Of a stretch of DNA of 64,000 nucleotides, positions 1-64,000 are shown one piece after another. Every line of letters starts with the position of its first letter. Within the stretch, counting starts at the first letter, position 1. The notes under the pieces are model-generated. The model was given only the letters and a program-made list of their open reading frames with translations, was not told the origin of the DNA and made no database searches. The position numbers were made by a program, and so were the translations under genes. This stretch comes from Dipteris shenzhenensis (Eukaryota), in NCBI GenBank assembly GCA_047967505.1, contig CM106538.1; one strand, written 5' to 3'.

Positions 1-2060
1 TTGTTTTTTATTTGTCATTTTCCTTAGGCTAGGTTAAAGTCTAGGTGATTTCCACTATAGTTTAGGTTCTTTTTTATAGATTAGTTTGCTAGTATTTTAG
101 CATGTAGTTCAATTTTGGCCTCCTATGTGATTTCCAACATCTTGCAGCAGCCACCTAGAGGTATGTTTTGTGGCTTGACAATTTACCAAAGGACATACTG
201 TTAACCATATATTTGCAAAGGACATACTCTTAACCAAATCATGATATATTGAGTGTATTTTTGCATGTATTTTACTACTAACCAAATCATGCCCCCTTCA
301 TGCAAAGGTCATGGTTGTTGTGTAAAACTACTTGTTGTTCGGTGTGAACTTTTGACTTTGTTAATCACATCCTCCTACATTTTTCACTTCCAATTTACTC
401 ACAATAATAAAGTGAGATATGTCCTTGTATGAAATATGAGTAGGATTGCAATGTCTCACATATTTTTTGTTTTGTTGAGCCTAATTTTCTATGAGAAAGA
501 TGTTGAAGATGATTTATTCTTCACATTGGAAGGTTCTTATGTGTCTCCTATTGTGATGGGCATAATTGCTATGACATTTTCTTGTGTAGTTGTGGACATG
601 AAGATTGATGTCACATTTCTCACGAAAAAAGTTTTTTGTTTGCCTTGTTACATCCTTATGCTATTGTCTCATTTTTTGAGAGAGATTTGTGTGTATCTAT
701 TGTTTTCCTTCCAGATGATGTAGTAAATTCAATTGCATTTTTGTGGTTGAGTAAGTTCTTTGTTAATGCCTCTCTTTTGGAGGTAGGTTCTTGTTGTAAC
801 TACCATCATTTACCTTAAAGCATTGATGCAATAAAGTCCATGGCATTATGATAGACTTGTGGTTGAGTAGGTTCTTATATTATTATCTCTTTTTTCATGA
901 TAAGCTCTAGTCTAACTACTCAATAGGAGTTATATAATGTCCTTTGTGTGTAATCCTCCTATATTCTGTGAGTAGATTCCTATGGGTCTATCACCTATTC
1001 ATGATGTGAATTTTAGAGGCTTGTTGGACACATCATCATTGTTTCTTGAAGATCATGGAATTGTACTTGTTACACATAGTACCTTGGGTCCCCAAATATA
1101 ATGCTTCCAAGGTAATATTCATGGGCATAGTGTAACTGTGGGAACCCAATGGTAATGTACCTTGCTTGTTGGATGGTGTTTCCTTGTTTTTTTATGTTGA
1201 GGTTTGTTGTTTACATGATGAGGGTGGCTTTAAATGTTGAGGTTTTGTTGGAATCCAAATATATGGTTCATCTTTATTGTATCCATGAGCCTCTAGTAGA
1301 TTTTAGACCCACATCTACTTGATTTCTCTTTTTCTTTGTTTGCTTTGTTGGTGACACCCTTATAGAGGTTGAGAGGTGGAAGTAGATGTCATTGCTTGAG
1401 TGTTGATCCATTTTCTAATGATTGGTACATCTTGATCATTTGGTTTTTCATAGAGAAATACTATGGAAGTGAGCATTGTTGAGAGGTGAGGTTCTTATAG
1501 AGGTCAAGAGGTGGAAGTAGATGTTGATGTCATTGCTTGAGTGGTGCTAATGATTGATACATCTTGATCATTTGGTTTTTCACAAAGCAATATTATGGAA
1601 GTGATACCCTTAGTTTTCAAGGTGGTTGTCCTTTCATGCCAACAAATTAAAAAATTAAAGGATCCAACTTCTACCAACTTGGATCCAACTTCTACCAAGC
1701 ACTATTGCTAATGTTAAGGCACTTGGAAGAGTTACAAAAGACTTGCAAGGCACAAGGTGATTGTCCATTGAAACATTCAACATTAAAGACCAATGACATT
1801 GATTGAGGTACCTCCTATGGATTGAATTTTAGAATCACATACTTCTAGGAGTATATGGGAGACATCTCGACCAAGAGATGAGGTTGTGTCTTGCTCGACT
1901 ACTATCTACCATGACCTGTATTTGACATCTTACACCTACTAATCTTAGCCCTATCCAAAATTGAGATGAAGACATACTTATCTCCTTATTATCCATGGAG
2001 TTATCAATTTCATGTTTAATTTAAATAGGTATTACCGCTCTTGTGGTGTAGAAAGGTTAG
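1..2060 (-). mobile_element. Degenerate Ty3/gypsy gag-protease-type internal fragment, paralogous to 28700-30060
   Basis: About 1010-2050 aligns by eye with 29165-30050 (e.g. TTTTAGAGGCTTG...TGTTACACNTAGTACCTT, GAGGTACCTCCTATGGATTGAA); many stops. Confidence 0.65.
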
Positions 2061-2079
2061 GTTGATCATTGTGTTAACT

Positions 2080-2450
2080 TTGCAACCAACCATCATGCTA
2101 GTGATAACTTATCTTGCACTACTACCATGCTATCCCTACACTACTTTTGTGCTATCCTAAAATTTGTTGCATAGTACTATACTAAATCAATGCCCTTTAG
2201 ACTATTTATCATTTCATTAACCGTCAAATTTCATCCCATGCTTGTTTTTAGTATATCCCAACAACCACTATGCTAGTTTCCCATAACAAATCCACACATC
2301 CTTCAAATCCATTCATCTTGTAATAATAGAAGCAAACCACCACGCTAGTGTGGCTGTTAATATCCTAGTGCAACCAACCACCATGCTGGCGATAACTTAT
2401 CCTACATTACTACCATGCTATCCCTACACTACTACCGTGCTATACCAATA
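2080..2450. repeat. CAACCACCATGCTAG-type repeat block, inverted partner of 4165-4660
   Basis: ATCCCATGCTTGTTTTTAGTATATCCCA (about 2233) is the reverse complement of TGGGATATACTAAAAACAAGCATGGGAT (about 4338, 4570); flanking sequence also matches in inverted orientation. Confidence 0.65.
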
Positions 2451-2875
2451 GACCTGCAAGATGTGCTGAAGAAGACAATGCACCTTTTTCCTGATATGAG
2501 AGGAATCATGAAAAGATTACGATAGGGTTGTGCACGAGCTTGCTGTGTCTTTTATGGTTTTGAAAAGTAGTCCATCGTCATGCGAGATTTCCAAACTAGA
2601 GTGGAAGTATTGGAAACGGCCCATGTTGATGTTTTTAGCATTTTAAGTAGCTTTAACAAATGCTGAGGGATTCAGATGAAGCTCTTGCACAGAGTGAGCA
2701 AAGAGTGAAGGAGATGGAGAACATCCGCAACCGTAGGATGAGGGAGGAAGGAATCAAGCTGCAATTTCATCATGTATAAACAAGACTATGGTATTGACAG
2801 CCATAATAGTTGAATTGGATACCTATCCTGCTATGCAGCAGGGTGATCTGCCATACCCCCATCTTAGATGACTAC

Positions 2876-3799
2876 GGGGAAAATCTATTGGCGAGCTTTT
2901 TAATGTGAGCTTTTTTATCATTTCCTTTACTTTTACGAGCTTTTTTTAGAAATCCATACGTGTCTTTGTTATAAGAAAGATGGGGAGGTTAGAAAGAGGG
3001 GGAGAGGATATAGGATATGTTCATTTTCATAACATGTGGGAGGGGTGGAAGAGTGTATACTATGCACAAGGGGGGGGTAGATATGAGTGGCAGGAGGCAA
3101 AAAATTGTGGAAGATATGTCCATATTCAAAGTAGAAGGGAGGAACTATGGGAGATATGTTCATTTTCAAAGTGTATAATTTGAAACTTTTGACCTCATAT
3201 TTGGATTCCTCGTCAAATTCCGGTCATTTTGAGTACCAGCATGACCATATTCCAATTAAAATAGGCCCAAAAGAGCCAAAATGACAAAAACACCATTTTT
3301 TCAATTTTTATCGGAATATGGTCATGCTGGTCCTCAAAATGACCAAAATTCAATGAGGAATCCAAATATGAGGTCAAACCTTTCAAATTATACACTTTGA
3401 AAAGGAAAAATTTCCCACATGTTCTCCCTTCCCCTTTGCATTTAGTAGATGAACATAACTTTCACATTCCTCATCCTCTCTCTCCTCCTTGCACTCCTCT
3501 TTGCATACCTTATAAGTTTCCCCTCTACGTTCTCCACTATGATTAATGAATATATGTTCCAACTCCCCTCCTCTCCCTTCTCCATGCCACCTTACCCATG
3601 TGCCCATCCCTCCCCCTTTTCTTTATCTCCCCTCCCCCCCCTCTCTCCTCTTAACCGCAACCACAACCACAACCCAAACTTTCAACCCACCCCACTCCAT
3701 GACCCCCCCCCTCTCTCTCTCAGGTGAATGAAAAGCTCGCAATATTCATGAAAATTGAAAAAAAGCTCGTGATAAAAAGCTCACCAAAAAATCACACCC
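2876..3799. mobile_element. Non-autonomous foldback DNA transposon (MULE-like MITE, 924 bp)
   Basis: Imperfect TIRs GGGGAAAATCTATTGGCGAGCTTTTT and revcomp GGGTGTGATTTTTTGGTGAGCTTTTT. Degenerate 9-bp TSD GATGACTAC/AATGATTGC. Internal palindrome about 3160-3410. Confidence 0.7.
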
Positions 3800-4164
3800 A
3801 ATGATTGCATGATCTAATGGACTGTGTGCTACGATCTGGTGCATGTTTTTTGCTTTGGGGTATTTGTACATGTAAGATTATGATGTAGAGAATGCCACTT
3901 GCCATTGCCCAGGTTATCGACGGATCAAATGTGCCTCCCTGCTATAGCTATCTTTGGTAAAATATCATCGTATTTTAAAAAAGTAAAAATCTTGCAAGCA
4001 TTTCTTGGACTTGTGGACTGTCTCGGACTACCATCACCCATGATCTATGGTGCTTGTAATACCTGATTTTGTGTCAAACTGCTTCCATGTTAGTACTTAA
4101 ATGTTTTAAGTAGTCCGATGGTTGAAATATGATAGTTAAAGATAATGAGTCTAAAGGGGACTAT

Positions 4165-4660
4165 TTTAGTATAGCACTGTGCAATGAATTTTAGGATAGT
4201 GTGATGATAGTGTAGGATAAGTGCTCGCCAACAGGGTGGTTGATTGCATTAGGATATTAATAGCCACCAGTGCTATACTAGATGAATGGATTTGTGGATT
4301 TGTTATGGGATTTAATCAAACCAGTGTGGTGGTTTTTTGGGATATACTAAAAACAAGCATGGGATTTATCGTTAGGAATTTACAAAAATAGTTTAATAAA
4401 ACTAGTGCATTGGTTGTTTGGGATATACTAAAAACAAGTAACTATAGGATTTAATAAAACCAATGCGGCGGTTGTTTGGGATATACTAAAAACGAGCCTC
4501 AAACGAGCATGGGATTTATCGTTTGGGACTCGCAAAAACAATTTAATAAAACTAGCATGGTGGTTGTTTGGGATATACTAAAAACAAGCATGGGATTTAT
4601 CGTTTGGAATTTACAAAAATAAGTGTGGTGGCTAGTTTGGGATTTACTAAAAGAAGCGTA
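4165..4660. repeat. Tandem degenerate repeats GGTTGTTTGGGATATACTAAAAACAAGCATGGGATTT (4-5 copies)
   Basis: Copies near 4330, 4412, 4470, 4562 and 4635. Confidence 0.8.
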
Positions 4661-4779
4661 GTCTCAAATACTTTTTCTATTTTCTAGGATAAGTGGAATA
4701 TTGTTTCCTTGCAATGAGACTACATTTTCTTAGTACTATCTTAGTCGTCCTCGTCCACCGCTCCATGACACCCCAAGAT

Positions 4780-7700
4780 ATGACCATGCTTGTCTAAAAC
4801 TAATTTGAAGACACTCTTGTCATTCTTTTGTTGTGGAACATGTTGCATCTGGAACTTAATAGCTCTTACTAGATGAGAGTACACAAATGTTTGTGGACTC
4901 TTATGTAGCAATCATAATTGCGGCCTCTCTTAGATGGATTTTTGTACAAAAAATCTCCAACTACTACATCCCACTTCTCATAGTTTGTTTTCCAATTATC
5001 CTTAAATGCTAGCTTAACCTTATGCTTAGGTTTTGTGCACTACAACAAAAAGTATAAGTCATCTCCCTTGTTCTCCTAAGAGGCAGCAATAATTGCAAAG
5101 TTATCCCCCTCTTCCAGATAGTCATTGAGGTCATCAACTCCCCAAATTGTGGCGAGTCGTTGTTTGTCTCTCCATTGTTTGTCACTCCATCTGAATGTAG
5201 AGAAAAAACTTGAACTCACTCCCATGTCTTCACAGTTGCAATGTTCTTACAATCGTCATGATTCCCTATGATGCATGCATTGTAGAAACAAGAAAGATTT
5301 CTTATTTTAATCAGTTGGTTGTTTGAAAAGCCCCATATGCTATGTAGACCAAGAACTCCTTTAATTTTCTTGCAATTGTGCCGGCTTCTTCTTTGCACTT
5401 TATCCACTTTCACTTCATGGAACACTCTGTGTACTACACTTTTCTTAAGGCTTTGCTTACTGTATGTTGAATGCATGCCTATGGAGAGGTTGGTTGTAAG
5501 CCATGTTACAACATCATGGGCATCATTGAGTTTTTCTTTAGGGCATGTTAATTGGTGTTTAAACAGAGTTTGCTTAATAGCAACACCACATCCATCATGT
5601 TCACCCTTGCCATGGCTAGACCCAAAGAAATTCCACATCATGTCTACACCGGTCAAAGATTTGAACCTTGAGACAAAGTAGAATCCACAAGCTAATTTAA
5701 ATTGACAGGAAGCACCATCTGACCACACCCAATGTTGTTTTATATTTTCTACATGGGGATTTTCCTTTTTCAGCCATTCCCAATGTAGTAGAAAAGCATG
5801 CGACACAAATAAGGTGTCATGCTCCCTATTGTCTGAAATGTAGAAATGGTATGTGCATTACATTGACTTGGACTCTTGTAAGTCAGCAAGTACATTGGCA
5901 TCAGGCATAGAAGAATCAAGCAAATGACTATACATGATATGCGAAAGAATTGTTGCCTGCTTGTTGTACCAGTGAGCACTTTATATCTCATCTTGTTCTT
6001 GAAATGAATAATTTTAGCAAAATCTACGACAGAGACAATAGTGTCATGGGGAAAATTAGCAAAGTGTGTCCTAAATTGCTTATCCTACCGACTAGCCATG
6101 AAATTGTGAAGCACATATTTTGGGATGGATTGAACCATGTGACCTATAAGCTCCCTTCACTGAGTGCTCTTATATGACAATAGCCATCTCTTTTTATCAG
6201 ATCCTTCAACATTAACATTTTCAAATCTCCTCCAATTTAGAGCAACATGGTTGTCTTCCCTCATTCATTTGGACAGACATAAAATGTATTCTTCTTTAGC
6301 TTTAAACTACAATACTTGCATGTGCCATGAATGCATTCAATATGATGCCACTCATAGTCTCCCTTTGGACAAACCATTGGCTCCCACAGAGACCTTAGGC
6401 TACAACACCTACTCTCCCTTGCAACAAACAATGAGGATCCAGGTGGCCTACAGACTGGGGATTCATTGGGGAGACAAGGGCATCAATCCCCATGGAGCAA
6501 AGGTCCAACATGACTAGATCTCAAGTCATTCATAGCTTGCCGAGCTAGGTCAAAGTCTATTTGTGTTTTGCAACAAGCAACATTCCTGTCTTTGAGTTTC
6601 CTAATGTACCAGGGATTACACTACTCAAAGCTCCTCTACCCAATTGAAATGTCTGAATTCTGATCTATAAACTTGAGATAGAACTCCATCTGCTAACCCA
6701 ACATGCGAGAACAATAGAACAATGATCCCTCTTTTAAATAGAACAATAGTATAGTGAGCCCCCTTTTTGCACTACTAAAATAAGACAAAACACAATCTAA
6801 TTAAAGTATATAATGAAGCAAAACAATCTTCAACCATCGCGCTAGTTTAGGACAGTCATAATTTCAACTACGGGGCTGGTTTAGAACAGTCATAATTTTA
6901 ATCACCGGGCTAGTTTAGGACACGCTTAGGACCAGTCAACCACCAAGTTGGTTTAGGATAGTCACAATTTCAACTACCAGGATGTTTTAGACACTGTCAC
7001 AATTTTAACCACCGGGCTGGTTTAGCATGACGGTCTCAACTTCACATATTAGACAATAACAACTATATTGCTTTTCATTTTTGAATTTCGCAATTAGAGA
7101 TAACAATGTATTGCTTTTCATTTCTGAATTTCACAATTTCAGTTAATAACTACTGTTTGTCTTGAACTAGCGCTGGGCTGATTTAGGACAATCACATTAA
7201 GTCCAAGACGTCCCAGTCTAGAAATAGTGGTATGTGACCTAAATAGCAAGAAATTAAATTTAACGAGTTTAAATACTAAGAAACACAATAATTTCAACCA
7301 CCGGGCTAGGCAATAACTAATGTCTGTTCAACCACATTGGTTCGGGACAATCGCATACATGGTGATTCAGCTAAAGTAGCATGGTTGCATCATATTCTAG
7401 CCACCGAGCTAGTTTAGTAAAATAATAATATATTGCTATTCTGTTGTGAAATATATTGCTGTTAACTTTTGCTCAACCATGCCACCAAGTTGGACAGCAA
7501 CTAATGTTTGTTCAACCACACTAGTTCAGGACAATCACATAACCGACGATTGAGCTGAACCAGCCTATGGTTGCATGATGTTCCAACAACCGAGCTAGTT
7601 TAGGACAATCACATTTAGTCCAAGCCTAGTTTAAGAAATAAAACAAGTAAGCTATCCCAAAGCTCAATCACAAACAACCACTGGGCTTGTTTAGGCACCA

Positions 7701-8540
7701 CTGAGCTGCATTTTATCAAGCATGTGTATGATCTCTACATGATGTGCTCCTCAAACACCTTGCATCCCATACACTTTTTATAGATGTCCCTTCTATTTTG
7801 AGAAACTCTTGTATTTTGGTTTCAAAACATAGTCACTATAGCAATGACTTCCTCACTCAGGCTGCTTTTCCTTTTCTTGCATTTTGAAGCCCATAGACTT
7901 CTCGGATCGAGATGATCGTGCATTGCTCCTGCTCTACGTTCAACTGCTGGAGCCACACTGGTCCTTTTGATTGATAACATCTTTGACATTATGCAGCCAA
8001 GCCATTTCTCCTTTATGTCAAGGGACACCAACACAGCTAATGTCATCCTCTTTACAGCTAGTTGATCTAAGCTGTGCATCCCTTTCACTTTCTATAGGCC
8101 ATTTCTTAGGTTAAAGAGCATCATCGCCTCTTGGGTGTGCATCTCCTGAGGTGTTGGTAGGGTTGTTACTCAACAAACTTTAGGGTGTAGGCTAAAGCTT
8201 ATGAAGACTCAAGACTGGTAATCACCTGGATGGATTGATGTTGCTGCCTCAAATGCTCCCACCAATCGTGACACCACAACTCGTGTTCTTTGCTCTGATG
8301 GCAATGATCAAATGCATGCACCTACAACTACTTCCTGCTACTGCTCTACAAGGAGCCTTCTTTCTTCTCATTGTTTATCCCTTCGTACATGTTGTAAAAG
8401 TGTCTTTCATTGCCGTTTCGATACCGTGCCATCTCTTTCCTCAACCCACAATCTGTTCCTTGTGCCTTGAAAAGGCTTTTCATCTTTCATGTGTCGTATC
8501 CTCTATTTGCTTCTCTTCCATGCTGCCATTGATGCCATGG
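4780..8540 (-). pseudogene. Degenerate Sola2-like DDD transposase, interrupted by a repeat block at about 6710-7730
   Basis: Minus-strand motifs: TRVSQNRRD; F..CNPWYIRKLKDRNVACCKT; VDFA(E)NYSFQEQDEI(Q)SAHW near 5970-6030; WSDGASCQFK...WNFFGSSHGKGEHDGCG in ORF 5216-5806. The DFxEN / SDG..QFK / HGKG..DG triad matches Sola2-type transposases as I recall them. Frameshifts and stops present. Confidence 0.65.
6780..7720. repeat. Degenerate minisatellite of CAACCACCGGGCTGGTTTAGGACA-like units inserted in the transposase
   Basis: More than 10 related units visible between 6830 and 7710; coding homology resumes on both sides. Confidence 0.7.
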
Positions 8541-9110
8541 CCACAATCAGTCCAGAATAGACTCAAAGAAGCTAGTTGATGAGGCAATAAATAAATAAAA
8601 GGCAACTTACCTGAAAGAAGAAAATGCCAAACCAAATTCTACGCAAGGTCACATCAAGATGCATGCACGTTGCATGGCGGGGGCAGGTTTCAGATACTTA
8701 ATCTTCCAAGATTTGAGCGGCAAGAGTGTGAAATTTTCAGCCGTCGGTTTTTCCCCCTCTAGCAATACATGTCAGCAGAATTGGATATCCCAAAGAAGTG
8801 CAATGTGGCCTAAAATGCTTCAAAACACAAATAGGCCAAAGGGCACGCTATCACATTTGATGTTGTGTATTATGAAATGCAATGACCTTTGGCATGCTTA
8901 TGAGCCATATAGCAAGCAAGTGCAAGGAAAAAAAACAATTCAAAATTGCAAATAGTGTTGGATTTATCAAAAGATCTTTGCACATGCACAAATTACACAT
9001 TTTTAACTTTTTCCATTTTAGGGTGGGTCTAGATACGAATACCAACAAACTATCAATGTTTTAAGACCATCATGCAATAGTCCCACTAGTTTGGATTTCA
9101 AGTTTTCACT

Positions 9111-9342
9111 CCGTTTTGGTTTTCAACAAATCAAAAAAAAGTTATGAAGCATTGCATCACTTTAGCACAACATTGGAGGCCCATTGATCCATGCCTAATG
9201 TTCTCATTTAGGTGTGTACTTGGGTTCCGTTTTGGTTTTCAACAAATCAAAAAAAAGTTATGGAGCATTGCATCACTTTAGCACAACATTGGAGGCCCAT
9301 TTATCCATGCCTAATGTTCTCATTTAGGTGTGTACTTGGGTT
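9111..9342. repeat. Tandem duplication, 2 x 116 bp
   Basis: CCGTTTTGGTTTTCAACAAATC...GTGTACTTGGGTT at 9111 and 9227, about 2 mismatches. Confidence 0.92.
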
Positions 9343-9744
9343 GAGGATAAGCTCATGTAGTGTAATTTTGAATGATTACGTGGTTGCATGTATGTACTGA
9401 ACAAATATTTGATGTTTTTGAATAAATTGCTATATCCTATAGTCTTTACGATGCATGCTTCACATGCAACATAGCACTTGTAATGCTTTAACGGTCTCGT
9501 TCCAAATTCTTATTCCATAATTTTTTGGTCTCATGTTCAATTTTGGAATGTGTATTAAAATGTGAAGACAAAGTTTGCTAAATTCTGTTGAGCAATGCAT
9601 AAGTTATGGGTCATGCAAGATACCTATTTACAGAAAATTTCCTAAACCTCACCAAAAATGGCTACACCTAAGCAAACAATGACCCTTTAGTACATAATAA
9701 AAAACAAGACAAAATGTACATGGTAAGTTTTCACATAAATGAAA

Positions 9745-10070
9745 CGAGTCTTAAAATGCTCACACTGTTCCAATACAGAAGAGAATGTGCACACTAAGTG
9801 TAGCAACTCTTAGAATGTTCACACTATTCCATGAAGGGATAGAGTGTACACACTAAGTTATGTCAACTTGTTAAAATAAACCTAAAGTATACACATCCAC
9901 TTTAATACTTACGTAAATGAAGACAATCTTAGAATGTTCACACTGTTCCATTACAAAACAGAATGTGCGAACTAAGTATAATGAGTCTTTGAATGTGCAC
10001 ACTAAGTATAATGAGTCTATGAATGTTCACACTATTCCATTTTAGAATAGAGTGTACACACTAAGACATA
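9745..10070. repeat. Short tandem repeats GAATGTGCACACTAAGT / GAATGTTCACACTATTCC
   Basis: About 9 alternating units visible. Confidence 0.75.
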
Positions 10071-11114
10071 TTAATATACAAAGAATAATAACATTAAAAA
10101 TTAAAATGCAAATTAAAAGTACAAAGTTCTAATTATAAATATTACCATTTTAGAAGATATCACTTGTTTATACTACTCCAGGAAATTTTTATTTTAAAAA
10201 ATCATGTCATGTTATCGATTTCCATCCTTTTTGTCTTGAAACAAAGCAAATCTATACAACATAACTAGATTCACATACAGTAAATTATAAGCTACATTAT
10301 AGTATAGGGTCAACATTTTCTTGGGTGTAGCCAATCACGAAACTATTTTCTCGGCCATTTTGGGGCCGCAACGCGATGCACTTATAGGTGAATATTAGAA
10401 TTTTGCACCGACCCACGCTCGTCAAAATTTTTTTCGATGTCATGAAGGCGCACTGGCGTAATAATGAGACTTAATCTATTTGTCATGAACACCACATAGC
10501 TCGATACATGACATCTCTGCACTGCTTTGTGCAACACAGTCTCTGGCCTACGTCGCTTGATCTCTTATCATCATGCAGCCTTTTACTGCCACAACTTTGC
10601 CACCTGTCACTCATTGGGCACTGCACCCATATGGATCATTAAAATTGAAGTTTGGCTTAGAGAGACCACCGCGCTAATTCTTGGCATAATAATTAGATGC
10701 AATCTATCACTTTGAACACCGCTGCAGTGCTGCTGACCACCTGTCATCGTGCAATCTTTTGCGGCATCTTTTCTTGTAGCCCATGTAGATCATAGGTTGG
10801 ATTGGAGAGACCACCATGCTGGTTTTTGGCATAATAATGAGATGTAATCTATCATTTTGAGCATCACCTTAGCGCAGTCTCTTGATGACCTGTCATCATC
10901 ACCCAGAATTCAAGGTTGTCTTAAAGAGACCACCGCATTGGTTCTTGGAGGTTATAGCTCTATTACCTATTTTTACGGATTACATGAGGAGGTTTATGAC
11001 GACCAGCGCACTGGCAAGTAGAAGGAGATCTATGAAAGCCACTGCACTGGTTCTTGGAGTTATATATTTGTGTACCAAGGAAAATGTATTCCGTTGTGCA
11101 ACCAAGCAAAATGC

Positions 11115-11266
11115 AATTGACGATATGACCCTTGAGGGGTCCCCTTTAGGGGCAAGGGCCATATCGACATGCCATTTCTGTCCAGTGGCATCTTGGATAT
11201 TGTATAATGCACATTGATATGGCCCTTGCCCCTAGAGGGGACCCCTTAAGGACCATATTGTCAATT
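11115..11266. mobile_element. Small hairpin MITE-like element (arms about 55 bp)
   Basis: AATTGACGATATGACCCTTGAGGGGTCCCCTTTAGGGGCAAGGGCCATATC and its near reverse complement ending at 11266. Confidence 0.7.
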
Positions 11267-12409
11267 TATTTTTTTCAAATTTTAATTGTATTTTTCTAGA
11301 TGTATCTCCATGCAACCACAATGGTGGGTTGTTGGAGTTATTATAGTGCCATTTTGGTCATAAACTAAGGAAATTGAAGGGAAATTGTAATCGTTTTTTC
11401 TTGCTATTTTAGTCCTTGTTGTTGCAGTAAATATAAATGAGAGCAAAAGTATAATTTATTGAGTGAAAATTAAGCAAAAGAGATTACAATGTACATCTAC
11501 ATCCAATAACAAGTTATATAAAAATTACCAACTTATATCGAGCAAAAATTGAATAGAGGTTCTTACATTTATAAAAACTTGGAAATTGCTCTGAGAGCCT
11601 TAAAGGCCAAAAGATTATAGTAGCTAGTAGCCATAACCATTCAAATTTAAAAGTTAACAACAATGCATACTGAGAGCCTCAAATTGAACAAAAACATATT
11701 ACATAAATGTAATAAAAACTCAACAATTGCTGAGAGGTTTAGAGACCAAAAGATCGTTGAGAGCCTTAGAGGCCAAAAGATTACATCCAGCCATTGCTGA
11801 GAGCCTCGTCTAAGCAAGAGGGAGTTTGTACAACTCAGTTTTCCACCAATCTGGCTTGTTGCATTAAAAAATTTAGGGAGCCAAAGGAGGATACGATGGA
11901 GAGGCCGAAGACCATGCACATTGCTAGGACTTAGATTATGAACCCCCCAAGAAGTCAAGAGTACTCTACTATGAAAATACTGAGGCCTTCATCGACATCT
12001 AGGGGGAACCCTTACATCACAGCCATAAAGAGCCCCTCTATGAGCATGTCATCTAAGGTGGTGACATGCAGATATGTGGGGACTCGACTATGGGAATGAA
12101 GGGTCTCCACTAGTGCTAGCGTTTCTACTCCAGGTGAGTGCAATACAATCACCTTATATGAGAAGGCAGATAACATTGGGATCATAGAGCATTGAGGGGG
12201 CATGGTAGTGGGCATGCTGAAGGTGAGTGGGTGAGCAGCAGATGAATAGGGGAGCAGATGAGTGATGAGAGTTGAAGAGGGAGAGTGGAGCAAAGTAGAG
12301 CAAGGACAAAAAAGAGCTAGAGGAGGGGTGTGGAGCAAAGTAGCAGAGTAGGGGCACATGACAGCAATGTAGTAAAATGCCAAATGTCACAGATCTTAAA
12401 TATATTATA

Positions 12410-13340
12410 AAGTTTGAGCCACCATGGTGGTTGGAGCCTAAGGTTCCATCCATATTAATTGCAAGCCACAACAGTGGAATCTTAGGTGCCACCCTAGACA
12501 GGCTAGTAATAATGAAGAAGATGCCATGTGGTGCCACTCTGGTGGCTGGTAATTAGCTGCCAGCCTGGTGGAATCTTAACCACAATAGACGTGGCTGATG
12601 AGAGCCACCACCACTAGGCAGTAATTCCCACAAAGACAAATCATGAAGCTCTAATCACTCATTACCATGCACTCTAGCCTATACTGAGCATGCGAGCTTG
12701 GTGACTGGTAATTTTTACTACACCCATAGTGATCATGCATGCTTAAGCCTGCTGATGGTGGGTGAGTGGTGGCTAGTAATTTTAACTACCATCCCAATGG
12801 AATTGTAGCTATGACAGACGTGGCTATAATCACTTGTTACCATGCACTCTAGTACTCTATTGAGCATGCGAGCCCGATGAGATTGGTAATTTTTATTGTA
12901 CTCGTAGTGATTATGCATGCTTAAGCCTGGTGGTGGATGAGCGGTGGCATGGTGGAATCGTGCCACACGACAGATGTGGCTGATGACAACAACCACCACC
13001 ATCGAGTAGTAATTCCCACAAAAGTAAATCATGAAGCCTAATCACCTCTAATCCCTCATTACCATGCACTCTATACTCTCTTGAGCATGCAAGCTTGGTG
13101 ACTGGTAATTTACTGCACTTGTAGTAATCATGCATGCAAGCTCGATGGTGGTAACTGGAAGCTGAGTAATTGCGGGCCACTGCGGTGGTTGGTAATTAAC
13201 CGCCAGCCCGGTGGGTCTTAGCCACCACCACAGACATGGCTAGGAATATTAGATGCCACCACCTCTAATCATTCATTACCATGCAAGTTAGTACTGCCAC
13301 TTTGAACTAATTAAAATTCAGGCCAACCACCTTAGTGGCT
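12410..13340. repeat. Degenerate tandem repeat block (ATTACCATGCACTCTAG...GAGCATGCGAGC units)
   Basis: Units recur near 12660, 12836 and 13058, with shared ACAGACGTGGCT motifs. Confidence 0.65.
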
Positions 13341-14110
13341 CTCACCTTGATAGTGTAGTTGAGCTACAAACCGCTATTCCATTCCCTTAACCGTTTTGTC
13401 TTCTATCCCTCTCGACCTTTCGTTCTCCCTTGCAATCTCAAGCCTCCACTATTCCATTCTCTTCACTGCTTCGTCTTCTATCCCTATCGACCATTTCTTT
13501 CTCCCTTGCAACAATCGGACTACAAACTCAAGCCTCCACTATTCCATTTCCTTCATTGTTTCATCTTCCATCTCTCTACCATTTCTATCTCCTTTGAAAT
13601 CTTCTTGCAAATTCTATCCCCTCTCGTAATGGACCTGCACAATCCAAGACCTCCTCACACAATCTTTCCTCCCCCATTAGGGGAGAAATGGGGTCTCCAA
13701 AGGGCCTCGTAAGGAAATGATTAAGAGCGGGATTAAGCTAATTAGAAATGAATCCACTATGGTAACCCATGGGCTAAGGGCCCCTTAGCATTGATTAAAT
13801 TTTTTCTTGGGATAGGCCTCATTAAGAGGGCTTAGGTGACTGCCCAATGTGTGCCCTTGATCTTAATTAAGATCAAAGGCTAAGATGTGTGGAGGAGGGT
13901 TTGAATTAGAGCCATCGATGAGTGAATCAAGATGGATGGTTAAGATCTAGGCACATAATGGAGGGCTAGGATGGAGAGGCCTTTCAAGTTGGGCCCTTGA
14001 TTAGGATCATGATGGAGGGCTCACAATGAGGCACCTAATAGAGGGCCTAGATCAAGTCAAAGCTCATTAATGCTCCTTTTGGCCACCCACATTCATGGAG
14101 TACCACATCC

Positions 14111-14360
14111 CTAGATCTCCATCTTAGATCTAGGGCCCGGATTCAAGCGCTTCCTTGCCTTTTCTCCTCCCTAGATCTCCATCTTGGATGAAGGGCCCGG
14201 ATTCAAGTGCCTCCTTTCCTTTTCTCCTCCCTAGATCTCCATATTAGATAAAGGGGCCGGATTCTAGCGCCTCCTTGCCTTATCTCCTCTCTAGATCTCC
14301 CTCTTAGATCAAGGGGCCATATTCTAGTGCCTATCACCATCATCTCCTCCCTTGGATGTA
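14111..14360. repeat. 60-bp minisatellite, about 4 copies
   Basis: CTAGATCTCC begins at 14111, 14171, 14231 and 14291. Confidence 0.9.
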
Positions 14361-14559
14361 GACCTTTATCTATGGCCTTGATTGAAGCACGTTTCTCCTC
14401 TCCCATTGGTACACCTCAAATACCTCACTAATCCCTTGAAATTAGGAAACATTAATTGGGGGCCCTTTGGAGACCCCAATTCTCCCCTAATGCTCTGCAG
14501 CACACTGCCATAAAGCCCCTCCTCCCCTGATCTTGAGATCATGACATATGGGAACTCCT

Positions 14560-15760
14560 CTCTCACTCTTCAAAAGCCCAATTTGAATGCTCTCCAGAAG
14601 CTCACCAGGTTGGTATAGGAGGTGAACGTGAAGGAAGGAAAACTAGTCTGTTAAGGTCAAAAGATTACCATCAATGAAAGCGTGATTGAAAATGCTCTAG
14701 GAATTTTTGGAGGCAATTTGCAAGCACACTTTTTCGAGAAGCAATGGTAGAGAAAGGATATTCTAGATGTATACCCCAATGCTCAGATTAGTAAAGATGG
14801 TGGAGTCAAGATTTTGAGCTTGCCAACAGACCTCCAAGATGTACTAAAGAAGACCATTCACTTCTTTTTTGATACGAGAAAAACCTACAAGTTCTTGTAG
14901 GTTCAAGCAGCAGTAGAGCAACTAAAAGAACGTGATGTATCTTTCTCAAGGGCGATATCCAAGGGCATGTTAACCAACCTAAGGAATTGCATGGATGGCA
15001 AATCCCAATTGTCATCTCAGTCCTCTGGAGTTGCAATGCACCAGATGGCATCTACCCTCAAAGGAAGTTTTGAGCAATACGATAAGAAGATTTCTTAGAA
15101 GGTGACTTTTCTATCTATAAGAGAAAGCCACTGATGCAGCAAAGGCAACACAACTTGAGAAAAGTCTCAAGGAAGGTGCAGAAGTGAAGGAAGAGGAGGC
15201 ACAAGTGAGGGCCTTATAGGCACAAGAGCAAGCTAAGGCCACTACAAAATTGGTCAACATGGAAAGACATAGAAGAGAAGAAGTAGAGAAGCCATAAAGG
15301 AGCTCTGTGATAGGCTCGAAGAAGTAGGACATGGCAAACAAGGAGCTAGAAAAGATGCGAAAGGATCTTGAAGATCAGAGAGCCAAAAAGGAGGGTCTTT
15401 ACAAACGGTGAACATTGAAAAAGACCAAATGATGGAGGAGTTGAAAAGGGAGAATGCAGAAACCAAAAAGGTGATGCAGGAACTGTGAGAGAGCTTCAAG
15501 GCCAGGAAGGATGGGGCAAAGAGCATCCGGGGTGGAGAAGACAACAAGGTAGCTCCCTAGGCCAGGAAGGATGCACAGAGCAACCACCACGATGGAGCAA
15601 GTTCCAGCCACCATGGTGGAGCAATTTGCAACAGCCACAGTGAGGGTTGTTTTTTCGAAACACTATTGGAAGTCCAAAGAGTAGGCTACAAGACCTTGCA
15701 AGAAGATCATGAGATGTGTGCACGAGCTTGTCATGGCTTTCGATAGTTATGAAAAGCAGC
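14560..15760 (+). pseudogene. Degenerate E/K-rich coiled-coil ORF, probably a retrotransposon accessory ORF
   Basis: Purine-rich, stop-riddled coiled-coil coding pattern; its 3' part (GTGCACGAGCTTG..) resembles 2530-2570. Confidence 0.35.
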
Positions 15761-17555
15761 ACAGTGCATAAGTGCCAAAAAATTGTACATTGGTATGCTT
15801 ATATAATAGGTATATATTATCAATGGTTATGAAACTTTGAGAAGACATTTCAAAACTAGAGCAATGTAGCATAATTGAGCTAATACTATAATGTCCTAAA
15901 GATTGATAAGTTAATCTGTACTAGTGGTGGAAATTGTTTCCAAGGATATGATATGCTCCATGTCAATGAAAGCATCATTGATGGATGTGGAAATGAAATC
16001 ACCTAAGTAGATAGATGCATTTAGGCATGTATCTCAACATGCTTCTAGAGAGCCTCATACTAAGGACTTACCATTATAGATCTACATGGTCACTGATGAA
16101 CTCTTGCTGAGTATCTATATTATCTAATGTGGCTCTAGATGGAGTCATATCGAGGTCATATCCATGCATGAACCTAATGGCTATACGTCACAAAACTTAG
16201 GTTGTGCTGATCTAGATGGAAGGGCCTAATGCTATGGGCTTACCTACAAATATGTATGATTAGAAACTAGAGGTTCATCCATAGTAGCATGTGGTACATC
16301 TATGTCTAATCCCTCTAGGCCAATGAGGTGAAATCAGGATTATACACCCATACATTCCCTTTGGAAACAAACATCAAAGTAGATTCTCTTTCCACTCACA
16401 GATGCATCATAGTCAATGATTGGTGTATCATTAGAATGATTTGATTAAGAATAGCTATTTGGTGCTCTATGCTAGAGGCTTACTTGTGCATCATCGAGAC
16501 TATCTACCATGAGAACCCTATGTATGTGGTTTGCCACTATGGGGCTCATGCAATAATTTGATACTCCCTCTCAAAGCAATGTGTTTTGTGGGCATGATCT
16601 AGCCATGTGTATGTGAGATTAATAATTAGGAACTTTGCAAAACAAGTCATGGTGGAAAATTATGTGCGACAAAGATTAGGCAACATGCTATAATAAAATG
16701 ATGACAAATGTGTGTTGGGAATAGTGAAGAGGCTATACAAGGATGATTTATGTGCACTAAAAACAATGCCACAAAACAATCAACCAAATGTGACTTTATA
16801 GGTGTGGCATGTGTGTGCAAGATGTGCAATTGTCCTAAATCCAAGAGAGAGATAACTCTGCCAAGTGTCACCTTCTCCAATGTGATGAATTGCCCAATGC
16901 CAAGAATACTAAACTAGTGTCAAATATGTGACTGTGTAAATCCATGGTAGTTATGAGGGGATTGATGCTGGTAGGAACTAATCAAGTGATTTAGACAATG
17001 GCTCAATTGGATTGATAGAGTTCAATCTCCTCTATAGCTATGATAGTCTATAATTAGACTACATGTTGATCATACAAATGTAATAAAATAAGTTACTTGT
17101 TCATTTCAAGTGATGATATGAAGATTTAGGGAAGATGCTCCAATATGTGGTTCTAATGATGAGGATTAAATGGTTCTAAACTGTAGAAAAACTAGTGATG
17201 CACTCGAGGTCATGATTTACCATTTTTGCTTCTTAACTATTGCAAGCTTCCTTCATGATATAAAAATTATGGCCATTTGAATTTTGTGCCAGCATTGTGT
17301 AATTAATGAGGTACCATGTTGATGTGTCATATGACATGGCACTTGATGATGTGGTTGATGAAATGGTAGTTGATCTGTTTGATTACTGGCTAGGCATAGG
17401 TGATGAGGTTAGAAATGTGTTCATTGCCTAGCCATTGATGGTGTGGTTGTGCGACGCGTTGAGATAATGGGGTAGGATAATGTTAGCTAATCAACCACAT
17501 AGTAAGTATGCCACATGACACTTGCTTAACCATGTACTTAACCCTAGTAGCTATT

Positions 17556-18306
17556 TGTAAGAAAACAATACAACGTCTGTGCTCAACAGATAATAGGATC
17601 TCATATGCAAGAGAGAAAAGTTGATAGTATGGAGAATCAAAAATTTGATTACTGTAAAACTGATACAATAGATGGCGCTGCCTCCCAGGCGTGTGCTCCT
17701 GTGTAAGAAGCTTCGATGGCGTGCTGGAAACAGTAGAGGATGGAGGCTAGATGCTAAGGAATTAGGGTTGTTGTAGCCAGTGATGATAATGGGCTTCATG
17801 GGCTTGCTCTTATATAGCCACCACTCGTAATCGGTTAGACCCAATTGGGTGACTGACCTAGTCTACCCAAAACGGACCTAGTTCGCCCAAAACGTCCAAC
17901 TGAAGGTCGGTCCCGAAATAGGCCACCGACCACACAATAGAATCGTGGCGCAAAATAGAGCAACTAACCTACAGTCCCCGTTCGGCCCAGAGCCATTCGA
18001 GATCATCTGGGGCTCCAAACGGGCCCCACAACCCAAGAGTGGGCTGCCCCAGAAAATGCTCCATCTACCCTCAGTGCGGTCAGTCATGGGATGTCTTCCC
18101 ACACTTGCATGTAGCCTAGTTGGCAGTGTGCCAACTCTATCTGAAGCCGTCCAACCATCAGGCCACACATGGCCCCCATCTGCTATCCAAACCAGGGCCT
18201 ACCGGATAACCGAGCTACTCAAATGCATTCTCCTCATGGGGGGCTTACAAGTAGAGTTAGCTGGTTCCCGCATAGTTACACGAGAGTGGAGCATTGATAT
18301 CTAACA
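17556..18306 (-). repeat. 3' LTR (751 bp)
   Basis: Matches 20977-21622, plus an extra block of about 80 bp and a short duplication. Confidence 0.93.
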
Positions 18307-20976
18307 CCCCCCCTCAATGTCCACCCGCAAGTGAACTTACTTTTTTGGCCCAATGCCAAGTCGATGAAGATGCCTCTCCAGCAAGTCTCTTCCAAGAGCC
18401 TTCGTGAAGATGTCCGCAGCATTCTCTGTAGTCGAACAATACACCAAGTCAACCTCTCCATCCATGATGAGCTCGTGTACAAAGTGATATTGAATCTCAA
18501 TGTGTTTTGTGCGAGCATGGAACACAGGGTTCTTTGCAATTGCCATGCAACTTTGATTGTCACATGATAACTGCATAGGCTTGTTCTGCACTGCACCCAT
18601 GTCCCCTAAAATCCTCCTCAACCACACTGCCTCACAAGAAGCAAAACATGCTAATTTTTGTACTCAGCCTCGGTAGAAGAAAGAGCAACTGTGGGTTGCT
18701 TCTTACTGACCCATGACACAGCTCCAGATCCAAGTGAGAAATAGTAACTTGTCCCTGATCTTCTGTTGTCCATGTCTCCTGCCCAATCCGAGTCAGAGAA
18801 TCCGTTCAAGATGTTGCCCTTGGTATAGGTGATGCCATAATCAAGTGTGCCTTTGATGTATTTCAGCACCCACATCCCTGCCCTCCAATGGTTCTCCCGA
18901 GGCTTATTGGAAAGCCTGCTTAGCACACCAATCGCAAAACTGATGTCCGACCACGTGTTGCACAAGTTGCCACAAGCCTTATGTACTTCGCTTCATCCAC
19001 CAATGGTGACGAATCCTCATTTGAGAGATTCTTATCAACCTCCATAGGGGTGCCAACTATCTTGCACTCAGCCATGCCAAATGCCTTCAATATCTCTCCA
19101 GCATACTTCAGCTGTGAGATAAAGATATGTTTTGGCTCTTGCCAAACTTCAATCCCCAAACAGAAACGCATCAGTCTGAGGTCTGTCATTTTAAACTCTC
19201 TTCCTAGCAACTGCCAAAGCTTCTGTCTCCATTTTTCCGCAGAGGTCCGTGTGAACGAGCTCTAGAGGAGCTTTGCCCTACTGGCCTCTTTAGGAAAGGG
19301 CTACCGATGCTGCTTGCCCATCATGCAAGCTTCACATACATCGGGCAGATCTATAATTTCTGGTAGGTCTGCAATCATTCCACTTTTATGCATCTCCTTT
19401 AAAGAACTAAGGTTTAGATGACCAAACCTCTCATGCCACAGCTTACTGTTGCTCACATCGGCTCGAGCACTGAATGCTGAGAGTTCGTAAATGTTGTTGC
19501 GCCGTGTACCTTTACCAAGGACCTTCCCTTGAAGATCCAAAATCTGTGCACCATTCTTATCGAAGTGAACTTTGAGGTCCCAATCCGTGATCACAGAAAC
19601 GGACAACAAGTTCCTCTTGATATCTGGCACATACAGAACATCGGACAACTGTTTTACAACTCCATCTGATTTGAGAGCAATCGTACCTTTTTCTTTTGCT
19701 GGACATTTTGCATCATTGCTGACTGCTACCAGGATGTCATTCCCTACCGGATGTAGAGAGGTATACCAATCCTTACGACTGGTCATGTGGCGCGATGCAC
19801 CACTATCAATAATCCATAGTTCTTCCGTAGGTACATGAACTGCCTCCATGCAAATCTCCTCAATTGCTACGAACAGCTCTACTGGTACTGCCTATGTGCT
19901 ATTGCTGGACTCTTTCTTTACTCTGTTCTTCTCATCTACAATCTTCTTTCGGCACTCATTTTGCTTGTGCCCTGCCTTGTTGTAATAGAAGCACTTGATC
20001 TTCTTCTTTCTCTTTTTATCATTAGAAGAAGATGGGTTACCAGCAAGAGGGAGCATAAACGGCCGCTGATGTTTTCCTCATCCAACTCAACTTAGCATGA
20101 GAGAGCACTATCCTCCATATAGTAGTGGCTGGCCGCTAGGCACCGTGGCGGCTCCTACGCCCAAAAAACGTTCCAAACACTCACGGTAGGTCAACCCTAA
20201 CGTGAGTCCTTACCCTTACCTTTCTTTGATCCAGTCGAGAAAGCCGAATCTTCTCCAGTCCTCATCTTTTGACGCATCCCTCCTCCAAAAGCATTGTGCT
20301 GAAATCCTCAAAGTTGAGGGGCAAATTTCTATTCTGCATATTCAGCGCCGTAACAAGACCATCATACTTTGGTGGGAGAATATGTATGCACCTTCGTGCT
20401 AGATTCTCGCTGGTGATGGTGATGCCAATCGCAGTCATCTGATCGCACAGATTCTTCACCCTAGTGATGAACTTCTCTGTCATTTCAGACTCAGACAGTT
20501 TCTCATTTGCGAGTTGAGTCTCCAGATTCTGAATCCATGTCTGATTCATGGTCTCATACTAATTTTTCAAGACTGTCCATGCCTCCTCCACTGTGGTGAC
20601 ATGTTGAATTAACACCATGACAGAGTCACTTACATTGCAAACAATATAACACAGCGCATCTGCATTTCTTCTTGTCCACACGAGAATCTCATCTGCAGTT
20701 GGTACTATCTGTTGTCCTGCATTGCCTAGATCCGGCCTCGCAACCGGCTTCACGTCCACCCCAGTAGCAGTATCCCAAAGCTCATATGCACTTAGGATGG
20801 TCTTCATCTTGAACTTCTAGAGTGGATAGTTAGTGCCGTCCAACTTTTTGCTTTCGCTGAACGGTGGGATTCACAGTCTTGCGAGTTGGGCCATCTCTCA
20901 GGCCATCTCTCACAATTTGGTTGTAAAGAGAAACACACTACCAAATCTTCTTGCTAGAGCCCAAGCTCTGATACCA

Positions 20977-21622
20977 TGTAAGAAAACAATACAACATCTG
21001 TGCTCAACAGATCACAGGATCTTGTATGCAAGAGAGAAAAGCTGATAGTATGGAGAATCAAAAATTTGATTAATGTAAAACTGATACAATAGATGGCGCT
21101 GCCTAGGGTGGTTGTAGCCAGTGATGATAATGGGCTTCATGGGCTTGCTCTTATATAGCCACCACTTGTAGTCGTTAGACCCAATTGGGTGACCGACCCA
21201 ATCCGCCCAAAACGGCCGACTGGAGGTCATTCCCGAAATAGGCCACTGACCACACGATAGAATCATGGTGCAAAATAGAGCAACTAACCTACAGTCCCCG
21301 TTCGGCCCATCCGGGATCATCTCGGGCTCCAAACAGGCCCCGCAACCCGAGAGTGGGCTGCCTCGAGAAATGCTCCGTCTACCCTCAGTGCGGTCAGTCA
21401 TGGGATGTCTTCCCGCACTTGCATGTAGCCTAGTTGGCAGTGTGCCAACTCTATCTGAAGCCGTCCAGCCATCAGGCCACACATGGCTCCCATCTGGTGT
21501 CCAAACTAGGGCCTACCGAATAACCGAGCTACTCAAATGCCTTCTCCTCATATGGGGGGCTTACAAGTAGAGTTAGCTGGTTCCCGTGTAGTTACATGAG
21601 AGTGGAGCATTGATATCTAACA
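20977..21622 (-). repeat. 5' LTR (646 bp)
   Basis: Adjacent to PBS GCTCTGATACCA; followed by TSD CTATT. Confidence 0.93.
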
Positions 21623-22828
21623 CTATTAACCCCATCTACCACATGGTGGGTTAATTAAGAGACTTTGAGAAGAAACTATGGAAAATGAAGGTGCAATGGA
21701 GTTGACAATGACTTCTTATGAGATGAGAAGAAATGGAGACAATGGCAGCGTGGTGAAGAGGTCAGTGGTGAAGATGAGGGTTATTGTTGGGTTGCCTTAA
21801 TATATATATAGTCATCCAATTCATTGAGAGAATATCGTTGGCATTAATTTTTGATCCATCATATAAATCATGCCTATGTAGAGTAATCGTTGTTGGGATA
21901 GTTGGCTTGCTATTCAATGCTAGTCCTGGAAGCTTTAGTCTATGTGGTAGTCCTATAGATGGTCATTGCTATAACTCATAGGTGTTGCATTTATTTGTTG
22001 GAGACTTGCTAGAATGTCTACTTTCTTTTGTTCCATTGTGTTATTGATATGCTATGGTTTTCCATCGCCTAAGTGTGCTTGTCTTAAAACTTAGTTGTTG
22101 TAGAATAGTTGTAGGAGTCCATTCATTGGTGCTTCCTTCTTTGATTCTACTTTCTTTGTTGTTTGCTAGCATGTAAGTGGATGTAAATAGTAGACACTTG
22201 TAGGTTGTTGTTTTTTTTATTTGTGTTGTCCTTGTTGTACCATTTGTTGCCTTTTGCCGTTGTGGCTATCTAGCTGTCCTTCTTTCTCGTGTGCTATTGT
22301 GGTCTTCCAGGTTGTGGATTCAATGAATCTTGCTTATTTCTTTGATTGTGTGCTACAAGACATTTTTCCTTGACTGTGGTTGTTGTTGAAGCCAATTGAG
22401 CAGTGTTTGTTTGCATAGCTTTTCTCAAGCGTCATGCATGCATTCTGCCTATTTCAATAGTCATCGATGTAGTAGACTATGTTCTCTATCTTGATGCTTA
22501 AAGTCTCAAGAGAGCAAAGATGAAATGGAAAAGAACAAGGGAGGTCCATTATTGACCTGAACAACCAGAAAGGAACCAAAAAGGCCTTAAAACACTCAGA
22601 AAAGTTGATGATAATGAACCTTTAAAAAACCTCTACACCTTAAAGCTTACAAAACTCATAAGTCATTCAAAAAGCATCATAAAAGTAAGTGATAGCACTC
22701 AAATTAGGATAACTTGAGCTCCATAAAGTGGATTGTAGAGCTTCCTAAACTACATTGACTAAAGCAAGGACTTATGCCTTAACAAGAGTAAGGGCTTGCA
22801 CTCTTTGAAAATGGATCGAGCATGAGTG

Positions 22829-23027
22829 GCTCTGATACCATGTTGGAAAATTGGGGGAGAGCTAGAGTGCACAAGATAGATAATTGTACACTCTGCACTA
22901 AGCACTATGCACTATACACTATGTTGTATTGAATATAAACATGAATATATATACATGAACTCCTTAGGGTTAGGGTTATTTTTAGGGTTTCTCCCTATTC
23001 CCTTATGGTATAACACCATCCTCAACA
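22829..23027 (-). mobile_element. PBS (tRNA-iMet) plus short 5' LTR (22841-23027) of an old element extending leftward; host of the 17.5-21.6 kb copia
   Basis: GCTCTGATACCA followed by TGTTGG...CTCAACA; abuts a gypsy pol remnant. Partner LTR not found. Confidence 0.6.
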
Positions 23028-23850
23028 TTAGATTTGCAATTTTGAACCATGTTTGGCACTTCAAAACATAATCTTGGATGTCCTTTTTTACTCTAGGCCA
23101 AAAGTATTGTCTTTTTGTAAGTGCAAACATCTTTTAAATTTGTGGTTATCCTATACGACTATCATGATACTCAAAAATAATTTGATGCACATAACTATAC
23201 GAGACATACTCTACCGTTGTAAAGTCCCTGTAAAGTAGGTAGACATTTTACATATTATATTTTTTCCACATGAATACTTTATCAACCTATGGTATATCAC
23301 CATTACCATGTGACTCCTCAATGAAAGCTCCTTAACTTTTTAATTCCTCTCAATACTTGATTTCCATATTTCAAAAAGTGATGATCGTACTCACATTTTC
23401 ATTTTAGGGACTCTAGGAAATCATTTTGGAATTAGTAAATCCTGATTCATTAACCATTTTTATTTGTATCAGGGAATCCGCTACTACCACATTGATTTCC
23501 CCTTCTGATATGTCAATTGTCTTGCATTGATTCAATCCCTCTAGCCTTTTCTTCTTTTAAGATCTGGCTGATTCAAAATGCATTTGATACTTTCTTGATC
23601 AAATATGACCTCAAGTTTAGCATGATATAAATAGTGCCTCTATTTCTTTAATATAGAAACTATAGCATACAAGTCCTTCTCATCGCTAAGTAATTCTATT
23701 GAGTGTAGTCTAACTTCTTACTTTTAAAAGCTACAACTCAACCTCTTTGTAGAAGTATCACTCCAATAAACAAATCATTAGCATTTGCTTCAACTATCAA
23801 TTTATTGGGATCTAAGAAACTCCAAACACAAAGGTATGTACTTTAAAAAA
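23028..23850 (-). pseudogene. Ty3/gypsy pol remnant (RNase H and integrase zinc-binding region)
   Basis: YFWPRVKKDIQDYVLKCQT, plus degenerate VEANAND.FIGVILLQ...VVAFKSKKL on the minus strand. Confidence 0.75.
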
Positions 23851-24179
23851 AGAGAAGTAATAGAAAGCTAAGCAAGAAAATATATGCTTTAAATGTTTGG
23901 ACAAAGAGAATTTTGCTTGGAACTATCCAAAATATCAAAACATGGGAGCTAAAGCACCAAGTAAACCTCAAATATAATAATCATATGTGGTGCAATTATT
24001 ACCGCTTCAAGTACATAGAAGTAGATGTTTACCATGACACCCATATGTGTTACTTATCAAGTACTTTTCATTTGCAATGTGGCAAAACTTTTTGGTCCTC
24101 ATGATCTAAAGAAAGAATAATGGTCAATGATTGTGCCACACATAATTTTTAAACTAATTTTAAAATACAAAACTAAACT

Positions 24180-26640
24180 TGGCTGACAGCAGTCCAAGTG
24201 CTCATAAAAATGTAGTCTCTCTTGCAAAGGGCAGTGGAAAAAGTTTGGGACACCAGAATACATGGTGTAGAGGTGGACATTCAAGGCTTGGAGGATGCTT
24301 AATCATGCATCTCAACAAAATAGATGTGTGCTTGGTCGACATGCTCTATACTCTCGGGCATAGCTTGCACCAAAGTTATTTAAATAATTCTATTATAATA
24401 AAAAATCATGGTAGTGTCTTCCAAGTTTAAAGAAAATATGATGCAGCTAATTATCCACTTCTTTAAAAATCATGGTAGTGTCTTCCATATTTAAATAAAA
24501 CATGACGTACATAATTGTCAACTTATTTGATCGATGGAATTGGAATGATGCACACCACCAAGAATGCAAGGTATATACTTTGAGATCTAGTTTTGTTGAT
24601 AATTTAATACTCCACTTCAAAATAGTAAACTTTCACTTCTGGTGTTGAAAAGCATTTGATAGTTGAATTTGAGGGCACTTTTCTTTCTAACTATGGATGG
24701 TTTACCCCCTGATGGAGAAGGAGATCATAAAATAGCATATTTGCCCCAATTTGTAAACCACCATATAGATTTAGTAAAAGGAGGACCATGAGGTAGAAAG
24801 ATAGCTAGCTAAATTTCTTAGAAAGGGTTAAATTCAACTAACTAGTCCACCTTGGTCTTCACCAATTTTATTGGTGAAGAGAAAGGATGGCACTATATAT
24901 GGTTATGCATGAATTGTGAAGCTTTAACTAAAATCACACTAAGAAATGAATGTACTATGTCTTGCATTGATGATATCTTTGTTCAAATGTAAGAGGCTAA
25001 ATATTTTACCAAACTTGATTCATGACACACCAAGTAGAAATTCAAGAAGAAGATGTACCCAAAACATCTTGTCGCTCCGGCAGCTCCTCCAACAGCCCAA
25101 GACACCATCAATGACCTCTCTACAAAGGCCTCACAATCTCTTACAAAGCAGGCTACTCCGCTAGACTCCACAATCGGCTAAACGACCGACTATCAGCCTG
25201 GGGACTGCAACTCAGCTTACCTTTAGCATCTCCAACTGTGCCTCTACACAATGACCTATAGCGTGGCTTCATACGACGCCAGCCATTGCACCTCCTACAT
25301 GGACAAACTAGCACCGAGGTGTAACATCAAGTACCTCCATGCTCATAGGCTCCAGCGCCTCCATCAAGTGTGGCTTCTCTAGTCAGAAGCAACTCTTGAC
25401 GATGGCTAGCTCCAAGGATCTCCAACCGGTACCCACGACCAATCAGAAAAGCATGCTTCAATAGTAGCAAACATGCCATTAATCACCAGCCGACCTCACT
25501 GAGCGACAAGAAACAGCAACTACTCTAGGACCAGCAAGCAGAACCTCAACATTCCAATAACTCGGATTGTGCAATGGGACGATGGCCTCAATGGCTATGC
25601 ACGACTAGTGTCTCCAACAAAGCTCATAGCCAATCTCTCTAGCTCCAACACAAAGCCCAAAAGCAGCTCTAACTTCTATAGCCAGTCAGCCACGCTCCAA
25701 ATGACTAGCCGCGATGTTGCAGATCCATGAGCGACCACCCACACCTCAACGGAGACTAGACGGAATCCTAACGATTCCATTACATTTGTTGTAACATCCA
25801 AAGAATATTTTGGAGCTAAGATTCTGTCTATTAACATGTGGCACATGGAGGATAAGATCTACAGTTGACAAGGTTGTGCAATGGATAAGGCCACGTGGCA
25901 CTCATCTAACCATAGCAAGGCTGAGGACCACCTAAGGGCTAATTTTTTGACACATGGCAAACATGCCCTGTAAGCTGCCACATCAGCACGTCCACATCAA
26001 CATCCACATCTACATTGACCAAGTCAAGGTGCCACATCAGCCACAGTCAAGGTCAAGCTACTACTTGTAAGTTACAAAAGTAAAGCTGCTTGACAACCCA
26101 AGTGCCCACAAATATGTAGTCTCTTTGGCAAAGGACAGTGGCAAAATTTTGGAACGCCACAATACAAGGTATAGAGGTGGAGATTCAAGGCTCTGAGGAT
26201 GCTTTGAATTTTTAAATCATGCATCAAAATGAAATAAATGTTGTGCTTGGACAAGAATGGCTCTAGTCTCAATCACCAAAGTTATTTAAATGATTCTATT
26301 ATATTTAAAAAGCACAATAGTGTCTTCCAAATTTGACAAAAACATGATATACCTAATTGTCCACTTATTTGATCGATGGATCTGGAATTACTTGTACACC
26401 ACCAAGAATGCAAGGTATATACTTCATGATGTATTGTTTGTCGATAATTTAATATCTTTTTCACTTGAAAAGAGTAAACTTTAACTTGATGTGGTTGAAA
26501 AGCATAAAGTTTCTTTTAGTGATTTAATAGTTGAATTTAAGAGTGTCTTTCTATCTAGCTTGCGGTATGGTTTACCCCCCAATAGAGAAGGAGATCCTAA
26601 AATAGAATATCTACCCCTATTTGCAAACCCCTTATAGAGT
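24180..26640. repeat. Two diverged direct repeats of about 550-600 bp (24180-24770 and 26090-26640) around a non-coding LTR-element-like interior
   Basis: Shared blocks ATGTAGTCTCT..GCAAAG.CAGTGG, CACCACCAAGAATGCAAGGTATATACTT and GGTTTACCCCC..GAGAAGGAGATC. Interior 25880-26060 resembles the reverse complement of 38750-38920. Confidence 0.6.
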
Positions 26641-26644
26641 GTGT

Positions 26645-29600
26645 GGTCATGACGGTGACTCGCGTGTCGTGGGGATCTTGCAGGAATGTTGATGGAGCCT
26701 CCACTCCAAGATACTCCTTATGAGAGCAATGCAAAGCACGAGCCATCTGCAAGTGTCACTCAAGCGGCTCCCAGATTGTTGCAATGTGTTTCCATGAGAG
26801 AAAGAGGGAAAGAGGAGATGGGAGAAGAGAGGGAGAAGGGAAGGAGAAGAGGAGAATGAATGGGGATGGAGTGGCAAACACAAAGGCACTACAAAGGAAA
26901 CAAGAGAACACCCAAAAACACTCTTGGAAGAGAAGAGGGAGCTTGTATTCCAAACTTCTGCATCCAATAATGCACCAAAGTCAACCACTCGACATTATAT
27001 ACATGTCACCTTTAGAAGGGAGCACCAACCCTATTCCCTTTATACCACTCTCCTCATTCTTTTACAACCATCTTGCGCCTATTTGGCTCCAAGGCACAAT
27101 TCGAGCTCTATGGACTTGCCAATGTCCACCAAATGGCATCACTGACCAGTGGTGGCATATTGTTAACCAAGCAATTAACATGCCCCCCTTCCTAATCTCG
27201 ATCCAATCCTCTAGATCATGCAAAGTTCATGGTTATTGGTTGGTTGTCAGTGAAGATCATTCTTGGTGAGTACCCGTGTGAATTTTTGCCATTTGCAGTG
27301 CTTCATAGGTCTTCACTGGATCCTCTATGGTAGAGTTGTTGCTAGAAAGATGGATATTGCATCTGGTAGCATTGGATTCCATTGTAATTGGCATGGCATG
27401 GCTTGATTGATTATAATGGTTAGACGTTGGGTGGAGGGATTATAGATGAGTACTTGTGACCTTTCAAAGAAAGAGGAAGAAAGAGAAAAATCTAAGGTGT
27501 AAGTTAGTAGGGAGAAGGTTCTAGCAGGGATAAATGTAAGATCCTAGTGGTGTTAGGGTTAGCAAAGTAAGTACAATGTATTCTCATTCTCCTCAAGTCC
27601 CGTATTTGATTTGAGTGGAACTTTTATTGGATTCTCATTAGACTAGGTCTTTGACTTGCCATGTTTGTAAGTCCAAAGTATCGCATGACATTTTCCTTGC
27701 TTCTCTGCTTTGAAGTTATTTCAAAATCCATTTTATGGATTACATTTTGTTGAGGGCTTTGACTAGAATTATTTGAGCCCAATAAGGTTGTGGCACCATC
27801 TGGAGCTTGATTTTGTCAAAGTCATCAAATTGAGAGGACTCTGATAATAGACCATACAAACTCCTAAAATGAGGACTATGGCTGAAGAGGTTTATTGCAT
27901 TTTGGGTTCTAAGAAAGTCCTCTAAATTAAAATATATATGACATTGGAAGGCTCAAATGGTTAAGTGGGTACTAGGTTTTAAGCATAAAAAATAAGAATA
28001 ATAAGGACAAATAAAAAGAGGAGGGAGAGTTAGAGTTAGCTAATGAAGGGTGGGGTTAGTAAATGAAAGTGAAAACAAATCTTTGAGGATCACAAGAAAC
28101 TCATCTAGATTCCTTTTTTGTGTCATCAGAGTCACTCTGCAATCAAGCTCATCATGTATAGCTGTTAGGGTAGGATCACTTGTTGTTCTATATGTGGAGT
28201 GCCTTGGGATACTGAGGGTTAAGTGTCTTTGACTAGCTCCAGACCCTTGTTGGTGAGGAGCTTCTTCCATGGTAGCAAGTTGTGAAGGGATCCAATATCT
28301 TTTGTCATAGCAGGTTCTTGTGGATCTACTCCCATTTTATGAGTAGGTTCTTGTGGGTCTACTTCTATGGAGTTGATTGAGTGTCGTACTGAAGGAGTGG
28401 GTTTGTATTTCTTTGTGGGAAAATTGATGAAGGCCTTGAACTAGCATTGCCTTGCCCTTCATGGACCTTGCAATAGGTTATTGTGTTACTATTCCCTTTT
28501 TAGGAGTAGGATCTTGTGGATCTACTTTCGAGGTGTACTTAGCATCAGTGCTGCACCATTTAACATTGTGGTCTTCCACATGTACCACTTAGCGTCGGTG
28601 CTGCACCATTGTACATTGCGGTCTTCCACATGATACTCACCATAATAAAGTAATATATGTTCTATGTATCAAATGTGAGTAGGATCACAATCTCTTAGAG
28701 ATCTTTTGCTTTTGTTGATCCTAAGCTTTTGCTGAGAAAGTTGTCGGTGAGGAAGATAATTCGTTGTTCACATTGGAAGGTTCTTGTGGGACTTCCTTTG
28801 TGATGGGCATTACTAGTATGTCCAATTCTTGCATAGCTGCCCTGATGATAGCTGTCAAATTTCTTAGTAAGGAAGGTTCTTGTGTGGCTCCCAAAGTGGA
28901 TTCTATTTGTGTCTTGGTAGGTTCTTGTGTTACCGTCTCTTTTTTCAAGACAGGTTCTATATAACTACTCGAGAGGAGGTAGATAAAGTCCTTTGCGTAT
29001 GATTCTCCTGCATTGGTGCTCTTCCCTTGTCCTTGCAATCAAGTTCTTGTGGCTCTACCTTTTTCAAGGTAGGTTCTTGTGGTTTTGCTCTCCAATCTTT
29101 GCCTTAACTTTTTATAATCGATAGGCCTAAATTTGATGGATGCCTCTCATTTGCTGATGATGAAGATTTTAGAGGCTTGGGCCTCCATTCCTTCTTTTGC
29201 TCTTTATTGATTCTTTTGCTCTTTATTGAGCATATTGTCATTGCTCCTAGAAGATAATGCTGTTGTTACACCTAGTACCTTAGGTATCTAAATATAAGTG
29301 TTTCCAAGGTAATATCCCTAGAAATCTTGTGGAAACCCAATGGTATTGTACCTTCCTTTTTGGATGGCATCATTTTGTTCTCCGATGTCAGGGCTGGTTG
29401 TTTACATGATGGGGTGGCTTTTGATGTTGAGGTTTTGTTGGAATCCAAATTTATGATTCACCTTCAAAGTACCCTTGGTCCTTTGCTAGATCCTTTTGCA
29501 CCCACATGTGCTTGGTTGCTCTCTTCTTTGTTTTCTTTGTTGGTGAGGTGCTTGCTAAGGTTGAGAAGTGGAAGTGGATGTTGATGCTTGAATGTTGGGC

Positions 29601-32600
29601 CAATTGATAGTTCTTAGCACATCTTGTTGGGTTGACTCATCACCAAATAACCCTTTGTAAGTGTCTTGCATCCAGCTTTTACCAAGAATTTCCACTTCCA
29701 ATAAGGTACCTACAGGAGTTACAAAAAACTTGCAAGGCACAACGTAATTGTCCATGGAAACATTCAGCATTAAAGAACCAATAACCTTAATTGAGGTACC
29801 TCCTATGGATTGAACTTCAAAATCACAAACTTGGAGGAGTACCTGGCCGAGAGTTTTAATGTCTCTTAGGAGATGAGGTTATTGCTTGCTCACTAATTTG
29901 ACACGGCCTGTATTCGACATCTTGCACCTGCTAATGTCAGCTCTACCCAAAGTTGAGATGGGGTCATATCTATCTCATTAGGATCAATAACATTCTTATC
30001 AATGCAGGTTGAACTTGATTAGGTAGTACCGTTCTTATGGTGTTAAGAGGCATAATGGTAGAAGGTTTATCCTTGTCAAGGTGCATTGTTTGAGTGCCTT
30101 TAGTAGTTGGTAAATCAATTGTTGCCAGTATACATCCCATTTAGTGAGTCTTCTAGTTTCGGTAAAGGAGCATACCAAGAGTCTCCAAGACGAAAGTATT
30201 GGCCCAATTTGTTGATTGGATGCCTTGGAAGTTCTTGAGATTTATTGAGAGATTCAACATTCTTGGGATTAGTGGACTAGGGTGTCACTATTTGCCCATT
30301 CATCCAATCCAAGAGGTATCTCCATAGAGTAGGATTACCCCGTAATAGTGTTAAGATGGGCATCTTGATCTCAGTGGTGGACATGAATGAGGCTAATCTT
30401 GCAATTTCTTGAGGACTAGTGATAGGTTCCCTACCTATTGATTCTGCCTCTTCTAAGCCATATAAGGACATGTTGTCATCCTCCTTTAGTTGTTGCAAGG
30501 CGGGGTCTTGCATTAGGCCACTAAAGGTAGGTTTGGGGTTGCCCCAATCACTAGGTGGCTCTTCTGCCACCAATACTTGATGCAGGGGAGTACTTCATGG
30601 TGGTGGTTGTTGAGGTCCCAGTACTGGTGGGGGTAATGGAATATTTTGAGCCCTAAATTGCCCTTGATTGGCTGATGTGGCTTCTTGTATTACAAATTGT
30701 GCTTGATTGGACACATTGGGTGGTGCAGAAAATGTTAGCTGCAGCCTTTGTTGATACATGGTTTGAGGAATCACCCTAGGATAATGACATTTGGGATGTA
30801 TTATGATTTCAACTACACATCAGTCATCCTCTTGTGGGGTTCACATCATGAGTTCAGATGTTTTATCCTGGTTATATATACTCCTAAGGACTTAACCTCC
30901 TTTTGCTTCACCTCATAAAGATAGTTAATTCGGCTCCACTTGGGACCACTGGGGGCAAATCCCACAATGAAATATTTACACAATGTGTCCCAATTTATTT
31001 TGTCCTCAGGGTTTAAGGCTCTAAACCATTGTCCAGCCTTACCATCAAGACTCAAGCCAAAATCATTAACCTTGTCTAGATCTCCAATATCACTAAAGGT
31101 CTCACAGATTTGTTCAAATCTCTCAACATGGGAGACCGGGTCTCCTCCTACAAACTTGGTGATTAGCTTGAAGATTCTGAGAGGCTTGCTCCTTGAGGGG
31201 TTTGTATCCCTTCTTGGAAACATTGGTGGTGGAGTGGTGGCCCCCCTTCCTAGCGCTTACACTAGGATTCTCATAGCTTCATCCGTAATAAGGATTGTTT
31301 ACAGTATAGGAGGAGGTTGTGGAACAGTAGGCCATATCCCATACATTGGTGGTACTGATGAAGGGTTCCATGGATTTGATGGCACAAGGTTGGGATGAGA
31401 GGATCCATGCCCACTAGGCATTCACATTGTGACTTAGGTCAGGTTAGGCCTAACAGGTTGGACTGGAGGTCCTCTAGGGAGTTGTATGTTCCCTACGAGC
31501 ATAGGCCTATAAGGGGCAGTAGTTGGATAGGGAATATCTCCCATGTTTTGTTGCCAAGGAGGAATCATAGGGGCTTCTGAGGTGGAGGGTCGTAATTGTG
31601 GGCCTTCAATGCTGCTCCTCTGCCCCCTTTGATCTAGCATTTGGGACCCTTGTGAGAATTTGGCTCCAAATCCATCCCCATAGGATTTTCTATCATCAAA
31701 GAATTGGTACGATGGGGATTGATTACCAATAAGTATCGTGGGACTTGGTTCCCTGAGTATTTCTTCTGACATCGGTGGTTGGGCCAGCATTTGAGGCTTC
31801 GTCATTGCCCTAGTCTGCTCAACAAATGGGTTGACCATTTTTGCAGGTGGGTCACTGAGCCCAAACCTTCCTAGCATGTTTACAAATGACTCCCATATTT
31901 GAGATACTATGGAAGGAGTAGGTGATTGATGGTGTATGGAACTAAAGTTTGGAGCTACAAATGCTCTAAGGTTGGGATTTTCTCCCATCTCTGTGTCAAA
32001 ACTCATTGAATCTTCAGAGCTAGATGACTCAGGTCCACGCACTGAGTGGGCACTAAGTATTGAGGATCCTGACTGAATAGCTGTGAAACTTGGCACATAG
32101 CTAGACAAAACGTTGTTTGAGGCACTATCTTTGTGCTCTGGGTCAGCTCCTAGGATTCTTCTTGATCTCAAGTGCATCTGTTAGTCCTCGCTATTGATGC
32201 CCTAATTCTAGTTTGAGTCTGCCTCAACGCGGGGTCAAGGGTACTAGATTACACTTATATCCCTAATTTTCTTGATTTTTGTGTTCCCAAAGGTATCCCT
32301 CTAGATGGGGGTATAGAGCTAAGGCACCGACTAGCGGGATAGAGCTAAAAGACTGACGGGATAGATCTAAAGCAATGACCGACGGGATAGAGCTAAGGCA
32401 CCGACCCGAGGGGATAGAGATAAGGCAACGATCAGCAGGATAGAGTTAAAGCAATTACCCAGCAAGATAGTGCTGAGGCATCGACCCGGTGGGATAGAGC
32501 TAAGGTAATGGCCAACAGGATAGAGTTAAAGCAATGACTGACAGGATAGAGCTAAAGCAACAACGAGTTAAAGCACCGACTTGACGCGATAGTAGGTCAA

Positions 32601-33340
32601 CAGGATAGCGTTATGGCATCAGATCAATGCCTATTTGATCGGTGGGATAGAGCGAAAGCAACGATCGGTGGGATAGAGTTAAAGCAACAACCCGGCAGGA
32701 TAGTAAGTCGGCGGGATAGCATTATGGCATTGGATCAATGCCTGTTTGACCAGTGAGATAGTTGACTAATAGTAATTAATTAGGGCGACGGGTTAGGTAC
32801 TGGCATGTGTTAGTCCAATGGGATAGCATTATGGCATCAGGTCAATGCCTGTTTGACTAGTGGGATAGAGGCCTAAGGTGACGGGTCAGTGCGATACCGA
32901 GCTATGGTGACGGCGGGTCATGGGGATAGAAACTCACAATTCTGCCAACTAGTTTTTTATGATTTTGAAGTCTCTGTTCAGGTTTTTTTGTGATAGGCGG
33001 ATGCTAAATTACCTATTCTTCCTACTCTATGCAAGGAAGAAAAACAACATTTGAATGCAAATGAGAGATTTCTTGAAGAGGTGATTGTCAACACTCAAAA
33101 CCACTTCACTTTTCACCATGATTCCTCATTCTTGGTTGTTTTTTGTGAGTTTTGACATCATACGCTCCTTGGAAATCTTGCAAATTGTCTTCCTACCAAC
33201 TCAAAACACTAAAAAACATAAAAGCAAGCTTCAAATGATCCAAAAGGCTTTCCAAAAAGAAAATGATAGCTTCTTCTTTTCACTTCCTAAACTCACACTT
33301 CTCCACTCATTCCTCTCCTACAATTCCACTAACAAAGCTC
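26645..33340 (-). mobile_element. Degenerate Ty3/gypsy element retaining gag and protease only
   Basis: Retrotrans_gag-like ORF 30846-31223 (DPVSHVERFEQIC..LSLDGKAGQWF..WDTL). Decayed aspartic protease about 29650-29950 (..ILGKSWM). PPT-like AGGAAGGGGGGCA at about 27181-27193 next to a putative 3' LTR ending at 27180. No RT or integrase seen; outer boundaries approximate. Confidence 0.7.
32320..32930. repeat. Tandem repeats GGGATAGAGCTAAAGCA..CGAC in the gypsy leader
   Basis: More than 15 related units of 20-30 bp. Confidence 0.85.
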
Positions 33341-33768
33341 CAAGTTAAGCTTGAAATATGGGTAGATGATAAGAGAAAGCAAGTGCAATGAAAAAGCATA
33401 CCTTGAACTCCCCAAACATTAGGAAAAAAGGGAGCTCGTTTTCGGGCCCTCTAAGATTTTCGCTATTTTCTTCTTTATTTGTCACCAGAAATATGAAAAA
33501 AGCAATCAAATAGACTATCTCGCATCAGATGTGTCATTTCAGACTACAAACATGTCAGTCCTATTATTCTACATTCCTCACAAAATTTGGCATTAAATAT
33601 TTAATGAGATTCTTTCTCCACATAGATCTTGCATAGATTCTAGATCTCTTGAAATGACATGTGTCTGCTCTGCTATGATGAACTCATAACTAAATCATCT
33701 TGAGTGTTTTACTGAATATTTGAATCGATCTCGCTTGCGTTTAATGACTTGCTCTATAAGCACACAAG

Positions 33769-36480
33769 ATGAAGAGGCAAAGAACTAGTGAAGCTCAAAA
33801 AAATGGATGCATCCAATCTGACTATTGAAGAAGAACTTGAGAAGAAGTGATTGCACCATCTTCACATTGACTTAGAAGAAAAATATGCACCGGTGCAAAA
33901 ACGATGAAAAGGTCCACTTGTAAGTGCTAAGTAGAAGGAGAACATGAGAAGAGGAGGCTCGCAACACATTGACTTATGGTGCGATGGAAGCATCTACCTG
34001 ACATGTCCTTCAAAAAAACTCTACACCTCCATTTTCTAATCCCACATCGCTTTTAAGATTTGTGGGGGATGGAGCCAATAAATTGTATGGATACATTGGG
34101 GCTCACCAATCCAATATGGAAATGTACAAGATGCTATGTATGCAAGAGAGTACGGCAAAGATACAACAAATGGAGATTGTGTCAACTTTGACAGAGCAAC
34201 TACAAAGAGAAATCAAAGAGCACTCAAATACGAAGAAGGAGTTACGATGAGTAAGAAGGAAGAGAACAATTCTCAGGGAAAGACTACGAAACAAAATGAT
34301 TCAAAACATTGCAAAGTTGAAGGCTGGTAGTGGAGGATGCAAGCGTCGAATTCAACTAGTAAGGTAAGCAAACAGTTAATTTAATTTATCAATCCAATTC
34401 TCCAAATAGGATGTTCTTTATTCAATGATTCTTATTACAAGTGAAATTGGTATTGCATGTTTATTGTAGGAAAATATTAGGGCCTGCAAAGGAAAACATA
34501 GATAAAAGGATTGCTATCTAGTCATGTAGCAAAGGGATTGATTGAAGAGAAGAAGTTCAAAACAATATGATGGAATGTTGTGGAGGAATTCATATCCAAT
34601 AATAACGTTGACGTGGATACAATTCAAGAAGCTCTTGATGTCAATGGAGTCAACAAAAAAGGATATGCTTCAATTTACAATGCTCTCTCCTCTAACTTAA
34701 GAGATTAGAGAATCAAATGAGTGCTTCTACCCAGCCCAGCAGCTGTATGGAGAAAAAGAGGATTACTGAATACAGAAATAGATTAGTATATTGGACAATA
34801 AAACCATATTGAAGGGATCTATGATAGTAGTAAGGGAAGCACGGTGTATGATCCTTTTAATAATATTTTTGTGGACCTTAAACAAATGCAAAGAAGAATG
34901 GTAGAGTTTTATAATCTTTCATTCGAAGAATGCAAAGGTGTTTTGAAATTCGTTATCAAATTTGATGAGTGTGAGATTGTTAAGGGAAAAAAAAATTGAG
35001 TCACTGTTACCTTAATGAATTGAGCACTTGATACATCAATTATTGAATAAGACACAAGCTATTTTAGTGTGCAATCAGAAACATGTACGGTGGTTAGGCT
35101 CGTTTGAGGTATGCAAACATTCCATATTGTATAAGGCAATGCTCTTTTTTTCAATCCTAAGATAATCTTACAGTGTGAATTTTATTTTTCATAGGTCAAG
35201 ACAGAGGACCATAAAACTCTTTCTTGGGTTTTCCACCATACTGACATACCAACAATAATCAAGAGTCAAATTCAAGGTGAACATCTCCATGTTGCAGGCA
35301 AAGTGACTTTCAAGCAGAGTGGCATATGGCAGGTGATTTGAAAACGCTTAAGTGTATGTATAATGTAAGTAAAGGGGGAAATTCAAAGTCTCCTTGTCTG
35401 TATTGCAAAGAGCCAGCACATGTGATGGATCCTAAATGGTGGAAGAGAGCACCAAATAGAGACAAAGTAGATCCAGAATTTAAGGCTATTCTTGACATTC
35501 CATTAAGTAATGTTCATATATGCACATTGCATGCACTATGTCAGATTGTGGAGAAGTTGGTCTTTCTTTATATTGGATTTGCTTGGAAGCTTCATCCCAA
35601 AAGAAGTAGAAAACATGCTCTCCAAGCATTGGAGAAAGTGTTGTCTGATATGGGTCTCCATGGAGGCAATGTTCATATAACAAAGGATTTGAAAAAATCT
35701 ACAAATGGCAAAGAGGTACCAATCAAGCCATCTATTTGGTGGTGTCAAGGCAAGGAGATTTTTATCCCAGACAACAAACAAAAAAAATCAAGTGAATAAA
35801 TGCACAACACTTTCAAGGATAAACTATGGATTATGGAAGCAAGTCCATTATGTTGTTAAAGATCATGAGGCTGATGGGAAAGCATGGACTATCAAAGCAG
35901 AGGTGTGGAAGTCATTGGACAAACTCTTCATTTTTTGTGACAAAAAGGCATGGACAAAGAGTGATTACCAAGTTTTTAAGGAAGAGGTAAAAACATTTGG
36001 AAAGTCTATGAAAGAGGCTTGAACATCGTGCAACATAACTCATTATATGGTAACTATTAAAGTTTTCTTTCTTTCGTTATGCTTTTTTCATTTGTTTCTT
36101 CCACTGATACTTGCTCTTATAGTAGCTTATTATCTACAATCATCTTCCATATTTTCATTTAAAAATATGGTTGTCCAACAATTTGGTCCACACAAGGGAT
36201 GGAGAAATCACATTACACTGCCCATAACACCTTCTTTTGACACACACAACATTTTGGAGGAAGAGAGAAAGCAAACAACCTAAAAGAAGTATTTCAATGG
36301 TTTTATTGAGGTATACTACAAAGACTAAGCTCCAAGAGAAAAGTGAATACCTCACAAATTAAGTTAGCCTTTGCTTTGGCCCAAAAGCAAAGAAAGAATT
36401 AGATTTTGGACAACTCAAATGCCACAGAGAGACATGCCAAGAGGAGACATTCATAGATCTTTGTAAACCATAAGTGGATA
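33769..36480 (+). pseudogene. Intron-containing RAG1/Transib-like (CMC-Transib clan) DDE transposase, degenerate
   Basis: Assembled across frameshifts and three GT-AG introns (about 34364-34470, 35109-35194, 36049-36125): FVIKFDECE (D1), EWHMAGDLKTLK (D2), SPCLYC, VHICTLHAL, ITHYM/(H>L)IIYNHLPYF, WSTQGMEKSH (E). These parallel RAG1 KESCDG, DEKL, CTLC, ITNYFHKTLAH and WASEGNES. Confidence 0.7.
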
Positions 36481-37748
36481 GATAGATGCTAAATTTTAAA
36501 CAAACTTGTAACACAAAACCATTACAATTTATATATTGCTTGTGCAATGTACAATATCTTTCCGAACTTGTGAACTATTCTTCTACTGTATCAATGTCAC
36601 ACTTGTCTTCTGCTTTTTCTGCATCATCTTGCTTAATTGATTCGGCTCCTTCCATTTGAAACCCTTCACTTACTAATGGATTATCATGCTTGATTGGTTT
36701 GGCTCCTCCAATTTGAAACCCTTCACTTGCTAATGGTGGTTCTCTATATCTAAGAAGATGGTGCTTTCCATGAACATCTAGGCCCAAAATACTCTTGATT
36801 CCATGTGCATGAGCATATGATGTGTATGTAAGATAATATCCAACCCTATTGCAATCCCTGCCTGGATAGTAGCCAAAAGTGTGATAAGCAAAAAACTTTT
36901 CAATCAAAATGGCCTCTATTTGTTGGAACATTTCATGCCCACCCAAAAACCTGGACAAAGCTTTGAAAAACCAAACTACGATCTCCCCATCATTACTCAA
37001 TTGTCGATGAAAAACCAAAATCTTTGTAGTAGAGAGCTGGCTGATATAGTGGGAGAGGCTGGTAAGTCGCCCTAATCTCTCAGTTCCCCTTTCATGCCTT
37101 CGAAGGTAAGAATCATCTTCGACATTCAACTGCAAAAACCAAAATAATACAATTACATTTTTCACCTAAGATTAAGGAAAAATGAGATGACAAAAGAGAT
37201 AACTCACTTGTGGATTTTCATCTTCAACTAAAACTTTATCGATCCAAACGTTGATGCTGCTTTCTATGGAGATGTTGGGGCTTCTTTTTTGCTCCTCTTG
37301 CTTTCCCATTTTTTGTCAATCATAAGTTCTCTCTAAAGATGCTCAAAAGTCTCTTTATCAATGCCATATGAGTCCTTGAATTTCTTCACTTCTGTAAAGC
37401 ACATCGAAAACAATTCTTCTGAATTGAAGTTGTCCCTCTAATGATAGAGATTGATCCTCATTGGCAATAAAATCTCTTTCCAACAGGTAGGCTTGTGCAA
37501 TTATTGCCAATGCATAGTCCTCTCTCAAATCAAATATTGCCTGAATGTCACTAAGATGAACGTACTCAACATTGTCAATAAGGATAGAAGGCGGCAAGGA
37601 AATTGCATGGTTGCAGTTCTCCATATCAAGTCCTTTAATGTTTACTGGTCCTTTAATTGTATCTGCCCTGAGTGACACAACGTCTATTGTTGCAACTTTA
37701 GCCATGCAGCTTCAGCCATCTCATTTTTTAGATCAATTTCCTCCTTTG

Positions 37749-39903
37749 TGTGAAAGATCCAATATATGATCGCCACTAAGCCTAGTGCACACAAGATCAA
37801 CGGAAGAACTAAGGAGGCTCAAAGCACACTAGATAAGACATGAGAGGGAGATAGCAAATCTATATCTCTTGCAATGTGTATTCAACAATACATGATGGGC
37901 CTCTTATAAAGAGAGTGCCCTTTGAATAGTCAACCATGTGGGATCCTCTCATCCACATCTCTCCTTGTGGATATCCTCAATCCACATCTCCACATCATGT
38001 AGTCCACATCCTAGGGTGGCTACTTTAATTCTTTCCTATACCATACCTTAGCCTCTAATTATGTGCTCATGGCACCACAACTCTCAACACCTCCCCTTGG
38101 TGCCATGATCCTTTGGCTACTACAAGGTGGTCAGATGTGAGTTACATTCCATCACCTTCCCTTAGTGCATGCATTGCTACTTAAGGTGGTCAAGTGTAGT
38201 TTCTACATGTCAATACCTCCCCTAGGTGCTTTCATAGCTACTCTTAGGTGGTCAGGCTTGATTTACAAACATATGGGCTGAACGTGGCAAGGCTTTTTGC
38301 CTCTCAATACATTCCATTAATGTCACCTTTTGGCTCATGGCTTGATGATGATGGCATTTGCTGCTTTGCTTGGTGTAGCTTCATGCATGATGCTTTGTTC
38401 TTCCATGTGCCTTGATGCTTTATGTGTGGATGCCATGCTTTGTGCTATGGTCATCTCATGCACTTGTGCTTTCAGCATGCTTATTGCATTCATGTGTCGC
38501 TTTACCATTTGTTGCAAAGGTCTTTCTTCAATGGCAATGTCTAATTGCATACAATGATTCTGACTGGATAGGCGCGTAGAGCTCAAAAAGACAATTACTT
38601 TTCCTTTTTGGAGCATGTGCAAATTCTTCCTAGATTGCAAGTTACGCTTTGTTGAAGTTTTTGTGAAGAAGAGGGGGCCTGATGATGTGGCAGAGGGATT
38701 CACACGTTGCACTCACACTGTGCTTAGGAAGAGGGCTTAGGTGGCACTTAGCTAATCCTACCCTAACCATAAGCCTTAACCATGGTTTAACTTAACCTCA
38801 CCCAACCTTATCTACCACGTGGCATAGACTAGAGCACTGACCAAACCAACTAACCCAGGGTTGCTTTGAGCTAACCCAAGTCAAAGACTTATTTGCCATG
38901 TGTCAAATTGTGGTGAACCTTAGGGAAACTTTGTGGAGAAATTGAGAAATAGGGATGGTGTCGCGGTTTCGGAAGATCGTAGGGAGCTCGAAGGCGGTAA
39001 TGGAGAAGAAGTGCTATGCTTTGTTGTGGAAGAGCCGTGTAGAAGGCGCTTGCTGCTGTCGATGCTGGAGCCTTTGGAGGATCACTTTCGGCTATTTTAG
39101 GGTTGTGGACTAGAACCATGGTGGATTCCATCGCTGGTTGAAGGTGTTTGTAGGGAGGAGCTTGTAGGAGCGACTGATTCCAGGAGATCGCTTGCCATCA
39201 AGCTCAGCGGAGGTAATGTTGGAGATGATGATGATGACAGAGGCTTGGTTCCTACTGTTGGAAGCCTTGTTGCGATGGAGCGGCTAATCATTGGGACTGA
39301 GGCACTGCTGCCATCTGACTCTGTTATGTCATAGGTGATAAGGCCGCATGTGGCTAGTTGCTTTGTGCCTTGCTTGTTGCAAGAGATGGCTAGAGCCAGA
39401 CGTTGCTTGGCACTATAGATGGCTGGCGAGAGGCTTCGGCTATCACAGAGGGCCGTTGTAGAAGGCGAGGCTATCTACAGTGGGGTTGAGCATAGATTGT
39501 GTGTTGGTCGCTAAAGGTCGTCTATCTTAGGCTTGTCGTTGGAGGTCGCTCTAGCCACACTAGAGGTTATGGCTCTGGTAGTCGAGAAGTCTATCAGGAA
39601 TTCAGATTCAGAGGAAGCTTGAGCCAACCCAAAATCACAGATCTTTAGCATGCAGTCATTGCAATTCACAAGGATATTGCAAGTACTTCAAGCCTCTCTC
39701 TCTTTCTCTGTTAGTCGAGGATCACAGATCGGAAGAGCAATGCAACATTTCTTCTTTCCTCAAAGGAGAAAGTAGAATCCAATCCTAGCAAAACGACTCT
39801 CTGTGAGCTTTGGTCTTCCTATATAATGGTGTTCCCCCTTCTCCCTTCAGATCAAGCCAAGGTTCCTCTTTCCGCGGACCTCTATCTCAAAACTTGGGTT
39901 TGC

Positions 39904-39955
<52 letters not shown>

Positions 39956-40391
39956 GACTTAATGTCAAAAACTCTCCCTAACATCAAGATAAGAGGGTGC
40001 CACTCACTCTAAACTACCTAGGCTCGTGGGCAACCTATGCTCTGATACCATGTGAAAGATCCAATATATGATTGCCACTAAGCCTAGTGCACACAAGATC
40101 AACGGAAGAACTAAGGAGGCTCAAAGCACACTAGATAAGACATGAGAGGGAGATAGCAAATCTATATCTCTTGCAATGTGTATTCAACAATACATGATGG
40201 GCCTCTTATAAAGAGAGTGCCCTTTGAATAGTCAACCATGTGGGATCCTCTCATCCACATCTCTCCTTGTGGATATCCTCAATCCACATCTCCACATCAT
40301 GTAGTCCACATCCTAGGGTGGCTACTTTAATTCTTTCCTATACCATACCTTAGCCTCTAATTATGTGCTCATGGCACCACAACTCTCAACA
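37749..40391 (-). mobile_element. Young non-autonomous LTR retroelement (copia-derived, TRIM/LARD-like)
   Basis: 341-bp LTRs at 37749-38089 and 40051-40391 with one mismatch seen. TSD CTTTG/CTCTG, iMet PBS 40039-40050, PPT 38090-38100. The 1.96-kb interior lacks gag-pol apart from a faint RNase H-like trace near 38280-38400. Confidence 0.93.
39906..39952. repeat. (CT)n microsatellite
   Basis: About 23 CT units. Confidence 0.97.
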
Positions 40392-41461
40392 CTCTGCATC
40401 TTGCTCATGCTCAGAGTCAACTTGAGAAAGCTATATTGTATCCATGCTCTCTTTCAATACCTCTTCTTCAGGTTGAGTTGTCTCCATGTTATAGAAATTA
40501 AGGTACATGACAAAAGCCATACTCTCCTCTAGAAGCCTACACTTTTTATTTTGCATAGTGCATTTTTCTTTCAAGTGCTCTAGAAATAAGTCATATCTCT
40601 TGGCCATATAACTTCTAGTATTATTTGTAGTAGCAACATCCTTTAGAGGTGAATATAGGGCTTACTTTCTATAACAACTTTTCCATCCCTTGTCAGAGTA
40701 TCAAACCCTTCATAATACTCTGCCAAAATGTCATAGTGTTGTGACATTATATCTGAGTAATTTAGACTCTTATTGAACATCTCATAAAAAATATGACACT
40801 CCTGATGTGCATTGGACTTGTGGAGAAATTCAAACAACATCTCATTGGAAGACTTCTTCTCCTCCCTTTGAGGACTACTTGATGGCTCCGCAAATGTCAT
40901 TTGCAGAGATCTTCTTTCTACTGGTGCCGTCACATAAGTTCTTTGCAAATTTACTGCACCATACTATGTGTGTTGAAATGCAAATGTGATTACATAATTG
41001 AAAGTAAATTTTTGCACCATATGTTGAAATATCAATGTGAACAATAATTGAAAGAAAGACCTTAAAATCGTAATTATTCGACATACCTGGGTTGCAAGTT
41101 CTCATGGCAAATTTTCTCACACTCCGCTTTCTAGTTGTTTTAATATTGTCAACTTCACATGGTCAAGCCAAAAAACAAAGAATAGCATTAGCAAACAAAA
41201 AATATTCAAAAAATACTTAATGATTTTAGCTATTCCTAACATATTCTGAGTGACAAAGAGATAGCCACAAAAGAGTGTTGAATCTACTTCATATGTCCAC
41301 TGATTTGAGTTTCTTTACAAAAAGGATCATGTATAACATGCCATGTGTCACAAAAGAATCTAAAAGGATTACGTGTGAACTCTAGAAAGGAGAGTCCATA
41401 AAAATTATCTTCATGTCATGACATGAAGGAGTGTTTGAAAACATAACAAGTGACTCACTTG

Positions 41462-43057
41462 GAGGCAGTCAATAGAGCGAGCGAGAAAAAGCGAGCAAGC
41501 CCAAAAAAGCGAGCGACAATTAGTTAAAGTGATTGGAAAATCAAGCAAGCAAAGAAAGAATCTAAGTTTTTTATAAATAATTGCTTGAAGTATAAAGTAT
41601 TCAAAAGAGTGGTTATGTGTCACATTTCTTAAAATTGAGTAGTCTAAAGTTAAGGACTATTGTAACATGACCCCATTTGGGTTTGGCAATTGTCCTGGGG
41701 GGTCACTCATAAACATGTAACATACCACTTTTGTGCATTGAGGGGTATTTTTTAGTGGGGGGACTTACATGTTGTTTGTGTGCATGAGGGGATTTATAAA
41801 ATAGCAACTTAATGTAATTTATATATGTAGATATTTTAAAATATAAACACATACATGGGTTCAACCATTTACATGACAAAATGTAAATTGCAAGAACAAG
41901 GGTAATTTTTAATACATTCTTGCTTGCACATGCTTTATGGGTTTATGAAGAGTGATCCCCAGAGTGTAATTAAAAGGTAGAGGATGTTAAATTTTTGCCA
42001 AAATAGACAGTGTCTTCTCGCTCCCCATTATGGGAAACCTTGCTTTAAACTTGGTGTAAAAAATTGGACAGAATCTCACAAAATTCATATTCTGATGCAC
42101 ACAATTTTTTTAGATGGTGCAAAAAGGCATGATATTGATCTAAATCATGCCTTGTCATTTGATTTGATATGTAACATTATGCCATTTATATTTGACAATA
42201 AAAAGATGTAGGGATGTTAAAACTCATCTTTTGGGCCAAAAAAATCATATGTTGACATCTTGCAAAAAATACAGAGATGTGAAAATGCCCTCTTTTGGGC
42301 CAAAACAGGGAGCGTGTTATTTTGGCCCAAAAGAGGGCATTTTCACGTTAACACACTCCCTGTTTTGGCCCAAAAGAGGGCATTTTCACATCCCTGTATT
42401 AACGCGCTCCCTGTTTTGGCCCAAAAGAGGGCATTTTCACATCCTTGTATCTCTTGATTTACAAGTCCAAACAAGGTCATGTTACATATCAAATCAAATG
42501 GCAAGGCGTACTTTAGATGATTATCATGTCTTTATGCACCATCTAGTAAAATTTAATGCACCAAAATATGAATTTGTGGTTAATTTGTTGCATTAGTGGG
42601 AAGGATATTTTTCCAGTAAAAACAAAGAAACATGGGTTTCATTCCAAGAGTGAATAGAGTTAAAAAAGCTAAGCATTTACATATGCATGGAATTTAGACT
42701 AATCCATGCAAGGAGTCCTTAGAAACATCCCACCTGTGTGGAAGGTTGCATTGATGATCTCAATTACTCTAGTGGAAAGAGAGAACTTGATTGCAGTTAC
42801 TGTAGGGTTTGTCTTCAATACAAACAATGAATTGGAAATTGAACATACAAACTATCTCATGGATGATGTGAAATTAGTGTTAGTGGCTCAGAAAGTTATA
42901 TACGTATTTAACCTTCTAGCATTGAGGAAACATATGGACTTTTGAATAAGTTATTATTTTTTGCTACTGAAATGGGGGATTTATAAATCTTATTGTTTTT
43001 TATTGCTCGCTTTTTTTGGCTCGCTCGCTTTTGGTTGCTCGCCTTTTGGTAATCCTC
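41462..43057. mobile_element. Non-autonomous foldback DNA transposon with GAGG termini
   Basis: TIR pattern GAGG-N11-GCGAGC..AAAAGCGAGC..AAAAAAGCGAGC at both ends, 5-bp direct repeat ACTTG on both flanks, internal palindrome about 42075-42590. Confidence 0.7.
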
Positions 43058-43459
43058 ACTTGGTACATGGCATAAAGAATTGGGGGAAGTGATGAAGATG
43101 AAATGTCTCTTCTATCCTCAATTTTTTATACAATTGGGGGAAATGATGAAGATGTAACGTTTTTCATTCTCGTGAAATAATTTTGGCATGGATTCCAACA
43201 AGCCACGTGAGGAGGACGAACATGAAGATAATGAAGATGATAAAGACAAGAAATACGAGTCCGGAAGATCAATACCAAAGACCAAGGGTGCATCAATTAA
43301 GGGAGAAATGAAGATGACATGGATGCATGTCTCCCTTCTCCTCCACCCCCACCGCCTAGACCACCCCTAAATGACCCTCCCCCCATCTATTACCATGACT
43401 ATGTGAGTGTCTCTTTTTCCTAATCTCCCTATGAGAATTCAATCTCGTGTTTGATGTTC

Positions 43460-45295
43460 ATAAAAGCAATTTCACTAAGCAAAGCCGTGTGCAAGCCATG
43501 CTCAAGTACAAAGACCAAATCGTTTTTTACCATAAGATTGAAAGGTGTTCAAAAAAGCGATTTTATGCATGCGTGCTCGAGTACAAAGACCAAATCGCTT
43601 TTTTAAGCATGTAATGCAAGAATGACAATTTCAAAAATGCGATTTCATATGTGGAGCTTAAGGTAATATGTAGTAGACCTTTTTTGAGAGACTACGATTT
43701 CTACATGCTGAAAAACGCGATCTCAACATAGGAAGAGGTGTCAAATGCCCCAAATCGCGTTTTTGAACTGTTTTTTAAATTGGTTACTCACACAAATCTT
43801 TGCCAATAGAAACACTAGTGGAATTGATTCTTGCATGTAAAAATGGAATACATGTTGCATCCTCGTTGATGGTATTAGTGTTGAGTCATCTACGCCACCA
43901 CGAGATCTAAATAACGAAAGCCAATACCTTTTTTGGCGTTGTTAAACAGACAACTTTATAGTGGGAAGGACTACTCTTGTGATGGCTATGCTTCTCCTAA
44001 GTCACTCCTCCACAAATGTCACCTTCTCGCAAGAGCCTTCTTCCACTGCCGCTTCTCGCAAGAGCCTTATAGAGCGACGCTTCTCACAAGAGACCTTCCG
44101 TCGCTGCCAGTCGTCTGTTAGATTTCATGCATGGTGCGAGGCCAAGTATTCAATCTTGACAATCCCAAATGAGGCATACACTCGAAGATAGTAGACGAAT
44201 CTTTAAAAACGGCTACTGGGCCCACCAAACCATTAATAGCGAGTTTCCAAATAAAGGTTTACAACCATAAATAACAAGCTTCCAAAAAAAGAGACATGTG
44301 GGGCCCATTTTGGCTAAAAGTCCCTAGTTTTCCTAAATCGTCATCATAAGGTAGATGCAAGGTAGCGATTCATTATCAACACCTTCATGCAAGGACCAAA
44401 GGCATTCTCCTACTCGCAAATCCCAGGTTGGTGGTTTGCTTTTCTGTTTGTAATCTCCTTATGATAATTCAAGTGTGCACAGAATCGTGAGAGTCATGTT
44501 TATGTTGAAAAAAGCGATTTCAAACATGTGGGCTTAGGCAGAATGGCCATATCGCATTTTTGAGCGTGTTTGAGCTTCTCTTGGAAAAATCGATTTCCCA
44601 TGTGGCAACATGCTATATTGATTTCCCATGTGGCAACATGCTACATAGATTTTTGCATCGCCTTGATAACAAACGTAAACTTCATGCTAAAAAAAGCGAT
44701 TTATTCTGTGGAGGTAGAGGTAACATGCCATATCACTTTTTTGAGAATCTACGAAAAGGCAATCATGAATAGTTTGTTGAAAAAGGCAATTTCACATCTA
44801 GAGATTTGGGTAACGTGCTAGATAGCTTTTTCAACCGTGTTTCAAACAAAACTAAACAAGGTTCAAAAATTGATATCTTCTATTGGAAAATGCGATTTTA
44901 TGTAGGGAGGTGTTGGGTAACAAGCGAAATTGCTTTTATGAGCGTGTAGGAAGGTGCAATCATGAAGATTTATGAAAAAGGCAGTTTTTGGAGACCCTAA
45001 ACAAAATCCGGTCAAAAAAGCAATTTGTTGCTTCCTAGTAAGCCAATCCACACCAAATCACTTTTTTGAGCATGATTTAAAGATAATCCAAGCTTCATGT
45101 CAAGATTCGCTCACAAATGCGATTTGATGCTTCCTAGCAAGCTATCTCACAAACTTGCTTTGTGGAGCATCTTGTATAGACATTTCTAAATAAAGAAAAA
45201 TGTGAAGCATGTTTTGATGATCCAAAATCTCAATCTATTAGAAAACGTGATTTCATAATGTCGCACGGTTTTGTTTCATATCAAATCACTTTTTT
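43460..45295. repeat. Two clusters (43460-43770, 44505-45295) of alternating-orientation AAAAAGCGATTT-like motifs
   Basis: About 24 degenerate copies, e.g. 43551, 43592(rc), 44508, 44549(rc), 44689, 44730(rc), 45014, 45056(rc). Confidence 0.75.
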
Positions 45296-46063
45296 AAACT
45301 ATTTGGACATTTTGAACATTTTGGACAAGGTTTTGCTCAATAAAAAAACAAAGACTTTGCTATGGACTCGATAAATAGCAATCGAAACACTTAATTGCAC
45401 GAATGTGAGAACATACATACTTGTTGCTTGCTGCTCCATAAAACATGGCCCGAGATTATCCATGAAGTGTTGTACAAAGGTAGCACTATGCCAAATATGT
45501 GGATCTTGGAGTTGTAAAATAAGACCTTTACCAATTATAAAAACGTTGTAGTCGGTGGGTCCCAAGAGAGCGCTTGCGTCGAGATAACGGCTATCCTAGC
45601 CATTATTAGCTCGCATATGTAAGCCTCCAGTAAGGGTCCACTTTCAACCTACCCTATATTGGGTTCTAGTGGCCATTTACAACAAAGAAAGAATGGCTAG
45701 CATGATTTTCCTTTATTATCATCAACTCGTGCATTACTATCAACCCAAGATAAGGGTTGGACTGTCTCTCTTTTTCCTAAGGTAGATAATGATCTGTTCG
45801 TATTGTTTAGAGTATATTGTTTAAAAAAGCTTTCTTTAGCATATTTTCCATTGTTTGAAGCATCCTCACATATGACTAATTTGTTTGCTTAACATGTAAA
45901 GTTGCATAAGAAAGTGGTTTGGTATGTTGGTGTACTATGGTGTAATTCTAAATCTCTTTAATGAGCATGTTTTGCATATGTTCTATAGTGGTTTGCAATC
46001 TTACAACCTCTCTTGATGCTTTGAGGATTGTGTTTGATGTTTTTTTAGTAAAGAAGATTGGAT

Positions 46064-46490
46064 ATGGCAAGGATCAAATCTACAGCGAGAAAACATGGAA
46101 AAGGTCCTGACATCGTAGTAGTTGCTGCCAAAGTAGAAGCATCTCAAAGCGGCTGTCACCAAAGAAAGGGTAAATCAGTGCATATACTCAAGCAAGCTAA
46201 ACTAAGGAGGTTTAAGCAAAAAACATTAGCACTAAGAGAGATTAGACAAGCATAATTGGCCATGGGATTTGCTATCCCAAAAGCCCCATTCCAAAGGCTT
46301 GTCAAGAGAATTTGTGTTGAAGATTGGAATCTTGAACATCGATGGCAGAGAACAGCTTTGTATACTCTTCAAGAAGCTGCTAAATATTATATGATAGAGT
46401 TTTTTCAGGATGGAATGCTTGTAGCTGCCCATGCACATAGAGTCACACTGATGGTTAAAGATATTGAGACAGTGAAGAGGGTAAGATATA
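46064..46490 (+). pseudogene. Divergent histone H3 / CENH3-like histone-fold domain (in-frame TAA at 46253)
   Basis: MARIKSTARK...RRFKQKTLALREIRQA*LAMGFAIPKAPFQRLVKRICVEDWNLEHRWQRTALYTLQEAAKYYMIEFFQDGMLVAAHAHRVTLMVKDIETVKRVR aligns end to end with H3. The stop lies at the conserved Gln of KYQ. A probable 5'-UTR intron spans about 45782-46048. Confidence 0.92.
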
Positions 46491-46679
46491 GATATGACAA
46501 GCTCCTTCATCCCATTGATTGGGTGGATAAAAAAATGAGACATCTCGACAGCCAAAGGATGAGGGCATTCAATACAAGAAGTGACACACAACAGAGACAC
46601 AAGGGCCAAGGCTGCCCATGAAGAGTACATTGCACTGGAAAGGGAGAAAAGCAACTAGCAATTTGTTCATGAGAACTTT

Positions 46680-47610
46680 AAGAGATTCGATAAATTGTCA
46701 AAGGTTGGCTGAGTTGGGTTCTAGATTTTTAATTTCTTATGTGACTATGTTTGAGGCAAGAGATATTACCATGACAATTGAATGCAAAAACGCACTCAAA
46801 TCAAAGAATGAGTGGGTCGCTTATCAGATTATCATGGATGTCCTTTGGTAAGTTTTTTTAGATGTTTGCATATCTGATATAGTACAGGTGTTTGAAGAAA
46901 CTTTTCACTGCATTGGATTTATGTCCTCCCAATGTAAACACCATTCAAATTGTTATGTTGGTGAGAGAACTATTTCCTTTTCCACAAACTTGATGCATCT
47001 TTCTTCACAACCATCTCTCAATGATGATATCCTTGTGCAGGCACCACAACAAGATGATCCTAATTCATGTGGGTGGAGAACATTATTCCATGCCAAGTAC
47101 ATGCTATACACTTTTTTTGAAGCACAAATACTAGAGATGGTAAATATAAAGATCTTTATTGCATATCTTATATATAATGACAAGATGTCAATGCATTTAT
47201 GATACATTTCTCTCTCCTCACATCGTCAAGAGGACAGCTACACATCCATTGATATAAATGGATATAGAGCTCTTACAATTGAAAATCTACTCAAGTATGC
47301 AAAGAAGGCTCCTAAAGAGAAGCAAAAAAAGAAGCCCATTCGTGTTGGATCTAGTTCCTCTGTTAAAGGGCACGCAAATCAGGAGCCACTGATGGTGGAT
47401 GAGGAGCCGGTAAAGCAGGAGCCTGTTAAAGTTAATGAGGAGAAGATTTAGGAGCAAGTGAAGGTGGATGAGCAGAATACACAAGAGGTCGCTCACAAGG
47501 AGGAACAACTGGAGGAGAAGCAGGAACACATTTATTCCGAGCATCAGCCTTTTCAGCAATCTTTCTCAAATCCTTCCATAGAGCCTTCCACTGAGCAACA
47601 AACTCCTTGA
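46680..47610 (+). pseudogene. Ulp1/SENP (peptidase C48)-like domain remnant plus acidic tail, downstream in the same transcription unit as the H3 domain
   Basis: ITMTIECKNALKSKNEWVAYQII resembles the Ulp1 N-terminal L..L...WL.D.II motif. APQQDDPNSCGW matches the oxyanion Gln and catalytic Cys motif. GT donors at 46848 and about 47140. The catalytic His/Asp segment was not found. Confidence 0.6.
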
Positions 47611-49220
47611 ATGAAGTGGATATGCCATGGCATGTTTAATGCTGGCTTATGGATGTTTATCATCTGCAGTAGCTACAGTCCATGTCATTTAACTTCTCTT
47701 GACAATTATATTCTTATAACACAATTTTGTGACAAAACAGATGTTGGGATAAAGGCCAATGGCCTAGTATATACCCCTTTGTACCATACATACATAATAA
47801 GAGCTTACCTTGATCTGGATGAGTTAGCACCCACAATTTCGATGTTCTTCCTTTCTTTGTTGCTCTCTGATAAGACCTCCTCTCCATCAATTGGTATCAA
47901 AGCTTGGTTGAGTGAAGCCAACAAGGAGACTGTAGCATTGCGGTGTGGTTGTGCCAAAAGCCTGAACTTGTTGCGTGGAGTCTCCTACTGCTGCTGCCCT
48001 TGGGAGCTGTATTTTGACATATACTAGCTCGTTCTTACTGTTTCAGCCATATATATTAGGTTGCCTCGACTGTTCCAGCAGTCTATTGCGTTGTTTAAGT
48101 AGGGAAGAAGGAATATTATCCATCTACGGTCAAAAACGACCTGCTGCTCTGAATTCCAGCCACTAGAAGTTGCTTTTATGGGGCCCGAAAGCAAAAACGT
48201 CTTTTGCTTGTGGCAGACTCTAATTGATCAAAGGCAGCTGGTACATTCAGATTTCAGTTGGATTTATGCCTTCAAATTTATGCATATCAAGCCAAAGGTT
48301 GGCTGAAAGTGATTGCTTACAATTGATGCATTTTGAGCCTTTGTTTAGCTGAGAAAGTGAGCATAAGTGAGCAGTGTTTTTCTGAAGCTGTCTTGTATCC
48401 TAGGAAGGCATTATTTTTTGTGAGTGTAATACTCTTCCCACTAAGGGAATTTTTTGGACAACAATTTTTAGAATTGTTGGGCTATTTCATTGGAGTTTAT
48501 GCCTCAAATGCTTCAAGAAAAATTGGTGATTGGCTTGTGACAGCAGTAAAAAGTGAGTAAGTGGCTGTTTTCACAAGTGAATATCAGAGAATCCATGAGG
48601 AATTGTCTTTTGAGTTGAACTAAGTAGTTTTAGTTTTTTGGACAATCTACAATCTTGTTTTTGAAAGTGTTTCAATTCGAGTTTTGGAGAAAAAGTTATG
48701 ATGCCCGGTATGCCCATGATCTATAGTTTTGACAGTTTGACAACAGCTAGAAAAAGTGAGCAGGGACCTGCATTCAGCAGTGAATATCAAAAAATCCATA
48801 ATGAATTTGGACTTATAGTAAACCAAAAGTTTGTAGATCTATTGGTTGTCTACAACTTTGGTGTTTACAGCAAAGGCAACCGAGTTACAGTTGGGAAGAT
48901 ATTGATAGCTCAAAACAGGCCAAAACTATTGCAAATTGTTATTACAGCAGTAAAAGTTTGCAGGTGGTGGTATCCAACAGTAGATATAAGGAGATCTGTA
49001 AGGATTTTGGAATTGCTGTAAACTGAGAAGTTGTAGAGTTTTCTACTAGCTACATTTCTTCTGTCACACTTTTTGCATCAGAGCTACCGTGCAAAAGCTA
49101 TTGGCTACTTTTGGGATGCCCTGAGGTCACTTACAGCACATGTATTTGTGACTATGATAGTGTGGTTGTTGTCATTACAGTTAATATTTTTTGGCCTTGA
49201 GTTTGATACATTGTTGCAGT

Positions 49221-52200
49221 TGTAAAGAATAAGGGAGAGAGATAGGAGACTCAAGTTCAGCTTTCTTCAACAACACACAAAAGAGAGAGGACACAAGGTT
49301 GGAGGGTGAAGCCTTTCTTCACTTTTGCACACAACAACAATACAATAGAAGAGGGAAATACCCTATATGTCAAAACCTAGAATACGTGGTTCATATGTGA
49401 ACCCAAACCAAAAACATACGTGGTAGTCTAACTACACCACGAGTACAACTAACATAGGCGGTGACATAAATGATAGTCACCCAGGAGATATGTCGGGGAT
49501 AGAGCTTGATATCTCAACACTCCCCCTCAAGCTCAAATCCATCTCACGTACACCAAGCAAGCTTCTAAATCTGCAAAGCTTCTCGGTACCCAATGCCTTC
49601 GTAAAGATATCAGCCACCTGCTCCTCAGTGCTGACATAGACAAGATCAATCTCACCAGCTAGAACCTTCTCTCTCACAAAGTGATAATGCACCTCAATGT
49701 GCTTCGTTCTAGCATGATAAACTGGGTTATTAGCAAGCATGATGCTGCTAATGTTGTCACAATGAATGACAACTGCTGCATGAACTGACTGTCCCATATC
49801 TGCAAGTAGCTTCCGTAACCAAGCTACCTCACATGCAGCCATTGCTGCACCCCTGTACTCTGCCTCTGTGCTCGACAAGGCAACTGTTGGCTGCTTCTTG
49901 CTGCTCCAACTGATGGCACCACTCCCAAGGGAAAACATAAAACCACTAGTAGATCTCCTGTCTGAGACACTACTAGCCCAGTCAGCATCTGTGTATCCAT
50001 GTACCTGTAATGCACACCTAGCTTCATAAAACAGTCCATAATGCAATGTGGACTTCACATACCGCAGTATGCACCTAGCCGCATCCAAATGTGGCTTCCT
50101 CGGTGCCTGCATAAACTGACTCACCAGCCCCACAGCATAGCTCAAATCTGGCCTGGTTATAGTCATGTAAATCAAGCTACCTACGATGCGCCTGTACATA
50201 GTAATATCTTCAAGAAGCTCACCTGACTCTGCATTGAGCTTCACATTCTGCTCCAATGGAACAGAGATAGGCTTACAGCCTGTCATCCCATATTTGGACA
50301 GCATGTCCAAACCGTATTGCCTTTGCAATAGCCATATCCCACTCGGGGATCTAATAACCTCAATGCCCAAGAAGTAACGCAGCTCTCCCAAATCCTTCAT
50401 CTCAAATTTCTGCTTCAACAGCAGCTTCACTTCATTAATGTCTGCATCACTATCACCTGTAATAATCAAGTCATCAACATAGATGACTATAAGCACAATC
50501 CCTCTGTTTGTCCTTTTCACATAAAGTGAAAAATCTGAGTTGGAAATTTGAAATCCAATAGTGACAAGATATTGCCCTATCTTGTCTGACCATGCCCTCG
50601 GCGCCTGTTTTAAGCCATACAAGGCTTTGCGCAACCTGCATACAAAATTGGGATGTGCATTATCCTCATAACCTTTTGGCTGCATCATATAAACCTCTTC
50701 CTGCAAATCACCATGCAAGAAGGCATTTTTCACATCCATCTGATGCAAAGACCATCCCTTTGCAGCAGCCATAGCAATTACTGCTCTCACGGTTGCCATC
50801 CTTGCAACTGGGCTGAAAGTTTCCTCATAGTCAATTCCATATGTCTGTGCAAAACCTTTGGCAACCAATCTTGCCTTGTACCTGCTAACAGACCCATCAG
50901 CATTGTGCTTTACTTTGTAAACCCACTTGCAGCCAATAGCCTTCTTATCATGAGGCAAAGGCATCAAATCCCAAGTGTGGTTTGCATCCAAGGCAGCCAT
51001 CTCTTCATCCATAGCTGCTTCCCAATTTTTATGCCCTGCTGCATCCTCAAAACATGTGGGCTCTGGCTCCTCTAGAACCTTGACCATATAAGCATAGTGA
51101 TGTGCTGTATACCCATCATATCTCAGCCTGTCAACTGGATACTTAATACGAGTGGATTTCCGTACAACTGGATCAGTTGCAGGAGTCTTTAAATCATGCC
51201 TGCTTTTCCTTGCACCAGGTGTAACAACAGAAGGAATCCCAAGTTCCTCATCAAGGCTCATTTCAGAGCCACTTGACTCTCCATCAACATGAGAGCTACT
51301 AGCAGACACATCAAACACTGGAGCATGGTCCACTTTTTCTTTTCCCTTATGTGATACCTGCACAACACTATCAGGACTGCCATGTGACGATTCACTAGAT
51401 CTCAATCTCCCTGTCCATGCATTAGATCCACTAGTAGAGGACTCTCTGGGTCCAGTCAAGGCTTGAGATTGCTGCTCTGCATTTATTGCAGCATTCCCAT
51501 TTCCTGCATCTGCATCTCCTACCATAACAGTTGGTGCATACCAGCTGCTCATTTCATCAAAAACAACATCTCTGCTCACTTGCATTTTGCGGGTGGAAGG
51601 GTTATAACAGCGATACCCTTTCTGGTGCTGAGCATATCCAATAAAGATGCATTTTTCTGCCTTTGGATCCAGCTTTGTTCTCTTCTCATCAGGAACATGA
51701 ACATAAGCTATGCAACCAAATACCTTCAAGTGAGAAATATCTGGTTTTTGGCCTGTATACATTTCTTCAGGCGTCATGCCATGGACAGCTGCAGTGGGGG
51801 TTCTGTTCATAATATAAACAGCAGTTGCTACTGCTTCAGCCCAAAAATAATCAGGCATGTTTTTCTCATTTAGGATCGCCCGTCCTACTTTTGCAATATG
51901 CCTGTTCTTCCTTTCTGCAACCCCATTCTGCTGAGGGGTAGACCTGCATGAGTACTTCCTTTGAATTCCCTGTTCTTTCAGATATTCACAAAATTCTTCT
52001 GAAAAGTACTCTCCCCCTCCATCAGATCTTAGCACTTTAATATGCACACCTTTCTCTTTTTCAACCATGGCCTTAAAAGCCTTGAAATGGCTGAACACTT
52101 CACTTTTGTGCTTCATAAAATAAATCCACACCTTCTTAGTGTAGTCATCAATAAACGTCACATAATAATGGCATCCACCAATAGAAGCAGCTTTGGTTGT

Positions 52201-54708
52201 CCAAACATCTGAATGGATTACTTCCAAAGGTCTTTTGCTCACCTTAGCATTTTTAGGAAATGCATGTCTGGCCTGCTTACCCATTTGGCATGCTTCACAT
52301 ACCTTTTGCATTCCCTCAACTCTGAATTTAGGCAAACCTGCAACAATGTTTTTCGTTTGCATAGATTTTAGCCTTTGTATATTCACGTGCCCAATGCGCT
52401 TGTGCCATATCTCAATATCTGCAATGACACCTCTCCCATGCGCAAACATAGCAGCTTTCACCTCAGGCATATCAACATCCAAGGTGAACATTCTACCATT
52501 TTTGTTGCCTTTTGCAACCAAGCGGCACTTATTTTTCAGGTCCTCAACAAAGCATCCATCAGGATTAAATCTAACCTGCAGACCTTGCTCCACCATCTGG
52601 CCAACTGAAACCAGGTTCTTAGTGATTTTTGGAACATGAAGTACATCTGCCAAGTACTTCGTTTTGCCATCCTGCATAGCCAATGGCACTTTACCAACCT
52701 GCGTAATTGGGTGCGTAGTATCATCACCTGTTTTAACATAACCTGGCTTATCCAAATTTCTGACATCATGAAACCACTCACCATGACTGGTCATGTGGTT
52801 AGAGGCACCTGAATCAACATACCAAACATCATTGCAAGCTGCAGCATCTCCTGACATGGAGTTAACCATATGCTGCATCACAAAAAGGTGCTCATTTCTG
52901 TCGTCACCATGCCCACTTGATGATGCATAGTTGCTTTGCTGCAACTTTCCACTTTTGATGTCATTCTGCTTTTTATAGCATGTATTCTCCTTGTGTCCAG
53001 GCTTTCCACAATAATAGCATTCTGTGCTGCTATTTACTTGCTGGTTCCTTTGCCATGAACCACGACCTCTTTGGCTCCCCTTGCCTCTAGAACTACCACG
53101 TCCTCCTCCATAGGACTGGTTTTCCTGTTGTTGCTGTTGGTTCTGATTTCCTGCACGGCCACCAGAACGGCCTCTTCCTCTACCCCTGCCTCTACCTGTA
53201 TTCGAGTAGAAAGCAGTCTCTTGAGAAGTTGAGGTGGCTGAACCACCATTCCTTTGCTCTTCACTCAGCAAGAGAGCAATAAGTTCCTGAAAATCAGGAA
53301 ATGTTTCACGGACTCCAATGGATGTCCGAAATTGTGCATAATCTTTCCCAAGACCATTCAAGGTCACGGACACTAAGTCCTCATCATCAACAGGTGCTCC
53401 AATGGAGGCAAGAGAATCTGCAAGGCCTTTCACCTTCAAGGAATACTCATTTATATTCATATTTTTCCTTTGCACATTGTGCAACTCCTGCTTTAGCTGC
53501 ATCTTTCGTGCTTTGGTATTTGTGCTATACAGCTTCACCAATGTATCCCATGCCTCCTTAGGCGTCTCTAGATCCTGTATATGCACAATCATAGAATCTG
53601 AAATGCTAACGGACAGCCAATACAGGCATTTTCTGGCTTTTTCATGCCATTCTTTAAAGGCCTTCAATTCAGCAGGAGTGGGAGCAGCACCCAAAACTGG
53701 TTCTGCAGTTTCACCACTGATGTAATCCCAAACTCCCTTTCCCATAAAGAAGTTTGTCATCCTGAACTTCCATGCTTGGAAGTTGTTTTTGTCAAGCTTC
53801 TCACTGACAATGGTAGACAGATTCTCAGACATTTTACAAATCACGAAATGCAACAGCAACCTGTAAACACAGCAAATGCCTCAGAAGGGCAAATAGCAAA
53901 ACTTCTGCAAAGAGCCTCACAGGGGCAGATCTGCAACACTGACGAAAGTGGTATTTCACCACACAGTCACTTCCTCGTGACGATTTTGCATCAACAGGCA
54001 ACAGGCATGAATCTGCAACTCCCAATATCTCTGCACATAGGCATACGATGCAATTTCTGTGGCACCTTTCCACCGACTAGCCGCGCGGTGGTCGCACAGC
54101 AAAAACAGGGCCTTTTTCTGAGTGCCTGCGAAGAACTTCCGCCTTCAAAACGGGCCCCGAAACGGCCTCAAATCAGAAAAATAAAGTCACTGAGGGCTTA
54201 GCCCTCACCCGCAGCATATACTGCGCTCTCGCCGCACCGCGAAGGGCCTCTCAATCTGAAGCAGTGCACTCCTGCACTTCTGGCTGTGCTACCTGCAGAG
54301 ATTTGCTCCCAAACTCGAAATAGGAAAGCTACACTGGTCCTCTTACCAGGACACCAGAAACTTGGCTAGCTTTCTTGAGCTCCTTACCACGAACAAGGCT
54401 CTGATACCATGTAAAGAATAAGGGAGAGAGATAGGAGACTCAAGTTCAGCTTTCTTCAACAACACACAAAAGAGAGAGGACACAAGGTTGGAGGGTGAAG
54501 CCTTTCTTCACTTTTGCACACAACAACAATACAATAGAAGAGGGAAATACCCTATATGTCAAAACCTAGAATACGTGGTTCATATGTGAACCCAAACCAA
54601 AAACATACGTGGTAGTCTAACTACACCACGAGTACAACTAACATAGGCGGTGACATAAATGATAGTCACCCAGGAGATATGTCGGGGATAGAGCTTGATA
54701 TCTCAACA
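49221..54708 (-). mobile_element. Intact full-length Ty1/copia retrotransposon
   Basis: 299-bp LTRs at 49221-49519 and 54410-54708, identical by eye. TSD GCAGT, iMet PBS 54398-54409, PPT 49520-49531. Confidence 0.98.
49477..53832 (-). CDS. Copia Gag-Pol polyprotein (gag, CCHC knuckle, protease, integrase, RT, RNase H)
   Basis: Uninterrupted ORF (ATG at MSENL). Motifs: CYYCGKPGHKENTC, WYVDSGAS, WHKRIGH..CEAC, HSDVW/SDGGGEY/NGVAER, YVDD, DADWA. Confidence 0.97.
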   Translation of the reverse strand: MSENLSTIVSEKLDKNNFQAWKFRMTNFFMGKGVWDYISGETAEPVLGAAPTPAELKAFKEWHEKARKCLYWLSVSISDSMIVHIQDLETPKEAWDTLVKLYSTNTKARKMQLKQELHNVQRKNMNINEYSLKVKGLADSLASIGAPVDDEDLVSVTLNGLGKDYAQFRTSIGVRETFPDFQELIALLLSEEQRNGGSATSTSQETAFYSNTGRGRGRGRGRSGGRAGNQNQQQQQENQSYGGGRGSSRGKGSQRGRGSWQRNQQVNSSTECYYCGKPGHKENTCYKKQNDIKSGKLQQSNYASSSGHGDDRNEHLFVMQHMVNSMSGDAAACNDVWYVDSGASNHMTSHGEWFHDVRNLDKPGYVKTGDDTTHPITQVGKVPLAMQDGKTKYLADVLHVPKITKNLVSVGQMVEQGLQVRFNPDGCFVEDLKNKCRLVAKGNKNGRMFTLDVDMPEVKAAMFAHGRGVIADIEIWHKRIGHVNIQRLKSMQTKNIVAGLPKFRVEGMQKVCEACQMGKQARHAFPKNAKVSKRPLEVIHSDVWTTKAASIGGCHYYVTFIDDYTKKVWIYFMKHKSEVFSHFKAFKAMVEKEKGVHIKVLRSDGGGEYFSEEFCEYLKEQGIQRKYSCRSTPQQNGVAERKNRHIAKVGRAILNEKNMPDYFWAEAVATAVYIMNRTPTAAVHGMTPEEMYTGQKPDISHLKVFGCIAYVHVPDEKRTKLDPKAEKCIFIGYAQHQKGYRCYNPSTRKMQVSRDVVFDEMSSWYAPTVMVGDADAGNGNAAINAEQQSQALTGPRESSTSGSNAWTGRLRSSESSHGSPDSVVQVSHKGKEKVDHAPVFDVSASSSHVDGESSGSEMSLDEELGIPSVVTPGARKSRHDLKTPATDPVVRKSTRIKYPVDRLRYDGYTAHHYAYMVKVLEEPEPTCFEDAAGHKNWEAAMDEEMAALDANHTWDLMPLPHDKKAIGCKWVYKVKHNADGSVSRYKARLVAKGFAQTYGIDYEETFSPVARMATVRAVIAMAAAKGWSLHQMDVKNAFLHGDLQEEVYMMQPKGYEDNAHPNFVCRLRKALYGLKQAPRAWSDKIGQYLVTIGFQISNSDFSLYVKRTNRGIVLIVIYVDDLIITGDSDADINEVKLLLKQKFEMKDLGELRYFLGIEVIRSPSGIWLLQRQYGLDMLSKYGMTGCKPISVPLEQNVKLNAESGELLEDITMYRRIVGSLIYMTITRPDLSYAVGLVSQFMQAPRKPHLDAARCILRYVKSTLHYGLFYEARCALQVHGYTDADWASSVSDRRSTSGFMFSLGSGAISWSSKKQPTVALSSTEAEYRGAAMAACEVAWLRKLLADMGQSVHAAVVIHCDNISSIMLANNPVYHARTKHIEVHYHFVREKVLAGEIDLVYVSTEEQVADIFTKALGTEKLCRFRSLLGVREMDLSLRGSVEISSSIPDISPG

Positions 54709-56742
54709 GCAGTGTATCTTGATTGTTCTGTCATCCATTGTGATGGCTTCGGCATCAGAGAATGCATTGTTTAACATTGAGAAGCTGGATGGCACAAACT
54801 TCTCCTATTGGAAGGAGCAAATCTACAATGTCCTTGTGCAGAAGAAGCAAGTAAAGCCTATAAAACGCAAAGGCATAAAGCTAGAGGATTAGGAAGATGA
54901 TGAAGAGTGGAAGGAATTGGATGAGCTTGCATGCTCCACGATCATGCTCACACTTTCAAAATCGGTGTATTTCAATATGAAAGATATTGCAGGTGGTGCC
55001 TATGGTGTGTGGACAAAGTTGCATGATCTTTATGAGAAGCAGAGTGCCGCTTATCAAGTGTATTGGCTGAAGAAACTCATAGATCTTCGCATGGAAGAAG
55101 GGACTTCAATGTCTAGCCATTTAAATGAGTTTAACACAATTTTCAGTCAACTTTCAGATCGGAAAATTACCTTTGATGACTCAGTTAAGGCAATGTTCTT
55201 ATTGGTCACTCTTCCTAAAAGTTAGGACACTTTTAGGACTCATATAAGCAATTCAGCCCGTGCAGGAGACCTGACAAGCAATGATGTTGAGAGTAGCCTT
55301 CTCACTGAGGAGGTAAATAGAAAGAACAATGCTGGAGCTAAAAGTTCAAGTGCTCTCAATGTGAGAGGGAGGTCATATTCCAGGGGGAAATACCACGACA
55401 AAAATACAAGCAAGTCTAGAAGCAAATCTAGAGGAAAATCCCATGCGAAAAAGGATTTGGAATGCTTCTATTATGGGAAGAAAGGCCATTTCAAACAGGA
55501 TTGCTACAAATGGAAGAACAATAAAGGCAAAGGCAAAGCTAATGTGCAACCCAAGAAGGAAGAAAAATCTACGGTCAATATAGAGGAAGTGAATGTCATA
55601 AGTAATAATAGTGATGAGGGTGACATTCTTTATGCCTCTATGTTTGAGCATGCTTTTCTTGTGACTAGTGATGATGCATTGTCACAGAATTGGATACTAG
55701 ACTTAGGAGCATCTTTCCATGTCACTCCACATAGGGAGCAATTTACCATTTATGATGAAGGAAGAAAAGGAACCGTGAGACTTGGAAATGATTATCCATG
55801 TGACATTGTTAGAGTGGGAGATATCCACTTGTCTCTTCCTAATGGTTCTACATTTGTATTCAAGAATGTATGGCATGTTCCAAATCTGAAAAAGAGCTTG
55901 ATAAGTACGAGACAGCTTGATAATGATGGCTATCATGTGTTTTTTGGCAACAATACATGGAAAATTAGCAAAGGGTCACTTGTGATTGCTAGAGGTTCCA
56001 AGCATGGAACATTGTACTCAATGCATGTGTCCTGGGCATAAGAGATAATGTAATCAATGTGACCGAGCAGCCATCCATCTCTTTGTGGCATCATCGATTG
56101 GGACACATGAGCATGACAGGAATGAAGATACTTTCTGGTTTGTAGTATGTTCCCGTGTTACTTTTCATATTTTAGCATGTGTGAGCATTGCATGTATGGG
56201 AAGCAAACACAGTCTTCACATAAAAAATCTTTAGGCAAGAAGAGGCTTGAACCATTGGAGTTGGTTCACAGTGATGTGTGTGGACCTATGCCTACTGTCT
56301 CATTGGGTGATGCTTCTTACTTTGCTACTTTCATTGATGATGCTACACGGAAAGTGTGGGTCTATCCTCTTTGGAAGAAGAGTGATGTCTTTTATGCATT
56401 TCAAAAGTTCTTAGCATTTGCTAAAAATCAGTTGGGCAAGAAGCTCAAATGCTTGCACACTGATAATGGAGGAGAGTATACCTCTCATGCATTTAAGAAT
56501 TTTTGTGAGCTACGTGGCATCAAGCAGGAGTTGACTACTCCTGAGAATTCTTCTCAGAATGGGGTTGCTGAGAAGATGAATAGAACTATTCAAGATATAA
56601 GCATGCTTTCTAATGCCGGTACCTCATGGCTTTTAGGCTGAGTCTATCAAGACAACAGTACATCTTATCAATAGATCGCCTAGCAAGGCACTAGATGGGA
56701 AAGTGCCAAAAGAGGTTTGGTCAGGAAAGCCACCATCTTATG

Positions 56743-59700
56743 TGTTGAGATATCAAGCTCCACTCGTGATATGCTAGGGTGACCATTGTGCATTTATGTC
56801 ACCGACTTATTAGCTGCATATGCGGTTGGTACACCGCCCATGAATAATAGCTAGATGACAGCTATCTTTATGTACTCTAGTCAGTGGCTCAGTTAGTATG
56901 CCACCTAGGTTAGCTGAGTTTGGTTTGAGACCCACATATAGGGTTCATCTATTCCTTTTATACGAAGAGGGAGTTCTTTTGGCTTTCACAACTAAGAAGA
57001 GGAAAACTGTTTTCAGCCTCCACCTTTGTGTGTATTCCCCCTTTGTGTATGTGAGAAAGCTACAAGTGAGACTCCTTACTTCTCTCCCACTCTCTTCACA
57101 TGGTATCAGAACCAGGTTTGTGGTAAGGAGCTCAAGGAAGCAAACCAAGTTCGTGGTGTCTTGGTAAGAGGATCAGTGTTGCTTTCCTTTTTTGAGTTTG
57201 GGAGCAAATCTCTACAGGTAGCACAGCTGAAAAGTGCAAGAGTGCACTGTCTCAGATTGGGACGCCCTTCGCGGTGCGGCGAGAGGGCAGTATATGCTGC
57301 GGGAGAGGTCGAAGTCCTTGGTGACATTATTTTTTTTATTAGAGGCCATTTCGGGGCCCGTTTTGGTGGCGAAAGTTTTTCGCAGGCACTCAGAAAGGTG
57401 CCCTGTTTTTGCTGTGCGACCACTATTCTGTAGGTCGGTGAAGAGTTACCACAGAAATTGCATCGTATCCTTATGCGCAGAGATATTGGGAGTGACAGAA
57501 TCATTCTTATTGCCTGTTAATCCAAAATTGTCACTAAGAAGTGACTGTGTGGTCAAATACCACTTTCGTCAGTTTTACAAATTTGCCCTTGTGAGACAGA
57601 AGTTGTGTTTTTTGCAATGACAGAATATTTTTGCAGTGTTCTGTAATGGCGTCTGATGCTCTTTCACAGATAGTCACTGAAAAGCTTGAGAAGAACAACT
57701 TCCCAGCATGGAAGTTTAGAATGACGAATTTCCTTAAGGGAAAAGGCTATTGGGAGTTCATTACTAGAACCAGTTATTCCTAATGTTCCCAATCAACAGG
57801 AGTTGCAGGCATTTAAAGGCTGGCATGAGAGAGCCAGGAAAGTTATGTATTGACTGTCTATCAGTATTTCAGATTCTATGATTGTGCATATTCAAGATGC
57901 AAGCACACTGAAGGAGGCATGGGATACTTTGACAAAAATGTATAGCACAAATACAGAAGCCAGGAAAATGCAGCTCAAGCAGGAGTTGCATAATGTGTAG
58001 AGAGAAAATATGAGCATCAATGACTACCACATGAAGGTGAAGAAGATTGCAAATGCACTTGCTTCTATTGGGTCGCCAATGGAAGATGATGATTTAGTTT
58101 TTGTGACCTTGAATGGTCTAGGAAAGGATTATGCACAGTTCTAGACATCCATTGCCGTCTGTGAGAATTTTCTTGATTTTGAGGAGTTGATTGCTCTTCT
58201 AATTTCTGAAGAGCAGAGAAATGGTGGTGCATCTTCTTTAGGAGGAAATTCAAAAGAAACTATCTTCTACTCAAGTGCTGGAAGAGGTAGAGGCAGAGGT
58301 AGAGCAGGCCGATCTGGAGGCTATGGCAGAAATCAGAACATGCAGCAAATTCAACAAAACCAGTCTTATGGAGGAGGAGGTGGTAACTTTAGAGGTAGGG
58401 GAAGCCAAAGAGGTTGTGGTGGATGGCAGGGAGGCCAAAATGCAAACAAGAATGTTGAATGCTACTACTGTGGTATAATGGGTCATATGGCTAAAGATTG
58501 CTACAAAAAGCAGAATGACATCATGAATGGAAAATTGCAGCAAGGCAATTATGCATCCTCTAGTAGACAGGGTGATGACAGAAATGAGCATTTGTTTATG
58601 ATGCAGCACATGACCAATTTTGTTATAAGTGCAGAAGAAAGCAATGATGTGTGGTATGTTGACTCAGGTGCGTCAAACCACATGACAGGTCATGTAGAAT
58701 GGATGCAGGATGCAAGGAAAATGGAAAGACCGGGATTTGTGGAGACTAGTGATGATACTGCACATCCTATTGTGTAGATTGGTAAAATTCCTTTGTCTAT
58801 GCAGGATGGGAAAAAGAAATACCTGTCTGATGTATTTCATGTCTTGAATATCACCAAGAACCTGGTTTCTGTTGGTCAAATGGTTGAGCAGGGCTTGCAG
58901 GTCAGATTTAATCCTCATGGATGCTTTGTTGAGGATATGAAAAATAAAGGTCGGTTGATAGCAAAAGGGAAGAAGAAGGGCAAGATGTTTACGTTGGATG
59001 CAGACATGCCTAAATTGAGTGCAGCAATGTTTGCACATGGGACGATGTAGTTGCAGATATTGATATCTGGCATAAACGCATTGGTCATGTTAATATATAG
59101 CGACTTAAATTAATGCAGGCCCAAAATATTATTGCACGATTGCCTAAGTTCAAGGTTGCAGAAATGCATAAGGTATGTGAAACCTGTCAATTTGGAAAAC
59201 AGGCAAGGAAACCATTTCCTAGACATGTTCAAGAGAGTAAGAGGCCATTGGAATTAATCCACTCTGATGTGTGGACTACTAAAGTTGCATCTATTAGAGG
59301 CTGTCATTATTTTGTCACTTTTATTGATGACTACAGCAGAAAAGTTTGGGTGTATTTTATGAAAAAGAAAAGTAAAGTGTTTGGGCATTTCAAAGCTTTT
59401 AAAGCTATGGTTGAAAAAGAAACAGGCTTGCAAATAAAATGCGTAAGGTCAGATGGAGGGGGAGAGTACCTCTCAAATGAGTTTGCAAGGTTCCTGCAGG
59501 AGCATGGCATAAAGCAGCAATATTCATGCAGTCATACCCCACAGCAAAATGGACTTGCAGAAAGGAAAAACAGGCATATTGGAGAGGTATCTCATGCCAT
59601 GCTCAACGAAAAAGACCTGCTAGATTATTATTGGGCTAAAGCAGTTGCTACAGCAGTCTACATAATGAACAGGATTCCCACTGCAGCAATACATGGCATG

Positions 59701-61576
59701 ATGGCAGAGGAGAGATATACTAGTAGGAAACCAGATATTTCTCATTTGAAAGTTTTCGGTTGCATTGCCTATGTTCATGTGCCCGATGAGTTGAGATCCA
59801 AGTTGGATCCAAAAGCTGAGAAGTGCATCTTTATTGGTTATTCTCTACAGCAGAAACGGTATAGATCCTATAACCCTTCTACTCATAAGTTTACAATGAG
59901 CAGAGATGTTGTTTTTTATGAGATGAGCAGCTGGCATAAACCAATAAATGTGATTGATGATGTAGATTCACAAAATGGTAATGCTGCATAGAATTCATAG
60001 TAGCAATCACAAAATATTAGTGGACCTGTAGTGTCCTCTAGCAGTGGTTCATATACTTCACAATGGACAGGCAGATTGAGATCAGGAGAATATCCTCAAA
60101 GCAATGCAGATAGTGGTATGCAAGTATCACGAAAGGGAAAAGAGAAAGTAGATCAACCCATGGTTGATGTGAATGCAGGTCACTTTTATGTGGATGGTGA
60201 ATCCAGTGGCTCAAAACAGAGCCTTGATGATGAGTTGGGTATTCCTTGTGTTGTTACACCTGGAGTAAGGAAGACAAGGGATGTTTTGAGAGCACCTGAT
60301 AGTGAGCCTATTTTGCGCAGGTCTACTAGAGTTAAGTATCTTGTGGATAGGCTGAAATATGATGGATTTACAGCCATTCACTATGCCTATATGGTCAAAG
60401 TGATACATGAACCAGAACCCACTTCTTTTGAGCAAGCCATGGGAAAAGAAAAATGGGAGAAAACCATGGATGAAGGAATGGATTCCTTGGAAGCAAATGC
60501 TACATGGGAATTGGTGCCTTTGCCTAAAGATAAGAATGCAATTGGCTTCCATACCTCAGTATGCGTCTAACTGCATCCAAATGCGGTTTCCTTGGAGCTT
60601 GCATAAACCGACTAACGAACGAGGCGAGCTATGCGCTCTTTTGATATGCGTACAAAAATGTGTTCCCCATTTTGTGTGTAAACTTGTTTTCTTGCAGTAT
60701 GGACTATTTTATGAGACTGGGGTTCAGATACAGTTGCATGGATACATTGATGCTGATTGGGCTAGTAATATTTCTAATAGACGATCTACCAGTGGATATG
60801 TGTTCTCTTTTGGGAGTGCTGCAGTCACTTGGAGCAGCAAGAAACAGCCTACAGTTGCCTTGTTGAGCACAGAGACTGAGTACAGGGGTGCAGCAATGGC
60901 TGCATGTGAGGTAGCTTGGTTGCGTAAGCTACTTTATGATATGCATCAGTCTACAGATGGGCCAGTTGTCATTTATTATGACAACATGAGCAGTATACAC
61001 TTGGCAAATAACCCAGTCTATCATGCTAGAACAAAGCACATTGAGGTGCATTATCACTATGTGTGGGAGAAGGTTCTAGTAGGTTTTATTGATCTAGTTT
61101 ATGTCAGCATAGAGAATCAGGTAGCTGACATATTCACGAAGGCATTGGGCATAGAGAAGCTACGCAAGTTCAGTAACCTGCTTAGTGTGCAGGAATTGGG
61201 ATTGAGCTCAAGGGGGAGTGTTGAGATATCGAGCTCCACTCGTGATATGCCAGGGTGACCGTTGTGCATTTATGTCACCGACTTGTTAGCTGCAGATGCG
61301 GTTGGTACACCGCCCATGAATAATAGCTGGATGACAGCTATCTTTATGTACTCTAGTCAGTGGCTCAGTTAGTATGCCACCTAGGTTAGCTGAGTTTGGT
61401 TTGAGACCCACATATAGGGTTCATCTATACCTTTTGTACGAAGAGGGAGTTCTTTTGGCTTTCACAACTAAGAAGAGGAAAATTGTTTTCAGCCTCCACC
61501 TTTGTGTGTATTCCCCCTTTGTGTATGTGAGAAAGCTAAAAGTGAGACTCCTTACTTCTCTCCCACTCTCTTCACA
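56743..61576 (+). mobile_element. Decayed Ty1/copia of the same lineage as the intact element; RT largely deleted
   Basis: 358-bp LTRs at 56743-57100 and 61219-61576 with about 10 substitutions. TSD TTATG, PBS TGGTATCAGAAC at 57101, PPT 61210-61218. Gag/PR/IN/RH fragments with stops, similar to 49477-53832. Confidence 0.96.
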
Positions 61577-62756
61577 TTATGGGCATCTTCGTGTATTTGG
61601 CAAAAATGCAGCAAGCTTGATCCAAAGTCAAGGAAGTGCATTTTTCTTAGATATGGTGATTCAGGCGAGATGGGATACCGATTGTGGGATCCAGAGGCTG
61701 GGAAGATAGTACGTAGCCATGATATTATCTTTAATGAGGACAAGATGCACAAGAAGCCAAAAAAGACTGTTGAGATACCCAGAGTGGTGTTTCAAGAGGA
61801 TGGACAACCACCATATGAGAGGCATGCACAACCTATTCCACATGATGCAAGGCATGGACAGCCCATAGATCGTGAGGTGGGACAGCCACATCTAGGTGGA
61901 CAACCTTAGGTTATGCAGGAAAATCAGTTGGGACAGCAAGATGCTCATGGTGAGCAAGTGTTGAGACGTTCCACTAGAGTCTCACGACCTCCATAGAGAT
62001 ATGCTCCATCTCTAGATTATGTCATGTTGACAGATTGTGGTGAGCCTTCATGCTTTGAGGATGCTATGTCTAGGAATGACAAGCATAAGTGGGAGAAGGC
62101 TATGCAGTCAGAGATGGATTCTTTGATGAAGAATGCTACTTGGGATTTGGTTTATTTGCCCAAAGGAAAGCATGCATTGCCATGCAAATGGGTTTACAAG
62201 CTAAAGATGTCTCCAGCAGATGCATTGCCTAAGTATAAGGCAAGGTTGGTAGGCAAGGGTTTTAAGCAAGAGAAGGGTATTGACTTTGATGAGATCTTTT
62301 CCCCAGTGGTGAAGATGACTACCCTTCGTATAGTGCTTGCATTGGTCGCCAGAGAGGACATGGAGCTTGTCCAAATGGATGTAAAAATAGCTTTTCTACA
62401 TGGAGATCTTCATGAGAACATCTATATGTAGTAGCCAAAGGGGTTTGTTGTGCAGGGCAAAGAACGGATGGTATGCAAGCTTCAGAAAAGTCTTTATGGG
62501 CTGAAGCAGGATCCTAGGGAGTGGTACCATAAGTTTGATGCATTTATGCGATCCCAAGGGTACACACGGAGTGAGACAGATCATTGCCTCTACACGAAGA
62601 AGGCATCAGATGGCAGCCTTCTTATTTTGATTTTATATGTTGATGACATGCTTATTGCTAGGAAATCTACTTTGGATGTGGATGCCTTGTCTTTGGGAGG
62701 AAGGACACATTTGTTGTTGGATATGCAGATGCTGATTTTGCTGGGAATGTAGACAG

Positions 62757-63190
62757 CTCGACAAGCGCAGATCCAGGATATCTTTGTAGCCCACCAAAGA
62801 GCCACCATGATGCTAGGTTTTGGCTTTTGAGTTTCAGTTTTCAGTTTCCAGTTTTGTGTGGTTTTGGAAGCTCCCCTCAATCCTAGACTACGTGTGCTTG
62901 CATATTCAGCCTTCAACTCTAAGTGAACCTGGTACTTGTTGGAGACGTCCTCAAATGGTGCCATGACTAAAGGAGTGTAGAGAAGCAGAAGGTGTGGAGA
63001 TGCGGGCTTGAAGGAGCCGCATGCAGGAAGAGGGAGGGCGATGGAGTCATTGCTAGGGTCCACGGCCTACAATGGCTTACCTACGGTTTTAGCATGGGTG
63101 AGGCCACTCTGATGAAATCTGTTGGGAGGCCGTCTTTACGACTGGCACTAGTTGCCCATACTTAAGACCCTACTATATGTTTTATTTTAA
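62757..63190. other. Non-copia insert of about 430 bp inside the host element RT
   Basis: Copia homology stops at ..GNVD (62755) and resumes at ..IDMKDLG (about 63203). The insert has a T-rich GT..AG intron-like stretch (about 62817-62909). Confidence 0.6.
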
Positions 63191-64000
63191 ATGTGTTCAT
63201 ACATTGACATGAAGGATTTGGGTGATGCCAGTCACATACTTAACATGAGGATTGTTCGGGATAGGAACAAGAAACTCCTTCATTTGTCACAGAAAGAGTA
63301 CATTAGCAAGGTACTTGAGCATTTCAATATGGAGAGGGGAAAGTCCATAAGTACTCTGTTGCCTTCATATGTGAAACTCAGCCAAGCGGATAGCCCTAAG
63401 TCAGATGAGGAGCGGGCTGAAATGGCAAAGATACCTTATGCATCCGCAGTAGGAAGCTTGATGTATGCCATGGTTGCTACACGTTCAGATATTGCTTTGT
63501 AGTGGGAGCTGTTAGCAGGTAAATGGCAAATCCTGGCAAGAAGCATTGGGAGGCAGTGAAAGGTATCATGAGATACTTGAATGGTACAAAGAACACACCA
63601 GGAGGTCTATTACAGGATATGTTTTCTCATTCACTGGAGGTGCAGTTTCATGGGTCTCTCGTTTGCAGCCATGTGCAGCTTTGTCTACCACTGAGGCAGA
63701 GTATGTTGCAGCCACTGAGGCATGTAAGGAAGCTATATGGCTTACTCGTCTAGTGGGAGACTTGAGCATTGCAGGAGAGGTTCCAGTTTTGCACTGTGAT
63801 AGTTAGAGTGCCATCCAGTTGGCACGGAATCGTATCTTCCATGCGAAGACAAAGCATGTTGATGTGAAGTATCACTTCATCAAAGAGGTGATTGAGGACA
63901 AGCGCATCCAGCTTGTCAAGGTTCACATAGATGAGAACCCTGCAGATCTTCTTACAAAGAGTCTTTCCTCAGAGCAGTTTGCGCATTGCAGAGTATTAAT

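Follow-up and report, generated by a model that had tools for sequence, protein, structure and literature searches.

How the RAG1–RAG2 pair originated is a long-standing question: when, and why, did a Transib-like transposase gain a second subunit? The locus described here raises this question in a plant-like genome. In the window (the whole 64-kb stretch of DNA that was analysed), a first-pass annotation had proposed a three-gene DNA transposon made up of a transposase, a convergent orphan gene and a divergent gene combining histone H3 with Ulp1. Do these genes form one element, and of what kind? On balance, we favor the explanation that the block is a defunct copy, riddled with insertions, of a multi-gene cut-and-paste transposon of the RAG1/Transib kind, with an accessory partner gene and an H3-like cargo gene; the view of the element as a deeply divergent lineage of that kind is part of this explanation and shares its modest advantage.

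Gene layout and the convergent partner

The features of the block are collected in Table 1.

Table 1. Features of the candidate element and of the insertions within it (window coordinates).
Feature	Position	Strand	Basis or remark
Left flank/leader of element	33417..33802	+	A 3161-nt related-genome contig is similar from 33417 onward
Transposase gene, RAG1/Transib-fold DDE, decayed	33803..36432	+	Homology, motifs, fold of relative P0076
Partner ("orphan") gene, 3' part: middle block (REDY), intron, conserved C-terminal domain	36575..37748	-	
LTR element, young, small	37749..40392		Inserted into partner gene; not part of transposon
Partner gene, 5' part: N-terminal helical domain and C-x-H...C block	40393..40900	-	
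Insertion, ~1.57 kb, inverted-repeat flanked	41475..43045		Upstream of partner gene; boundaries approximate
Two 12-mer arrays in spacer	43461..45294		Candidate protein-binding sites
H3-like histone gene	46064..46618	+	Pfam PF00125 (Histone), E 9e-23
Decayed coding frame behind H3 fold, Lys/Glu-rich tail	46585..47610	+	Stop deficit against shuffles

Relatives of the transposase and its E motif bear out the plus-strand gene of the first-pass annotation. A tblastn search with 136 relatives gives a footprint of 34628–36282, which full-length relatives widen to 33842–36348 and the E motif extends to 36432; the ATG is at 33803, and the gene has about 840 codons. The 3161-nt contig of the related genome covers 33417–35542. 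The partner gene runs in the opposite direction from an ATG at 40898–40900 to a TAG at 36575–36577, with an intron at roughly 37166–37207. It is split in two by a 2.6-kb LTR element whose 342-nt LTRs (37749–38090 and 40051–40392) carry one difference (99.7% identity). Upstream of the partner, inverted-repeat arms of 43 nt (41477–41519 and 43000–43042, 84% complementary) flank the ~1.57-kb insertion, with palindromes nested within it at 42081–42575. Both younger insertions that had been proposed are therefore present, and the block 33417–47610 less the two measures about 10.0 kb, as compact as first described. The same description held the three genes to be similarly decayed, which is only roughly true: the transposase shows 24 stops across 863 aligned codons (with at least three frame changes), the partner 6 across 441, and the H3-like gene 1 across 185.

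The "orphan" is one real gene, interrupted by the young LTR element. The intact 627-aa partner ORF of a related locus, L015, matches the window by tblastn in three colinear pieces: residues 123–224 align to 40963–40646 (E 4e-8), residues 253–290 to 40562–40449, and residues 345–615 to 37627–36737 (E 7e-30). Partner ORFs are open across 395–627 codons in four loci (L006, L013, L014 and L015), and the partner is a gene of about 600 codons belonging to no known family. Its lack of a kelch or PHD signal had been remarked on before; in agreement with this, nine partner ORFs from five loci give no Kelch, RAG2 or PHD match in Pfam at E ≤ 1, and an AF2 model of low confidence (pLDDT 50.4) consists mostly of helices with short hairpins. 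An Atlas search with the partner returned no usable match.

Co-occurrence of the genes, the check that the first-pass annotation had suggested, was scored in 20 related metagenome contigs, 10 of which extend 500 nt or more downstream of the transposase and are evaluable. The same convergent partner stands tail-to-tail behind the transposase in seven of these, two (L002 and L005) have an H3-like gene on the same strand as the transposase, and one (L004, with 1372 nt downstream of the transposase) has neither. In the seven partner-bearing loci the orientation is always convergent, and the transposase and partner ORF ends lie 47–170 nt apart or overlap. The corresponding gap in the window is about 120–175 bp, so the convergent arrangement first described stands and its distance of about 100 bp does not. 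One partner-bearing locus, L014, falls in a different deep clade of the transposase tree than the other six; deep branches alike retain a convergent, non-RAG2 second gene. Because the partner recurs in 7/10 evaluable contigs, we regard the tail-to-tail pair as conserved, and transposase and partner very probably constitute a single unit.

RAG2, TnpA of En/Spm and the Myb-like protein of Harbinger are accessory partners in their respective systems. The partner described here could be an accessory subunit that fills the same job via an unrelated fold, most likely by recognizing the 12-mer sites of the element (described below) or by controlling the enzyme; this is a role that we only infer, because the partner model is poor. 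As intact relatives exist (the L014 transposase ORF of 843 codons and the 627-codon L015 partner), the need for the partner in transposition is directly testable.

Spacer arrays, the H3-like gene and the extent of the element

The spacer between the partner and H3-like genes is motif-rich, as had been claimed. With at most one mismatch, the 12-mer AAAAAGCRATTT is matched 15 times in the 64-kb window, exclusively within 43461–45294, against an average of 2.1 and a maximum of 6 in shuffles. The 12-mer AAAAAGCGATTT forms two arrays, at 43461–43763 and 44509–45294, mostly arranged in inverted pairs with a spacing of about 28 nt, and a similar CTCCYTATGAKAATTCAA stretch precedes each array. Comparable palindromic arrays lie just past the partner 5' end in L006, L013 and L014. 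The 12-mers are candidate protein-binding sites that might serve as subterminal repeats or as a shared control region; they are not clearly subterminal repeats, because the left end of the element has at most one degenerate copy.

Beyond the spacer, the histone assignment holds. The predicted protein begins with the tail MARIKSTARK (read by eye) and continues into a histone fold whose best PDB sequence matches are H3 and CENP-A chains (E 5e-16); the reading frame contains one TAA stop, at 46253. The H3-like ORFs linked to transposases in L002 and L005 match the Pfam Histone family at E 5.6e-26 and 7.3e-34, respectively, and the window copy is 40% identical to that of L005 across 106 residues (E 1e-18). 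The window and L005 copies have the derived residues IPKAPF, RW and QDG in common, where solved H3 chains have IRKLPF, and the H3-like genes of both related contigs share derived residues with the window copy. In L002 and L005, the H3-like gene directly follows the transposase with no partner gene between them, and all three genes together are seen in none of the related contigs. Thus, of the three-gene element originally proposed, the tail-to-tail pair is upheld and the H3 link recurs, and the full trio is found in no contig. Because H3-like genes with derived residues adjoin transposases in two contigs, a chance neighbor is unlikely. The H3-like gene probably belongs to the transposon lineage; whether it lies inside the same element copy as the transposase of the window is an even call. 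If a DNA transposon lineage does carry an H3-like gene, a mobile element would, unusually, be supplying its own chromatin protein.

Behind the histone fold, the frame 46585–47610 has 4 stops in 342 codons, compared with 23.6 ± 4.5 (minimum 9) in 2000 shuffles, and is a decayed coding frame of about 340 codons. It contains the motif QAPQQDDPNSCGW (PQQ..SCGW, seen by eye), which was first taken as Ulp1. That label is not borne out: at E ≤ 10 Pfam gives no match, Peptidase_C48 included, for 46852–47199 or for 46585–47199 and 46585–47448 read through with X at stops, and the frame finds no PDB sequence match and no homologue. As the frame is decayed, it may still be an Ulp1 remnant. The H3-like ORFs of L002 and L005 stop about 12 residues past the fold and have no C-terminal extension. 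Under our preferred explanation, the H3-like gene together with its extension would be chromatin cargo of the lineage.

The ends of the element were not located. Comparison of the left flank with 36000–49500 gave no inverted repeat, and again neither TIRs nor a TSD were detected, as in the first-pass annotation. CACNGTG is absent near 33168–33420 and at every candidate right end; it occurs 9 times in the window where 11.8 are expected, the nearest of these at 34840. Cover by contigs of one related genome gives a further view of the block, in which depth is summed cover and not a copy number. Depth steps up at the left flank from 0 (bin 32584–33167) to 1857 (bin 33168–33751), is about 1850 over that flank, reaches 8800–11900 over the transposase core and falls from 462 (36088–36671) to under 10 (36672–37839). 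It is under 10 over the partner 3' half, 48–83 over its 5' half, 0–3 over the spacer and 33–72 over the H3-like gene. Most copies in the related genome seem to lack the partner and H3-like genes. In one related contig 33470 is fused to 36170, and at equal depth another junction connects 36221 with 40483; a deletion derivative spanning transposase and partner would look like this.

These data bear on whether the element ends before the H3-like gene. An element of transposase and partner only would terminate in or near the 12-mer arrays, leaving the H3-like gene and its extension as a neighbor, either a distinct element of the same lineage, perhaps non-autonomous and beginning at the second array, or a stray pseudogene. 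The contigs of L006, L013 and L014 fit such a terminus in that they stop 100–970 nt past the partner 5' end, right after the palindromic arrays; the division of the window arrays into two blocks, each after a similar CTCCYTATGAKAATTCAA stretch, agrees with it, as do the nearly uncovered spacer beside a somewhat covered H3-like gene and a 3765-nt related contig that matches 46231–46540 only. However, in L002 and L005, H3-like genes with the same derived residues are immediate neighbors of transposases from this lineage, and terminal arrays sit poorly with a left end that has at most one degenerate 12-mer. We therefore consider this shorter element possible but unlikely.

Fold and class of the transposase

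The window copy of the transposase retains the motifs FDE (D1), AGDLK (D2), CLYC, HICTLH and QGMEKSH (E). Among 1.84 billion representatives it has 136 relatives at E ≤ 1e-3, nine of them at E ≤ 1e-30; an alignment of the family reads LDE, GDLK, C.YC, H.C..H and MEKSH, with D250 in at least 90% of rows and C320 and H323 invariant. By analogy, the D, D and E motifs are putative catalytic residues, and the CxxC...H..H between the second D and the E is a putative zinc site. The fold was assessed on an AF2 model of the relative P0076 (pLDDT 78.4), not of the decayed window copy. Every Foldseek match of this model at E < 1e-3 (ranks up to 49) is a RAG1, BbRAGL or HzTransib chain. VIA-align superposes it on RAG1 residues 459–1008 with Z 21.7 over 443 residues (rmsd 4.3) and on HzTransib over 432 residues; the next fold after the RAG1/Transib kind is the P element, at Z 10.5. 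The model has the RAG1 core architecture of dimerization/DNA-binding, pre-RNase H, RNase H, Zn-binding and C-terminal domains. Together, these measurements place the transposase almost certainly in the RAG1/Transib fold class, and it would be expected to move the element by cut-and-paste in the manner of RAG1 and Transib.

At the sequence level, Pfam offers no family for 18 transposase relatives (E ≤ 0.1) or for the window ORFs (E ≤ 10), and the family profile has 0 matches to PDB sequences at E ≤ 10; these searches reveal no homology to RAG1 or Transib families. Within one cluster of language-model neighbors, 26% of members carry RAG1 Pfam domains. Such results leave room for a transposase of CACTA/Mirage/Chapaev type, or of a new sister superfamily, rather than Transib proper, a classification compatible with any of the layouts considered. 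The layout of two genes plus repeated 12-mers would in that case correspond to that of En/Spm, with TnpD, TnpA and subterminal repeats, and 12-mers in both orientations recall the TnpA sites of En/Spm, which are short motifs repeated in both orientations. The language-model clusters include Plavaka and Transposase_21 as well as RAG1 domains, and the missing match to RAG1 Pfam families and missing CACNGTG termini point the same way. Against it, Pfam has no match to Transposase_21, Plavaka or other transposase families, and the structural match spans all core domains of RAG1. We know of no solved structure for any CACTA/Mirage/Chapaev transposase, so Transib and these groups cannot be told apart by the fold match; we hold this classification to be doubtful.

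An element of the transposase alone, about 3.1 kb long (33417 to ~36500) and adjoined by unrelated genes by chance, would account for the drop in related-genome depth past 36671, for L003 and L004 being 99.7% identical until about 40 nt beyond the transposase stop and divergent thereafter, and for the absence of a second gene from L004, but it is very improbable given a convergent partner so close to the transposase ORF end in 7/10 loci from two distant clades, with long and open ORFs.

The family combines a full RAG1 core fold with no detectable RAG1 sequence similarity, and its members come from a plant-like genome and from environmental eukaryote contigs. The open-access text that we searched holds no description of a non-RAG2 convergent partner or of a transposon-carried H3-like gene; the element is a variant of the RAG/Transib kind undescribed in that literature. 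A bolder and distinctly improbable proposal is that of a RAG1-fold lineage outside animals with a convergent two-gene core, a partner of different fold and its own H3/CENP-A-like histone, in which the partner would tie the enzyme to chromatin bearing the element's histone or to the 12-mers. If so, the logic of a transposase with a chromatin-reading partner, as in RAG1–RAG2, arose more than once or predates the capture of RAG2.

Comparison with known transposon systems

Some plant transposons, including Kaonashi MULEs and some CACTA elements, carry Ulp1. The block resembles them in that the Ulp1-like motif stands in a decayed frame adjoining a transposase; it differs in having no Peptidase_C48 match at any threshold tried, and in the extension-free H3-like genes of its relatives. 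En/Spm (CACTA) and MuDR are plant two-gene transposons that encode a transposase and an accessory protein, and mudrA and mudrB form a convergent pair. The putative accessory protein, the short repeats in both orientations and the convergent pair are shared features; in contrast, the element here has no Pfam match to Transposase_21, Transposase_24 or MULE families, no CACTA termini or terminal repeats were detected, and its transposase fold is closest to RAG1.

Classical Transibs are not known to encode more than one protein. The transposase shares the fold of HzTransib (6pqx; Z 20.5) and its arrangement of DDE motifs, interrupted by a Zn-type CxxC and H..H insertion, whereas the element has a second conserved gene and no Pfam or PDB sequence link to Transib. 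Transib and RAG1-like elements have TIRs starting with 5'-CACNGTG and a 5-bp target site duplication (features described in PMC4411706), neither of which was seen here. Tao et al. (2022; PMC9435367) list 39 "Transib-like" plant proteins, which, as listed there, may or may not be members of the transposase family of the window.

RAGL transposons have a second conserved gene tail-to-tail behind the transposase (PMC7204232). The ProtoRAG echo heard in the first-pass annotation is real for the enzyme, which has the same RAG1 core fold as amphioxus BbRAGL (6b40; Z 19.6, beside 21.7 for RAG1), and the gene pair is likewise convergent and closely spaced. It does not extend to the partner, which is not RAG2-like in any of the nine ORFs searched against Pfam, or to sequence-level similarity with RAG1 families, and no RSS-like CACNGTG ends were found. 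The host here is plant-like, and the lineage has an H3-like gene linked to it.

The transposase family and its fold

The window is eukaryotic and plant-like. When 150 stop-to-stop ORFs (45 codons or longer, ~32.5-49.6 kb) were scanned, the only Pfam family over the curated cut-off was Histone (46256-46618, E 2e-18). Because this was the sole family named, the transposase and its 'orphan' neighbor, a minus-strand gene lying tail-to-tail with it, were both invisible to Pfam, and relatives were therefore needed to identify them. With a 172-codon ORF (35281-35796) as query, we recovered 136 proteins from 1.84 billion representatives at E <= 1e-3, 9 of them at E <= 1e-30, with a best identity of 60%. 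Their alignment is marked by the blocks LDE...ERV..T.MN, VEWHLAGDLKTLK, C.YC, IPL.RVH.CTLH, THYM and W.AQAMEKSH. Not one of 18 relatives scores meaningfully against any Pfam family, a profile from 14 relatives found no hits among PDB sequences, and the transposase alignment picked up zero relatives when viral contigs and prokaryote genomes were scanned.

We then turned to structure. The AlphaFold model of one relative, P0076, was built from 47 aligned sequences (pLDDT 78.4, pTM 0.76). All Foldseek matches to this model at E < 1e-3 (ranks up to 49) are RAG1, amphioxus RAGL or Helicoverpa Transib chains, and Hermes comes next at E 1.3e-3. VIA-align superposes 443 residues on RAG1 459-1008 with Z 21.7, followed by HzTransib (Z 20.5) and BbRAGL (Z 19.6); after these come the P element (10.5), ISCth4 (9.8) and Hermes (7.2). 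The modeled family therefore has the whole RAG1/Transib core fold, although its relationship is beyond sequence detection. The transposase called in the first-pass annotation is thereby borne out, the window gene occupying 33803-36432. It has no second copy in the window and is dead: its 863 aligned codons include 24 stops, and the frame changes several times. Directly upstream of its ATG, 33719-33800 has a translation similar to that of L012:85-200, a related metagenome contig (FESISLAFNDLLY and YESLSLFLVNIYY), a hint that a leader or an upstream exon may be conserved here.

A conserved convergent partner

Scanning metagenome contigs with the transposase alignment yielded 20 loci of 1.4-6.1 kb, in whose ORF maps the transposase is immediately followed by long minus-strand ORFs. 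The intact 627-codon partner ORF of locus L015 matches the window as three colinear segments (40963-40646, 40562-40449 and 37627-36737; E 4e-8 and 7e-30), which set the limits of the window partner gene (see table). This gene has the same intron as its relatives, after the ...DDEN exon end, and is interrupted by an LTR element (37749-40392) with 342-nt LTRs that are alike at all positions but one. The inserted element is small (2.6 kb) and apparently non-autonomous, with a weak protein-kinase piece at 39514-39687 (Pfam Pkinase E 1.6e-4, under cut-off) and a summed depth of ~860-1070 from related-genome contigs.

In ten of the 20 loci the contig extends 500 nt or more downstream of the transposase, and these were evaluable for downstream genes. 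A convergent partner is present in seven (L006, L011, L012, L013, L014, L015 and L017), an H3-like gene stands in its place in two (L002 and L005), and one (L004) has neither; all three genes were not seen together on any contig. A tree of 49 transposase core segments groups the window and six partner-bearing loci in a clade of 11 rows (support 100/99) and places partner-bearing L014 in a separate deep clade; the transposase-partner pairing is therefore old. The 'orphan' is thus convergent with the transposase, as first described, but it is a conserved partner and not an orphan.

Pfam has no family for the partner, a language-model search with the L015 protein gave no usable neighbor, and a homologue search with the window partner ORF (near lengths) found nothing; the intact L015 partner retrieved only itself (P0137) and no protein outside its own cluster. 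Its structure model is poor (pLDDT 50.4), with confidence confined to residues ~190-290, an N-terminal helix-hairpin domain. The best match in a wide VIA search (Z 5.7) is under the stated noise level, and the likeness of the N-domain (204-278) to the Dachshund DNA-binding domain 1l8r_B (Z 4.8), also below noise, is a lead at most. Consistent with the earlier reading, Pfam, the language-model search and this poor model give no sign of a kelch propeller or PHD finger. Complex prediction with the L014 transposase core and two partner pieces, run without family alignments, scored 0.00 and speaks neither for nor against a complex. An internal duplication, suggested when MAFFT aligned the middle with the C-terminal block, was rejected (profile-profile probability 0.3%).

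The H3-like gene, the spacer and the element ends

Read through a single TAA, 46064-46618 encodes MARIKSTARK... and a histone fold (Pfam E 9e-23), and the best PDB relatives of the protein are H3 and CENP-A chains. Among the loci, tblastx with the window H3 region matches only L002 and L005, whose H3-like ORFs (Pfam E 5.6e-26 and 7.3e-34, respectively) lie on the transposase strand and start ~90-280 nt downstream of its ORF. Over 106 residues, the window protein matches that of L005 at 40% identity. Because these two proteins have IPKAPF, RW and QDG in common, whereas solved H3 chains have IRKLPF and other residues, we read the H3-like genes as one probable capture kept by the lineage. In L005, a second ORF behind the first H3-like gene (2587-2856, +), cut by the contig end, carries MVRVKKTPTRTNQ... 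with the look of an H3-type tail, and the L005 element may therefore hold tandem histone-like genes.

Behind the H3 fold, the 342 codons of the frame from 46585 contain 4 stops, where shuffles give 23.6 ± 4.5; this stretch once coded for a longer protein or for a second gene. The L002 and L005 ORFs lack a C-terminal extension, and a homologue search with the Ulp1-like ORF (longer lengths) found nothing. The Ulp1 label, which had been drawn from the motif QAPQQDDPNSCGW alone, is backed by no profile or sequence search.

The motif-rich spacer holds up well: the 12-mer AAAAAGCRATTT (at most 1 mismatch) occurs 15 times against 2.1 expected, always inside 43461-45294, in two arrays of mostly inverted pairs. 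L006, L013 and L014 have palindromic repeat arrays just past the partner 5' end, differing in sequence and, by eye, containing GCGA. Both sets are candidate binding sites and could be either subterminal repeats or a jointly used control region.

As in the first-pass annotation, no terminal inverted repeats or target duplication of the window element were found, nor CACNGTG ends; likeness to a related contig has its left edge at 33417. A search for terminal inverted repeats inside L006, L011, L013, L014 and L015 found an inverted repeat only in L014 (43 nt, 372-414 and 5032-5073, E 1.5e-4), with no counterpart elsewhere. L003 and L004 cease to be identical ~40 nt past the transposase stop, at an apparent splice acceptor, which may be either an element end or an assembly branch.

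Directly left of the element, 32285-32870 is a dense direct-repeat array of GGGATAGAGCTAAGGCA-like units (~26-27 nt), with depth near zero in the related genome, and 30277-32180 (minus strand) has open frames of 105-248 codons that by eye resemble a gag-like stretch of a further retroelement. At 49221-54665 lies a very young Ty1/copia element; its ORF of 1467 codons (49477-53880, minus strand) is intact, and its LTR stretches (49221-49476 and 54410-54665) are 100% identical. This LTR pair is the sole repeat between the block and the rest of the window, which contains no further copies of the block.

Features of the window and depth summed over related-genome contigs
Feature	Position	Strand	Summed depth
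Left part	33168-34335		~1850
Transposase gene start	ATG at 33803	+	
Transposase N-terminal blocks common to full-length relatives	from 33842 onward	+	
Transposase core			8800-11900
Transposase 3' part	E motif WSTQGMEKSH, on to 36432	+	
Interval	36088-36671		462
Partner gene	ATG 40898-40900 to TAG 36575-36577	-	
Partner 3' half			< 10
Interval	40176-41927		48-83
Spacer			0-3
H3			33-72

Depth across the block and comparison with known systems

Depth was taken from contigs of the only sequencing run in which related sequence was found (likeness at least 80%). Although summed depth is distinct from copy number and diverged copies are drawn to conserved coding sequence, its unevenness suggests that most copies in the related genome are without partner and H3. 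One related contig joins 33470 to 36170, and an equal-depth joint links 36221 to 40483, the pattern that a deletion derivative across transposase and partner would give. Word depth at 35849 is 23372, summed over 7 contigs, and the RAG1-fold family may be very abundant in this genome. Among the contigs matching the transposase core at 34920-36087, some are collapsed, their word depths running to thousands.

The first-pass observations are largely right, and their interpretation as one three-gene transposon is partly supported: the link between the H3-like gene and the lineage recurs, and the place of this gene inside the window copy is putative. The accessible text of Tao et al. (2022; PMC9435367) mentions 39 plant 'Transib-like' proteins and does not describe such partners, and searches of open-access text, with PMC4411706, PMC12973397, PMC12130436 and bioRxiv 10.1101/2021.11.30.470311 consulted, turned up no account of the partner gene or of histone cargo. 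What stands firmly is that two conserved genes form a convergent pair, a transposase of the RAG1 fold and a novel partner.

What the first reader, a model, noticed from the sequence alone, without database searches (positions are those of the whole stretch)
33769..36480. RAG1/Transib-like transposase in a plant genome
Seen: D..D..E motifs with CxxC and HxxxxH zinc ligands (AGDLK, CLYC, ICTLH, ITHYM-xIIYNH, WSTQGMEKSH) in the order and context of RAG1/Transib rather than the DYPA/D.MH.EKN pattern of plant CACTA. Established: Transib/RAG-like elements are mainly described in animals. Inference: a little-characterised plant branch of this clan, with spliceosomal introns.
Basis: partly seen in the sequence, partly recalled or inferred. 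Interest (0 to 1): 0.72.

Follow-up and report, generated by a model that had tools for sequence, protein, structure and literature searches.

The report
Decayed RAG1-like transposase gene, fern-type transposon
The flagged stretch is a dead copy of the cutting enzyme of a little-known plant jumping gene whose enzyme folds like the antibody-gene recombinase RAG1, and relatives of this element also carry a partner gene and their own histone H3 gene.

Summary
The motifs are real. Window 33851-36480 (+) is a full-length but dead transposase gene with at least 3 frameshifts and several stops. Its family has no Pfam match: not CACTA Transposase_21, not the RAG1 domains.

An AlphaFold model of an intact relative (P0022) matches only RAG1, amphioxus RAGL and HzTransib strongly (Foldseek E down to 5.5e-10; VIA Z 11-17). 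The next fold is P element transposase at Z 9. A language-model search ranks RAG1/Transib clusters first (0.94-0.97) and CACTA and Plavaka next (0.87-0.89).

All eight residues that define the CMCT clade are present: D, D, E, CxxC, LH, HxxxxH. Family profiles do not find RAG1 or HzTransib by sequence. The ends and target duplication could not be found, and RAG1-like fold hits are reported for other CMCT lineages too.

So this is a deep plant branch of the CMCT clade, nearer to RAG1/Transib than to CACTA. It is not shown to be a Transib, and it may be the moss superfamily Lanisha.

New here: the element has several genes. A partner ORF lies tail-to-tail in the window and beside the transposase in 12 of 26 related contigs. 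A histone H3 variant gene follows the transposase in 5 of 26 contigs and lies nearby in the window.

The parts
33851..36480 (+). Transposase pseudogene. It covers the full length of the family protein and is broken by at least 3 frameshifts and several stops.
   Evidence: tblastn of P0022, P0014, P0010, P0001 and P0075; three-frame reading and motif coordinates.
34964..34966 (+). First catalytic Asp (KFDE). An in-frame stop follows at 34997-34999.
35335..35337 (+). Second catalytic Asp (AGDLK).
   Evidence: D508 is invariant in 24 of 24 rows of A1; coordinates.
35395..35406 (+). CxxC (CLYC), 20 residues after the second Asp. Inferred to be half of a C2H2 zinc site.
35515..35532 (+). HICTLH block, the clade's [M/L]H motif.
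   Evidence: H586, C588 and H591 are invariant in A1 and A2; coordinates.
36050..36125 (+). GT..AG intron of 76 nt between THYM and the HxxxxH exon. Its position is conserved in the family.
   Evidence: In A1, 18 of 24 database proteins end just after THYM. In 20 of 22 loci the sequence is broken just before the first His.
36126..36143 (+). Degenerate HxxxxH (LIIYNH). The first His is lost.
36202..36204 (+). Catalytic Glu (WSTQGMEKSH).
   Evidence: E785 is invariant in A2; coordinates.
36734..37705 (-). Partner gene ORF2, middle and C-terminal parts, tail-to-tail with the transposase gene. It carries the motif YVHLSDIQAIFDLREDYALAIIA and the C-terminal domain.
   Evidence: Alignments A3 and A6; tblastn of ORF2 from six loci.
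40449..40963 (-). ORF2 N-terminal part. It is separated from the rest by about 2.7 kb (37706-40448) of unrelated sequence, probably a later insertion.
   Evidence: tblastn.
46064..46621 (+). Histone H3 variant gene (MARIKSTARK...) with one in-frame stop at 46253-46255. It is probably cargo of the same element; that it lies inside the element is not shown.
   Evidence: Pfam PF00125, E 2e-18; reading. It is 44% identical to the H3-like part of the Adiantum gene model P0084, which is joined to a transposase fragment.
32313..32930 (+). Array of about 26-bp repeats (GGGATAGAG...) lying 0.9-1.5 kb upstream of the transposase start. Possibly subterminal repeats; membership is uncertain.
   Evidence: 31 matches against 11.4 expected, and 0 of 100 shuffles reach 31.
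42081..42575 (.). Cluster of palindromes between the ORF2 start and the H3 gene. Comparable palindromes lie upstream of ORF2 in L003, L006 and L014. Membership is uncertain.

Best explanation
Window 33851-36480 is a decayed copy of the transposase gene of a multi-gene cut-and-paste DNA transposon family. The family is found in ferns and in environmental eukaryotic contigs.

The enzyme is a DDE transposase of the CMCT clade (CACTA/EnSpm, Mirage, Chapaev, Transib, RAG1 and others). It has an RNase H-like catalytic core and a C2H2 zinc site built from CxxC after the second Asp and HxxxxH before the Glu, as in RAG1. By fold and by language-model features it is nearer to RAG1/Transib than to CACTA. 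By sequence it is too far from both to be detected, so it is a separate deep lineage, possibly the moss-described Lanisha.

Inferred mechanism: the transposase binds the element's ends and excises and reinserts the element through the DDE site. The partner protein ORF2 and a histone H3 variant carried by the element act as accessory factors, in end recognition and in the element's own chromatin respectively.

Shown: homology, fold, motifs, gene neighbourhood and decay of this copy. Inferred: catalysis, zinc binding, and the roles of ORF2 and H3. The ends are unknown.
For: 1. Family. There are 37 relatives at E<=1e-3, and 1162 cluster representatives at E<=1e-3, of which 147 reach E<=1e-30. Named hits are four Adiantum nelumboides gene models.

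2. Fold. The AF2 model of P0022 has mean pLDDT 72.4. In Foldseek against PDB, all 35 listed rows up to E 1.7e-3 are RAG1 (30), BbRAGL (1) or HzTransib (4), and the next row is at E 0.059. In VIA, ranks 1-35 are the same three proteins. RAG1 reaches Z 17.1 with 427 residues aligned (453 at most, 4wwx_B), model 243-802 on RAG1 459-979. BbRAGL reaches Z 15.6 and HzTransib Z 15.0. P element transposase follows at Z 9.0 and Hermes at about 6.

3. ESM Atlas. The nearest clusters are RAG1 fragments (0.97, 204-206 of 256 features), then DUF1280 and arthropod or cnidarian clusters carrying RAG1_RNase_H or DUF1280 on 12-16% of members. With those families removed, the next named clusters are Transposase_21 (0.88-0.89, 128-142 features) and Plavaka (0.87).

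4. Clade residues. D, D, E, CxxC, LH and HxxxxH are all present. The spacings are D1-D2 90-106 aa, D2-E 251-278 aa, D2 to CxxC 20 aa, and second His to E 19-20 aa. RAG1 has D603, D711 and E965 (PMC1131882).

5. Zinc ligands behave as one unit. Of 13 informative rows of A2, 10 have both CxxC and HxxxxH, 3 (P0132, P0135, P0166) have neither, and none has only one.

6. No CACTA signal. Pfam finds nothing for the window pieces or for 14 relatives.

7. Multi-gene element. ORF2 homologues lie beside the transposase gene in 12 of 26 loci (11 convergent, 1 on the same strand) and in the window. H3-like genes (PF00125, E 3e-18 to 6e-34) follow the transposase gene in 5 of 26 loci and occur in the window.
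Against: - Profiles of the family (A1, A2) find no RAG1 or HzTransib chain, even at E 10. Pfam's RAG1 domain models do not match.
- No CACTA/CMC structure appeared among the PDB matches, and I recall none being solved. Being nearest to RAG1 in the PDB therefore cannot separate Transib from other CMCT lineages. ESTA transposases also hit RAG1 by HHpred (PMC12730594). An earlier scan note (e1-1911866) says that models of other transposase families match about as well.
- The Atlas ranking is not a phylogeny and was run on part of a protein.
- The catalytic Glu (785) lies in a low-confidence stretch of the model (777-832), because few alignment rows cover it.
- No terminal inverted repeats or target duplications were found, so mobility and element limits are not shown.
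- The window's H3 gene is 5 kb from the ORF2 start and may lie outside the element.
- The ORF2 model is poor (pLDDT 47).
Confidence: 0.72

Rival explanations
1. It is a member of Lanisha, the cut-and-paste superfamily named in 2020 from the moss Ceratodon purpureus. The family would then already be known, though barely described.
For: Lanisha is a CMCT lineage reported from a land plant. It shares the 2C+3H motifs, and it is uncertain whether it lies inside or outside CMC (PMC12730594, passages; PMC8245031, passages). The family here occurs in non-seed plants (Adiantum) and matches no Pfam family.
Against: Lanisha is described as 'showing similarity to EnSpm', whereas no Transposase_21 signal is found here. 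No Ceratodon protein was named among the hits. The Lanisha sequence (GenBank MT647524) could not be fetched.
Confidence: 0.35
2. It is a true Transib superfamily element, with 5-bp target duplications and RSS-like ends beginning CACAATG. It would simply be very diverged.
For: RAG1, RAGL and HzTransib are the best and only strong fold matches. The Atlas ranks RAG1/Transib clusters first. The D2-E distance of 251-278 aa resembles that of RAG1 (254 aa). Transib-like proteins have been reported in plants (PMC9435367).
Against: There is no profile-level similarity to RAG1 or HzTransib or to Pfam's RAG1 models. The element has several genes and spans at least 7 kb, against 3-4 kb and a single gene for Transib. 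Ends and target duplication were not found.
Confidence: 0.2
3. It is a very diverged CACTA/EnSpm element. The partner gene would play the part of TnpA and the 26-bp array that of subterminal repeats.
For: It is a plant host with a two-protein element. A repeat array lies upstream at 32313-32930. After RAG1, the next Atlas neighbours are Transposase_21 clusters.
Against: No Transposase_21 hit appears in any of the 14 relatives or the window pieces scanned, including at E up to 10 for the five relatives. The Atlas scores for CACTA clusters are clearly lower (0.88-0.89 against 0.94-0.97). In this clade the partner gene is convergent, not co-linear.
Confidence: 0.1
4. Part of the family has been adopted by the host. 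This applies to the intronless P0022/P0072 type with an H3 gene directly downstream, not to the window copy.
For: The clusters of P0022 (25 members) and P0072 (62 members) hold several full-length proteins of nearly equal length, 886-901 aa. L001 and L002 keep the order transposase then H3 at 67% DNA identity, and the similarity ends at the H3 stop.
Against: There are no organism names, no synteny data and no selection test. L001's H3 gene has a stop. The window copy itself is dead.
Confidence: 0.1

Closest known systems
RAG1 / RAG1-like (ProtoRAG BbRAGL) and Transib transposases (HzTransib)
   Same: - Best fold match over the whole core, from the dimerisation and DNA-binding domain to the C-terminal domain (Z 15-17).
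- DDE triad with similar spacing.
- CxxC about 20 residues after the second Asp, and HxxxxH 19-20 residues before the Glu.
- In the window's clade, a convergent partner gene, the orientation described for RAGL (PMC7204232, abstract seen in the listing).
   Different: - No sequence-profile similarity.
- The partner ORF2 has no Kelch or RAG2 Pfam match, and its low-confidence model is mostly helical.
- The elements are larger and carry an H3 gene.
- A 5-bp duplication and RSS-like ends are not shown.
CMCT clade as defined by Kojima 2025 (EnSpm/CACTA, Mirage, Chapaev, Transib, Plavaka, ESTA, Lanisha, RAG1)
   Same: All eight conserved residues of the clade (D, D, E, 2 Cys, 3 His) are present in the right order.
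   Different: The clade's usual 5'-CA..TG-3' termini and 2-5 bp duplications could not be checked. The family matches none of the Pfam models for the clade's members.
Lanisha (Maumus, McDaniel and Carey 2020; Ceratodon purpureus)
   Same: It is a CMCT lineage of a non-seed land plant with an uncertain place in the clade.
   Different: Its sequence and structure could not be seen, so identity is neither shown nor excluded.
RAG1-like, histone-carrying transposons of Naegleria gruberi
   Same: A RAG1-like transposase gene beside an H3 variant gene and paired palindromes of about 80 bp (notes seen). Here, H3 genes lie beside the transposase gene in 5 loci, and two 80-nt palindromes occur in L003.
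   Different: No sequence comparison was possible, and the word look-ups with P0022, P0135 and P0166 found nothing. One of those notes was later marked 'part of it fell'.

Membership tests
CMCT clade of DDE transposases | [quoted passage not shown] | tested here: met
   A1 and A2. CxxC and HxxxxH are present in 10 of 13 informative rows and both absent in 3. HxxxxH is present in 22 of 22 loci that show the E motif.
CMCT clade of DDE transposases | Termini 5'-CA..TG-3' and target duplications of 2-5 bp. | tested here: inconclusive
   No terminal repeats were found in the window or in 9 long loci. The copy is decayed and the contigs are short.
Transib superfamily | Transposase recognisably similar in sequence to Transib and the RAG1 core. 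| tested here: not met
   There is no Pfam RAG1 domain hit. Profiles A1 and A2 find no RAG1 or HzTransib chain at E<=10.
Transib superfamily | RAG1-type fold of the core. | tested here: met
   Foldseek E 5.5e-10 to 1.7e-3; VIA Z 11.2-17.1. The model is a prediction (pLDDT 72.4).
Transib superfamily | 5-bp target duplication and 38-bp ends with a CACAATG heptamer (PMC1131882). | tested here: inconclusive
   Ends were not found.
Transib superfamily | Autonomous element of 3-4 kb with one transposase gene (PMC1131882). | tested here: not met
   ORF2 lies beside the transposase gene in 12 of 26 loci and an H3 gene in 5 of 26. In the window the genes span at least 33851-40963.
CACTA / EnSpm | Transposase matching Pfam Transposase_21 (PF02992). 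| tested here: not met
   No hit for the window pieces (E<=1) or for 14 relatives (E<=10, 0.1 or 0.01).
CACTA / EnSpm | CACTA termini, 3-bp duplication and subterminal repeats. | tested here: inconclusive
   There is a 26-bp repeat array on one side only. Termini were not found.
RAG-like (RAGL) transposons | RAG2-like Kelch-propeller partner gene. | tested here: inconclusive
   ORF2 has no Pfam match at E<=0.1. Its model is mostly helical but of low confidence (pLDDT 47). The best VIA match has Z 5.3.
Lanisha | Similarity to the Lanisha transposase (GenBank MT647524; Repbase). | not testable with these tools

The most novel reading that the evidence does not exclude
A deep, eukaryote-wide lineage of RAG1-fold transposons stands beside Transib/RAG inside the CMCT clade. 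It travels with its own histone H3 variant and a dedicated partner protein. Ferns and other non-seed plants hold many copies, and protist forms have lost the zinc site. The element would build or mark its own chromatin with the H3 variant, a strategy not found in print in my searches.
Probability: 0.3. Interest if true: 0.8.

Novelty: new variant of a known kind. Interest (0 to 1): 0.58.

Why it matters
RAG1, the enzyme that assembles antibody genes, came from a transposase. How wide and how old that enzyme type is remains under discussion.

A plant branch with the full RAG1-type core, including the zinc site, widens the picture beyond animals. It also gives a new set of sequences for rooting the CMCT clade.

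If the histone H3 and partner genes are true cargo, this is a case of a DNA transposon bringing its own nucleosome protein. That bears on how transposons deal with host silencing.

For genome annotation, the family is currently invisible to Pfam and gets merged into host gene models, as seen in four Adiantum models.

Tried and rejected
- Pfam on window pieces and relatives gave nothing relevant.
- PDB sequence searches, with single proteins and with profiles, gave no transposase.
- No whole genome is held for this window.
- Sequencing runs: none was listed and no RNA holder was listed.
- Terminal repeats were sought in five ways, and nothing was above chance:
  - inverted repeats in window 26-44 kb
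  - inverted repeats in 9 long loci
  - left flank against the two candidate right flanks
  - all-against-all DNA comparison of loci, looking for shared ends
  - the reverse complement of the left repeat unit, which was not clustered on the right
- ORF2:
  - the homologue search found only itself and one 359-aa relative
  - the model was of low confidence
  - the wide structural search gave a best Z of 5.3, which I treat as noise
  - no RAG2 or Kelch match was listed, and this is not evidence that the folds differ
- MAFFT alignments A4 and A5 of ORF2 were misaligned and were not used.
- Supplements: 'Lanisha' and family motifs were absent from the held text of PMC12730594. The Lanisha description and the CMCT tree may lie there.
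- Yuan and Wessler 2011 is not held.
- Histone genes as DNA-transposon cargo were sought in the literature. One search found 0 papers, and searches listed nothing on this in title or abstract. One paper, opened, covers reader-domain capture only.
- Look-ups in the earlier findings by sequence gave nothing.
Full report
**What is there**

tblastn of five database relatives covers residues 3-889 of the 898-aa protein P0022 over window 33842-36480. The closest relative, P0001, gives E 1e-129 at up to 86% identity. The window holds only this one copy.

The copy is dead:
- The frame changes near 35302, near 35738 and between 36155 and 36181.
- In-frame stops lie at 34997-34999, 36020-36022, 36238-36240 and 36307-36309, and there are more in the N-terminal part.
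- The first His of the HxxxxH motif is now Leu.

A 76-nt GT..AG intron lies at 36050-36125, between THYM and the HxxxxH exon.

**The family**

The 172-aa open stretch found 37 longer relatives. An intact relative, P0022, found 26 more. The only named ones are four gene models of the fern Adiantum nelumboides, in which fragments of this protein are merged with unrelated domains.

A profile search of 1.84 billion cluster representatives found 1162 proteins at E<=1e-3 and 147 at E<=1e-30. Most are fragments.

In alignment A1, 18 of 24 proteins end just after THYM. This is what a prokaryote-style gene caller does when it meets an intron. In the related contigs, 20 of 22 loci that show the Glu motif are broken just before the first His, and 2 (L001, L002) are continuous. 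The intron position is therefore conserved, and an intronless subgroup exists.

**What kind of enzyme: sequence searches**

Sequence methods are silent.
- Pfam gives no transposase family for the window pieces or for 14 relatives. There is no CACTA Transposase_21 hit and no RAG1 domain hit.
- Single proteins and two family profiles find no transposase among PDB sequences, even at E 10.

**What kind of enzyme: structure**

Structure gives a clear answer. An AlphaFold2 model of P0022, built with alignment A1, has mean pLDDT 72.4, and the core from 365 to 776 is mostly at 70-96.

Foldseek against the PDB lists 35 rows up to E 1.7e-3:
- 30 are RAG1
- 1 is amphioxus BbRAGL
- 4 are HzTransib

The next row has E 0.059.

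VIA-align on the same candidates:

| Match | Z | Residues aligned |
|---|---|---|
| RAG1 | up to 17.1 | 427 at Z 17.1; up to 453 (4wwx_B, Z 16.8) |
| BbRAGL | 15.6 | 433 |
| HzTransib | up to 15.0 | 387 |
| P element transposase | 9.0 | 320 |
| Hermes | about 6 | about 240-285 |

The RAG1 alignment runs from model residue 243 to 802 and from RAG1 residue 459 to 979.

The ends of these alignments (802-804 on 978-981) give an offset that puts E785 within one residue of position 962, which I recall as the catalytic Glu of mouse RAG1. However, E785 lies in a low-confidence stretch of the model (777-832), so I do not lean on this.

**What kind of enzyme: language-model features**

The ESM Atlas feature search agrees with the fold result, and it is the only test here that ranks CACTA against RAG1.
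- The nearest clusters are RAG1 fragments (0.96-0.97, 200-206 of 256 features).
- Next come DUF1280 clusters, then cnidarian and arthropod clusters in which 12-16% of members carry DUF1280 or RAG1_RNase_H.
- With those families excluded, the next named clusters are Transposase_21 (0.88-0.89, 128-142 features) and Plavaka (0.87).

**Motifs**

The family has D, D, CxxC, (C)xLH, HxxxxH and E in that order. In intron-free proteins the spacings are:
- D1 to D2: 90-106 aa
- D2 to E: 251-278 aa
- second Asp to CxxC: 20 aa
- second His to Glu: 19-20 aa

For comparison, the RAG1 triad is at 603, 711 and 965, and the Transib D2-E distance is 206-214 aa (PMC1131882, passages).

A divergent group, probably from protists, lacks both CxxC and HxxxxH but keeps D, D and E (P0132, P0135, P0166). 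Among 13 informative rows of A2, 10 have both motifs, 3 have neither and none has only one. This is one evolutionary event, so it is weak evidence, but it fits the four residues forming one zinc site.

**Why this is not enough to call it Transib**

- Kojima 2025 shows that EnSpm/CACTA, Mirage, Chapaev, Transib, Plavaka, ESTA, Lanisha and RAG1 all share the same three catalytic and five Cys/His residues. He groups them as the CMCT clade and reports that ESTA transposases hit RAG1 by HHpred (PMC12730594, passages and figure legends).
- RAG1, RAGL and Transib are, as far as the PDB search shows, the only solved members. Any CMCT lineage may therefore land on them.
- Transib proper is a 3-4 kb single-gene element with 5-bp duplications and CACAATG ends. 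None of these features could be confirmed here, and the single-gene feature is contradicted.
- Transib-like proteins in plants are already in print: 39 proteins (PMC9435367, passages).
- A plant CMCT superfamily, Lanisha, was named from the moss Ceratodon in 2020 (PMC8245031 and its preprint, passages). I could not obtain its sequence or description.

**A multi-gene element: the partner gene ORF2**

A scan of metagenome contigs returned 26 loci. Downstream of the transposase gene, 11 loci carry a convergent ORF and one (L017) carries the same ORF on the same strand. The 11 convergent loci are L003, L005, L006, L008, L009, L010, L011, L013, L014, L018 and L026.

The window has the same gene tail-to-tail. 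Its middle and C-terminal parts are at 36734-37705 (-) and its N-terminal part at 40449-40963 (-). About 2.7 kb of unrelated DNA lies between them.

ORF2 has conserved blocks: VH..D...C..H...C, then Y.LL.DIQ.LF.LREDY.LA..A, then LPTEEEF, then a C-terminal domain of about 130 aa. It has no Pfam match, only one database relative, a poor model (pLDDT 47, mostly helices) and no meaningful fold match (best Z 5.3).

**A multi-gene element: the histone H3 variant**

In five loci an H3 variant gene follows the transposase gene on the same strand within a few hundred bases. These are L001, L002, L016, L021 (N-terminal tail only, then the contig ends) and L022. Pfam Histone scores range from E 3e-18 to 6e-34, and L002's copy is intact at 168 aa.

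L001 and L002 are 67% identical in DNA from the transposase gene through the H3 gene, and the similarity stops at the H3 stop codon.

The window has an H3 variant at 46064-46621 (+) with one in-frame stop. It is 44% identical to the H3-like part of Adiantum gene model P0084. It also shares with that model an extension beyond the histone fold, and in P0084 this part is joined to a transposase fragment.

Whether the window's H3 gene lies inside the element is not shown.

Earlier notes of this scan describe RAG1-like transposons of Naegleria with an H3 variant and paired palindromes of about 80 bp. L003 has two 80-nt palindromes upstream of ORF2, and the window has a palindrome cluster at 42081-42575. 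I could not compare the sequences, and those notes are unchecked.

**Ends**

No terminal inverted repeats or target duplications were found. A 26-bp repeat array at 32313-32930 may be subterminal, but it has no mirror on the other side.

**Surroundings**

The window is rich in transposons. It holds Copia-type polyproteins, one of them intact at 1467 aa, and a gag remnant just upstream. Together with the Adiantum hits, this suggests a fern or other non-seed plant. That is an inference.

**Verdict**

This is a RAG1-fold, zinc-site DDE transposase of a poorly known plant lineage. It is not CACTA by any test I could run, and it is closest to RAG1/Transib by fold and by learned features.

Membership in Transib is not shown. 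One defining feature (recognisable sequence similarity) and one typical feature (a small single-gene element) are not met. The safest filing is a deep CMCT-clade lineage that may equal Lanisha.

The gene set of transposase, ORF2 and H3 variant is the most interesting new point.

Noticed in passing
window 49480-53880 (-): An intact 1467-aa Copia-type polyprotein ORF with gag, protease-like barrel, integrase and RVT_2 domains. It is possibly a young, active retrotransposon.
   Followed up: no
window 54893-62428 (+), 18923-19891 (-), 30849-31256 (-): Further decayed Copia-type pieces and retrotransposon gag pieces. The gag remnant at 30849-31256 and the ORF at 31437-32180 lie just left of the repeat array.
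   Followed up: no
window 37706-40448: About 2.7 kb splits ORF2 and is unrelated to the other copies. It includes a (CT)23 run at 39906-39952 and is probably a nested insertion.
   Followed up: partly
window 41477-41519 and 43000-43042: A 43-nt inverted repeat pair (84% complementary), 1.5 kb apart, brackets the palindrome cluster at 42081-42575. It may be a small non-autonomous element.
   Followed up: no
P0132, P0135, P0166 (database proteins): A divergent intronless group of the family has acidic C-terminal tails and has lost both CxxC and HxxxxH, while keeping D, D and E. The host is unknown.
   Followed up: partly
L017:1937-3094 (+) and L016:3699-4436 (+): Within one clade, the gene that follows the transposase gene differs. 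It is an ORF2 homologue in L017 and an H3 variant with a long N-terminal tail in L016. Gene order therefore varies between close relatives.
   Followed up: partly
P0082-P0085 (Adiantum nelumboides gene models): Fragments of this transposase are merged into host gene models that carry unrelated Pfam domains (MFS/PTR2 transporter, histone, RVT_2). The family seems to contaminate fern gene annotation.
   Followed up: no
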